A stretch of 64,000 nt of DNA from Phoronis australis (lineage: Eukaryota; Animalia; Phoronida): assembly GCA_002633005.1 (NCBI GenBank), contig NMRA01000462.1, positions 165,594 through 229,593 of the forward strand, read 5' to 3'. Shown one piece after another: positions 1-64,000 of the stretch; the stretch's first letter is position 1; each line of letters opens with the position of its first letter. Made by a program: the position numbers and the translations under genes. A model generated the notes under the pieces. The model saw only the letters and a program-made list of their open reading frames with translations. It did not search any database and was not told the origin of the DNA.

Positions 1-569
1 CGATACTATACTACCCGTTTCATGAATAGATAGTTCCCGAAGACTAATCTTCAATGACAGGTACTTGAATGTAGTGCGCGCTTCCTGGCCATGTGCCAAA
101 GGTCAAGTTTTTATTAGTCTTCAATTGGCGGTTTTCATTTCGTACAAAGAAATTGGGATTCATCCTGTTGAGGAAGAAGATCTGTACTGGAAAGATACAA
201 TACAATCCCTTTGACAAGTATGCTGCGTCTGTTCTGAAAGGCCAGACCATAATAGGACACGTCCCTCGCAAGATTAGCAAAACTTTTGCGTTCTTTTTGA
301 AGCACGGTTGATGTTTGAAGTGTATAGTCAGCGCTAAATATCGACATAGCGGCAAGGCTCATGGTCTACAAATTCCACGCACCATGATTTTTTCAGGACC
401 GTCAGATTTTACTGATAAATTGAAGATGTTACTGTAGAATTTTCGAACTGTAGGTAAGGCATTTTCCGCATGTACACGGCGTTCATGGACTGGGCACTTA
501 TTTTAGCAGTCTGAAAACGCATGGGGGGTGCTTATAGGGGCATGGATGCTTATTAGGGTGAATATGTTA
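1..569 (+). mobile_element. Truncated DNA transposon end carrying a degenerate HIRAN-like ORF, probably inside an allantoicase intron
   Basis: Translation ...YNPFDKYAASVLKGQTIIGHVPRKISKTFAFFLKHG*CLKCIVSAKYRHSGKAHGLQIPRTMIFSG has an in-frame stop at 309-311 and resembles HIRAN (N-x-x-D-x-x-A...GHVP motif). The segment ends in a TIR-like sequence gcttataggggcatggatgcttattagggtgaatatg. Confidence 0.5.
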
Positions 570-1209
570 TTTATTGCTGTGTGATTCTAAAAAATGGGGA
601 AATACATATCTATGTCACTGAAAACTTGTTGTATTTGTTGATCGCTCATACAATATTATAGATATTTTCAAATTCAGACTTATCTCCTACATTTTCCTTT
701 CTCTACATATGATTTCTGCTGTCATTTTCAGGAAATTGGAAAAGCACATGCCAGCCATTAACCCACTTTTTGCAGCATACTTTGCATACAGTTTTGAAAA
801 TGTCAATAATTCATGTCAATCCCTTAAAAGGATACCAAACCCAGTCTTGGCCTATTAACAGATACTAAAAACTATTTTCCCATCCAGTTCTCTGAAACCA
901 AATAATGCTCAAACGTTTGGAGGAAAAATTTTAAACTCCTTTCAAAGTCTACTAATCGGAAAAGCGTGACCTATGCTTTTAGCGAGACACACGGCAACTG
1001 TGGAAAAAGGCCACCCACGAAGGACCCTAACGTCCAATCTGTGACATTGGAAGAATGAGTTTTTAGTCAATTCCTGCCTTTAACTTGAAAGATTGACGCC
1101 AATGATGCATTAGCTAGTGATAGGACGAGGATTGGTGGAAATCATCAAAACAGGGTTTATTATCCCAATTAGCAACAAACATCTTGAAAATCACAGTCTC
1201 TGTTTCCAG

Positions 1210-1448
1210 CTTGCTTCATCACAGAAGGTGATGATGAGAGCGTGCTTAAAGATTTCAACAACCCGGCATGGAAACAGCTGCTTCCTGCACAGAAGCTTAA
1301 AGGTCACACCCGCCATTATTACAGTGCTGAGGTTAGACGGATAGGAGTTGTCTCCCATGTCCGTCTTGTCATGGCACCAGATGGTGGTATCAGCAGGATG
1401 CGTTTGTGGGGCTACAAAAGTGGACGAGTGCCATCACCTAAAATATAA
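1210..1448 (+). CDS. ALLC: Allantoicase, terminal coding exon; upstream exons not found in window
   Basis: Acceptor tgtttccag at 1209. The exon reads (x)CFITEGDDESVLKDFNNPAWKQLLPAQKLKGHTRHYY...VSHVRLVMAPDGGISRMRLWG...*, with the allantoicase-repeat signature W..LLP..KL....RH and HVRL...PDGG.SR.RLWG. Confidence 0.88.
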
Positions 1449-3406
1449 CTTTTTAAAATGATGACTCGTGTAAAGTGGGATGAACTTCTCCTGTGTCTCT
1501 ACACGTCTATAGGGGGATAACTCCAGACTTATGTGAAAAATGACTAATGTTTTCCACAGTATGTAGGCCTATTTGAAGGTAAAAAGGTATTTTTCATAAC
1601 ATTGAATGTTTTCTCGTGTGCCACCCATTTAGTGGAAGTACTCCGATATTCAACCAGGCAGCAACTTTCGCATCATTGACTGGTTACCTCAGCTTTGTGA
1701 AAGGTTATTTTATTTACAAATACCCAAAATGTGCCATTCACCAGGCTCTAAATAGTGTTCACTCTACCTCAAGCCAATGACTATCATATCATGATTTGGG
1801 CTGAGATACTGTTTTTGAACTTTTCATGTGAGATGCACCTGTTCTTTTATGAGCTTAAAGAGTCGTATGTTTAGAACATCAAACATTGTCATATTGTATT
1901 AACCAATTAATGTCTTAGTTTTTATGAACGGAACTGGTGTATCTGATAATGAAACGTCGCCAATTATGAGCTCTGTAGAATGTGATTTTCTGTCAGATTT
2001 GCAGGAAATATTTTTCTGCGATTTTGTATAGACAATGTGTGTTCAGCCACGTCTGATTTGTGTTACGTGTAAAATTGTTATCCAATGGTTTGTGGTTAGC
2101 AGTCTTGGGTTTTTAAGTGTTTATACTAGAGTAGACTATTATTTGACTTATGAATCATGGTGATGGTTAGAGTGAGCATTTATAGTGTCGCTACCTGTCA
2201 CTCGGTTGAGGCAAAAATTAATGAATGAAATTCTCATAGACTTTATATACATATATATACATTTATATTATTATATTTGCTCTTGAAGTTTTGTTAAAAA
2301 TCCGACTAGATTTATTATGTGCAGTCTTAGGCTCAATGGTGTCCTTGTGATCTGGGTTTTAGCTACGGAATGGACAACAATGAAATACAAAGTAAATATT
2401 AATGTATGAATTCCAGGTCTGCGTTTGCTCGTTATCAACTGAAGGACGTACTAGCTAAATTAAGATTGTAAGCATTGTTGGATTTTTAACCAAACATGTT
2501 TGAATGAGAAAGTGCTAACAAAATTAAAAAGTTTGTGCATTTCTGTTATCTTCAGCTTTTGCAATTGCACTTTTGAAATACATAATTATGTTTACTATAA
2601 GTATGTACTATTTAGAAATTACTTGATTTTGTTATACAGGTTCCTGTTTTGACAAGGGACTTTCAGCCTTTCTTGGTGACGTTGTAAGTCTGGATTGACA
2701 CGTCAAACATTTAGCCACTAATCTGTATACAACTTTGAATCGAGACATCAGAAAATTCTCACATTTTCAGTTTTAATTTTTTTCAACAAATACATCAATT
2801 TCTAAATGACAAAATTGTCTTGGACAAAAGCAGGTTATGGCTTTTCTAGAGACACTGATTAAATTTTCTCCCATTATTGTTAGAAAATGCAAGGACATGC
2901 AGGTTTCAGGACTTTTGTACCCGCATCTAACGTGAGTCTCATAGTTCTATTCGATATGTCACATACAAAAAATTCGGTTCAGTTTGAATTTTAACCTTCA
3001 CACGCCTGAAACTCCAGTCCAGCAAATTTTACTCTCATATGAAAGCGTGCAAAATGTGGAAAAATCCAGTGTCCTGCAGAACATGAAAGCCATAAAGTGC
3101 ATGACTACTGTATTCTACACATTACGTTTTAGGACACAAGTATTATCGACTTTATTTTTCTTGCTAGTATGTTCTTGGGACAACGATTGTATACACTGGC
3201 ACCTGCTGCCAACAGGAACTCGACACTCACTAGGTGTCGCAAGTGAAGCCAGGGACCTTACCAAAGAAATGCCTTCATTCAGACAAATCATGTGGGTCCA
3301 TTATCACACAAACTCTGCCATAGTGATGAACTGCTTTCTGCTCTCAGCAGCGCCACCTGGTAAATATCGTATGAAGTCATTGAAGAGAAAGAAACATTTA
3401 CTTATA

Positions 3407-3482
3407 GGGTTCCTGCATTTAAAGAACCAGATTTATCCACTGAATAACGGATATCAAACTGGTTCTCAAAATCTGGGACCCC
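3407..3482. repeat. ~75-bp hairpin mini-repeat; further copies near 8991-9068 and 11797-11863
   Basis: Shared sequence gggttc..gcattt..agaaccag...ccactgaataa.gg..atcaaactggttctcaaaat..ggga.ccc with inverted termini. Confidence 0.55.
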
Positions 3483-5024
3483 AACAGTGAAATGGTGACA
3501 ATTGTTGATTTACATTAAATTAATTTCTAACCTTTGGCTTGGTACTTTCTTACTTCGTCACAGTTCCTTGAACCTAGTTGAGATTTTGATGGGTTTGTTT
3601 TCACAAAAAGTATTGAACTCTCCTAAAGAAATGGTATTAAATGGTAAAAGATAGATGTATAAACAATTTTTTTTCAATTTAAAATTTATTATACAACAGC
3701 AAGATTAAGATAGGATGATCCAAGAAATAACCACATTCAGACATTTACAACTACCAACACCTAGAATTACACAAGCATAACTTTTATGGCACATTTTTCT
3801 GTTAAACCTAAGCTACTAATTTGATAAACATACAGTCTTCAAATACAATGCATAATAATTGTGAACCAAAGCTATGTTTCATATATGTTATACGTCGACC
3901 AATGCTGCCATTCTGCCTCGTATTGCAGCTAGCGTTGGGCCAACAGTCTAGATATTGAAATTTCATGAAACGGAGCTCTGACCTTCATATCAAAACACCA
4001 ATTAAAGCTTCTACAACCCGCCTTCTGTCAAAAGAATGTTAACTTTTAACTTAGGCCACATGCCATTGTAAGACTGGTATTGACTTGTTCCTTACTTTAG
4101 ATTAAAGGTGATTTCTGGGCTTTACTAAAACTGGTTGCTTGTTTTTAATGGTGACCAGGCTCAATAACTCTGTTAGTTAGTCTAGAGTGGGTTCAGTTTT
4201 TGTGTCAAGCCTGTTCTGCAGCCTACAGTACCCACCACAAATACTCCTACCAAATGAACAGGAATTCCCCACCATAACCACTGAACACAAACAGCCAGTC
4301 ATTACCATTGAGAACATTATTATAATTCACCATGAGATTAGCTAGAATGACAAGATCACGATGCAAAACTGTATTTGGTGAGTACTGTAAAAATCACTTC
4401 TCACATATGTATGCATGGAACAAGCTGAGACCAGTTTAATAGCAGAGAGTGGTCTGAGTGGAAAATCTAATTTGATGACAAAAGCTGGGTTTATAGCAGT
4501 TTTAAGACAGAAATATGTAAAAACACAAAGTCTATATTGTTGATGATAAAAATGGCAAGGTGAACAATGGACTAGAATAAAAATTACTAAATAAGCCAAT
4601 TTTTGAACTAATTTGTAACTAGCAAGCTTGTGTCATGGCACAGTAATTCGATGAGAAACTCTGTAACGTTGTTTTGTGCAGTCGGTTTTCATAAGTTGTC
4701 ATAATAGAAAACATGAGGTGGTTGATTAACACACAAATTTGTTCCGTACGCTCTACATTTTGAAAATGTATTTGAAGTTGTTTTCATTATATCTAATGGA
4801 AACTTTGCGTTAGTGCCACTATACCTTCAGTTGATTTGCATCCCATAGTACTGTATACAAGTGATAGATCCATCCATAGAACTCTCCTCTTTCATGGGCA
4901 AAATACATTGCAGGACTGACCTACTTATCAAAATGTCAGACACACTCAGCACCGATATTTGACCTTTCAGCCAACTTCATAGCAGATTGCGTTATTTTTT
5001 GCCTAATACAGCACATCATATAAC

Positions 5025-6274
5025 TCAACAACAGAATACCTTCAATAAACCTTCGTAGACCTCAACATCATGTGACGAAACAGTTTCCTGATCCGGTATT
5101 GGCGTATATTCACCGTCAATGTTAAGAACTCGATCCAGAGTTGTCAGCTCGTACCCCTCCTCCGTGAGAACTCGCACAGTGAATTGCTGCACATTTGGAA
5201 TGATTTTGATGTTCTCAGTACTAGCTGTTTCATCAAGATTATACATAAGACTGAAGTTCTTGACCATGTTCAGTCTATTAAATGTTCCATTCAGCGTTAA
5301 TATAATCACATTCCCAGAGTTCTCTGATGGCATCATGATGTAATTAACGAAGCGTCCTCGGTAAACTTTCCAAACGTCATCTTCTTGGTCAGTCGTACTC
5401 ATTGCCACATCCATGGGATCTGTTGCAGTGGTTACGTCTACGGCATTGACAGTCTCTCCGTCATGTACCCCTGCAGAAGTCGAGCCGTCCTGAATACCTT
5501 GCGATGTGATGGCGGAACTACTGCCATCAAAAGTTGCTGTGGAACTAGCTATGTTCGAGTTAGTAACATTCTGTGTCGCTGTAGCACTGGTGTAGTCGCT
5601 CGTTGCCCTAGTCGTAGTCGTGACGCTTGTCATCGTGGTGCCGTCCGCAGCACTTGTGTCTATCGCCGAGGTTGTGACCTCTGATGAAGCACCTTCAGAT
5701 GTAAGCATGCTACTTGCCTCTTCTGACGAGCCAGTGGTTTCCGTGGTAACCATGGAAGTCTTGGTCACAGTAGTCACTGCAGTGGCTGAAGTAGCAGTTG
5801 TCTCGGTCGGCGTTGTATACGATGGTGACAGCGTATACCCACTTTCATTTGTGATGCCAAGCGGCCTTGCACTCACATCAGGGGTGGATACATCTGAGTC
5901 TGGAATCTCTCTGTAAGTCACACTTTTCTTAGTCTTCGTCACAGCATCAGGGGGTGCCACTACATCCGTATCAGGTGCATCCTTAGACTTAACACGCACT
6001 CTAATCTCTGCGGGATATGAGCGTATCCCACCGAATGCCTTCAGCATGCAATATAGGTAACGAATGCGGCCCATTTGTCTGTTGTTCTCGGCATAGTAAA
6101 TTGCATCAGAGATCAACCCCTGAGCGACCAACAACATGGAGTAGCCAAGGAACGTCTCCCCTTGGTTGACAGTTGCAAGGTTCCAGGGTCCCTGGTTGCC
6201 AAGTATGATGTAAAGGGCTGCACTAGTGACATCTTTAGTATTGTAGAACCCAAGCGGAAGACCGTTTCCAGTGC
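5025..6274 (-). CDS. Ceramide kinase-like (DAGK/SPHK/CERK family), coding exon 3 of 3
   Basis: Acceptor cttgtag at 6276-6275; phase 1 gives GAG|TGNG. Contains LISDAI, GRIRY, WKVYRGRF and NIDGE motifs and ends KVFCC*. Includes a ~200-aa Ser/Thr-rich insert. Confidence 0.88.
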
Positions 6275-6809
6275 CTACAAGCATTGAAGAACAAGATCTC
6301 AATGCAGAGTGGATCACACAGGTTATAGTATTAAACTAATTCTAGATTTATTCCCATCATAAAAAGCATGACTTTCTATCAGGCCAAAAAGCATAATTCT
6401 GGTCTGTTTTTTTTTCAAAATCAAGTCGGTGGAATGATATTTTCTTAGTTGCTCACTTTTTCAACAAAGAAGATCCATCAGAGACTAGACTGATTTTTAG
6501 TCTTGCAAAGAACTGACAGCTCCTTTTTGCTCAAGACCATGCTCGGCAAATAAGCTGACACGCTGTGACAAGACAAAATGTAGAGTCTTGTATTAAGCAA
6601 TAAACAATTGCCCATTCTTGTCAAGCCCAGACATCACACACATTTTGCCCAAAGAACAATTTGACACCTATTTCATAATGATAAGTTGTCCAAATCAAGT
6701 TGTTTTGACGGAAGGCAGGTTTATAAAAGCTTAACTATCTTTGCCATGTTTTCCATGACTGGCAACCATGAGTACTAGCTACACAGTTCTTAAGACATTT
6801 TCCGCTCAC

Positions 6810-7080
6810 CTGCGCCAATCATTCCTAAGGGTACCTGCATCGCTGGAAGTGGTTCAGGAGGGTATGACACTGCCCAATTAGTCACACGCTTGGTATATTC
6901 CAGAACCCCCGCAACACACTCGTTGAATGTCCCATCACCGCCGACGGCAACGACACCGTCAACATTAGAGAGGTCATGGGATTTCAGGAATTCTGTCGCG
7001 TGCTTAGGTTGCTCCGTGACCATGACCTCAGTCTTTATGCCGACCAGGGCGAAGAGCGGCGCCACCTTCCTGCCGTATAC
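6810..7080 (-). CDS. Ceramide kinase-like, coding exon 2 of 3
   Basis: Acceptor cccatag and donor G|gtgagc. Reads VYGRKVAPLFALVGIKTEVMVTEQPKHA...DGVVAVGGDGTFNECVAG...LGMIGA, matching CERK IYERKVAPLF and the GGDG ATP-binding motif. Confidence 0.9.
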
Positions 7081-7839
7081 CTATGGGAGTTAGTGGATGA
7101 TGGATTAGAAAAACTGTTTAACAAGGCCGCATCCATTGTCCAAATCAAATTAAAATGTATCTGAGTCTTATCAAAAATACAGACAGGTTCCATGAAATTG
7201 GTCACATCAAAACAGTACAGTTCCAATGGTAAGAGAATACAGGATATAAAAGAATGAAGCAAACGGGCTGTATGGAGTCACATGAAGTTTCTACTGTTGT
7301 TAAAGCAAATAAATTTTGCTACTAAAATTGACCTTTCCTTGCAGTAAAATCCAATTTTGGGAAAACGTATCGCTGAATTTGATGGTGTTCACATTTCAAG
7401 ACTTTTAACATGTGCATCACAAATTTCTCAAAAATAAAAACATTCAGATTTAGTTGAATGACTTTGCATGTGTACCTTCGGATAGTTAAATGCATTTTTA
7501 CAGCCTCTGAGCACCATACCATGTTCTGTAGTGGCAGTCTTCATCAGGATGTTGATCTTTGCTAAAGGTTCAACGTTCAATTGTACAGAGACTGGGGAAA
7601 GTCATGCATCAAACTACTAAAACATTGCCAATGCAATATCATTTAACCAAATCTTGTCTATAAGAATGAGTGCAACCAGTACAGACCAATGTGGAAAAGT
7701 AATATGCGTATTCTGTAGTTACATTACCAAGAGCAGAACATGGAAATGGTAGAGAATCAATTTTGGTGAAATTAGGTTTTTGTGGAAAAAAGAATTAATT
7801 TGTGGATTTGTGAGACCAGCTACCTAATCATAAGGCTCT

Positions 7840-8350
7840 GAAACAAACTTATGGACAAGTTGGTGCATTCAGCCAAATATCCACAAAAAATAGAATTTAA
7901 CACAAAAAGTGAACATTTTTGAAAGCACTGACAGTGTGACTGTGCTATTTGATTTTTGAATCAATACAAATCTGCTACTGATTGGGTCACATGACCATGT
8001 TTTTAGAAAAATTTAGCTAAAAAGAAAGTTGCAATCAAAGCAAAACAACGGTATCAATAACACAGCCAAATTTCTTTTGATATAAATGTTCAAGATGAAA
8101 TCTCAAAGTTGACAGTTACACTTTTTTCAGTATCATTCAATTTTTGTTGCACGCAGCTCTTTCCAAAAAATCATAAAAGTCTTATTTCTTGATTGTCCCA
8201 CATGCAAAAGTGGAGCATTCTAAAAACAATTGCTAACGGCCTATTAGAGAACAGTAATAGCTAAAAGTCTCACATATGACTCTCATCAGTCATTTCTCAT
8301 TTCTGAGACACGAAGTTCCAAAGTTTGGCAAGTTTAAACATTTTGCTAAG
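7840..8350. repeat. Dispersed repeat in kinase intron 1; related copy at ~41240-41740
   Basis: Shared blocks such as ggtcac(a/g)tgaccatgt..tttag.aaaa and ttctgaga.a.ga.gttcc.aagtttg. Confidence 0.55.
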
Positions 8351-8370
8351 GTCTGACATAACCTTAATAC

Positions 8371-8742
8371 CTCCACTGCCTTCCTAGCGCCACTCTCTGG
8401 GTTAATAATCACTACCAAGTTCCGCGGTCTTGCCAGACGGTTCAATGCAGAGCGCACGTTCTTCACCATGGCTTCCTGACTGGCCCTGTCCTCGCAATCC
8501 AAGGCAGTTTTCGAAACGGACAGCTTCCTCTTTTTGCGCCGTATGTGATAGACTACCAAGCATGAGTCATCATTATCCGCCTCCAACACTGCAATAATGT
8601 CGGATAACTCCAAAGTTCCCTCACAATCTTTCTTCTTACCCACAGGTGTCCATTTTAAGCGATTACCTTCAAAGGTCAAGGTGCCAGCAAGGTTGACTAC
8701 GTGGCCAACACCCTCGACAGTCTTCAACTTGGGCCCACACAT
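8371..8742 (-). CDS. Ceramide kinase-like, coding exon 1 of 3 (PH-like domain plus C1 motif); shares its exon with the BORCS7 terminal coding segment
   Basis: ATG at 8742 in context GAA ATG T. Reads MCGPKLKTVEG...LELSDIIAVLE...RPRNLVVIINPESGARKAVE, then donor gtatta. Phase 0 joins in frame to exon 2. Spliced ORF is 1893 nt, 630 aa. Confidence 0.85.
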
Positions 8743-8765
8743 TTCAATACAAGTCACGTGAAATT

Positions 8766-8829
8766 TCAATGCTTGGGATGATGAAGGATGTAGACTAGCT
8801 GGTTGTTAATTTCTGGAAGTTGTTCAACG
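8766..8829 (-). CDS. BORCS7: BORCS7 coding exon 5 of 5
   Basis: Acceptor ttttgttacag; phase 2 gives S-VEQLPEINNQLVYILHHPKH*, matching the BORCS7 C-terminus (human NVEQSSDLQDQLNHLLK). Confidence 0.85.
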
Positions 8830-10352
8830 CTGTAACAAAACACAACAAACAAAAGCGGTCACCGGATTCTTACTACTATCCCTAAAACACTTACAACACA
8901 CCAAATGAACACTAACCAACTGTCGTCACACCCAGAACCTGATCACGAAAGCACACTGACTATGACCAATTTTCGGTAACATTCTTTTACAGGGTTCTTG
9001 CATTTTGAGCACCAGTTTTCTCCACTGAATAATGGGCATCAAACTGGTTCTCAAAATCCGGGATCCCTGAAACTGACTACTGCACTATTACCAGCACAAG
9101 TATCCGAAGTAATAATTTTACAATTTTCTCGCATGACTAAGTTGCACTAAGAAAAATGATACCTTACAAAGAGGAGGACCCCGTCCCAAAACATTTGTTA
9201 CAAAGACTGTTGTTACTTTACATCATGGTTAGGACTTATCAGTAAAATACACGTCGTGTAAGCGAGCATGTGAGAGAGTGAGTGAGATGACTTTAAAATG
9301 AAATGTACTCGTTCAAATTAATAATTAGTAAAAAAACCCAAAGTGCATGACTTGTGTTTCGTGGAAAAGCTCCGCTCCAGTGATAAGGATCGACTACACC
9401 TGTTAAAGCACGACTTAATGAGTTCTGCACAATCACCCAAGGAAAGAGCAATCCAAAGATTCTCAACATTCATCACAGTACAGAGGCATGGAACGCAAAA
9501 GCTCATCAAAAATATCCGTTCAACAGATCCTAACATAAGCACCATCGCGCAACATCTACTACAGTCATTCACTTTCCCTTATGAGGGAATTTCAAGAAAA
9601 AATCACAAAATTCCCGATTTTTGAAATACGCGTGATCATGGAAAAACTCTGTGGTCACCACAGTTTCTAATAAACCTCCCACCTATGATAAATGTCTGCT
9701 AGCACTCACAGTAAATCTACAAACAGCTGACTGACAAGATGGATATTAACGGCAGATTATCATGTGTGATCACACTCCAAATCTGAGATTGACAGCACAT
9801 ATTGAGGCAAGCTAATGAAACGAGCGACTTTCTAAAAAGAATTTCGAGAGCATTTTAGAATATATTTGACTACTACAATACCTTTATAACTTAAACAGTT
9901 AGGATTTACATAAATTGCCTCTTAACCGAACTGTTTTGTTTACATCAAATGTCAAAAGTCACATTTTCCGCATTAGGGAGATGTGCTTTGCCTTGTAGGA
10001 GAAAAATCGACGAAGTGACGAGCAGCAGACATATTGTTTTTTGAAATTTGAAACTAAAAATTGACACTGACAGAAGTTCAAAATCTTTATGAACAAACCA
10101 CAAAAATACCTGGTGAGAGGGTTTAATTCTATTTCAGTGGCAAACAACCAGTTTGAATAATGCAATTTAATCTGCGTTTTGCGTTCCAGGCCTCTTTAAC
10201 ATTGCTAGTCATTAGTAACATATAAAACGTCCAGTTTTAACTTATTCTGACATACACAGGTCATACCCTATTTGTGTCAGTTGGTTTTCACGAGCACATC
10301 CTTTCCAATTCCATATTTCATAAACAAGAGCAACGCGGAGCGTTGAAATGCG

Positions 10353-10440
10353 CNCGCCGCCCGGACGGACGGACGGACGGACGGACGGACAGAGATGACG
10401 GCATAATGCGTCCACATATAAATATGTGGGCGCATAAAAA
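10353..10440 (-). mobile_element. End of a Helentron/HINE-like non-autonomous element with (GGAC)n microsatellite
   Basis: Reverse complement of the terminus at 45617: hairpin ATGCGCCCACATATTTATATGTGGACGCAT plus (GTCC)n. An N lies at 10354. Confidence 0.6.
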
Positions 10441-10640
10441 TGAGTTAACATGGCAGGTGCATGTAATGGAAGATCATAAAAACCTTACAAATTTTATCAT
10501 TTTGAATCACCCATAACATATTAACAAGGAACTGCCTGACAACAGAGAATGCCAAATATCTGAATCGGATTTTGTATAACACATTCAAAACAAGACACAC
10601 AAATTAATTGTACATTATAACGAATGGAATGAACACTAAC

Positions 10641-10661
10641 CTCTTTTGAATTGCTTGCGAC
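10641..10661 (-). CDS. BORCS7: BORCS7 coding exon 4 of 5 (21-nt microexon)
   Basis: gttttgcag|G TCG CAA GCA ATT CAA AAG AG|gttagt gives (Q)SQAIQK(S), matching human QQEAIQKN. Confidence 0.85.
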
Positions 10662-11259
10662 CTGCAAAACAAAAAATATTATGAAGAAAGACTTTTATGC
10701 ACAAGCCTGAAACGATTTCTCCCCCCCATCGCTGAAATGAAGACACAAGCCGTGTGCTTTGCCAGACCCCGTTTGACAATAGGACATTACTTATCAGTGG
10801 AAACCTGGCATTAATTAATTGGACAAGGTGTAATCAAAACACTGAAATAAAATAAAATTTCCAGGTTTCCTTTAATTCTACAAACTTCGCACTTGACTGA
10901 CTGAAAGTTCTTGCAAATATGATATTCAATAGCAGCATTCAGAACACTGACGGTCACATGGCACAGATGATCTCTGCTGCCACCTGGCGATGAGTGAAAG
11001 TACTTCTACATTACAGTGGGTGGTATAAGCTCATGCTTCACCGGCTATAGAGCAATAAGAATCAACGGCCCCAAATGAAAAGTCAACAAAAAACCATTGC
11101 TTAAAGAAAAAATATTAGGCCAGTAATAAACCTGGACCAGCCATTTTCAACCAGTCTGTATGGCTATGTCAATTGATCTATTGTATTTGGGCCTTCCCCC
11201 TAGCAGACTGGTTATCAATGTGGCAACTAACATGCCATTGAATCAACAAACTCACTTAC

Positions 11260-11303
11260 TGATAGTGGAGATGAGATGAAGCAAGGCCCATACGTTTCAT
11301 AGT
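11260..11303 (-). CDS. BORCS7: BORCS7 coding exon 3 of 5
   Basis: tttatttcag|TMKRMGLASSHLHY-CA|gtaagt, matching human SLRKMAIITTHLQYQ. Confidence 0.88.
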
Positions 11304-12452
11304 CTGAAATAAAGAAAAAAAACCATATAGACATTCCAGTGGCCTGTTTCAAAAAGCTACTTTTAATTCACTTTCATGAAACAGTTTTAAAAAGACTTTT
11401 GACAGAAAATGTGGTTTTATGGTCCCACTGAACATTTGCTGAAAAAAGTTTAGCCAAGTAATTATTAGTGCATCACAGTCTAAAAATAAGTTATAGAAAT
11501 TATTTCTGTCAGCAACTAGCCGTTGTGCGTATATTCTCAGAGACTTGCATTTCTGCTGAAGTGAGATTTACTTATTTTTTCAAAAATAGTTGTGTGGAGC
11601 TTAAGAACAAATTTCAGTCTTTTACGACTTAAAAGTCTTAGGTCACTTTTGATGAAACAGAGCCCAGACAACGTGACAAATTTGTATGACTTTTCCACAT
11701 GCAGCCCACTTGCTATTTCCATAGTGCCTGCTTATCACCTGGGAAATCTTGTCATTTAGACACAAGATAAAAGGCAATGATCAGATATGATGTGCCCACA
11801 TTTTGAGAACCAGTTTGATTCCCATTTATTTAGAGTAGAAAGATGATTCTGAAAATGTGGGCACATTATATCGGACTATTTCCGCATATCCCACTTGGGA
11901 TGGGAAGAACAACTTGGCTTTGGTTGGTCAAGACTTGGCAGGGTGAAAGGTCAGGCCCAGAGCCAGTATTTTCAGCAAGTTGAAGTTCAGACAACGCAAT
12001 CATTCCTCTATTTTTTGTTCTAGTTGTAGCCAATAATGAGATAACTATCACACCAGCTCTGACTAAAACTTGTTAAAGATTCAGGGTAAGCAAATAAGTC
12101 AGCAAACATCAGAAATTTTAAAGTTTTAATGCCACACTATTTGCTTGCCACAATGGAAAACTTTAAACTGATTTTATTATATAAAATTACAAATTAAACC
12201 AAAGATTTTGCATGACAGGTACTTATCTGCTTAAAAATTCATGATTCAACCTTATTTGTCATATGAGTAAAAAACTGTCACGACTGTAAGACATTTTCAT
12301 TTTCCAACCCATAGAAATGTATAGAGTTCATTGATTGTTCCTAGGGCTAGACGCGTTACAAAAAATATTCTTGAATATGGTGACTTTAAACTAAGTCTTG
12401 AACTTTAAGACAAATCTAGAATTCCTGCGAAACAAACGCAATGAAAGAGTAC

Positions 12453-12515
12453 CGTGAGAGAGTTTTCCACTGATGTCTCTTGAAATGCAAAGTTTTTGGC
12501 AGCTTGTGCTAACAG
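12453..12515 (-). CDS. BORCS7: BORCS7 coding exon 2 of 5
   Basis: ttttttccag|LLAQAAKNFAFQETSVENSLT|gtactc, matching human LLGQAARNMVLQEDAILHSED. Confidence 0.9.
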
Positions 12516-13361
12516 CTGGAAAAAAGTAAATAAATACAAGGTATTATCAAGAGATTTAGCAACAACGAACCTGATGGGGACCCTTCTAAAAAGTTTGTGG
12601 TAATCGAAATTTATGGTAACCAAATCAAACTGGATACAGTATAGTTGGTTTGGAACTATTGGAATGGGATGTTACATATAACTAGGTAATTTGTAAAGTA
12701 ATTTTTCACTTACTTTGTGCACAAAAATGACTGCCAAATTTGTTATTTTTCCATTTTTCAAAGGCTGATAAATCATGAAAACTTCACCAAATGTTGTTTT
12801 ATGACATCTACACAGAACAAACCCTGTTGGCAACACACTAAAATGTTCTTAATCCGTACTTTTGTGAAGGAATTTGGACAAAACTGAATTTCACTTGTCG
12901 GCCATTTTTTATGCTAAATAAGTGAAGGATTACCAAACACAGCTCGACTGTACACCTCAAATATCAAAAAAGTACAAGAAGTGCCATTTAAGTAGCTGAT
13001 TGCCTTCCCAATGGTGGCACAAAAACTCAGTTCAAGATGGGTGTGTGGTGGTACTCAAAATATTATCCCTCTGACCTACGGAGGAGTCAGGGAGTTTGAA
13101 CCCTTCCTCAAGAGGCAGGACCAAAAAGGCAAGCAATATGGCACCACCAATTCTGAATCAGTAAACCTGTCACTAAATATATAGATCTGCACCAGTTCCA
13201 CAAAGGGTGCTTCCCATACATTACCGATGATGTTGGTTCGTTAATTTAAAATCCAGAATAAAAATCCTGCATTATTTTTTTAGCCATCATTGTTACTCTT
13301 GAGTTAAACCAACTTGCAGATACAATTTGCCAATGAATGGTGACGGCAGATACAGGTTTAC

Positions 13362-13481
13362 CTCACTGGATCTTGATTCCCTCAAAACCTGTCTAGTCAG
13401 AGAAGTTATCTCCAAAATATTTGCTGTAGTTTTCTCAGACAGCCTAGCCTTGGTTTCAGAATTCCAATTGGAGGAAGACAT
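13362..13481 (-). CDS. BORCS7: BORCS7 (BLOC-1-related complex subunit 7) coding exon 1 of 5; spliced CDS 312 nt, 103 aa
   Basis: MSSSNWNSETKARLSEKTTANILEITSLTRQVLRESRSSE|gtaaac matches human VKGLLTEKV...ALTKQVLKGSRSSE. An upstream acceptor ttttcag at 13521-13520 implies a further 5'UTR exon. Confidence 0.9.
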
Positions 13482-14319
13482 GCCAACCTGGGTTTCAGAA
13501 AGCCGAACCTCTTCAACGACTGAAAAGTAACGACAGACTTCATACACAGCTCTCTGGAGAGAAACACTTGGCATTATAACTGAATAAAAAATTTGAGTGT
13601 GGCAATGGTCACTGGACCTAGCCACCTGTACGCGAGCCCCGGCACTTATAAACAGTGATGGACTAAAAATCTCTTAAGTCCCTAAGCTGCAAAATGTCTG
13701 GGGCTCTAGTCATTTAAGCTGACAACAATCAACAGCACTTTTCCTCGTTTTTCAGATTTTTAAATTGAGAGAGTCCAGAAATTTCGTGAATTGAAGCAAA
13801 CCTAATTTCTGTTACCGGTAATCTATTCTCTAATTGACTATTCTGATCTCTGGCTGTATTTCATTATAACTACAAGAGTTTATGGCAAGGCAATTCTCCT
13901 CAAAACACGATTCAAATGATGGCTTCTATGACTACGTGAAAAGGGGCTATCAAACCGTGTTGGTTTGAATGGTACTGGGTGGACAAAAGTACATGATTCT
14001 GCAATAAAAATACTAATCTATCCCATGACGAGTCCCACTAATGCTGATAACATCCAACTCGAAATTCGTCAATCACAAGATCCTGCAGTGGGTTTAGGAG
14101 ATATAGCTGTGGGCGCAAAACAAAACAAAACTGCCACTAGGAGGTGCCACAATATTAGAAGTCGTAGAAAAACCATCGTCAGCCGTCCACTACATAGTAA
14201 GAACATACATGCCAATTTCCACAATCATCCTTTCTTTGAGTGGTTTGGTTGATAGAGGGGTGGAAGCAAAAAACAGACTCTAAAACTGTAAAAATGGAGG
14301 TGCAAACTATGTCGAATCC

Positions 14320-14595
14320 ATCTGAAAACGGGAGTATAACGTCATCTCACTAATAGGTGACAATATATTAAATTTTATGAAAATCCATTCAGGACTTTTA
14401 AAGATACAGAGGTAAGCGTAAAAAACTAAAATTGCCACTAGGGGGCACATCGGTAGTCGGATATGTCCGAAAGTTCGTGCATGCCGTCCCATCCACGGAA
14501 GAAACACATGTGCAAATTTCATGAACATACGTCAAGGCGTTTTGGAGATAGAGCAGTTGACAGTGGACGCCGGACGGAGATGACGGCCTAAAAAA
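14320..14595 (-). mobile_element. Helentron/HINE-like element fragment, same family as 45617
   Basis: Reverse complement matches 45660-45966 (cccctagtggcaattttagttttttacgcttac...attttcat.aaattt). Confidence 0.6.
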
Positions 14596-15240
14596 CACTT
14601 CTTCTTCACGACATTTGTTGAACGTCGTTTGAAATTTTTATTGGAAGTGAGCTCATCAGATAAACGCAGACAATGAGAGAGTTGGACTACTAGTATGTAA
14701 ACATTGGTTTGCCAACTTTCGCCCCTTGCTATCGGTGTCAAACTCAGTGATAACAACTTTGCTGTATACCGACTAGCCAATCAGTGAAATCGGTATACTC
14801 GATCATCCCACACCGCGGGTACGTAACATGTTGGAGGAAACTCATGTGCTCCACTAATTATATTTGACCAGTACCTTAAGTTAATTTTGCATTACGACTA
14901 GAGCAACATAGTCATCTGAAAAGAGGACACAATCGAAGCCTTTGGTTCATGGGAGCTTGTTTCTATTTGATAGAGTTCATAATTTCTAGTGTACACCATT
15001 ATAAGTCAAAGACGGCAGTGCGTACCGCATAGATGTGTCAGAAGTCTGGTGAGGTTTGCAATCTCGTCACAATGTGACACGCATCTCACTCACTGTGATT
15101 GCCTGTTGCTTGATCTTGAATAGGGGCCATTTGTGATTCATTGCCGCTTAACGGATCAAGCAGCTCATATGCGCATCACGATTGCAAACCTTGCCCGACT
15201 TCTGGCGCATCCATGTTACTATGTAGTATATTGCCTATTA

Positions 15241-15294
15241 GGCAATGACCATCGCCTCTGTTGGCCCGGGCCAACAGAGGCAGTGGTCACTGCC
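15241..15294. mobile_element. 54-bp minimal MITE consisting of two abutting TIRs of the GGCAATGACC family
   Basis: ta|GGCAATGACCATCGCCTCTGTTGGCCC-GGGCCAACAGAGGCAGTGGTCACTGCC|ta; same termini as 16326-17230. Confidence 0.75.
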
Positions 15295-15483
15295 TAATTG
15301 CCTCATATGTAGTAGTGGCATACGCACTACTTACTCCCTTGTTTACTTATTTTTGGTTCAACCGTTCTACTTATGGTGTACGAGATGTTCTAACCTGCTG
15401 AAAGATAGAATTAATTATAAGTTCCCATTCAGTGTTCGCCGCGCATCCGACTTCGAGCCACAGCCAAGCCACCGACAACTCAC

Positions 15484-15755
15484 TGACAGTGACTGACACT
15501 GTCGAACTTCTTCGACTCGAAGTGTCGAAATCTGAATTTGAAGTTGAGCCTGACTTGATGTCCCAGGCCAGATTGCTTCTAAAGTAGATTTACCCTAACC
15601 CAAACATACATCAAACTAAAAGCAAGCTCTGGTCATATATTTATCTTTGCAAGTAGAGCAGAGATAGATAACGCCCAGCCAATGTCGAGCCACACGACCT
15701 TGAGGCTTGAATAGTTGACAAACAAGATTTTGCTCTGTCCATAGATGGCGTAAGT
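15484..15755. promoter_or_regulatory. Candidate bidirectional promoter and first exons of BORCS7 (-) and ATP5MK (+)
   Basis: Minus-strand donor GTGAGT at 15483, plus-strand donor GTAAGT at 15750, a CCAAT near 15679 and local CpG enrichment. Both genes need an upstream 5'UTR exon. This is inference only. Confidence 0.3.
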
Positions 15756-16325
15756 AGGACTTTTTGATGTTTTTTTTACAAATAATGAATAGAGAATGAA
15801 TATAAACTGTGAACAGCAAAATTATGTAAAAAAGTAACATCTTTAATGAAAAACGGTGATAACATAGTGTTGTTTGGCACACTTTGAAAAAATAAAAATG
15901 ACCAATGAGCTTTCAGACAATTCTTCTCTGCGGCCTCGCACTTCTACAGGAGAGTGGCTTACGATTTGTGGTAAGAACAGATTCCGAAAGTTCATATTTT
16001 CACAGTTTCGATCTACGACGTGTTGTTGCTTGAAATCTGAAGTCCAGAAACTGTCGTAATACGATGGAAGATGGAGCGTTGTGGCTACCAAAAGCGTAAA
16101 ATGCGCATCTAAAACTTAGCTAGTCCACAATTCAAAGTCTCCGCTAGCCAGCCAGTTACTGCTGTATGAAGACTGTCGTCAAAATACAGCTAGGTCTCAC
16201 TGCGTGTATTTCTTCCGTAGACAACGAAATTGCATGCAGCCAGTGTAGTTCTGCTCGTCACTGCGCTGTGAAACTTTTATCAACATGTAAAGCTAAAGAC
16301 CGGACGGTGTGCATGCAAAATCTTA

Positions 16326-17230
16326 GGCAATGACCATCGCCTCTGTTGGCCCGAAGCAGAGGCGATGTAGAGGCTATAGGCGCTCTGTACGCCGGAAGCT
16401 TTTCGGCGAATTTTGCCTCGCATCGACTAAACCATCAAAGTCACGTTGTTCTAAATACCTTTTGCGCATAGAGGAACACCTTAGGAGGTTGTCGATGTGT
16501 TTAATTCCTTCCAACTCGAACAAATACTCCCGTTATGAAACTTTTTCTTCGAGCAGTCCCTATTTCAGTTCCCAAAATCGTGAAATCAACTTTTTCATTT
16601 TTTTAACCAGGCCGAAGGTCAGAAGTTGCGGACCTACCGGCGAACTTTGAAAGCTGAAGTTCCCGCCCTTCGCGTACGTGCTGCCGGGAACCAGCCGTGC
16701 ATTTGCCGTGTTGTTAAACATTAAAATGTCAAATATGTGCAAAAAGACTATTAAATGTCATATCAACAGCATTTATTTTTATCAAATACAAACAATGATT
16801 CATTGAAATACAATCAGTTTCAAGTAACGCCAATTAAAGACAAGTATAAGTGGTGGCATTTTGGAAACGAACATTTGACTGACAAGACCGCAATGGCTCA
16901 CCTTTGGCCTATTTAAAGATTGAGGTCATGAATTGGAGCGTGCGCAGTATAAAAATGGTGAGTTCACGATTTTGGGAACTGAAATAGAGACTGCTCGAAG
17001 AAAAAGTTTCATAACGGGAGTATTTGTTCGAGTTGGAAGGAATTAAACACATCGGCAACCTCCTAAGGTGTTCCTCTATGCGCAAAAGGTATTTAGAACA
17101 ACGTGACTTTGATGGTTTAGTCGGTGCGAGGCAAAATTCGCCGAAAAGCTTCCGGCGTACAGAGCGCCTATAGCCTCTACATCGCCTCTGCTTCGGCCAG
17201 TTCGGGCCAACAGAGGCGATGGTCATTGCC
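16326..17230. mobile_element. 905-bp non-autonomous TIR element with ~260-bp inverted arms
   Basis: ta|GGCAATGACC...GGTCATTGCC|ta. The arms (16326-~16590 and ~16960-17230) are near-identical, producing the mirror ORFs 16330+ and 16909-. Arm segments recur at ~19480, ~20790 and ~34975. Confidence 0.85.
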
Positions 17231-17369
17231 TAGCAAAATCTGGGAGTCAACCGACACCTTCCCCTTTACAGCCGTTTAACTTTAAGTGAAAAACAATGCA
17301 ATAAACGTCATTTTCTTGTGTAACTCTCTGCCTTTTCTAACAATGATAAGTATTTTGTCGTTTTGAAAA

Positions 17370-17805
17370 CAGTATGCTTGTGTCACACGCACGCGCCATT
17401 TCCTAAATTTTTGTGACATCTCTCGGGAGATGATGATAGCTTGGCAGCAACAAAATTTCCTCTGAAATTCGATTTTTCGGTACCAAAATTCTAAAAACTT
17501 TTAATGAAGTGAAACCAGTTCTGATAATTTGTTGTGACGTATACGCAACCTTGTGAAAGAACAACAGTTGATTGAAGAATCGGCGAAAAAAGAAACTGGT
17601 CAATAGGTGACACAAAAAATTTCATGGTGCCGAAAGCCGTCACTAAAGATCGCTCCACAACTTTAGCAGCTGAATAACGGTAGAACGCCATTTTTGCCAA
17701 CACCGTTAAATAATTTAATTTACTCAAGGAAGGCTGTAGTTTTTAATGACACTAATTTTGTGTCAGATTTTATATTACCACTTTTTTACCCGCATCGGTG
17801 CAAAG
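17370..17805 (+). repeat. Dispersed repeat; diverged copy at ~39722-40152
   Basis: Shared cttgtg.cacacgcac.cgcc.ttt.cctaaa...gaaaccagttctgataatttgttgtg...ttttaccc.catcggtgcaaag. Confidence 0.7.
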
Positions 17806-18519
17806 CTGCCTTGGCCAGAGCAGATCGACGCTTTTATTAAGGTCAAATTGACCAAGACCCGTCTATCCCCTGCCCGAGTTACGTTCCCAAGGGTTCAAAT
17901 TCGATCCTATGGTGACCTCGGGTACGCATCTAGCTCTGCTGGCAAGAATCCGCAAAAAAGCAGAAGTTGTTTTTGAGGTCCAGATTGGTATGTGAAAAGG
18001 GTATCACTTCAAACAATTTCGTGGAAAAATGGTCGAATGGTCACAATTTAAAAAAAATTAGAAAAGGTGAAATGCTCCTCCATATTATGTCAGGACAACT
18101 TTAGCGGGAATCTCGCGTGGGCAAACCATTCAGAATAGATGATGCTGTTTCATTCATTAACTACGGTTGTCGCTGTAATCTTGTGTTGAGCTAGCATGGC
18201 GGCGTCAACGGGAAAATAGTGTGAACAAAAATTTGACGATAAAATACGGTGGAAAAAACGTGGTAGGGGGATAAATTTATATATTTTTGGAAATATAACG
18301 TTGCGATAAATCTTATGATACCAAAATCAAGTGTGTAGGTCAATGTCGTCATATTGTAAACAATTACCTAGTACGCCACCAGAGTTGGTGCTACCTCTCT
18401 GCTCCCTTCCCATGTTAAGTCTTAAGACATCATTGCACTTCATGCACGTTGACAAAAATTGTAAGAATTGAGGCTTATACTACACTACAGGTGCTCCTAA
18501 TCACCTAATGGTACTGTCT

Positions 18520-21130
18520 CACTACAGTATTGGATCTATTTAGAAGGTGCCAGGTGTGTGGCGAGGCAGTCACACGGCGGGATGTAAGTGGTCTGGGTGC
18601 TCAGGTCACCATCCAGTGAGAACAGCATAGGCATTCCATAATTAAGGTCGGCATAACAGTGCACACCGTGCATTTGCACCAAGACATCCCACCACGTCTG
18701 CCCTCATTCTCTGCCTCATCCCTCTCAACAGCTGTATGTGGGTATTCTGCCTCACTATACTCGTGCTCAAACTTTATCTACCCACTCACTGTTCGTGAAC
18801 AAATTCCTCGTCTCCACTCCTATGAACAATGTCTCTGTCACTCGCGTCACTTTGTCTGTGATATGGGTCGCCAACTCCAGCTACTACAAACTAAACAATC
18901 TCTAAATCCAACGTAATTGAGTTCTCTAACAACCTGGCTTGTCGTAAAGTACTCGTCAATGGGAAATGGTGACAACAATTTTAGGAAACCAGCACGAAAA
19001 CAACAGTGGAACAGATCCTCACAGTAAACTCGAACGCAGAAACAAACTGGCAGGAAATACTTGACCCCTAAACGTCACATCCGGAGTAGGGCATGACTAA
19101 TTAATAAAATTACTGGAAGCTGTATTTAACTGTAACATGTGTCTGACTCTGGGATAATCAACGGAGGGTATTTTGTTACTAAAAATGACATGAAAAAAGG
19201 TTGCCTTCTCCTTTGAAAATTGGTAATGGGAGACAAAAATCTCTTCATGTGAAGAATTACGCTTAATCGCAGGAATGAAATTCACAAAGTTCTGATTCGC
19301 TTTGACTGACTGGTCACCTCTTTTCAGCTCTTGCTGAGCAATAGACATGTCTCTGTCTGTCCTGCCTCCTCTCGGCGTGTAGCAGACCGCTGACTTACCC
19401 ATAACCCTCTGTACATGTCCGTTTGACCACGAGCTCACGTACTATTATGGCATTCAATCTTCAATTTCGGTGACAGAACAAAGGACTGTTTGAAAAAAGT
19501 GTGGGTTGTGGGAGTATTTGTTCCAGTTGGAATGATATAAAAACTCCAACTGCCTCTAAAAGTACGCATTAATGTAACTTTGATGGGTGAGCTTGGGTTA
19601 AGCGTAATTTTCAGAAAATCTTGCAGCTTACAGGCTTGATTATGATGTGCCATTGTCTAACTGAACAACTGAAGGCAAAAACTGTTAGCGACAGTAATAT
19701 ACAGGGGCGGATCCAGGATTTTGGGTAAGGGGGACCAGGGCAGAGTATTAGCCAGTATTTTGCCCGTCAGACATTCGCACCCCTGAACTGCCAAATTGAA
19801 TCTGGGATAATTTTAGGGGGGGGGNCACTACAGTATTGGATCTATTTAGAAGGTGCCAGGTGTGTGGCGAGGCAGTCACACGGCGGGATGTAAGTGGTCT
19901 GGGTGCTCAGGTCACCATCCAGTGGGAACAGCATAGGCATTCCATAATTAAGGTCGGCATAACAGTGCACACGGTGCATTTGCACCAAGACGTCCCACCA
20001 TGTCTGCCCTCATTCTGTGCCTCATCCCTCTCAACAGCTGTATGTGCGTATTCTGCCTCACTATACTCGTGCTCAAACTTTATCTACCCACTCACTGTTT
20101 GTGAACAAATTCCTCGTCTCCACTCCTATGAACAATGTCTCTGTCACTCGCGTCACTTTGTCTGTGATATGGGTCGCCAACTCCAGCTATTACAAACTAA
20201 ACAATCTCTAAATCCAACGTAATTGAGTTCTCTAACAACCTGGCTTGTCGTAAAATACTCGTCAATGGGAAATGGTGACAACAATTTTAGGAAACCAGCA
20301 CGAAAACAACAGTGGAACAGATCCTCACAGTAAACTCGAACGCAGAAACAAACTGGCAGGACATACTTGACCCCCAAACGTCACATCCGGAGTAGGACAT
20401 GACTAATTAATAAAATTACTAGAAGCTGTATTTAACTGTATCATGTGTCTGACTCTGGGATAATCAATGAAGGGTATTTTGTTACTAAAAATGACATGAA
20501 AAAAGGTTGCCTTCTCCTTTGACAATTGGTAATGGGAGACAAAAATCTCTTCATGTGAAGAATTACGCTTAATTGCAGGAATGAAATTCACAAAGTTCTG
20601 ATTCGCTTTGACTGACTGGTCACCTCTTTTCAGCTCTTGCTGAGCAATAGACAGGTCTCCGTCTGTCCTGCCTCCTCTCGGCGTGTAGCAGACCGCTGAC
20701 TTACCCATAACCCTCTGTACATGTCCATTTGACCACGAGCTCACGTACTATTATGGCATTCAATCTTCAATTTCGGTGACAGAACAAAGGACTGTTTGAA
20801 AAAAGTTTGGATTGTGGGAGTATTTGTTCTAGTTGGAATGATATAAAAACTCCAACTGCCTCTAAAAGTACGCAGTAATGTAACTTTGATGGGTGAGCTT
20901 GGGTTAAGCTTAATTTTCAGAAAATCTTGCAGCTTACAGGCTTGATTAGGATGTGCCATTGTCTAACTGAACAACTGAAGGCAAAAACTGTTAGCGACAG
21001 TAATATACAGGGGCGGATCCAGGATTTTGGGTAAGGGGGACCAGGGCAGAGTATTATCCAGTATTTTGCCCGTCAGACATTCGCACCCCTGAACTGCCAA
21101 ATTGAATCTGGGATAATTTTAGGGGGGGGG
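18520..21130 (+). repeat. Near-identical 1.3-kb tandem duplication (18520-19824 / 19826-21130) joined by a single N; probable uncollapsed alleles
   Basis: Constant offset of 1306 with scattered substitutions. The break falls in a poly-G run. Confidence 0.8.
18528..18771. mobile_element. Internally deleted Kolobok-like transposon remnant: transposase N-terminal fragment (+) abutting a convergent KolX/P2X7-ballast-like fragment (-); duplicated at 19834-20077
   Basis: Plus strand after actacag: LDLFRRCQVCGEAVTRRDVSGLGAQVTIQW. Minus strand 18771-18622: FEHEYSEAE...EGRRGGMSWCKCTVCTVMPTLIMECLCC. Confidence 0.6.
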
Positions 21131-21165
21131 CATGGCCCCCTTGCCCCCCTCTAAATCAGCCACTG
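21008..21165. mobile_element. Short hAT-type MITE; partial copy at 19702-19824
   Basis: Termini CAGGGGCGGATCCAG ... CTAAATCAGCCACTG with G/C-run subtermini. No clean TSD. Confidence 0.6.
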
Positions 21166-22271
21166 ATATAAACTAAACAATTATAATAGATTATAATCAT
21201 CACTATGTAACCAAACCTTAAAGTATCAACAAAACTCCCAGAACTCTGAAATGTCCTTTTTAACCAAAATTCACCATTGGCCAAAGTATACCCTATCCTT
21301 GATTCCTGCCTGAAGTTGCCACAACTAATGCCTTTGTGCCAGTTTCAAGTGTCTCCAACCGCTAGAAGACTAGTTAGTTCTTGGAATGGGACTAGCCTAA
21401 GTAGCGTTGGATGTGAAGTAGTATCATTACCATTTGATCATACACTTATAGTAAAGTAATCCAAGTGGTGTTCTCTGCACCAAAGCGAGTCTCAGCCACA
21501 CTAGTATGACTTTGACAGGCTCAGCCTTACATCTTGCAAAAAAATTTTCGCTTCAGAAATTACAGATTTTTGAATCGATGCTTTTAGTTGTTTTTTCATC
21601 TGATTGGTTCTTGAAGCTTACAGGCTAGATAAGAAATAAGCTACAAGATTAGTACACCCATTTTACGTGTTGATTTGTTCTCGCGTATTTGACAACTTTA
21701 CAAGCCAGATATTGTAAAAATAAGTATCCACCGCCATTTCATGTCACCGCTACTGTGTACAACTTTGTAATCAACTATTGTATACCACTTTGTGATGGAC
21801 TATTGTATACAACTTCGTAGTCAACTGTTATATACGTCTTTGTAATTGACTGTTGTGTACGACATGTGTTCTCAAACTTCATTTTTTGAGCTAAAAGTGA
21901 TTTACAACTTGTTGATTGAAAATGAGTATGTCTAGTTTTGCTACGATTTTCGATTAACTGAGAAGAATGCAACATTTGGACTGCCGTCTAGACATTCCGA
22001 TTGTCATATATGAAGGTAACATTAAGTCATCTACAAAAAAACAAGGGCTTCAGACTTACACGATGACTCCTAGTTATAACTGAAAACTTTCTGTAATAGT
22101 CTTTCACGTGGCTTTGCTATGGTCCTGAGATACACTTTAGACAGAATCACAGTACGTGTCTAAAGCACTGGGATCTAATGTGTTCACCGTGCTATCGATC
22201 TTTTGTAAAGAATACAAAATGTGTGTGGCAATAATTTACCATATTGTGCCTGTTTTGCCCAGGTCTTCAAG

Positions 22272-22355
22272 ATGGCTGGTGGAGATGAATCAATGTACAA
22301 ATTTACTGGCTGGAAGTATCACTTCAACTCCTTCACAGAGAGAGGCAGGTTTAAC
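22272..22355 (+). CDS. ATP5MK: ATP synthase membrane subunit k (DAPIT/USMG5), coding exon 1 of 2
   Basis: Acceptor ttttgcccag at 22262, then AAG ATG G. Reads MAGGDESMYKFTGWKYHFNSFTERGRFN|gtaagt, matching human MAGPESDAQYQFTGIKKYFNSYTLTGRMN. Confidence 0.92.
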
Positions 22356-22672
22356 GTAAGTAACAGCAACACATTCAGTTGACTATCAAAGCAGTATGGT
22401 TAACTGTATAATTATGTATCCTGTATCTTTTGTCAGTGGATATAAGTAAGTAATTGTGACATATGTAAGGACTTGTTGGTCTTGAACTTGCTCAGATAAA
22501 ACCTGTAGGAGTACAGACTGTAAAATGGGTCACTTCTCACATGTTGGTATATCCTGAAACTGCGAAACGTCACCCAAGAATTCACATCGTTGTATAGAGT
22601 TCAGTTTGCTGTAGTGCGAGATTTCGTTTGCACTTGTTAGTGACAAATCCATCTCCCTTCTCCTTTTTTCAG

Positions 22673-22765
22673 TGGGTGGTGACTACCTGGGGAACTATAG
22701 GAGCTCTCTATCTTTTCTACAAGTTAAAGAACAGAAAAGCAAACAAGGCAATAGCTGACAAGTAA
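22673..22765 (+). CDS. ATP5MK: ATP5MK coding exon 2 of 2; total 58 aa
   Basis: ccttttttcag|WVVTTWGTIGALYLFYKLKNRKANKAIADK*, a TM helix plus basic tail matching human CVLATYGSIALIVLYFKLRSKK. Confidence 0.92.
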   Translation, partial: WVVTTWGTIGALYLFYKLKNRKANKAIADK

Positions 22766-24227
22766 CAGAAGTTAAGTTTAGATCACAGAATGCCGAGTTG
22801 TACAGAGGATTATATTAGATGGACACGCACTATTAGCAAACCATTGTGTGATATGACTGACCAGTTGACCAACAGTTTGACTGACGTTTCGGTTAAATGA
22901 CTGTGAAGGTCTTACTTAGGACAGTTTAAATGAGTGAAAAGCTACACAGAGAACGTGTTTGGTTGTAAGGCGTGTTGTCAGTGTGTTTACAGTTGGATAT
23001 GATGTATAGGACAATTGGCCTGTGCTGTGGTAATACTTGATCGTGTTACTTATAGTGTGCGGTTGTTTGGTGTGAGAGACCTCAGTGATTAATAAGAGAA
23101 ATTAACAGTTGTTAAGTTATTTGTTTTCAGATATATTTCTTTAAATATCACAACAAAGTTCAGTGAAACTGAAATTTTTTTATAAAATTCAAAACAGAGA
23201 CATAACAACACAAATTTGGGTTATTTTGAGAAGAGATATTAAATTGTATTTGGAATTGAAGGTAATTTCTGTCCAGTTCTGACTAAGACTTCATAAATGA
23301 TTCTGACTATGTCCTGTATACCAAGTTGAAACATTTAGAATAACCCTAATATTTACTTTCAAAAGACAACTGCGAATTATGTGAATTCGACACTATCGGT
23401 ATGAATGTTAATTTGGCTTTGTGAGTATTCACCAAATTTATCCAGTGACTGGTGGCCATGATCAATATTTATGGTGGATAGCAATCAGTAATATTAAGTT
23501 CAAATAACTTAACTTCGTTCAGTAACACTAACAACAATTGGACAGACTGAATGCAATAAATAACATGACTACATATATACATACACTCGCCTTCTGTCAG
23601 CGTCAAAATCATTAACTCATATAGCACTTTCAATTGTAATGGACTTTCACAAAGCGCTGCGTAGGCGTGTACTGGAAAGGGAACGGAGTTGGCACATGAG
23701 AAAGGACAGAGAGCAGGGTAGGACAAAGAACATTCAAGGTATTTTAGTAATTATACTAAAAACTTAATACGGTATATACAGTGCCTCCAAAAATGTTATC
23801 ACAATTCAAATGACAGTCTTGTAACGGTGCTGATTTCGGAATAAGATAAGTGCTTAAGAGGCATTATCTGAGAAAACCTGCAAAATTGCAAAATGTTGGC
23901 GGAGGCACTTTCATCAATTAAGTTGATACTTTGCACACCAATTTGTACTCACATATGAATAACTAAATCACGTCTGTTTTTTATCTGGAGTCATTCTATA
24001 AAAAAAAATAATAAATACCTTCCGTCGTGGTTTTTTCACACAGGACAAGAATGTCCAAAAAGACAAAAAGAATGCCAACACTCACAGAGCTGGAAGCCAG
24101 TTTGTGACTTTGAATGATCATAATTAGTGGAATTGAAGCCATTGCTGTGCTTGGGAATTGATTCCGTTGAGCATCTGTGTGAATTTGTATTTCATCTCGA
24201 CTTTTTGTTGACGCACTAAAATTGACC

Positions 24228-24756
24228 NNNNNNNNNNNNNNNNNNNNNNNNNNNNNNNNNNNNNNNNNNNNNNNNNNNNNNNNNNNNNNNNNNNNNNNNN
24301 NNNNNNNNNNNNNNNNNNNNNNNNNNNNNNNNNNNNNNNNNNNNNNNNNNNNNNNNNNNNNNNNNNNNNNNNNNNNNNNNNNNNNNNNNNNNNNNNNNNN
24401 NNNNNNNNNNNNNNNNNNNNNNNNNNNNNNNNNNNNNNNNNNNNNNNNNNNNNNNNNNNNNNNNNNNNNNNNNNNNNNNNNNNNNNNNNNNNNNNNNNNN
24501 NNNNNNNNNNNNNNNNNNNNNNNNNNNNNNNNNNNNNNNNNNNNNNNNNNNNNNNNNNNNNNNNNNNNNNNNNNNNNNNNNNNNNNNNNNNNNNNNNNNN
24601 NNNNNNNNNNNNNNNNNNNNNNNNNNNNNNNNNNNNNNNNNNNNNNNNNNNNNNNNNNNNNNNNNNNNNNNNNNNNNNNNNNNNNNNNNNNNNNNNNNNN
24701 NNNNNNNNNNNNNNNNNNNNNNNNNNNNNNNNNNNNNNNNNNNNNNNNNNNNNNNN
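24228..24756. other. Assembly gap (N run)
   Basis: Run of Ns. Confidence 0.99.
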
Positions 24757-25087
24757 AAGTTAATCGATGACCCGTTACAATAATTTGTTACTGGTATCAT
24801 AATTCACATTGCTAAACCGCGGTCTCTGAGGCCGTCGTTGCACTCAATGTTATCATCGATCTTAATCTAAAAGGTCGGGGATTCGCGTTTCCTATTAGCA
24901 CAGGGCGGTAATCACCAATCGTCAAAAGTAGGGGATGGGCGGTTAACCGAGCAGTGGGCGGTTAATTGGAAATCTTCAAAAATAGCAGGGGGGCGGTTAA
25001 CCGAGCAGTGGGCGGTTAAATCGAAATTCACCTAAAGTAGGGGGTGGGCGGTTAACTGAGCATGGGCGTTAACCCGAACGATTACGG
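24757..25087 (+). mobile_element. Right end of a second copy of the CCGTAAACG TIR element (family of 55428-57205)
   Basis: Colinear with ~56880-57205 and ends TTAACCCGAACGATTACGG|TA. Confidence 0.85.
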
Positions 25088-26667
25088 TACATACACTCGC
25101 CTTCTGTCAGCGTCAAAATCATTAACTCATATAGCACTTTCAATTGTAATGGACTTTCACAAAGCGCTGCGTAGGCGTGTACTGGAAAGGGAACGGAGTT
25201 GGCACATGAGAAAGGACAGAGAGCAAGGTAGGACAAAGAACATTCAAGGTATTTTAGTAATTATACTTAAAACTTAATACGGTATATACAGTGCCTCCAA
25301 AAATGTTATCACAATTCAAATGACAGTCTTGTAACGGTGCTGATTTCGGAATAAGATAAGTGCTTAAATTCATAAAGGAATGATCGAAGAAGGTACTATA
25401 TCTTTAAACCAATATAAATGCAATGTTTATTAAGTCAGGGAGATCAATTTTCTGCACTTCCTTGGTGTTTTTGAGCTTCCAGTAGCATAACCCAATATAC
25501 TTCCATTCTCCAATACTAAATTGTTTGATTGCCATTCCACCAGTGTATACAGAGCATGCGATGGGTCACGCGCACTCTCGCACAGAAAGTGAATTTCAAC
25601 TCCCACTGTAGTACGGACTGAGTACATTTTTGAGACACCCGTATAGTCAAATCGTGTTGTAACAACCTTGACCCCCGTTTTATCAACGATCACAAGTTCA
25701 GTTGTAGGCACGTTATTGCGAAGACGAAGGTGTATTCCTGCGAATGATCATCATTCTCATTTGAACTGAACCTCCACCTTTTTGAACAATGGTGATGAAA
25801 ATTTTGCTGATATACACAATATAATGCTCTTTGATAAAACCGATCTCTGGTCTGCAGCTTTTTCTTGCTTATACATTACAGTTCACAAATACACGCTAGC
25901 CGTACATAGTTTGATGTGCTAAGTGTGCTCTTCGGTTGCAACGAACTTAGAAAAGCCTGGGAGGGTTTGTACTCTGACTGTATAGATTTGAAGTCTCACA
26001 CATTGCTATTTAGGTCAAGTGGAAGTGACAAACTTCAAGTTGGAATACTGGTAAATCAAGTTACCAGTGATGAACCTTTCAATCAAAGCAATCGATGAAC
26101 GGCACAATTCTGACCATTGTTTTATTGTATTTAATAAGGAATCCTACCTCGATGTATTGAAAAAGAAAACTCCAAAAAGTTCCACACCAAAACATGAACC
26201 AAAACAGTGTTTATCAAAGACCATAACTGCACGGGGGTTTTAAAAACATTTGCACTTTCAAACATTGGGAGACTTGGTAAAATAGCAAGAACCTGTTCTG
26301 GAAGAAACCCAAATAGAACTTGGACAGGAACAGAGCACAGGCTGCCTGAGTACATCTGAACTCTTCCAGTAACAATACTCGTGATAAAAAAACTCTTTGA
26401 AGACATTCATACTACACACATGTAATTTTGCTTATTAAAACTCTCAAATGAGTCAATGACCCACGTTTACAAAACCACAAACTTTGTTGGAACGAGTGCA
26501 TTTCTGCAACTGGTTCATGAGGTGTTGCAAGAACGAATGACCAGATTTTCAAAGTAGCTGCTTGGACAGCCTACCAAGTAATGTTAGTGACGCCTGTCAG
26601 AAAGTCTTTCCTGAGAATACCTCTGCTGCAGTTAGGATTCTAATCATACTACCGTACTTGGAGTAAC

Positions 26668-27006
26668 ATTTCTAAAATCTGAATATCTATTCACACCAAC
26701 CTCTAGCCTATTTACACCAACCTCTAGCCTATTTACACTAACCTCTAGCCTATTTACACCAACCTCTAGCCTATTTACATTGGAACGACATTTCAATGTA
26801 CAGTAAAGGTCACTAGTTCAATCGCATCTTAAGCCAAGAAGAAAAGTGCTCGTCATTGACCGTCATGAGTGTAACCTACACCAATGCTCGTTCTTCTAAG
26901 AACGCTGTAAGACCTGAAGATGGCCGGAGGAGTGACTGATCAAAATACCGTGCCAATGTAAATCAGCTAGAGGTTGGTGTAAATAGACCAATAAATTTTA
27001 GAAATG
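26668..27006. mobile_element. MITE-like inverted-repeat element with 4 x 21-bp tandem units in its left arm
   Basis: catttctaaaat...(ACACCAACCTCTAGCCTATTT)x4...tacattgg versus ccaatgtaaatcagctagaggttggtgtaaatag...attttagaaatg. Confidence 0.6.
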
Positions 27007-28360
27007 ATGTATCCACATCACCACCTCAAAGTGGTGTTAGGAAGACACACTTACACTAATCACTGTAATAGCAGCAACAATTTTACAAAGCTTCAAGGTG
27101 CTTTGACCTGACACATGTAGTACGACCATAAATTTAAATAATATATAAGCTAGTAATCAATTGCACATAAACAGTACACTCCATACTTACAAATCAGCAG
27201 TTAAATATTATGAAAGGCTTTCGCAAACCAAAGCCTATTGAATACACAGAAGTTATTGTCATCTGATTGACGAGGTAAATTTTCAGAAGTATATATGTCT
27301 TGGAAATCTATAAATTGGTTTCATATTTGCCACTGCCAAGCTTTTAAATTCCAAAACTGAAAGTTGGAAGTCTTCAACTACAATACCAATCCCCCTGTGC
27401 AATCACCCATCCCCATATTCCTTCAGTCATCACTGCCCCGGAATTTGGGAGAATGTGACAGCTTTCTGCCAAGATTCATCAACTTTTCAGAAAATTGGGG
27501 AAATTTAGTCACCTTTCATTTATTCTGAGGCCGAATAAACATATCTGATGTTGCACTTAAATTCGAAGGATTGGCAACCAAGCAGGTTATTTCAGTGTGT
27601 ACCGTTAACTCCTATCTACATGTATATGTACAGAAAATTTTAATGTTCTCCAGCGAATTTCTAACATTACATGAAATTCAAACCTAAAAAAGTATTTGGA
27701 TGGTGCTTCCCGAACAGGTGGGACAGGTATCGCCGAAATTACTTGGGAAAACATAGTTCATAGTTTTACTACAGAAAGCAATAATACAAGCAATGCACTC
27801 TACAAGGAATAACAAAAAATAACAATAACAATCGAAAATATTATTTAGCCTCTTTTAAAAATACAAACTTTGAATTAAAAGTTACTTTGATAAAACTCCA
27901 AAATAACTACTATTCTTCAGCAAAATATTTCATTCAATGCTGTCAACGTAAAGACGGTGATGTTTACGCTCAGGTCTCTGCGTCTCACAGAGTAACATCT
28001 GGGGGTCCTCCCATAACACAACACAAAGGGATTTTCCACAAAACAAGGGTAAGTTTTGAGTCAAAAAGTACGCTTGACCCATTTCTGGTAAACTAGCTTG
28101 ACACTAGAGTGTATTTTGCAAAAAAGTTACAATCAAAATTTCCTGCAAAACACAGAAGCTTAAATATTTTTCTAACAATTGGTGGGGAAATTATTGTCAA
28201 AAAGAGTACAGTACGAACGGATTGCACATCTGAAACTGGGTCACGTAACACTCAGAAATGACAAAAACAATCACTATCGGTACCGAACAATGACCCAATA
28301 ACAACAAAGCTGTGACTTCGTCACTATCAGCCAAGACAGCAATGAAAGGAAACGTTTCGC

Positions 28361-28461
28361 TCAGTCAAACCCTTGCCAGTCACTGTGATCAGATTCATCT
28401 TCTGGATCAATCCCTGTGCAATGTATTCCTGACCGCAGAGACGGTGTGCCTTTTCCTTTTC
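28361..28461 (-). CDS. ADISSP: ADISSP/C20orf27 (UPF0687) homolog, exon 5 of 5
   Basis: ctttttcag|(G)KGKGTPSLRSGIHCTGIDPEDESDHSDWQGFD*, matching human HGTPMLLDGVKCVG...SEHSDWHGFD. Confidence 0.92.
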
Positions 28462-29172
28462 CTGAAAAAGACCTGATACCATGACAACAGCCAATGTACG
28501 GTTGCGTAGTGAAACCAAGACACTAGCGACACACTTGCGGTGGTTAGAATTCTTTGCTTATGCAATAGAAACCACAAGTTTTCTCCTAATATTCAACATT
28601 CTAGCCTTGCCAACCAATCGCTTCAGTGGTGGTCATTTTGAAAGTGTATGGTAGCAAAGTCTCGAGCCTACCCGCCAATCACCAGCCCATCATTCGCGTG
28701 ATTTTGTGTTGTTTCGGTTGATTTTGGTTTTCTCAGAACATGCTCTATGGATTGCACAACAGAATGACAAAGAATTACAATTTTTGTAATGTCAGAGTCC
28801 TTATGGTTGTTCTAGTAACATCAGTCTAGGGGTGCCAACTTTTACATACAGGCATCTCTCACGTACTAATAATACATGCCTTCCTGCCACTGTAGGACAG
28901 ATTCCTTCTCGTATCATACTCCTTAGTTATTGTTAGCCATTGCACAATCACATTAAAACCCCACTCTAACGTCATGCTTTGTGACCCCCTGTAAGGATAG
29001 TTATCCATTTTCCATTTGACTGGATATTTGTAGATATCCACATAACGTTTTGTGTTTGCTTAAAAACAGTTCCATTCTGTTACAAATGTGCAAACCAGCG
29101 ACAAGTGTGAATCTCAAGAAATGATTCTTTTCCTGGCAACCAATGCTTGCTAAGAAACCACAGAAAACCTAC

Positions 29173-29301
29173 CTAATACCCTTGCATGTATAACAAGTTT
29201 AATGCGATGACCCGGCGACCTTGCACTTTCTATTATTATTTCTTCCTTCATGAGCTTTTCCTTGTGTGCTGAGAGATCTAATACCACATCATGTCCTTGT
29301 C
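29173..29301 (-). CDS. ADISSP: ADISSP/C20orf27 homolog, exon 4 of 5
   Basis: ttttaag|(G)QGHDVVLDLSAHKEKLMKEEIIIESARSPGHRIKLVIHARVL-G|gtaggt, matching human SAHKEGVLKEEI...VQARVM. Confidence 0.9.
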
Positions 29302-31299
29302 CTTAAAACAATGACAATTTATTAAAATTGCATTTGTTGTCACACCATAGTTGGAAAATTCTATGCCTTGATTTATAATGCGGTTATTCAGTAAATCCAA
29401 GCCCCTACGTCAGAAGTTACGTGTTTCTTGAAAAATATTTCATATACATCACATGTTGGTCATATCAGGTGACGTTCAGTTAAGTCTAAAAAGATCTCTG
29501 TCCCACCTGGTCACGTGATTTAACCAACATATGGTGAGTGTAAACACTATTAATTCTTGCATATACAATATCAACACTGTTGATTTATAACAACACAACT
29601 AGTATTTTTTCCTACGCCTAACTAAAATGCAATTGTACCAAATTGCGGATTTATGCACAGCTTCACATATAGGCGCATACACAGTACTGTTCTAAACTTG
29701 GTTTCATTGTAAGCATTGCCATTATAACCTCCAAACAAATACTGATAGAGTGCTGATGATGCTACAAAATCTGTCACCAAATTCGGAAAAAATAATTACC
29801 ATCGTTCATTGTTTTTCATTTTTCACAATTGTACTCAATATCATAAAACATCCCTAAACATGACCTGATGGAAGCAATTTTGGTAAAGACCTTAAAAATG
29901 ACACAGTATGTTTGGTGCTACATATCTTTTAAGAAAAAAATACGTCTGCTATAAGGTGTAGCGCATGTTTTAAAAACTTATTCCATGTACTGAACAGCTG
30001 AAATGAAGAAAGGGGAGCATTTCAAGTGTCTACACACCCGCCCTGGGTCACAAAACATAATGTTTTATTTAGAACACTCACCCTTATGAAACTGGTCTCA
30101 AATTGTTTCCAAGTCAAAATATGTGTGATTTTTGGGCTTAGAAAGAGCCGATAATTCCTTACAGCTTGAGACAAGGCTTGTTGACTTGTCACAGCGTGAC
30201 ACTTAACATGCCAAGCACGGTCTCAAGGAATAACAAACAGTGAGTTCTTTGCAAGAACCATTTGAGTTGGGTACAAGCTAAGACGAATTTAGTTCCTTCC
30301 ACAGAACACTCATTTACTGCAGCTCAAATACCGTAACGATGTTGTTTTACACTTAAAGTGAAAGCTTAATTTGAGACTGACACGAGCCAATTAGATTACA
30401 AGAACACTCACATTAACAGGATGCATTAAGATGTCAGCCAATATTACAGGAATATTCGATTTATTGCTGGTAATGCTTTTGCCAACTGTCACAGACTGCT
30501 AGCAACAACATGAATATGAACACTGCCACAAGGCAGTAGAAAGAGAAGAGGTTCATTTCAGCAATCATTTTAAAGTCAATTAATCAAAACAACAGAATGA
30601 CAATTTTCTAAAAAAAGTACACTAGCAACCTTTTGTGCAACACTACAATTTTGTAATGCCTTTGAACACTGTTATTGTTGAATTACAAATCACAGTGGTA
30701 TTTACATAATAAACAATTAGATGTTCATCGAATTTGTGCAAAATGTTCCTTTAATGTTGTTGAGCAGTCCAGGTTATGCATGCGTACTATTGCGTTGCCA
30801 TGCAAACAAAAATTAATGTGAAGTCCTGTTGACCTGTTCCTGACCTAGGCAAATGGCAAAACAATTATCATTTATAGTGTTTTCCAATACACGATTGCCT
30901 GTCACTGTAAAAAACCAATTTTACAAAGGATTTGAGAATTTACCAAAAATAGCTACATATTTCCTTTCTGTGATATGCATGCAGCACTATATTATACAAA
31001 ATACAAACTCTCCACAGTTCTACAAATTACATGAATTTATCTTCAAAATTATATAGTACAAACCCATGAGAACAGAAAAACAAACCAATAGTACCACTAT
31101 GACATTTTTCTCGATGATTAATTTTTACCTACTATCGCAGTAAATCTGCATGACCATTGCCTAAACCTACTTTATTTGTACTACTGAAAGTTTTTCTCGA
31201 AGTTAAACACCTGCCACTCATACAAACGCCAAAATGCCTCAGGGGTAAAATCTCCAATTCCAGGGATTTCATTTACTAAATTTTCCCTTTATTAGCGGT

Positions 31300-32032
31300 G
31301 CAGCTGTCATTTTACAGATGCATTGTGGGATGCTTGTCATTTTGTAAACATCCAGGGACATCATTACAGACACCTTGGATCTAGATGATGAGAATTAACT
31401 TTATCAGACAGTGTGGTCAAATGGCGCATCCTTCGACAACCCTTCGTGCAACGGACTTGATAATTTATGTTCACTTTCACATTTTTCATATTTCTATGAT
31501 GGTGGTTCAGTTATTCTCACACAAAAAGCATGTTGCAGCAGACCCATTCTTTCAATAAATTTGCCCTTGATTACACGGCAAAACCACAATGCCGCAATAT
31601 CCGTCAGACACTTTTGTAGTCTCACAGGATTACGCTATTGGAGTGCCACATGTTCTTCGTTGTTGTTGTATTCATTATAAGTTTTAATTGGCTGAATTTC
31701 TCTATTTGTCCTCTAAGTGCCAAGATACCCTTTCAATTCAGGTACTTTTGATCAGCTAAAATCGGGAATATTTCCTTGTCCATACACTTCAAAGTTTCCG
31801 GCATGACCTGAGAAAATGTGCCTGATATTCTAAAATGAGGTACCGGCTTTCTTATCTCTGGGACAACGGAGAGTTTTGTCACAGCATTATCCAAGACGGC
31901 TCTATCTGATGCTCTCAACTGACAAGCGTTGGTTTTCCATCATACTGTTTACACATCACCAAGTTATCTATGATGTCACCAGATGTTTACTAGCTGAAAA
32001 CCTTCCCACAATGCAATTGAAAAATGACAGCA
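31300..32032. mobile_element. Old inverted-repeat element in ADISSP intron 3
   Basis: gctgtcatttt.ca..tgcattgtggga... versus ...tcccacaatgcaattgaaaaatgacagc. Contains a degenerate SAP-like peptide KVPELKGYLALRG on the minus strand. Confidence 0.45.
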
Positions 32033-32665
32033 TCTGCCAAAGATAAAAGCCCCACGGTTTCAGACATAAGCAAAATTGATAGTTTTACACTTTTCTAACA
32101 GTGTTGTAGCGAATTCCCACAATACATATAAGAACATTGTCTTACGGTACTTATAGTTCAGAACCATATAACATTTATTTGGTATTTCTCATATTTTCTT
32201 CCAGATTGCCTCCCTTTTGCATCAAGACTACCTTCCAAAGGGTGCTTCTCATCTCCTAATAGTCAGTTTCTACTGAATTTTTGTTCACTTCCTTTCCACA
32301 ACTAACATTTTAAAAACTTCGTCCATTACAGACAACCCTTTACATTCCCGTGCACCCAAGAACAATAGGTAATCATATAATTATTTTGCAAAGAAGTAAT
32401 TTCTAAAATTAACACTTTTCTATGTATCAAAGGCTAATTACCTAGTTGCACATAATGGCAGCTTATAGTAAATATTATTTGATGACATTTACAGAGCACA
32501 AATTAAGCTAACAATTAATAAGCTGAAAATTTTCAATCTTCATTTTTGTTGAGAAACTCAATGAAATAAAATTTCACTTGTCTGTTATATGGTGTGCCAA
32601 ATAAGCAAAAAATTACTGTACTAGAGTGTAGCTGAGGACATGCACAGCCTAGGGAGTCAACTCAC

Positions 32666-32806
32666 CATCCTCCGAGGGTTGAATTTCGTAGACTTTACAA
32701 AACAAGTTCTGCAGGGGGTCCACGACCACGTCCTCTCCCATGTCGTCTTTTATAGTAAAGGCCACTTGATAGTGATGATGGAACTGCAGGAATCCAAGAT
32801 GGACAC
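32666..32806 (-). CDS. ADISSP: ADISSP/C20orf27 homolog, exon 3 of 5
   Basis: acacag|(G)VHLGFLQFHHHYQVAFTIKDDMGEDVVVDPLQNLFCKVYEIQPSED-G|gtgagt, matching human VKVGFLKILHRYEITFTL. Confidence 0.9.
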
Positions 32807-34065
32807 CTGTGTCAGGGATAGTAAACTACAGTTAATGTCATTGTCAGTTTCTGAGAAGAAACTTAAAGCTGATGCGAACTGGCCTTTTGTCAAAACATCA
32901 CTTATGATTTTGACTACTTGTACAAATAAAATTGGACACCTGTTGCTCCGTACAGGAAGCATTTTTTGGGATTGGGTAAGAACTGATTGTTTAATATTGT
33001 TCAAGACCAGGCTCAATGATTTGGCTTAACCCAAAGAGTATTTTATGTACTGAGCATTGGATCAAGCATTGACTCAAGCATTGACTCGAGCAATAAAATA
33101 ATGACAGTTCTTTTCAAGCCCTGGAATCACTTTTAGCCAAAGTGACAGGCAAACAGAGACGAGTTTTATAATCCTTAAGCTGTCTACGGTGAAAGGTTGA
33201 TTTTTGTGTGAAAGACGGGCTCATAGCAGCTTTAATATCAGGTTCAAAACAAAAAATTTTAAACCACAAAAGCAACATGGGTTTCCTAGTAATGAATACA
33301 ACTTCGCACGATTTTTAGAAAAGTAATTTTTATACATCGTTACTAATGTTACAAGGCATCAAATTTTAATTAGACCATTACCCACTCAAAATTTGTTTCT
33401 CTTGCAAATTCAGAGCTTCCTCAGAACAGACAATTTAATGCTATGAAGGACTAAATTAACAAATTTGACCAGGGTATAGATTTTGTACTTACAAGGCATG
33501 ATGGCTGCATGTTTTCAAATTAAGAAATAGCCACAGAGATTTACTGCCACATGATCCACAATGTATTGTAGCTTTAATTAAGTTAAAGATACTTTTTTAC
33601 AATGAGCCATAATACCAGAAATAAATTTTGCTAGGAAAAAGTTTTATATTGGGACACAAATTTGCCGAGATTCTGAGTTCCACTAAATTTCGCTGGGTTA
33701 ATAATGATAAAAATTATTCATGAGCTAGGCGCTCTGTTGACTCAATTAATATTCAGATCGTTATCTATATCATAAAACCACTGGTGCTGGCGGTGCATGC
33801 GTTGCACGGCACTGACTGTGAGTGTCAGTGTCTGCCAACAGGGGGCGACATAACTTACTGCATATTTATGGAAACTTTGGTTACCCAGGCAACCGTTTAT
33901 GATATTAATCCTACATTTTTTACTAAAATATTTCTGGGATTTCAAAACACATGGAAATGGCACTGTTGCTAATATATGATTTTGCTTTTGGATGAATCAC
34001 CAATTTCATGTTTATTGAGCTGCATGTGCACAAACGAGATTTCAGCTTTCTTTTCTAACACAAAC

Positions 34066-34161
34066 CTAATTTGTCATCTCCTTCGGGGCGAATGACTATT
34101 TCAGAGTTATGCATTGCCACCTGCTCAGCTGAGAAATGCACATGGTCTTTCCCGTCAACGT
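34066..34161 (-). CDS. ADISSP: ADISSP/C20orf27 homolog, exon 2 of 5
   Basis: attttcag|(H)VDGKDHVHFSAEQVAMHNSEIVIRPEGDDKL-G|gtttgt, matching human SHVHFDEKLHDSVVMV. Confidence 0.88.
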
Positions 34162-34532
34162 CTGAAAATCAAAAGCGCTCAATATTATGTCAAGGTTTAG
34201 AAGCGCAAAAACATTTACAAATGCAGACTGTAACGCTAGTACGGTAATGTACACTGATTTTACACTTTGAGGATTGATCAGGGGTATTGTAACAACAGTG
34301 CTGGAGATTTTGTCAAGGAAGAAATTCTAGTTGTAAGTTCCAGCCCATGGTCATGTACTTGATAGGTCCGTGTTCATCTTAATATGTATCAGGAGAATCG
34401 TTAAGATTCTGAGAGACTGTTAGATTTCTAGATCAGTTACATAAACTTGGCGACTGTTTGATTTTTCAAAACAAGATGTAGAGAAAACTAATTTTTTTCA
34501 AACAAGTTTTTGGCAATTAAGACTCTAGCAGT

Positions 34533-34604
34533 GTGCCCCAGTGGGACTCAAACCCACAACCTTGAGTAAAAGAAGCGCACGCTTATCCCACTAGACCACA
34601 GTGC
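34533..34604 (-). pseudogene. tRNA-like pseudogene or SINE head in ADISSP intron 1
   Basis: GCACTGTGGTCTAGTGGGATAAG...GTGGGTTTGAGTCCCAC has A and B boxes and a T-arm, but poor acceptor and anticodon stems. Confidence 0.55.
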
Positions 34605-35230
34605 GTTTTTGATGGCTACCAAAAATAGGACTTATACAATCTTTGTAAAAAATCAAAGGTTGAGTGACATGAAAGCGAAATGATAATTTAGAATTACTGT
34701 GATGATTTTTTTTGAGATATCATCTTGAACATTATAATTCATATGAAATTTGGTCATGCATACCCGTCAAAAATAAAATTACACAGGCTTTCTACTTTCA
34801 GAAAATACGCGCTGTCAGAATTAAAATGTATAGTTTTGTAGATATTTGGCTTTAATACACAAATTTAAATGTTAATTAAGACCAACATAATCTTTACGAC
34901 ATCAACAGACTCCAGCTGCTGGAAGTATGACGTCATATCCCTTCGCGTGCGCTGTGTAAAAATGACTACTTTCTGACTTTGGGAACTAAACAAAGGACTG
35001 CTCGAAAAAAAGTTCGATAACGGGAGTACTTCTTCGAGTTGGAAGGAATTAAAGACATCGACAGCCGCCTAAGGGCCCTAAGACTAAGTGTCCCTCTTGG
35101 CTAATGGCCCTCTCAGTCTAAGGCGCTAGTTACAACATGACTTTAATCAGTGTGAACTTTTACTAACTAACCTGCGAACAAAATTTTTCAAGTCATAATT
35201 CATAGCTCAGCAGGTAATAACAACACTCAC

Positions 35231-35264
35231 GCATATCTTCGTCTCGCTCATCAACAGCCTGCAT
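35231..35264 (-). CDS. ADISSP: ADISSP/C20orf27 homolog, coding exon 1 of 5; spliced CDS 501 nt, 166 aa
   Basis: Acceptor gtctttag at 35280-35279, then MQAVDERDEDM-C|gtgagt. Phase 1 fits exon 2. Confidence 0.7.
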
Positions 35265-35369
35265 ATTGTTACGCAAATCTAAAGACAAATGCAACAAAAC
35301 AAATCCACTTAATCAGTTAATTTGATGGTAACTTGTAAAGCTCAGGTTAAGTTCAAATGTTTATCTTAT

Positions 35370-35410
35370 TTGGCCGCACAGCGTCGCTCAAATTCAACTT
35401 CCGGTATTTT
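35370..35410 (-). promoter_or_regulatory. Probable ADISSP promoter with ETS motif
   Basis: CCGGAAGT (35404-35397) in a CpG-containing patch ~130 bp upstream of the ATG. Confidence 0.35.
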
Positions 35411-35977
35411 AGATCATTTTAATTGACGTTTTTATTGAAAATTTAAAATAAAATAAGAATTTAAATTGTTTTGGTTATTATGACAGGGTGTATTGTTTTA
35501 TAATTTAATAATTGAAACCATTACATTTGCTAGAAATTGCATCTAAGCAAAGAAGATCCTCTATATGTCTTTCTTTTATTGGTATTATTGACCTGTTTAA
35601 TGGCTTTTAAAGTTTTCACATGTTGAACAAGAGTCTGAGTCAAAACACGCCAATAAAACGAGAAATAACGGATCGAGACACTCCACAAGATGCAGCACGA
35701 CGATGTAAGTTGAAATTTTGTAATATAGAGAACCAGAAACATTTTGTTCTGTTTTCCAGTCAAGTCAGTGTCATTTTGACTGTCTACGTACTAGAAAAAT
35801 CGGCACTGCACACTGTCGCGTGAAATACTGTACCCATGAAATAGTGTACACTTGTTCACAGTGCTACGGAAGGTATCGAATGTTGTTTAACATGACTTGG
35901 TCAAAGTAATGAAGCCAACGTCATAACATTCCGTCATTCCTACTCGCATTGCCATTGCTTGAAATCTGGGAAACCTG

Positions 35978-36120
35978 TGGTAATAGCCGGGAATCATACC
36001 ACTGACACCGATTTAACCGGCGAGAGTGCTAACCATTCAGCTAATAGGCAATTGCTTGTTATCAAGTGGCTAACAGAGGCACGTATATGATTTACCGGAA
36101 GCTTGTTTCATAACATTCCC
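35978..36120 (-). repeat. tRNA-derived SINE-like unit; second copy 36340-36451 continuing at 37131-37165
   Basis: Minus strand TAGCTGAATGGTTAGCAC...GGTATGATTCCCGGCTATTACCA shows A and B boxes. The two diverged copies lie ~360 bp apart. Confidence 0.55.
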
Positions 36121-36451
36121 CATTTCCTATGAACAAGCGCGCCACCTGGTAGGTGATCGCAAGATTCAACTCCTGGACTTTTACCTCGCCAGGATAGCTG
36201 CCTGCTAGATGAACCCCAAGATTGTCTTGCATGAAGATCCTCGACTCCTGATCTGGGATCACCAGCGTGCTGTCTGAGGTCCGAGGGTCCGTGTAGTGCT
36301 TCATCGGTATATCATCCATTTGCCGACTACGCCAATTGTCATAATAGCTGGGAATCAAACCAGTGATCCCTATTTAACCGGCGAACGTGCAAACCATTCA
36401 GCTAATGAATGGGCAATTCCCCGTTTGCGAGTGGCTAACAGAGGCTCATAT

Positions 36452-37122
36452 CACAGGCGTCCTCAGCTTCTGATCGTCCCCAATACACTACATATAATAC
36501 TACAAGGTATGACACTTCGGACTTGAAATTCCACGGGTGCTTCACTTCAGCCGTCCATAGCAAACATAAAACTCAATAAATTTGCACAAAAAAGAGGTTC
36601 AACAAACCATGAAGAATTGTTCTTTCTCCCAATACCATTCACGGTGTCCTGTTACGGCGACTTCGTAAGAAATTCGCAGTCAAAGAACAAAAATGTTCAC
36701 AAAAAGCCCCCACACACGTTCTCCCTAGGCCCGTCGAGGTCAAGGACGGTTACGGAAATTGCCGGTGAGTTACGGAAGTAGTGACATCGTGACTTTACGC
36801 GACAAAGCGGCAATTTCCGTAACCGTCCTTGACCTCGACGGGCCTAGGGAGAACGTGTGTGGGGGCTTTTTGTGAACATTTTTGTTCTTTGACTGCGAAT
36901 TTGTTACGAAGTCGCCGTAACAGGACACCGTGAATGGTATTGGGAGAAAGAACAATTCTTCATGGTTTGTTGAACCCCTGTTTTGTGCAAGTTTATTGAG
37001 TTTTATGTTTGCTATGGACGGCTGAAGTGAAGCACCAGTGGAATTTCAAGTCCGAAGTGTCATACCTTGTAGTATTATATGTAGTGTATTGGTTACGCGA
37101 TCAGAAGCTGAGGACGCCTGTG
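36452..37122. mobile_element. 671-bp foldback MITE with 8-bp TSD (hAT- or P-like)
   Basis: GCTCATAT|CACAGGCGTCC...GGACGCCTGTG|GCTCATAT. Arms are 36452-36764 and 36808-37122 with a 43-bp loop. Confidence 0.92.
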
Positions 37123-37450
37123 GCTCATATATGATTCACCAGAAGCACGTTTCGCAACACCCCTTTCAGTTTGCTGTTTTGTAGCCGTAGTATAGCGACC
37201 ACCTTTGACTTGAATAGTTGCAATTTATTAAAACGAGCAGAGATCGAAGTAAACAAAATCAAGGGAACTCCTAATCCAGTGGCTTAAGCCCAAACTAGTA
37301 CAGTACTTAAAGGTGTGTTCAAGTTTGTTACGTACATTTCATTGTTGTTTTATTACTTCATTGTATTATATTACTGTTTTTCTCGTTGAGGGCCCTCTTG
37401 GAAAGCAGTGCTATCACTGAAGAGGTCGCCCTCATTTTCAATATCACAAC

Positions 37451-37452
37451 AA

Positions 37453-37483
<31 letters not shown>

Positions 37484-37484
37484 A
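37451..37484. repeat. (AATA)n microsatellite
   Basis: About 8 perfect units. Confidence 0.95.
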
Positions 37485-39404
37485 CAAGTGATAGCGATGT
37501 GATCGGTATACTTATGACCAAGGCATGTGTATTGGTGCCCACACATTGAATTCTGTGTGTCATTTATCGTGTTTTCACAGGGCCACTTTTTAATGTTTTC
37601 TTTGAAATAACACTAAATAAGGCTCTTGATCACTTATTGCAAGTTTGAGATTTTCTGTTTATTCTAGAATGTGTCATGAATATTCAGTCAGTAGGCCTAT
37701 TGCCCAATATCATTCAAATAGTAGCCTTACTAAATAGTTTAAAAATAACAACCACTTGGCCTTAGTTCCACTGTGAAATTAACAGTGAGTTTGTAATAGA
37801 CAAACCCGTTATAAATTTAACCATAGATGAACAGGACTTGTTTATTGTGTTCTATTATCAGGTACGTCAAGGAACTTTAACATACTGCATGCTGGGAACT
37901 GGGAACCTTATTTCATGGGATATCTGTCAATAGTATTGTGCGTGACATAATGTTCCTATCAAATAAAAAGGATATTCATTGTAAGGCTTATGAAAAATAT
38001 TAAATCCTAATCAAAATGCCTGTCGAGAAAATATTATAATGCGCTTGTCCAATTCTTAAAGACTAAATAGCCTGGTACCTATGATGTCACATATGCGAAG
38101 CGCAAGGTTGGCCGGGTACACTATTTCACAGGTACAGTATTTCACACTACACTGGTGGGAGATAGCGGTCCTAATGTAGAGAACCATGTAATCACTGAAT
38201 AATCCACCCATTATTCTGTGGATGAAAGTTATTTTTCTAAGTAATAGTCGGATAGGTGGATCTCTGATTTAAAATTGATATGAGAACCAGTTACTACCAC
38301 CAAGTAACAGACATTGTTTCGTTGGAGTTACTGGTCCTCAAATCAGGAACCCATGTATCCGACTATTACCTTCTTCTAAATCATGGACCGCTATTATGTG
38401 ACATTGAGTGACGGTCATTACCGTTATTCAGTGAAAATGGTCCCTGTCAGACATTTTGAAGTTGTACCCATTTAGGCGTTGACTTTTACCGCATTAGATT
38501 TGAGTGTCTAAATTGTTCAGCTGAGAAGCAATTGTCTCTTGCAAGCTGGCTTTACAAAGACTGTATCAAAAAATCAGACTGATCCAAAAATCAAACAGTT
38601 TATAAAATCTGGCTTCATAGAAAATCTGAGATATCAATAACATCAATTTCCGTTACGTTCCATTGCAATGCGTTCAACATACGGTACCGCTCGTTTCTTA
38701 CAGCACTGCCTTGTTTTGAATATAACGAGAGAGGGTGCAATTCAGACGGTCACATAAAATGATTACAAAATGTTGAATCTCAAATCTTTCTCCACAGTGA
38801 GAACATCTTAATAAACTAACAATCTACCACTGTTTCATTTTTTCTTTGTCTTTAAACTAAATTCAAACCCCGGCAGAGCGCGTCATGCCAAAAGCCCAAA
38901 GAGATAGTTTACACTGTAGGGAGATTGCTCAAGCTTTGGTCATTTGTTGGTTTAGTTTAGTTTCCAATGGTAACAAATACATACACTATGTTACATGAAG
39001 TGCAAGCTGAACATGGAAAGGGTGATAGCTGTAGTACAAAGTACTTGGTAGTCCCACCACAAGGTGTTGGAGTAATACTACATATGTTCTCTAGAAACTA
39101 CGGTGGACTTCTATAACATGAAAATCCTTGAAACTAGTGAACAGATATGAACCAAAAATATTGCAATAATTATAACAATGAAAAATCCTATTTCTGTCCA
39201 TCACTGTTACGTAACTGAAACGAATGTTTCAAAGTAAGTGCTGCTGCATTGCGTGATGCTTAAACATTTTGCTCAGGTTTCAAAAAACTGTTCATTATGA
39301 AAACCGTAGGATCGATAGCACTATTGACACTTTTTTCTCAAGATGGCGTCGTTAATTAACAATTCTGCACACGTGTGTATTAGATGATTGCAAAGAATTC
39401 TCAT

Positions 39405-40772
39405 TGACAAATTCACGGGTGAGAAACAACATGACCGCCGGACTCAAAACATGTCCGCTGGTCCTCCAAATCAGACCGAATCGCTACAAAACAGGACCTA
39501 CGGGGATCAAATGGGACCGCCGCACCAGAAAATGGGACTGACATACCTAAAAACATGACTGCCCACCACAAAACAGGACCTCCGGAGTCTGAACAGGACA
39601 GCCGAACGAAATGTAATTATCAATGCCTTTTTGTGATACTGCGGGTTACGACGTAACCGGTCAGCTAGCTGTGTAGACTATCATCAAAATACAACTTGGT
39701 AGCACTCTGTGTTGCTTGGTTGTGCTTGTGACACACGCACACGCCGTTTCCTAAAATTTTGCGACATCTTTCAGAAGATGATATTGAGTTTCTCAGCAGC
39801 AAAACTTGTTCTGAAAGTCGGTTTGCTGGTATTAAAATACTAAAAACTTGTAAAGGTCAGAAACCAGTTCTGATAATTTGTTGTGCCATGTACACAAATT
39901 CGTGGAAGTGGAAAAGAAGAAAAAGTTGATTGAAGAATCGAGGAAAAATGAAACTGGCCAATTGGCCAGTTTCATTGATGAAAACCCACCCAAAAGAACG
40001 CATCTCAATTTTAGCAGCAGAATAACGGCAGAACGACAATTTTTCCTGAGTGCCGATGAATAATTTTGTTAACTCATTGAAGAGTGTCGTTAATAACAGT
40101 AATTTTGTGAAGATATTACTTGTTCAGTTTTTTACCCACATCGGTGCAAAGTTGTATATTTGGTATACAGCTTTGCAGCACCAAGGCTAATTATGATAAT
40201 TTACCCGAGAACCAGAACGCCCATTTTTGACTTGACTAAAACGTCAAATTGCAGTGGATAAAATTATAAATATTTAGCTCAAAAGTGTGCAACGTGGTTG
40301 GTTTGTGGTTATGAATTTTAAATGTTGATCTTTCAATTGTTTATAAGTCGCATACTGCAGCAGAGCCTGGTGCAATATAACTCAAATGCGCCGTGTTTTA
40401 CAAAGCGAAGTGTCCTGTAGCACACAAAAGATTTTGGTGGATTAATCAACATAAGATCTGCATATGTATATAGCCCGACTTTATGATCACTATAGGCGTA
40501 CTGTCAACTGAACAGTCATAAAACTTAACCTGATTGTCACTACGGTTTCAATCCCCGGCGGTCATGTTCAGTCTCTGGCAGTCACGTTCAGTCTCCGGCG
40601 GTCATGTTCAGTCTCCAACTGTCATGTTCAGTCTCCAGCGATCCTGTTTTGTGGTGGGGAGGTCTTGTCTGCAGGTGCGGCGGTCCCATTTGATCCCCAC
40701 AGGTCCTGCTTTGTGGTGAGTCGGTCCAATTTGGAGGACCGGCAGTCATGTTGTTTTTCACCCTTGAAATTG
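39405..40772. mobile_element. TIR element with ~200-bp diverged inverted arms and ~20-bp subterminal tandem units
   Basis: gggtgagaaacaacatgaccgccgg...ggggatcaaatgggaccgccgcacc versus ggtgcggcggtcccatttgatcccc...ggcagtcatgttgtttttcaccc, plus (gtcatgttcagtctcc...)n. Confidence 0.65.
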
Positions 40773-42703
40773 AACTCTCTGGCTCTGTGGTTGCTCTACT
40801 TGTCAAAAGATGTTATCTGTGTTCTATCATCAATATATTACTGTAGATAATCAGTGTTCTTAAAACAACCATTTGTGGTGCTAAATTATATAATTTCTTT
40901 CAAATTAATTGCTCAACAGCTAAAATTAAATCTGTAAGTTTACCTTGATAAGTTGTAAACCTGTTAGTACATTTTTGCGATTTTTATGTCAGATGTTGTT
41001 TACTGGTGATTGGTTTTGTTCTGTCTTTAATGAAAAGTGGTCATCAGCAGTTTGTGGTACTACAGATTTTGGAAATCACAGTGTCCATCCTATAAATAGA
41101 CCTGCATTTGCTGAAATGTTGAAGTTTTCAAGTGCATGTCATTCACCTACAGATTTGCTGTCACATTCAAGTAAACACCCAATAGATGTCACTATATGGT
41201 TCAAGCCTGTAACATCTCATTTGAAAAACATTGTGCACTCTTAGTTGATTTAGCATGACGTCAAAAACTAATTCTTTAAGGTTATGTAGGATCTTACATG
41301 GTTGTGTATTCAGCCAAATGTCTGCAAGTAAAAGTATATATTTTCTGAAAGTAAAGAGCCTGCAGAATTTTATTTTTGACTTCATGCCATTGTGTCATTA
41401 ATTAGGTCACGTGACCATGTCTTTTTAGTAAAAATTGATAAAAAACTTTAGCATCAATGACACGACCAAATTTTGTTCAAGATTAAATCTCAAAAACGCT
41501 GATGAAGTTTTCCAATTTGTTATCTCGTTTTTGTTTCATGCAAGTGATATTTTTCATAAAAATCATAAATATCCCAATTTTGATCTATATAATTATAGTC
41601 CTCCATGCAAATGTGGAGTGTTTTAAAAACAATTTAGAATTTGTTAGACCAATGAATAAACCATAGTATTTCAAAGTTTCATATGAATTAGGTGTGCCGT
41701 TTCTGAGATATGATGTTCCGAAGTTTGCACATTTTTGTAGGTTCTCGCATGACCTTGATTTATTACAGGATGTCAATGATATAATAGAAGGCATTGCTTT
41801 GACACAACCTTTCATTTGTAAGAAAGGTATTACTTAAGTTTTAATACCTCATGAACTTTGTCTTATTGTGCAACTTCTGTCATTCTCCTTGACCGGTCAT
41901 GACACTGACTGTCCGACTGTCCTCTTTAGCGGGGGNAATGCAAACGCTGGCTTAGTTTTCAAAAGGTTCTAAAAAAACCCTGCTTTTCTTCGATATGATT
42001 GTTTTATTGTGGTAGGTGTGTAAGAAGGCAAAAATGATATAGGCACTGACATACATATTCAACGTCATTAAACTTTCCTCCCACTCCCTTTTCCCTAGTT
42101 GAGCAGACATCCATCACCGAAATTCAGTCAAAAAGCGTAGTTGGTTCTGGTCATTTTTTTCAAAAATCAAATCGGTGATGCATTATTTTTTAGTTATTCA
42201 GTTTTGTTTTTTTTTTTTGTTTTTTATTCCCATTGCTTGGAAAATCGTGGTATTGCAAACTTTGCTTACCCTTGCTTATGTGCCTTAGTGCAGCTTTCCC
42301 AAAAACACAAGACCTTGGCTGAAATTAATTGGGTTGGGTTTTTTTGTTTTGCTTTTTTTTAGTCAGTGATTGCGGGTCTCAGAATGGGTCTCGGTGTATT
42401 ATGAAATATGTACAAGCAAGAAAACACAATCTTGTTGTAAGCCACATGGCGTTCCTCTTAGACCATGGCTAGTAACAAGGTTGCAAAATAAAAAGGGATT
42501 GGAGATCTCCCATGGAAAGTGAAATTTCAGAGAGAGGTGTGGAAGACATGCCATTGAGACGAGTGACTTTTGCTGCCAGATTCTCTTCGAAAGGGGTTCC
42601 TTTTGTGAATAAATTCGCTATGGAGGGGTTAAGTTTTAGGGACGGAAATTTACTAGTATAAGAGTCCATTTCCTGTTTATTGAGGTTTGGACATAGCCCA
42701 AGG

Positions 42704-43500
42704 GTTTTTTATGTCCTCATCTCTGTCAGGGCGTCCTGCGTCCGCTGCTGTATCTCTTAAACCCCTTGTAGGATCATAATGAGATTTGGCACGTATGTTC
42801 CTATAAGGCTCGTGTCGGATGATGACGAGTTTTGGACCAGTCTGAATACCGCTGTGACTCCTAGTGGCAATTTCATTTTTTATGTTTGCCTCTGTATCTT
42901 CAAAGTTTCTTAATGGATTTTCATGCAATTTTGGAAATAGGTTTTTAATAAAAAGGCAATGAGGCTATTCCATTTTTGGACGAATTTTACGTCATATTGT
43001 GGCCATTTTTGTTATTTTTTACGTCCATTTTTGTGAAATTTGAAAGATTTACTTCTATGGAGTCATTAACGAACGTTAATGAGTGCCGAACTGATCCAAA
43101 TACCACTGTGCCCTGTAGTGGCAAAATGCTTTCCTTTTACGTTTGCCTGTGTCTTTGAAGTTTTTTAATGTACTTCCATGAAATTCGGCAAATAGGTTTC
43201 TATTAAGGAGAGGAAAACTCCTTCCCATTTTCGGACAGACTTGATATTTCGGTGTCACCTACTGGCCATTTAAATTTTTTTGCATATGTTTTTGACGTCT
43301 GCCACTCATTCTGCCAAACAACTCAAAGGATCACTACGAAAATTGATGGTTGTATTCCTGATCCGGATGACATTGATTTTTGGATGTTTTATACTATGCT
43401 GGTGCCACCTAGGGGCAATTTTGCTTTTGCATCTATGGCTGTGTCTCCTTAACGTGTGAAGGTTCTTGGTGAAATTAAGCCATTGGGCTCCTGTAGAGAT
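42704..43500 (+). mobile_element. Helentron/HINE-like element with internal diverged ~125-140-bp tandem units; duplicated at 45968-46660
   Basis: tttttatg...ctgtatctc start, then repeated units with ctagtggcaa..tt...tttgcct.tgt.tctt...atgaaatt.ggca.ataggttt. Confidence 0.6.
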
Positions 43501-45050
43501 GGCAACAGATAATACATATCATTGGATGTTATAAGTTATTCTTCTGTCACTTTCAATAGCTGACCAGTTAAGTTCTATTTTGTCAAAATTTGTGCTGTCA
43601 TATAACAACATTAGAGGAAGTTTCCATCATTCGAAGAAGATAGTCTCTGAAAATGGATTTTGCCAATTATTTTTTGTGTACGGTAAAGTTGCGTGATTTT
43701 CGGACGACCCGCCATTTTCGACCAAGAATAAATATTTCCGAAATTCGTACAAGGTCCAAAAACTGTTTTTCAAAGATCCTCAAATTTCGGACATTGTCAT
43801 AAACATCGGATTTTTGCCCCGTGACTTTCGGACAAGGAAAATTTTAGAAACGCTAATTTGGGATCGACGCAACTCCCATGTCACTAACTTCAAGCGTTCA
43901 ACGAATGATTACTACTGTATAAAGCTTGAGTCCGAGAATCGGTATAACGGGTTTGTAATTTTTACCTTGTCTTGACGATGTCACAACCGTTACTCGATTG
44001 TCTTGCGTTTAGCTTGTGTTTGGCGCTTTAGGTATGAAAAGAATCACCGAGTTCCGCATAACGAAAATTTCTGATGAAAATACGAATTATAGGAAATACA
44101 CCGAAGGCTGCAACTTTTCGTTGTAGTGTAACATGTGCTCTGGTTTAAATAGGCCATGCTGTTCAACTCCCGACTGTGACATTGAACATGCACGCCTGAC
44201 ATCAACTTGCGTGTTTATGAAACGTTTTTATTTTAAAACGTCCTGGCCTTTGCAAATGCCCAACTATCGCCGGACAATAACTTTTGCTGCCACTTACCTG
44301 CGAATGATTGAAATCTTCGTGCAGCCGTTCTGGGCTTGCTTAAAAATTTTGAATGGGACAGTTAGCAAGGAATGAGCCACCACTGACTAACATTCAGACG
44401 TGCTTCTGACAACGCAATTTTTGGGTTGAAACGAAAATTTTTCATTAAAAATCTGTTTGCAGTTCAAACGTCTTTCGTTTTTCAGTGTCTTCTTGGTAGT
44501 GCTCTTTCGTGTAATGTGTTAAGCAGTGTAAGGCCCAGCACTCAGAACGGCGCGCTGGCGCAGTGCTGCACACGCATTTGCTACAGGGACACTGCATCCC
44601 TGCCTTAGTGTTGTGTAAGTGCCTGTACTATAACACATATCAAAAACTAATATACACCCAAGTAACCACGCTTCACTACCCTTGCAAATTCTCTATCTCT
44701 GATAAGCATCACAGATGCAAGAATCTCGCTAAAGCTAGTGTGATCGTGTGCTTCGCTTGCAATACTTGACGATACGTTTCGAAGTCTTCAGACTAGCGTG
44801 CTCGTGAGATTCTCACCCTTGCGGCCCTGGACGAAGACTAGGGTAGAGTTCAGTAGCTGTCTTAGGAATAGAAAAATCTAGCCAAAATCACGTTTTCAAC
44901 TGAAAATACACAATATGTCACGTAATCTCATGAATTCTTGCTCTTTAGTGAAGTCCTAGCGTTACGAGCTTTACCCTTATGTAGACCTAAAAAAGATGGA
45001 ATATGCGGCGACCTAATTTTGCTTGCTCATCCACTGGTCTGTGTACTTGA

Positions 45051-45439
45051 TGTGCACTTTTACAGTATTTGTGCACTTTTATAGCACTTGTGCACTTTTA
45101 CAGTACTTGTGCACTTTTACAGTACTCGTGCACTTTTATAGCACTTGTGCACTTTTATAGTATTTGTGCACTTTTATAGCACTTGTGCACTTTTACAGTA
45201 CTTGTGCACTTTTACAGTACTTCTGCACTTTTATAGCACTTATGCACTTTTACAGTATTTGTGCACTTTTATAGCACTTGTGCACTTTTACAGTACTTGT
45301 GCACTTTTACAGTACTTCTGCACTTTTATAGCACTTATGCACTTTTATAGTATTTGTGCACTTTTATAGTACTTGTGCACTTTTATAGTACTTGTGCATT
45401 TTTATAGTATTTGTGCACTTTTATAGTACTTGTGCACTT
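45051..45439. repeat. 19-bp minisatellite, ~20 copies
   Basis: Unit TGTGCACTTTTAYAGYAYT. Confidence 0.95.
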
Positions 45440-45616
45440 CAATATTTCATCTCCTTATCCTGTCTTCATTGTCTGTACCGGCATTTAGGCCCATGCATCT
45501 AAATCCCAGCCAGTGCACATTTCTTTGCAAAATACATTGCCCAAGTGTGTAACATTATCCGCGTATGAGCTTAGGTGTGTCTTATAGTCAGGATTTCTTT
45601 GCACTTAAATTGAACA

Positions 45617-45966
45617 TTTTTATGCGCCCACATATTTATATGTGGACGCATTATGCCGTCATCTCCGTCCGTCCATTCGTCCGTCCGGGCGGCGTCCGTC
45701 CGTCCGGGCGGCATCCGTCCGGCGTCCGCTGCTTTATCTCCAAAACCCTTTGACATACGTTTATGAAATTTGGCACATATGTTCCATTCATGAATGGGAC
45801 GGCATGTGCGAGCTTTTGGACGGATCTGACTACCGGTGTGCCCCCTAGTGGCAATTTTAGTTTTTTACGCTTACATTTGTATCTTCAAAAGTCATGAACG
45901 GATTTTCATGAAATTTGGTATGTAGGCACCTATTAGTGAGATGACGCTATCCTGCCGTTTTCAGAT
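45617..45966 (+). mobile_element. Helentron/HINE (DINE-1/pearl-like) element 5' part
   Basis: T-run start, subterminal hairpin ATGCGCCCACATA-TTTA-TATGTGGACGCAT, (GTCC)n microsatellite, then core repeat units. Confidence 0.65.
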
Positions 45967-46840
45967 NCGTGTTAGATGATGACGAGTTTTGGACCAGTCT
46001 GAATACCGCTGTGACTCCTAGTGGCAATTTCATTTTTTATGTTTGCCTCTGTATTTTCAAAGTTTCTTAATGGATTTTCATGCAATTTTGGAAATAGGTT
46101 TTTAATAAAAAGGCAATGAGGCTATTCCATTTTTGGACGGATTTTACGTCATATTGTGGCCATTTTTGTTATTTTTTACATCCATTTTTGTGAAATTTAA
46201 AAGATTTACTTCTATGGAGTCACTAACGAACGTTAATGAGTGCCGAACTGATTCAAATACCACTGTGCCCTGTAGTGGCAAAGTGCTTTCCTTTTACGTT
46301 TGCCTGTGTCTTTGAAGTTTTTTAATGTATTTCCATGAAATTCGGCAAATAGGTTTCTATTAAGGAGAGGAAAACTCCTTCCCATTTTCGGACAGACTTG
46401 ATATTTCGGTGTCACCTACTGGCCATTTAAATTTTTTTGCATATGTTTTTGACGTCTGCCACTCATTCTGCCAAACGACTCAAAGGATCACTACGAAAAT
46501 TGATGGTTGTATTCCTGATCCGAATGACATTGATTTTTGGATGTTTTTTACTATGCTGGTGCCACCTAGGGGCAATTTTGCTTTTGTGTCTATGGCTGTG
46601 TCTCCTTAACGTGTGAAGGTTCTTGGTGAAATTAAGCCGGTGGGCTCCTGTAGAGATGGCAATTACAGATAATACATATCATTGGATGTTATAAGTTATT
46701 CTTCTGTCACTTATAATAGCTGACCAGGGAAGTTCTATTTTGTCAAAATTTGTGCTGTCATATAACAACGTTAGAGGAAGTTTCCATCATTCGAAGAAGA
46801 TAGTCTCTGAAAATGGATTTTGCCAATTATTTTTTGTGTA

Positions 46841-48945
46841 CGGTAAAGTCGCGTGATTTTCGGACGACCCGCCATTTTCGACCAAGAATAAATATTTCCG
46901 AAATGAGTTTTTCATAGTCCACGAAATTCGTACAAGGTCCAAAAACTGTTTTTCAAAGATCCTCAAATTTCGGACATTGTCATAAACATCGGAATTTTGT
47001 CCTGCGACTTTCGGATAAGGAAAATTTTAGAAACGGTAATTTGGGATCGACGCAACTCCCATGTCACTAACTTCAAGCGTTCAACGAATGATTACCGTAC
47101 TACTGTATAAAGCTTGAGTCCGAGAATCGGTATAACGGGTTTGTAATTTTTACCTTGTCTTGACGATGTCACAACCGTTACTCGATTGTCTTGCGTTTAG
47201 CTTGTGTTTGGCGCTTTAGGTATGAAAAGAATCACCGAGTTCCGCATAACAAAAATTTCTGATGAAAATACAAATAGGAAATACACCGAAGGCTGCTCTG
47301 GTTTAAATAGGCCGTGCTGTTCAACTCCCGACTGTGACATTGAACATGCACGCCTGACATCAACTTGCGTGTTTATGAAACGTTTTTATTTTAAAACGTC
47401 CTGGCCTTTGCAAATGCCCAACTATCGCCGGAGACTGAGCTGCACGAAACTGGTGACGACCGTGGGCGGCGTTAAACTGGTGACGACCAGAAGAAACGGT
47501 CCTGTTGTCTTCCACGCAGATTATCAGAAAATGTTAACGATTATCAGTTTCATTTCATCCACAAGCCGATTTCACAAGTCAGAGTTTTCACTGTGGTTAA
47601 AAACGTAAGTGAACCCAGATGTGTTAGGTCACCTCAGTTGCATAAAGACGCGCCTGTGTATCACTGAGTAACATTGGGCGTTTCAAAGGCTGTGGATGAG
47701 AAAGGTTTTAATTGTAAAAACTGTTGGGTGAATTTGATGTTGTTTGCATTTGAAATTGCATTTGCTTTTTAGGCAACGCCCTTATATATACAATATGTTA
47801 GTTAATCATATCTTCAGCCGCGCAGCACTGTACTAGTAGACGTATTCCCATAGTTTGCAGTAGGCCTAAACATATGTAGAACGACAGTGCTTCTTCAACA
47901 ATTCAATGACTACCAGAACGACGAATGGGGATCACAATTCGATGAGAAACTACTCATTTTACTATCATGATTGTCTTTGTAATCTATTTTAGATAATTGT
48001 TCATTCGAAGTTTTTATGTTGAAACTGAGCTTTCAGGTAATATGGAAATAAACGTGTCAGAGTTAACTTGCGTTACGGTTTGTAACCAGCAGGCAATGCA
48101 TGGATACGTTTAACAAACATAAATATGTCTTATGCTCTGGTCATTGTTCATCACTTTCTTCATTGGAATCGTTCCCACATCCATTACTGTTACGTTTAAT
48201 GCAAAATTCGTTAAAATTGAGAAGCGCATGTTTTGATGGTCGGAAACCCTCTTTGTGCGTGGAATACGCAAGTCCAGCTTTTTATTGGGAAACCATATTA
48301 AAAAAGTGCCTATCGAGGCGCTCTTTGTATGTTGACAGCGCAAACTCGACATTTTTTATTGAGAAAACGCATTTTTACAAAAGTGAATCAGTTGTCTGGA
48401 ATGTTTCATGTGCGTCAACAACGCAAACCAGACCCACTCATTGGAAAGCCCATATTTGTCACCTGGAAGACTCCTTTTTCACAATGCAGCCCGCTATTTC
48501 AAGTGAGATAGCGCATTTTTGATAAGATTCCGTCACTTGCCGAGAACGGTTTTTGAGCATCGGCGAAGCAAGCCGAATATTTCATATTGAGAAAGGGCAT
48601 CTTTGAAAAGAAGAACCAACACTTGTCGGGAAAGGTATATATGCATTGACAACGCACATTTCTTATTGGGAAAGCCAGATTTTCAAAAATTAATCGCGCA
48701 GACCATTTGAGTCTTATTGACCTGCAATTATGCTGCTATCAAATGACCGAGCCAGCAATGTTTGATACTACGACCGCTCATCGAAATAATGTACACCCAG
48801 GAAATTGGGACACTAGCCGAAACCCAAATTTTGAGGTCCGCCAAATTCGGACACCACAGAAATGATGTTTCGCGAGATTCGTACAAAAATGAATTTTTTT
48901 TATTGGAATTAATTTTCAGTGTCCGAAAATCACGCGACTTTACCG
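46841..48945. mobile_element. 2.1-kb non-autonomous Tc1/mariner/pogo-type element; left end duplicated at 43681
   Basis: TA|CGGTAAAGTCGCGTGATTTTCGGAC ... GTCCGAAAATCACGCGACTTTACCG|TA: perfect 25-bp TIR and TA TSD. No transposase ORF recognised. Confidence 0.9.
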
Positions 48946-49041
48946 TAGAGAATTACTGTACTAAAAGTACTGCAGCCCTTGTTGCTCTTATTATTATTAT
49001 TAGTATGATATCTTTGTGGGATATTTCAGAACTTAAAAATA

Positions 49042-49270
49042 ATCAAGAGAATGACTGAAAGGCTATTCTGGTGAATTGTTGTATGGTTATGTCATAATCC
49101 AGAACTAATTGGATGAGATTCAAGAGAATGACCAATAGAATATTCTATTGAATTTTTGTATGTTTGGAAGAGATTCAAGAGTTCGACTGATAGGTTATTC
49201 TCTTGAATTATTGTATGGTTATGTAGTAATCCAGAACAGTTTGGAAGAGATTCTAGAAAATGACTGTCCA
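49042..49270. repeat. Degenerate tandem repeat, 3-4 units of ~55-80 bp
   Basis: Recurring ttcaagagaatgac...tattct..tgaatt.ttgtatg. Confidence 0.6.
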
Positions 49271-49931
49271 AGTTGTTCTAAAACAGTACACAACCATACA
49301 AAAATTAGTGCCAAATTGGCGTGATGCAATATTTTTTAATATGTTGTAATGGGCAAAACTAATTGCTAAAGTAGGACTTGTATAAGTAGAATCAACTTAC
49401 TCAGAGACTAAAATGTTGTGAGTTTGTACATTTCGGACTGCTCTCTACAGTCCTTTGTCAACAACTGACGACAGAACGTCCAGGTTTCCGGCTGTTCTTA
49501 TACCATACCTTCACCAAGACTATGAAAAGCCTTTTTTCAATCGAAGTAGGACTGGGTACATTGTTAAAATTTTGCCAAACTTGTTTTGTTGATGATGATG
49601 TCAAGTTTCTCTAAATATTAAGTTTTATCGAGAAATTTCTCATAATGGAATGAATGTTCATAGCTGGTGTTATTACATAGTATCGAAATAAACATTGTTA
49701 CTTGTCAGGCCTGTCCTGATACCCTGACGAAGGGCCCAGAACAGTCCGGAAGCTAGGTTCTCAAATACAACCAGGCTGCCAATAGGTAACAGTCTATTTC
49801 AAATTTCACATTGCAAGATTACTTATGATCTCCATCTTTTGAGCTATGTTGAGGAGATTAATTGTGTGGAGCAGTTGTAGATCATTAGTTTTTATCAATC
49901 ATCAACTGGTGCATTCTCCATGAGACTTGCA

Positions 49932-52900
49932 GTCACTAAAATTGCACTTCAGGCATTTTTCAGATATTGGCGCTGCTTATATTTTTGATTTTGCCATTTT
50001 GTGAAATCCAGAAAATTGGTTATAAGAATATTAAAAATTGTCTTATCAGCAAACTATTTTACTTCTTGAGTTGTTATACAAAAGGAATGATTTGAAAACT
50101 TGTTCCATGCACCTAGGTAAGGGTGCATATTGCTGTCATCTCTGTCTGGGCATCTGGGTGTCCGGCATCCACTGTTGTTTCTTCTAAAACCCTTGCAGGA
50201 TCGTACTGAGATATATGGCATACGTGTTCCTTTGAAGGTGACAATAGACGACAAGAAGTTTCGTACTCAATTGACTACCACTGTGATATTACTGATTTTG
50301 AAAACAACAGTCTTGTTCAATTACATATAAATAGATCTATGTTTGATGGAATGTCGAAGCTTGCAAGTACATGAGATTTTGTCATGTAATCAAACAGTAG
50401 CTGAGTGTTTTCACAAGTTCTATGCTGTACAAACTATACTTAGAGTCAAACAGTAAATTTATTGCCTGCATTAGTTGAGTATTTGCATTAGTTGAGTATT
50501 TTAGCAATTTTTGGGGGACTGTTTCATGAAACGACTTGAGGCTAAGATGATAGATGCGTCTAGGTTAACTGAGACTGAAATTCGTGAACAACAAACGAAA
50601 TCACTTTTCTAGCTGCTGGGCTGGTATAATTATCTATAAATTAAAGCGTTAACATGAGGCCCTTCGAGTCCATCTGACAAAAACAACTCAAATCTGGTAG
50701 CACGGTAACTCGCCTCCTTCTCTTTTATTCCCACGACGGAAAAACGCCAGGTTTTGCAGCTGCAGAATCCTGGCGTGTTTTTTTTTCTTTTCTTACCGAG
50801 TCATAGCTTCAATCCGTTGATCTCGATCCGGCGAACCTGCTTCTTTGTCGCCGCCAAATATTATTCGGGGTATTCCTCTGGCGCCGGCGTTTACCGTTTA
50901 CGCCTACTAGGTTGTGTGCTCAATATTTGGCGGTGACAGAAATTGAAGAGATAATATCAACGTTGAACAATTTCTGAAATTTGAGTCAAGTGAATACACA
51001 GCCTCGGCATTTTATGCGCTCCCGTTCGCCGCTGCATACAAGTACTCTGTGTGCTGCGGTGGTGTCTATTCACATATTGCAAAACCATGATGAGTGGACT
51101 GTGCAAGTTCCTCACTTATTCTTCCCGTTAAAAGTACTTTTATATTACACGTAAGTGGCCAAGATCTCAACCTTTACTCCAGTTTTTATTGCAGTGCCAC
51201 AGATCAGGGCTTGGAATTTTCCACGGAAACGCGAATTTTCGCTTTTTTCAAATGTTCTGTCCGCTTATTTCATTATATTTCCGCTTAAAAAAAAATCGGA
51301 TTTGATATAAAATTTCCGCGGCAAATTTCCTTCTTACCGCCGGGTTGCCGACGACTTTCACCTCGAAAAGCGAAAGTTGCTCTTTATGTTTCAGAGGAAC
51401 GTAAATTGTCAACATTGCCGGGGCATCTGGGATAGCGTGGTGGATTTCCTCAATGGCGGCTCGTGTGATTGTAAACCGCGGTGACAAATACTACGAATCT
51501 GCAGCCAAAAATGTTTGGAGGTGGGAGTGGCGGACGAGCTAAGGCAGACGCAGACGCACGCTTCCGGAGGTGGTACCGTTTTTTTTTTTTAATCCTCTCG
51601 ATTTTTGTCAGCAAAAGGTCCACGCCGACTTTTTCAAGGCTGGCTGCGCGCATGTTTCGGGCCGTAAAAATTTCCGCGTTTTTCGCCATTGGTCATTCCA
51701 AGTCCTGACAGATAGGTCCACTTTTTGTCCATTTTTGCAAAAAACGAACTGAAGCCCATGCATGGTCATGCCGGAGTTTTCCTGGTTTTGTCTTCCTAAG
51801 TAGCCTATTGAGACAACTTTTCAAAAGCTCTGCATTTCCTATTTTACCCATTCATTTCGGCATTTGTTGTGCGAGTTCTGTTGTGGAATCAGTCCTGTCT
51901 GGAATGTTATGGTCATAAACAGTAGACAATCACCACATTTTGCATTTTGGGTTCAAATTCAATAGTAATCAAGAGTTTGGGTGTCCCGCATCAGGTCAGG
52001 TGTTTACCTAAGTCAACCAAGATGACAGTCATTAATTAGCTTGACAGAGTATTTCGAAACTGTTGCGGTATTAACCCTTTGCCTCATTGGACTGGTACAG
52101 AATAACATCCTCTTTCAACTTTCAATTCGTGGCTAAAAGTTTTCGTTTCGTGTTGTAAACGTGAGTCAGTGAAAGTAGCCTCTTTGGATAGGAGCTGTTT
52201 TAATCCAGAATGAGGTCAAACTACAAAACTAGGTCAAATACAGAAAATTTGTCATGGAACATCTCCCCCTCACAGGGAAGCAAAAAAGATAACTAGATAT
52301 CTAATGGCACTACACTAAACATGTTAACCTTAGAGTATGCCACCAAGACTATCCNGTCACTAAAATTGCACTTCAGGCATTTTTCAGATATTGGCGCTGC
52401 TTATATTTTTGATTTTGCCATTTTGTGAAATTCAGAAAATTGGTTATAAGAATATTAAAAATTGTCTTATCAGCAAACTATTTTACTTCTTGAGTAGTTA
52501 TACAAAAGGAATGATTTGAAAACTTGTTCCATGCACCTAGGTAAGAGTGCATATTGCTGTCATCTCTGTCTGGGCATCTGGGTGTCCGGCATCCACTGTT
52601 GTATCTTCTAAAACACTTGCAGGATCGTACTGAGATATATGGCATACGTGTTCCTTTGATGGTGACAATAGACGATAAGAAGTTGCGTACTGAATTGACT
52701 ACCAATGTGATATTACTGATTTTGAAAACAGCAGTCTTGTTCAATTACATATAAATAGATCTATGTTTGATGGAATGTCGAAGCTTGCAAGTACATGAGA
52801 TTTTGTCATGTAATCAAACAGTAACTAAGTGTTTTCACAAGTTCTATGCTGTACAAACTATACTTAGAGTCAAACAGTAAATTTATTGCCTGCATTAGTT

Positions 52901-54722
52901 GAGTATTTGCATTAGTTGAGTATTTTAGCAATTTTTGGGGGACTGTTTCCTGAAACGACTTGAGGCTAAGATGATAGATGCGTCTAGGTTAACTGAGACG
53001 AAATCACTTAACTGCTGGGCTGGTATAATTATCTATATATTAAAGTGTTAACATGAGGCCCTTCGAGTCCATCTGACAAAAACAACTCAAATCTGGTAGC
53101 ACGGTAACTCGCCTCCTTCTCTTTTGTTCCCACGACAGAAAAACGCCAGCTTTTGCAGCTGCAGAATCCTGGCGTGTTTTTTTCTTTTCTTACCGAGGCA
53201 TAGCTTCAATCCGTTGGTCTCGATCCGGCGAACCTGCTTCTTTCTCGCCGCCAAATATTATTCGGGGTATTCCTCTGGTGCCGGCGTTTACCGTTTACGC
53301 CTACTAGGTTGTGTGCTCAATATTTGGCGGTGACAGAAATTGAAGAGATAATATAAACGTTGAACAATTTCTGAAATTTGAGTCAAGTGAATATACAGCC
53401 TCGGCATTTTATGCGCTCTCGTTCGCCGCTGCATACAAGTACTCTGTGTGCTACGGTGGTGTCTATTCACATATTGCAAAACCATGATGAGTGGACTGTG
53501 CAAGTTCCTCACTTATTCTTCCCGTTAAAAGTACTTTTATATTAGACGTAAGTGGCCAAGATCTCAACCTTTACTCCAGTCTTTATTGCAGTGCCACAGA
53601 TCAGGGCTTTGAATTTTCCACGGAAACGCGAATTTTCGCTTTTTTCAAATGTTCTGTCCGCGTATTTCATTATATTTCCGCTTAAAAAAATCGGATTTGA
53701 TATAAAATTTCCGCGGCAAATTTCCTTCTTACCGCCGGGTTGCCGACGACTTTCACCTTGAAAAGCGGAAGTTGCTCTTTATGTTTTGGAGGAACGTAAA
53801 TTGTCAACATTGCCGGGGCATCTGGGATAGCGTGGTGGGTTTCCTCAATGGCGGCTCGTGTGATTGTAAACCGCAGTGACAAATAGTACGAATCTGCAGC
53901 CAAAAATGTTTGGAGGTGGGAGTGGCGGACGAGCTAAGACAGACGCAGACGCACGCTTCCGGAGGTGGTACCGTTTTTTTTTTTAGTCCTCTCGATTTTT
54001 GTCGGCAAAAGGTCCACGCCGACTTTTTCAAGGTTGGCTGCGCGCATGTTTCGGGCCGTAAAAATTTCCGCGTTTTTTGCCATTGGTCATTCCAAGTCCT
54101 GACAGATAGGTTCACTTTTTGTCCATGCATGGTCATGCCGGAGTTTTCCTGGCTTTGTCTTCCTAAGTAGCCTATTGAGACAACTTTTCAAAAGCTCTGC
54201 ATTTCCTATTTTACCCATTTATTTCGGCATTTGTTGTGCGAGTTCTGTTGTGGAATCAGTCCTGTCTGGAATGTTATGGTCATAAACAGTAGACAATCAC
54301 CACATTTTGCATTTTAGGTTCAAATTCAATAGTAAGCAAGAGTTTGGGGTGTCCCGCTTCAGGTCAGGTGTTTACCTAAGTCAACCGAGATGACAGTCAT
54401 TAATTAGCTTGACAGAGTATTTTGAAACTGTTGCGGTATTAACCCTTTGCCTCATTGGACTGGTGCAGAATAACATCCTCTTTCAACTTTCAATTCGTGG
54501 CTAAAAGTTTTCGTTTCGTATTGTAAACGTGAGTCAGTGAAAGTAGCCTCGTTGGATAGGAGCTATTTTAATCCAGAATGAGGTCAAACTACAAAACTAG
54601 GTCAAATACAGAAAATTTGTCATGGAACATCTCCCCCCCACAGGTAAGCAAAAAAGATAACTAGATATCTAATGGCACTACACTAAACATGTTAACCTTA
54701 GAGTATGCCACCAAGACTATCC
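49932..54722 (+). repeat. 2.4-kb near-identical tandem duplication (49932-52354 / 52356-54722) joined by a single N; probable uncollapsed alleles
   Basis: Colinear throughout with substitutions and small indels. The junction is exactly at N 52355. Confidence 0.85.
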
Positions 54723-55427
54723 AAAGTCAGATGTTCGGTGACCTATTTTGTATAAAACAGTTTTCAAGTTATAAAATAAGATTTGTCACTTCTAGCATAG
54801 CATTCATGTTTTCGTGTGTGACACTTTCCTGTCATTGTGTATGCTTTGTAGTCAGTGTTATTCACAACTCAAAATCCAAATCTGTCCAAAAGACAGTGAC
54901 TGGACTCGACTTGTCAGCCATTCTTTGTTATGGGAAAACACAAAGCCCGTATGTTGCAGGTTACCCAAACCTGACAGGAGCATCAGCAAACCTGTCGAAG
55001 CCACAGGTTTTAAAAAGGGTCGTGGAGAACACTGTTATATGTACTTGGTGTTACGTTGTTTTTCTTTTCTCTTTTATTGGCGCAGGTTACTACAAAAAAC
55101 AACTCAAGTTTGGAAATTACTTTTTGTTAATAATTGATTAAAAACCTCGATTACTGGTTTCAAAACTTCATCACAATGGGACAGGGGGGGGGGGGCAGAA
55201 CTTTATCGGGCGTATTTGCCAGTCTGTAGGACATTGAATTTTTTTGCCTATGAACACTACTCCGCCATGTATCTAGTCGAGTATCATTTGAAGATCTGTG
55301 TACAATACAGGGTCCATTTGCTGAAAGACAAAGCTGGTGTAATCCAGATGCTTAGGCCACTGTGCTCTCTCTTTGCCACAGTCTGTTCGCACAGCAATAG
55401 ACTCCACGCTCTACTATGATAGGAATA

Positions 55428-57205
55428 CCGTAAACGTTCGGGTTAATTGGCAAACCCAAAAAATCGGGGGTGGGCGGTTAACCAGACATGGGCTCTTAAA
55501 CGTGAAACTTCAAAAAATCCAGGGTGGGCGGTTAACCGAACATGGGCGCTTATTACAACAGGCAAGCGCCCTGGGCGGTTAATCTTACCTTTTGATCAGT
55601 ACCCACACCACAGGCCTACTCAGAACGCGTAGCACTTTTCAAAGAGCATTATCGTCACGTCGCCACATGACGGGAAAAATGTCATAACAGCGGATGATCC
55701 TAACAAAGGTTATCATGCCCTCAGATTAGTTAGTCAATATTAAATTTACAGAATTGCTGAGTAATAGCCCCGTGCCGTCCTGCGGTCTTGTTATTTAGCC
55801 CTGTAGTGTAGAGCGCAGACAACCAGTGACCACGCAGCCTCTACTTGGATTGCAACTGTTTCATCTTGCTCAAGTGCGCGCGTGCAAGCTTCACGTGTTG
55901 CAGAGGTCACAGCAGACATCAGATTTATGGTTACAGTCTCGTACTAGCTGCCAAGTTCATGTCAGAGAGCAGTTTTAAAATTGGTTGTAATAAAAGTTTG
56001 TAAACCTTAATTCAGATGTTTTTTGTGTTTGGGATGTTTATAGTGAACACTCCGTGACTCAATGACATTTTCAGCGTATGGTTCTGTGGCTTGCTGTTTT
56101 ATCTCGACTGCCCGGCATTGCTCACTTGCCGTTGCGCCAAACATGCTCGGCAAAGAAGTAGGCCCAAGACAAGAATCGGGGTTAAGCGGCTGTGTGCCAC
56201 TCGTCAATCAAGAATAAAATTTCGAGCCACGGCATAAATATGTGATAAAAGGCTACAAAACAGCGATGTTTCAATTCATAAACGATCACCTTACCAAACT
56301 TCGTGGTGGAAAAACATTTATTTTTCATGCAAGATGTCCAGATTATCCTATTTATATCACTTGCAATATCGCACTGCGGCACTGTGCGGTCCCGTTGTTA
56401 GCGCGCAATGTCTCAGTCGGCTGACAATCGTGATTTGGAAATGCCGTGAAGTAATATAACGGCCTCTTTCAATATGCATCTCGTTTTTTATGGCCAAAGA
56501 TAGCGACGGGATTCAGCACGCGCGTAGGGCCTACGTGCGAGTCACCTGTCAATCACATGTTGGTGTCAAGGTAACATGCACTCCAGAGAGTGGGAACTTG
56601 CGCGCGTGCACCACTACAAAGTCACACATCAAAAGAGAATAGCGACAGTCCTAACTAACAGAAACGGGCGTGACTATATACTTTTAACCATTGTCTCATT
56701 TCTCTGGCCTGATTTTTTCGAATATATGTTTTATCAAGTGCACTGCAGACGAAAACTCAGCACGGCAGACAAAGTCGCTGAAAGCGGAGGTTTTGACGCC
56801 GGCGGCGTTCTTAAACTTTGCAAACATGGGAAGAAAATAACGTGACAAAAACGTTCAAGTATTGTATTTTGAAGTGAGTCCATGACCCAAGACAATAACT
56901 CGTTACTTGTATAATTGCAATTCACATTGCTAAACCACCGTCTCGGAGGCCCGGCGTCGTTGCGCTCATTGTGATCATCGATCTTTTTCTGAAAGTCGGG
57001 GAATCGCGCGTTTCCTTAGCACTGGGCGCTAAATCTTCATTCTTTAAAAGTCGGAAATGGGCGCTTAACCGAGAGGTGGGCGCTTAACTGGAAATCTTCA
57101 AAAATTGCAGGGTGGCGCTTAACCGAGCAGTGGGCGGTTAAATCGAAAATCCACCAAAGGTAGGGGGTGGTAACTGAGCATGGGCGTTAACCCGAACGTT
57201 TACGG
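55428..57205. mobile_element. 1.78-kb non-autonomous Tc1/mariner/pogo-type element
   Basis: TA|CCGTAAACGTTCGGGTTAA ... TTAACCCGAACGTTTACGG|TA: perfect 19-bp TIR and TA TSD, with multiple TGGGCGSTTAA subterminal repeats. Confidence 0.92.
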
Positions 57206-60200
57206 TAGTACCAAGATAATTTGATTGAGGACTTTGTTCACTACAGCTACACACACGTTAAACATGCACTCATGAATATATCCGTACATGTGAATTTGAG
57301 GTATGGTAGTAAAGACACATTGCATGTTTGTACTTTGTGGTATTATCACCATCCCATTTGTGTATAGGAAAAAAACAATAAAACTGGATGTTCAACAGAA
57401 AGTGAAATGCGTTCTTTAAGAACAAAAAATTGATGACAATAACAAATGGTACTTAAAATCATTGATAACAGCAGAGCTTTTACATATTTTTATTTCCTAG
57501 CTTAAGCATGTATCACCAGGGCAACTTCCCATCTCTTTCATAAACACAGTGAAACCCAATTCCAGTTCAGTAGCTGGTACCTATGCAAAGCAGGGGATCC
57601 AACTGGTTTTCTTTAATTCTGATTTATGGATATTCACAAACCACAGTTGTTGTTGGTGGTGGTGGTTGTTTTGGCCAACCCATCTTTAGGCTAGGTAAAA
57701 ATAAATCTGTTTATCCTCTCCACTCGCATCTAAAAATGTCGCGCAGTATTTCTTAAATAATTAATTTGAAGTGCCATTAAAAAGCGTTTGTAGGACATGA
57801 AGGTACTCCCACAGAATACAGAAATTCATCTATCACCGTATCGTATGGGATCTGCAAGTCGTATCATCTGTACTGCCACGCGTCTCTGGTTGATTGAGCA
57901 ACACCCCTCAAAGAATACGATTTGTTATTCAAATGACGCTTTGGGAGTGAGTTTGCTTGCAATGAGGCTAATGTGAATTTGTTAAGCCTATAATAGTCTT
58001 TACGCGGATGCAGGCAATTATGGTAGATTTTGCCGTGAGAGTCTGCGATAGCACTTCAAGCAACGCCTTCAAATAAAATTCAAAGAGTGCCTCCCACGCT
58101 AACTTCTGGATTACCCCCGCACGATAAACATGTTGTTTTTTTACCTGACATTAACAGCTGTTCCCCTGTCATAAGTCACCTGTTACGGGGTTTAGAGGTA
58201 ATTTCTTTAATCCAGGATTTCCTTTTGTAATTTATTTTCATCTTTGCAAAATCTGTGAAGCCTGTTTGCCAAAATCACTGATACAGTACATCGACATATT
58301 ATTCTGCCTCATTCACGTAGATGTTCACCCTAGGTGTTTTCCTGCAAAGTGCAAACAATCACATTTTTTGCCATCTCACCTACAGAATATGTTGTTCCAA
58401 AAGGAAATTTTGTGACTTATTCAACATTGCAGGGTTTAGTGCGGGTGTAATGGAGTGCTAGTACATTAATTTAGCACACCATATGGCTGCTAAGTATAAT
58501 TTTGTTTTTGCAACATTTTCTACACAAGTAAACCCCAAGAAATTTCTACTCCACCAGTGACTTGATAGCTTGTAGTAAAGTAGTCTCTGAAAATCATACT
58601 TGGCAGTTTTGACATTTTTGTACAATAATTGGAGAATTTCCTCAGTTTTATCTTTTAAACTTATGTTTGTTGATTGGTATATTCAAATACTGACCCATTT
58701 ACTTTTTCATTATAACTGCTTTGGTAGCAGAGTAACTTAATGGTATCACGTCAATCATTTATTGTTTTACCTCTCTGTCATTTGCTAATTTCTATGCTAG
58801 TTTTTCAAATTTCAACCTGCCTTCTGCTAAAGAGAGTACCTACTGATTTGGACCACATACCTCTATGAAATTAGTGTCAACGTGTTCCTTACTCAGATGA
58901 GAAGTGATTTTGAGATGGGGAAAGTACTGTTTTTAATTGCATCAGCCATGTAGTTGAAGCTGGTCTCAACCAATAAAAATCATTTCTTTTCAAAACCATG
59001 AGACCAATTTCCTTTCTGTGAGTGGTCCAAATCAAGTATTTTTGACATAAGGCGGACCTAGTCCTTTGCATCTTCGATTTAATTCTGCCTATTTGAGTGC
59101 CCAAAATGTTGTTGTTAAAGGTTTGATAACTTCAGTGCTGCGGCTTCTTAAAACTGTGATATTTTTATGAGGACTCCATCATGTAGTAATAATGACCCTA
59201 ACTTTCGGCAAGTTCAATACACATGAAAGTCTGAGGGCTCTGTTAACCCAGAAATTATGACTAACAGCATTTAACCTTTGCTACCCACCCTCCCACAACT
59301 TGTCTGTAAGATTAATGGGACATCAGTGTTTTTTCAATTTCACAATGAGTCACTCTTCACAGTGCATTCTCGTTGCTTCACTTTCACAGTTCCCTTTCAT
59401 ATTTGAGTAACTATCTCTTGGTGTTGTAAATGGACTCTTTTTTTATGGCCGAAAAGTACATTTTTGGGATTATCATTGGATGAGATAGACTTCTTGAAGT
59501 TAGTACAAAATTTGTTCTGTTTGTGATTTTATTGCAGGTTGTCAATTCTCACCATTGTCTGCCTGACATTCACTGAAATCAAGGCTGGTGTCTTTACCAT
59601 ATAAAAACGCTTAATGAATCACTGCATTTTAATGTGTTGGATTTGACTGAGCGGTAAAAGATCTCTAGACCTGGTACTATGTAATTGGGGAGTTTGATTC
59701 TGCACTGCGAATTTCTGTAAAATCACTTTTCTCGACAACTACGTCCCTTTAATAAATAAAAAGCAGTACGTCTGTACAAGTTGTTCACAATATTAAGTGG
59801 TTTATGGCTGGTGCAGTGAAGTTGAAAGCAGTTTGAGGTAGAATGATCCAGGACCAATCTAGGACATAATATTGTCGACAAAGTAGGACCAGTTGTTTAC
59901 CATAGCAGCCATCAGATAATATGTTAAAAATATCTTGCATTCATTACAATGTTGGAAGCCTTTGAAAGAAGACAGTTGTGGCAATTATTATTATTATTTT
60001 TTTTGAAGTTTGTGCGACTTTATTCTCTTGTTACATTTCTTGTTGAAAGCCACATTCTGAATGATACTGTTGAATATCCTGAATCTTTTGCTGGATCTTT
60101 GTGTAATCTGACTTTGTTTTCCTACAAATGTGACAGTAGCAGCCACGATTTTTCAGAGAACTGACTACGGCTAAGAAATTTGCCAAACAAGTTTCTATTA

Positions 60201-63200
60201 CGGAGATGTGACAACACTTCCATTTGGGGATGGATTTGACGTATTCTAAGCCACCTAGTGGTCATCTTGAGCCAAAGGGCTCAAGATCATTATGAGAATT
60301 GATAGATGTGTTCTTACTGATGACAGCAGGACTGATGTACATTGCAGTGTTCTGCAACAAAATTTCCAAACTTGAGGCAAATATTTTTGTTAGTAGTAAA
60401 CACTGTTCTTTCCCTAACAACATGGTCACTGTGTATTTATATACGTTTTAAAGTGTACACTGAACTTGTGTGACCTACTTTTTGACTTTCCTACCAATTT
60501 TTCACCATAAGTCCTCCAAAGTATTTATGACACTCAGAAAATCAAACTAAAGGTTATAAGTTCCTTTAATAATAAGAATGTCAATTCTAGTAGTAATTCT
60601 ACTTATTAAATACTACTAAGGATGTGACCTAGTATTTAGGGACACCTGTTGTCCAGTTGAATAAGTTCTAATTTGCCACCAGATGTCAGTCAAAATCAAA
60701 ATCCTTTAAATTAAGCATATCAAATTGTTAATTTACAGGTTTAAGTGCAAAATTGTAGTTAAAATAATATTGCTGGCTAGTCAATTATTAAGGTAACGTA
60801 GCTGACACCACAAAATTAGGTTAGAAAAAGTATTTCTTCAGATTTTTTTAGCAATAATTTACACTCTATTATTACAAAAATTAGGTCATATATGTATTAG
60901 CAACTATGATTGTTGTTAGCTAATTCACCCTCATTTGTGATTCCGAGTGCAAAAGTGCCAAGCCAGTCAAAGTTTTAACTTGGCGAGGCACTTTTCAAAC
61001 TTGATGCATTCTCCAAACTCGAGTTGTTGCATTGTGGAGTCAAAACCGGTCATGGAGAACACTGAATTGTCAGATCCATTCAACTTCTTTGGGCCTCCAA
61101 ATAGCATTTTTGCATCTGCTTATGTATCTCATAAACCCCTTTGCAAGTTCTTAACGAGAGATGGTTGGATCCAACTTCAGCTTTGCCTCGTAATAGCAGT
61201 TTATTTTTTCCGCATTTGCCTGCGTGTGCTCGTGTTTCTTGATAGATTGTCATGACATTTGGCAAATAGTTTACCATTAAGGAGACAATGACGCCTTTGC
61301 ATTTGTGGTTGAGTTCTACAAATTTTGTGCCATCTAATGGCCATTGTTATGACATTATTAAACTAGAAGCATACAATTTGCGGTGCTGTCATGTGCTCCT
61401 TTCACCTCTCCACATTGTTCTTGTTTTCATAAGAGGTATGCAGCTCAAAGCTCTGTATATCATAGCTACCAACAGATATTAACTTTGAAAAGTTGCTGGC
61501 ATTCACAAAAATGTTGGAATCCCTGGATAAATGAAAGAGGCAATTTTTGCAGTTATTTTGTTCCATAAATTCTAGCACTGTATAAAAGTAATATAGCTTT
61601 ACAATTTTTTTTACAGTGCACTGCACCGCACTGAAGAGAGTGTGGTCCTATTTTTTAGTCGCGCCGTGTTGAAATGTCGCTCATTACTGCAAAACTTGCC
61701 GATTTCATTTTTGTTGCACCGTGCACTACAAATACCCATAAAAATAACACAGACATTTTCAGCCCTCACAAATAGTTGTACCAGTCAGGATGACCTTGTA
61801 ACAGGGTGTGATAGTTCTGCAATCTTGATCTTTCAATTAATGGAGCAGTTATGGTCTGGGAACAGTCAAACACTGCTTTCTATTTGAGCTACTGACAGTA
61901 TGCCCTGTCTGGGCACTCTCCAAGGTGAATGGGTAGACCAATGTTTAGGGTGCCATTTTCCTGCTCTCATTGGCTGTGTGAAACATTCTATAAGCTGGAG
62001 AAATCAGAACTTATCTTTCGCCAGTGATGAACATGGGCATGGATCAAGTCATTGACCTCACCCTCACTGCTGTGTTTATAGTGGAATGACATATGATGAT
62101 GATATACTAAAATGCCTGATGATAGGCGTTACCTAAGGTACCAGCTGCCCAGCGGCACAACATGGTGTCTGCTACAACTCCTGGGGTCAAGTCTGGGTTG
62201 ACCAGGCTGTTTTCGGAGGCATCTAGCCCAGAAATAACTTTTGCATGCCTGTTTGTGAATGGTGCTTCCCTGTACTAGAACGTCTGCAGCTTTTATATCA
62301 TGTTCTTGTGACGTTTGTGAGATGGCACTTTTACAACAGCTATGTACGTCACGTGAATACACTTTTAGACGTTGCTTATTGCGCACTTGGGTTAAGAATG
62401 TTGTCTTGGGGGTGTTGTTTCTGCTGCTTGCGAATATAGAATTGATTGCATGTTTCTTCATGTGATACATAGTCGATCATCTATGAAATGGCAAAGATAT
62501 TTTTACTGTAAAATTCTCACCAATTTCAGACAAAAATAATGGCCAGGAATGCCTTTTATATTTTTCAGAAGTGTCTAGCATTCTTGTGAACGCTCACAAT
62601 TTTTCAAAAGTGATGGTCATCGTGGAATAAGACTTGAACATGAATTACCATTTAACTTTGTACTACATCTGTTTCTTGGAAAACGTGATAAAATTAAATT
62701 TCCGTTGTCAGCCATTCTGTGTCCTATTTTTTGAGATTTTACCGTACTTGGTTTTGGTCCATTCTTGATACTTTGCATTGAAGCGGCCATAAACCGCTGC
62801 TCAGTCCAAGAAGTGAACTTTTCATTTAGACCACTTACCGCTGTAAAATGACCCTCCACTGATTTTTGAGTTTTCAAAGAACTCACTGTATATTGAGACC
62901 ACACTCAGCGTAACAAAGTGTCAGAGTCATTGCTAATTTAATTGAGGAATACTTCAAGAAGAATTTCATGGCACTAAGTGGTATTGATCAAAAGTTGGTT
63001 TTTATGATGATTGGTGGATTTGTAGCTGCTTTAAATGTTGGAATTGTGTTCACATCAGTGTCTACAATTATTTTGTGACCAATAAGTATAGTTTCGGTTT
63101 ATTTGCAAACACATGTAGTACCATACCAGTTCAAAATTTAGATACTTGTTTCCAAATTCCAAGCAATATCTCAATAGTAAACCTCCGAATTTAATAAGAA

Positions 63201-64000
63201 AAATAGAACTGTAATCATGTTTCACAAAATACATTTATTCAAAGAATTAATTAGTTCAGCAATGAGCGATTAATAAAAGTATGAAAGTAGAGTTTTTGTA
63301 TTCTCTCCCTTTTTCATAAATGTATAGAACACTTTCTTGTATGTGTTGTTTCATTTTTTTCTTTGTTTAATTATGAAAAATCTAGTCCCATTGTATTGTG
63401 AAGTCAGGAAATATAACCCTAGGCTCTTGACCTTGCACAATAAAAAGTAAAACGTATAAAGTTTCACTAACAATATTTTAGAAATTTGCACCTCAACTTT
63501 ACACAAGTGCTTCAGATATCGGCACAGGTGCCTTATACCAATATAGGTGCAGTTTCAAATATAAATGGTATAATGATAATGAAACAGCATATAAATACTA
63601 AGTACAGTAACAATTTATTTTAATGATAAACTGTATTGGTAATATTAAAAACATAAGTGAATAAATATAGTGATGCACAATAAAAACAGAAATAACAATA
63701 ACAAATGATAATGATAAAGACAAGCTAATAAATATAAATATATTAATACCTATATTCTAAATATGTTAATACCAGTCCTTTGCTAGCCCTGTTGCTGGGC
63801 ACTTAACAATTGGAATATATTCAAAAATGCCCATTGATGAGACTTGCAATTGGGTTTCCGTGATTCTCATGCGTATGTCCCTCCGGAATGTCGATGGCAG
63901 TATATGCTGTGCAAACTTTACGATTAATGCCAGCAGTACTTAGCACAGCCGTCACAGTGACCTGGTTCACTTAAAAGTACTTTAAAGCTGCACCTGTGCT

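Follow-up and report, generated by a model that had tools for sequence, protein, structure and literature searches.

A spliced message of Phoronis australis that carries BORCS7 together with a putative PH-domain lipid kinase

According to our analysis, one spliced mRNA of the phoronid Phoronis australis carries a complete frame for BORCS7, a lysosome-positioning subunit, followed by a complete lipid-kinase frame, and the kinase is probably translated by ribosomes which scan past the BORCS7 start. Both frames are intact, and the exons that hold them form one chain on the minus strand, with read depth level over both genes. The window, that is, the whole stretch of DNA analysed, is 64,000 nucleotides long, and all coordinates below refer to it. 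In the literature searched the pairing of BORCS7 with a lipid kinase is new, while the dicistronic class itself is already known.

Structure and transcription of the locus

Re-reading of the coordinates confirmed the exons proposed in the preliminary description (13481-13362, 12515-12453, 11303-11260, 10661-10641, 8829-8371, 7080-6810 and 6274-5025, GT-AG throughout), as well as a first ORF of 103 aa ending at TGA 8768-8766, a 23-nt spacer as quoted there, and an ATG at 8742 that opens a 630-aa ORF in frame +2. The transcript does not begin at 13481, as had been supposed, since an untranslated first exon (15395..15466, minus strand like all features here; at least 72 nt, donor at 15395, 5' extent set by reads) is joined at 15395/13519, with GT-AG borders, to exon 1 (13362..13519), which holds a 38-nt leader, the BORCS7 ATG at 13481 (G at -3, T at +4) and codons 1-40. 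Two uORFs of 5 codons each, at 15429..15446 and, with G at +4, at 15411..15428, end 72 and 54 nt ahead of this ATG on the spliced mRNA. BORCS7 continues through exon 2 (12453..12515), exon 3 (11260..11303, with in-frame M63 at 11300 and M66 at 11291) and a 21-nt exon 4 (10641..10661) into the shared exon 5 (8371..8829), which contains codons 83-103, the stop (8766..8768, with the next exon junction 395 nt downstream), the spacer (8743..8765, free of AG, ATG and AATAAA) and kinase codons 1-124. The kinase part of this exon (8372..8742; ATG 8742 with G at -3 and T at +4) encodes a PH-fold domain and NPESG, exon 6 (6810..7080) the DAGK catalytic core with GGDG, and the coding part of exon 7 (5025..6274) GTGNG, the remaining core, a Ser/Thr-rich insert (approximately residues 330-510) and a divergent C-terminal part with DGE, up to the stop at 5027-5025. 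The 3' UTR (3685..5024) is transcribed at least to 4000, and its end is provisionally placed by the first downstream AATAAA, 3690-3685; from the BORCS7 stop to 6352 the minus strand has no AATAAA.

The transcript evidence comes from stranded RNA-seq, three raw-read runs of one study (X2, X3 and X4) taken by species label, and from contigs of a second haplotype (X1), used for variant comparison and joint support. Statements on joints and loose ends refer to those listed, besides which 63 further joint and 1391 further loose-end rows exist. In X2, X3 and X4, respectively, the joint 15395/13519 is crossed by 9, 6 and 2 reads (reaching as far as 72 nt on their shorter side; also found in an X1 contig), 13362/12515 by 8, 20 and 22, 12453/11303 by 11, 20 and 11, 10641/8829, the entry to the shared exon, by 12, 10 and 29, 8371/7080 by 11, 4 and 6, and 6810/6274 by 6, 14 and 26. 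The joint 11260/10661 has no separate row and is supported solely by 14 X3 reads that span exon 5, the 21-nt exon and exon 3. Summed over the runs, 51 reads at 10641/8829 compare with 50 and 42 at the junctions belonging to BORCS7 only and with 46 at 6810/6274, the total of 21 at 8371/7080 being below half of the other junctions. Depth sums are 71 for BORCS7 exon 1, 71 and 58 for the two halves of exon 5, and 62, 59, 60 and 84 over the kinase exons, against 3-5 in four intron bins, which gives a kinase/BORCS7 depth ratio of 0.91 (X2-X4).

Thus the shared transcript that had been claimed is upheld as a single transcription unit with a single spliced mRNA, all its junctions being read-supported and depth being level over both genes; the proposed check of RNA-seq continuity over 10641/8829, 8371/7080 and 6810/6274 found all three joints in X2-X4. 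With 51 reads at the shared-exon junction against 42-50 at the BORCS7-only ones, and with the ratio of 0.91, a single bicistronic mRNA appears to be the main transcript of the locus. As far as short reads tell, the two ORFs are each complete, are separate from one another and lie on a single processed mRNA, which is dicistronic in the FlyBase sense. Continuity of both ORFs on the same molecule is read from overlapping 151-nt reads and 384-nt depth bins, and these also set the resolution at the 23-nt spacer, for cryptic-acceptor use and for any spliced leader.

A promoter in intron 4, or a spliced leader added at the shared-exon acceptor, was earlier considered as another source of kinase mRNA; as the main route both are contradicted by the ratio and by the exon-4 junction, which accounts for the depth of exon 5. 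In a milder form, which we regard as unlikely, the bicistronic mRNA would mainly yield BORCS7, and the kinase would come from a minor kinase-only mRNA (intron-4 promoter, other first exon, or leader trans-spliced at 8829), perhaps one found in other tissues. The exon-4 donor recurs at 8917-8904 in a copy identical over 14 nt that could end such an alternative exon, the fly partner of BORCS7 has an alternative promoter of this kind (File S1 of PMC4528330, in the portion available), and the RNA covers the tissues of one study and the joints listed; against it, there is no surplus of kinase reads, and the depth of exon 5 is explained by its junction from exon 4 no less well than that of other exons by their ordinary junctions. 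Within that study and those joints, no depth step that would mark a monocistronic kinase message was seen. An operon resolved by SL trans-splicing was rejected: the spacer is without AG or AATAAA, depth does not drop, and the cis junction from exon 4 is dominant.

It is highly improbable, in our estimation, that alternative splicing instead yields the kinase fused to BORCS7, even though both conceivable joins are in frame. One would use a cryptic AG 35 nt into exon 5 (8795..8796), attaching BORCS7(1-82) to the kinase in a 730-aa protein, and the other would skip exon 5 (546-574 aa, without the PH domain). The cryptic AG follows a weak pyrimidine tract, with a pyrimidine fraction of 0.31 against 0.69-0.88 at the seven used acceptors, and no such joint is among those listed. 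Read-through of the BORCS7 stop was discarded as a fusion route, as an in-frame stop follows 3 codons later and the frames cannot join.

The two encoded proteins

Exon 1 of BORCS7 alone matches the Pfam BORCS7 family (PF16088) with E 2e-6 and 28.2 bits, above the cut-off of 27.3, and exon 2 follows collinearly at family positions 47-65 (E 0.012). The 20-aa tail from exon 5, taken alone, gave no Pfam match, a PDB sequence search with exon 1 returned nothing useful, and a homolog search with the same exon gave 7 candidates and 0 matches, which has no bearing on whether the linkage is conserved. As previously described, out-of-frame ATGs are lacking from this frame and in-frame ones occur twice (11300, 11291), while the rarity of such a lack is only borderline (2.3 expected under codon shuffling, P0 0.07); under synonymous shuffling 0 out-of-frame ATGs are expected, the protein sequence permitting none by synonymous change. 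Between the BORCS7 and kinase starts lie 2 ATGs where 5.0-6.5 are expected (P 0.04-0.12, again borderline).

The second frame had been called CERK-like with intact motifs, and this is correct in part: a PH fold, DAGK_cat and the motifs NPESG, GGDG, GTGNG and DGE are present, but two ceramide kinase motifs are absent and the substrate is not established. Exon 6 matches Pfam DAGK_cat with E 6e-14, and its homolog search gave 64 matches (best 52 bits), the named ones being ceramide kinase or DAGKc/unnamed. The best BLAST match of the kinase is a goby ceramide kinase (135 bits, 33% identity over residues 62-304). The structure model of the N-terminal part (mean pLDDT 70.7) has PH domains as its top Foldseek matches (E 3e-4), so that an N-terminal PH domain precedes a DAGK catalytic domain with GGDG, as in ceramide kinases. 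The motif G[ST]T[DN] after the GxIxAG strand is found in 58 of the 64 fetched relatives, with GTGN at its place in ORF2; CxxxCxxC, likewise found in 58/64, is absent from ORF2, which has the Ser/Thr-rich insert at the same place. The cysteine motif CxxxCxxC is needed for ceramide kinase activity. As two motifs of the ceramide kinase matches are missing, the substrate can only be putative. The C-terminal part is weakly assigned (E 0.12; Atlas 0.85, a lead only, as are all Atlas matches here, being under 0.9) and barely alignable. Sphingosine kinase appears as SPHK1 in weak PDB matches of exons 6 and 7 and as an Atlas lead (0.86), and sphingosine kinases are not among the 64 matches. With both the ceramide and sphingosine kinase families ORF2 has in common the PH fold and DAGK_cat, but not the two ceramide kinase motifs or an alignable C-terminus.

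Other searches were less informative: the structure model of exon 7 (pLDDT 35) was too low for a fold, the C-terminal part of this exon found nothing useful in a PDB sequence search, and the kinase part of exon 5 gave 477 candidates and 0 matches in a homolog search, again with no bearing on conservation of the linkage. Three matches from an HMMER search of 1.84 billion sequences (P0065-P0067) were dismissed as multi-stretch matches in repetitive proteins, and the one locus (L001) from a metagenome scan of 599 stretches as a chance match on a gene-dense, prokaryote- or phage-like contig.

One may ask whether the kinase gene is dead or decaying, with ORF2 left untranslated in the BORCS7 3' UTR, given the high divergence of this frame, the two missing motifs, the low-complexity insert and the fact that no ortholog was found in the searches run. 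We think this very improbable, as 630 codons are uninterrupted over two spliced introns, GGDG, DGE and a whole PH fold are kept, polymorphism is below the UTR level, and the sole listed CDS indel is in frame. Of 463 bases in the kinase core the X1 haplotype has 9 changed, compared with 37 changed out of 644 in the 3' UTR (Fisher P 0.002); among the variants listed, the one indel inside the CDS has 3 nt, and two of three CDS variants are synonymous, the third being Y621H. On these grounds the kinase frame looks to be under constraint.

Proposed translation of the second frame

We propose that most ribosomes would start at the BORCS7 AUG, whose context is moderate, that some would bypass it by leaking, and that others would bypass it while re-scanning after the two short uORFs 54-72 nt upstream. 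On their way to the kinase AUG, which lies 335 nt beyond that of BORCS7, such ribosomes would meet M63 and M66 only, and those starting at M63 or M66 would translate an ORF of 41 or 38 codons with the same TGA, short enough for some of them to resume. The kinase would be a minor product. In favour of the proposal as a whole, the kinase ATG directly precedes the whole PH fold, as modelled and matched by Foldseek, and ATGs between the two starts are fewer than expected, if only borderline so. Counted against it are the A at -3 of M63, the G at +4 of M66 and a kinase AUG context which is no better than that of BORCS7 (G at -3, T at +4). Wall and colleagues reportedly found in 2005 that in-frame AUGs cut second-cistron translation. 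A lowering of it by in-frame AUGs is also reported in the text available of PMC11892635, where the tested cases of fly stoned, fly Snapin and algal bicistrons are ascribed to leaky scanning.

The earlier proposal, that the kinase is made from the same mRNA by termination and reinitiation after the full 103-codon BORCS7 ORF, seems to us improbable. The gap of 23 nt from stop to start is near the 20-30 nt of viral TURBS reinitiation (PMC10275272, in part), and M63 and M66 would be no hindrance. However, according to the same part of that source eIF3 is retained for between 12 codons (half-length) and 60 codons and cellular scanning examples favour a spacing of about 40-140 nt; no Rfam element (0 hits) lies in 3000-18000, and the tested cellular bicistrons, fly and algal, behaved as leaky scanning (PMC11892635). 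Because eIF3 would be lost by about 12-60 codons and tested cases use leaky scanning, we judge this the less likely route and retain scanning past the BORCS7 start. Judging from the exon arrangement, translation of the kinase would strip off both junction complexes that lie downstream and so help the mRNA escape NMD, a plausible protection by downstream translation.

Relation to known two-gene messages

The opinion that such messages are rare in animals was overstated, as FlyBase has 159 dicistronic pairs in fly, among them BORCS7 (with partner SP70), Snapin and Muted. Judging by what is available of File S1 of PMC4528330 (names from PMC12799179), Drosophila BORCS7 (CG18065) is, like that of Phoronis, the upstream cistron of an unrelated partner, SP70 (CG13430), and is annotated solely on the two-gene transcript; the partner is a different one, the gap is 235 nt rather than 23, and SP70 has also its own promoter, of which there is no sign for the Phoronis kinase. 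Rows for CG32590, CG16708, CG11802 and CG10681 were absent from the same part of this file. Fly Snapin-HemK2 (CG9960) and Muted likewise are two-gene messages that include a small subunit of BORC/BLOC-1, their gaps being 18 and 5 nt (File S1; bioRxiv 10.1101/2024.01.29.576963, in part). Snapin, like Phoronis BORCS7, is the upstream cistron. Leaky scanning was shown for Snapin as cited in PMC11892635, and its ORF is described as poor in internal AUGs, whereas Phoronis BORCS7 has two in frame. Unlike in the Snapin and Muted loci, both Phoronis ORFs are multi-exon and the first stop lies ahead of two junctions.

The human gene C10orf32 we take to be BORCS7. In C10orf32-AS3MT, as in Phoronis, its transcription continues into a downstream enzyme gene, but, according to PMC3285587, the two genes are distinct, with about 4 kb between them, and their read-through is a candidate for NMD. 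In Phoronis one exon is common to both genes, and the joint message is apparently the main product. Closer in type is human STREMI-SLC35A4, where a conserved upstream protein of 103 aa and an unrelated, separately derived downstream enzyme or transporter occupy one mRNA (PMC13303939, in the part available); there stress induction and both proteins have been shown, whereas the Phoronis pair is known from sequence and RNA reads. The same source describes downstream ORFs of human bicistrons as often intronless retrocopies, and a bicistron born by retroposition ("gene symbiosis") was set aside here, the kinase ORF having two spliced introns. No published bicistronic pair of this kind with BORCS7 or ceramide kinase was found in the literature searched.

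The main interest lies, in our opinion, in the recurrence of BORC/BLOC-1 subunit genes in multi-gene messages with unrelated partners. As a rather speculative thought, these genes might repeatedly and independently become first cistrons (fly BORCS7-SP70 and Snapin-HemK2, Phoronis BORCS7-kinase, with human BORCS7-AS3MT representing an early stage), since shared scanning would be tolerated by a subunit that is small, of low dose and poor in AUGs; in Phoronis the uORFs might then make an ATF4-like stress switch from BORCS7 to a new lipid-kinase subfamily, the message being kept safe from NMD. This prompts the question whether some small complex subunits are especially prone to hosting downstream genes, though small genes are over-represented among dicistrons anyway. 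Both genes have several exons, and the first stop looks like a typical NMD trigger, but the message holds steady over both ORFs; the locus thus offers a compact test case for animal second-cistron translation and NMD escape. Gene finders are likely to miss one of the pair or to merge it with the other, and both BORCS7 and the kinase would be hit by a knockdown.

A shared message for BORCS7 and a lipid kinase

The minus-strand gene has seven exons, all GT-AG, that span both reading frames, and its anatomy agrees exactly with the preliminary description: a BORCS7 frame of 103 aa (ATG 13481, TGA 8768-8766), a stop-to-start spacer of 23 nt within shared exon 5 (8829-8371), and a kinase ATG at 8742 that opens, in frame +2, 630 codons ending at 5025. 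BORCS7 exon 1 by itself scores above the Pfam BORCS7 cut-off and exon 2 continues the same model in register, while the 20-aa tail encoded by the shared exon gave no match when searched alone and is assigned to BORCS7 because of the junction and the frame. This tail matters, since truncation of mammalian BORCS7 at Q88 is reported to abolish complex incorporation (PMC12846789).

According to our analysis, the BORCS7-kinase bicistronic mRNA is real and supported by RNA. Four runs were used, a contig set (X1, 6% of words) and three raw stranded RNA runs (X2-X4), chosen by species label and all from one study; reads were of 151 nt, roughly 18-19% of every raw run was aligned against 4000-15500, depth bins were of 384 nt, and joints, indels, variants and loose ends are those among the rows listed. 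Exonic reads have the strand of minus-strand RNA. Summed over X2-X4, the minus-strand joints (donor exon end/acceptor exon start) are supported by 17 reads for 15395/13519, which joins a new untranslated first exon, 50 for 13362/12515, 42 for 12453/11303, 51 for 10641/8829, leading into shared exon 5, 21 for 8371/7080, a conspicuously low number, and 46 for 6810/6274; each of the last three joints, earlier proposed as a check, thus has short-read support. Joint 11260/10661 has as its sole support, among the rows listed, 14 X3 reads spanning a 21-nt exon.

Length-scaled depth is 71 in BORCS7 exon 1. Exon 5, taken in two halves, has 71 and 58, and the kinase exons range over 59-84 (kinase/BORCS7 ratio 0.91); four intron bins are at 3-5. 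There is no drop past the BORCS7 stop, and thus no major BORCS7-only mRNA; nor is there a rise into the kinase, which argues against a monocistronic kinase mRNA, raised previously as an alternative, as a major form. No AATAAA occurs on the minus strand from the BORCS7 stop to 6352. In X4 only, a depth of 2.9 is seen at 13600-13983, in the first intron directly upstream of exon 1, and joint 15395/13519 has only 2 reads in this run; the intronic signal is possibly a second start site or a retained intron.

The dicistronic class, and BORCS7 as its first cistron, are already known from fly. FlyBase lists 159 dicistronic pairs, or 2.5% of gene models; in the obligate ones the distance from stop to start ranges from -34 to 319 nt (PMC4528330). 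Among them CG18065 is tagged 'di/polycistronic only', with CG13430, which has its own promoter, 235 nt downstream (PMC4528330 File S1); these genes are BORCS7 and SP70, respectively (PMC12799179). BORCS7 is the first cistron in both animals, but its partner is SP70 in fly and a lipid kinase in Phoronis australis, and the 235-nt gap of fly contrasts with 23 nt inside one exon. Fly Snapin, upstream of HemK2 (bioRxiv 10.1101/2024.01.29.576963), and Muted are also dicistronic, with gaps of 18 and 5 nt (PMC4528330 File S1), and 14 well-supported bicistronic transcripts are reported for human (PMC13303939). In open-licence PMC and bioRxiv text we found neither the kinase partner, nor the 23-nt shared-exon layout, nor the BORC/BLOC-1 recurrence.

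Probable route of translation of the second frame

The two start codons are 335 nt apart. As had been counted before, BORCS7 holds no out-of-frame ATG and two in-frame ones, M63 (A at -3) and M66 (G at +4), the only ATGs between the starts; both the absence of out-of-frame ATGs (0 against 2.3 expected, P0 0.07) and the total (2 against 5.0-6.5, P 0.04-0.12) lie below background, but at a borderline level. The BORCS7 ATG has G at -3 and T at +4, and the new first exon carries two uORFs of 5 codons each, placed back to back and ending 72 and 54 nt ahead of it.

We infer that kinase translation is likely scanning-based, the kinase ATG being reached by leaky or resumed scanning past the BORCS7 start. 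This route is favoured because eIF3 retention is reported for 12-60 codons (PMC10275272), and because tests of fly Snapin/stoned and of algal bicistrons gave leaky scanning (PMC11892635); the same retention range, set against a first frame of 103 codons, makes the reinitiation suggested at the outset the less favoured route. Against leaky scanning speaks the reported suppression of a second cistron by in-frame AUGs (Wall 2005).

A single fused protein of 730 aa would result if an alternative acceptor AG, 35 nt into exon 5, were used. The pyrimidine tract of this AG is weak, however (0.31 versus 0.69-0.88 for the used acceptors). Fusion by stop read-through was rejected, as a further stop follows after 3 codons.

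The BORCS7 stop precedes the next exon junction by 395 nt. A stop codon is subject to NMD when it lies further than 50-55 nt before a junction, and the BORCS7 stop is beyond that distance. Read depth is level across the message despite this NMD-type position, which may be explained by the putative translation of the second frame. The human C10orf32-AS3MT read-through is described as an NMD candidate (PMC3285587).

Apparent constraint on the kinase frame, and its family

X1 has the character of a second haplotype, with 9 differences in 463 bases of kinase core (exons 5-6), 16 in 382 of a Ser/Thr-rich insert and 37 in 644 of 3' UTR, the last taken from two pieces; piece 4807-5274, where UTR and CDS are mixed, was excluded. 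The core rate is lower than that of the 3' UTR (P 0.002). Among the variants listed, two of the three in CDS are synonymous and the third is Y621H, and the single CDS indel among those listed is of 3 nt. Kinase residues 1-123 model as a PH domain from residue 10 on (mean pLDDT 70.7) and PH domains rank top in a PDB search with this model; a predicted fold beginning at residue 10 fits 8742 as the native kinase start. All these signs that the second frame may be a living gene are indirect.

Exon 6 is DAGK_cat by Pfam, and a search with it returned 64 relatives from 485 candidates, the family-named ones being ceramide kinases or DAGKc proteins; the best match of the whole protein is 33% over residues 62-304. 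Against the ceramide-kinase-like label, the protein has GTGN where 58 of the 64 relatives have G[ST]T[DN] and lacks the CxxxCxxC that is likewise present in 58 of 64. At the position of the relatives' cysteine motif, in the C-terminal half of the kinase, there is a mucin-like, Ser/Thr-rich insert of ~180 residues (~5390-5930, minus); it is more polymorphic than the core, and X1 shows a 3-nt deletion in it that keeps the frame. For the last 120 residues the alignment reaches no better than E 0.12, an Atlas lead for the C-terminal part points to YegS/DAGK accessory domains (0.85), and exon 7 matches SPHK1 weakly. No ortholog was found with the exon-5 part against 477 candidates or in a 1.84-billion HMMER search. 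We class the product of the second frame with the CERK/SPHK superfamily, as a divergent lipid kinase of PH-DAGK type rather than a ceramide kinase.

Neighbourhood of the locus

Of 177 stop-to-stop ORFs of at least 65 aa listed in the window, the 155 outside 5076-13527 were scanned with Pfam and one matched, an allantoicase exon at 1188-1445 (plus strand, E 5e-16), whose gene is convergent with the kinase 3' end.

Fourteen bases of the exon-4 donor (10628-10641, minus) recur exactly at 8904-8917, which lies 75-88 nt before the acceptor of exon 5; no further copy with up to 2 mismatches occurs in the rest of the window. The chance expectation in the intron is ~3e-5 for a word picked post hoc, and the copy may serve an alternative exon as its donor, or may have been left behind by the rearrangement that brought the two genes together.

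Repeats of high copy number lie at 8999-9069, 10323-10440, 11766-11890 and 14077-14500; partial reads on them run into the hundreds or thousands, and several have inverted arms; reads on the elements at 10323-10440 and 14000-14750 come mostly from one strand. Upstream of the gene are two non-coding-looking duplicate pairs with near-identical translations, one inverted (16327-16647 and 16912-17229) and one tandem (19097-19441 and 20403-20747), and an assembly gap of ~530 N is located at ~24226-24760.
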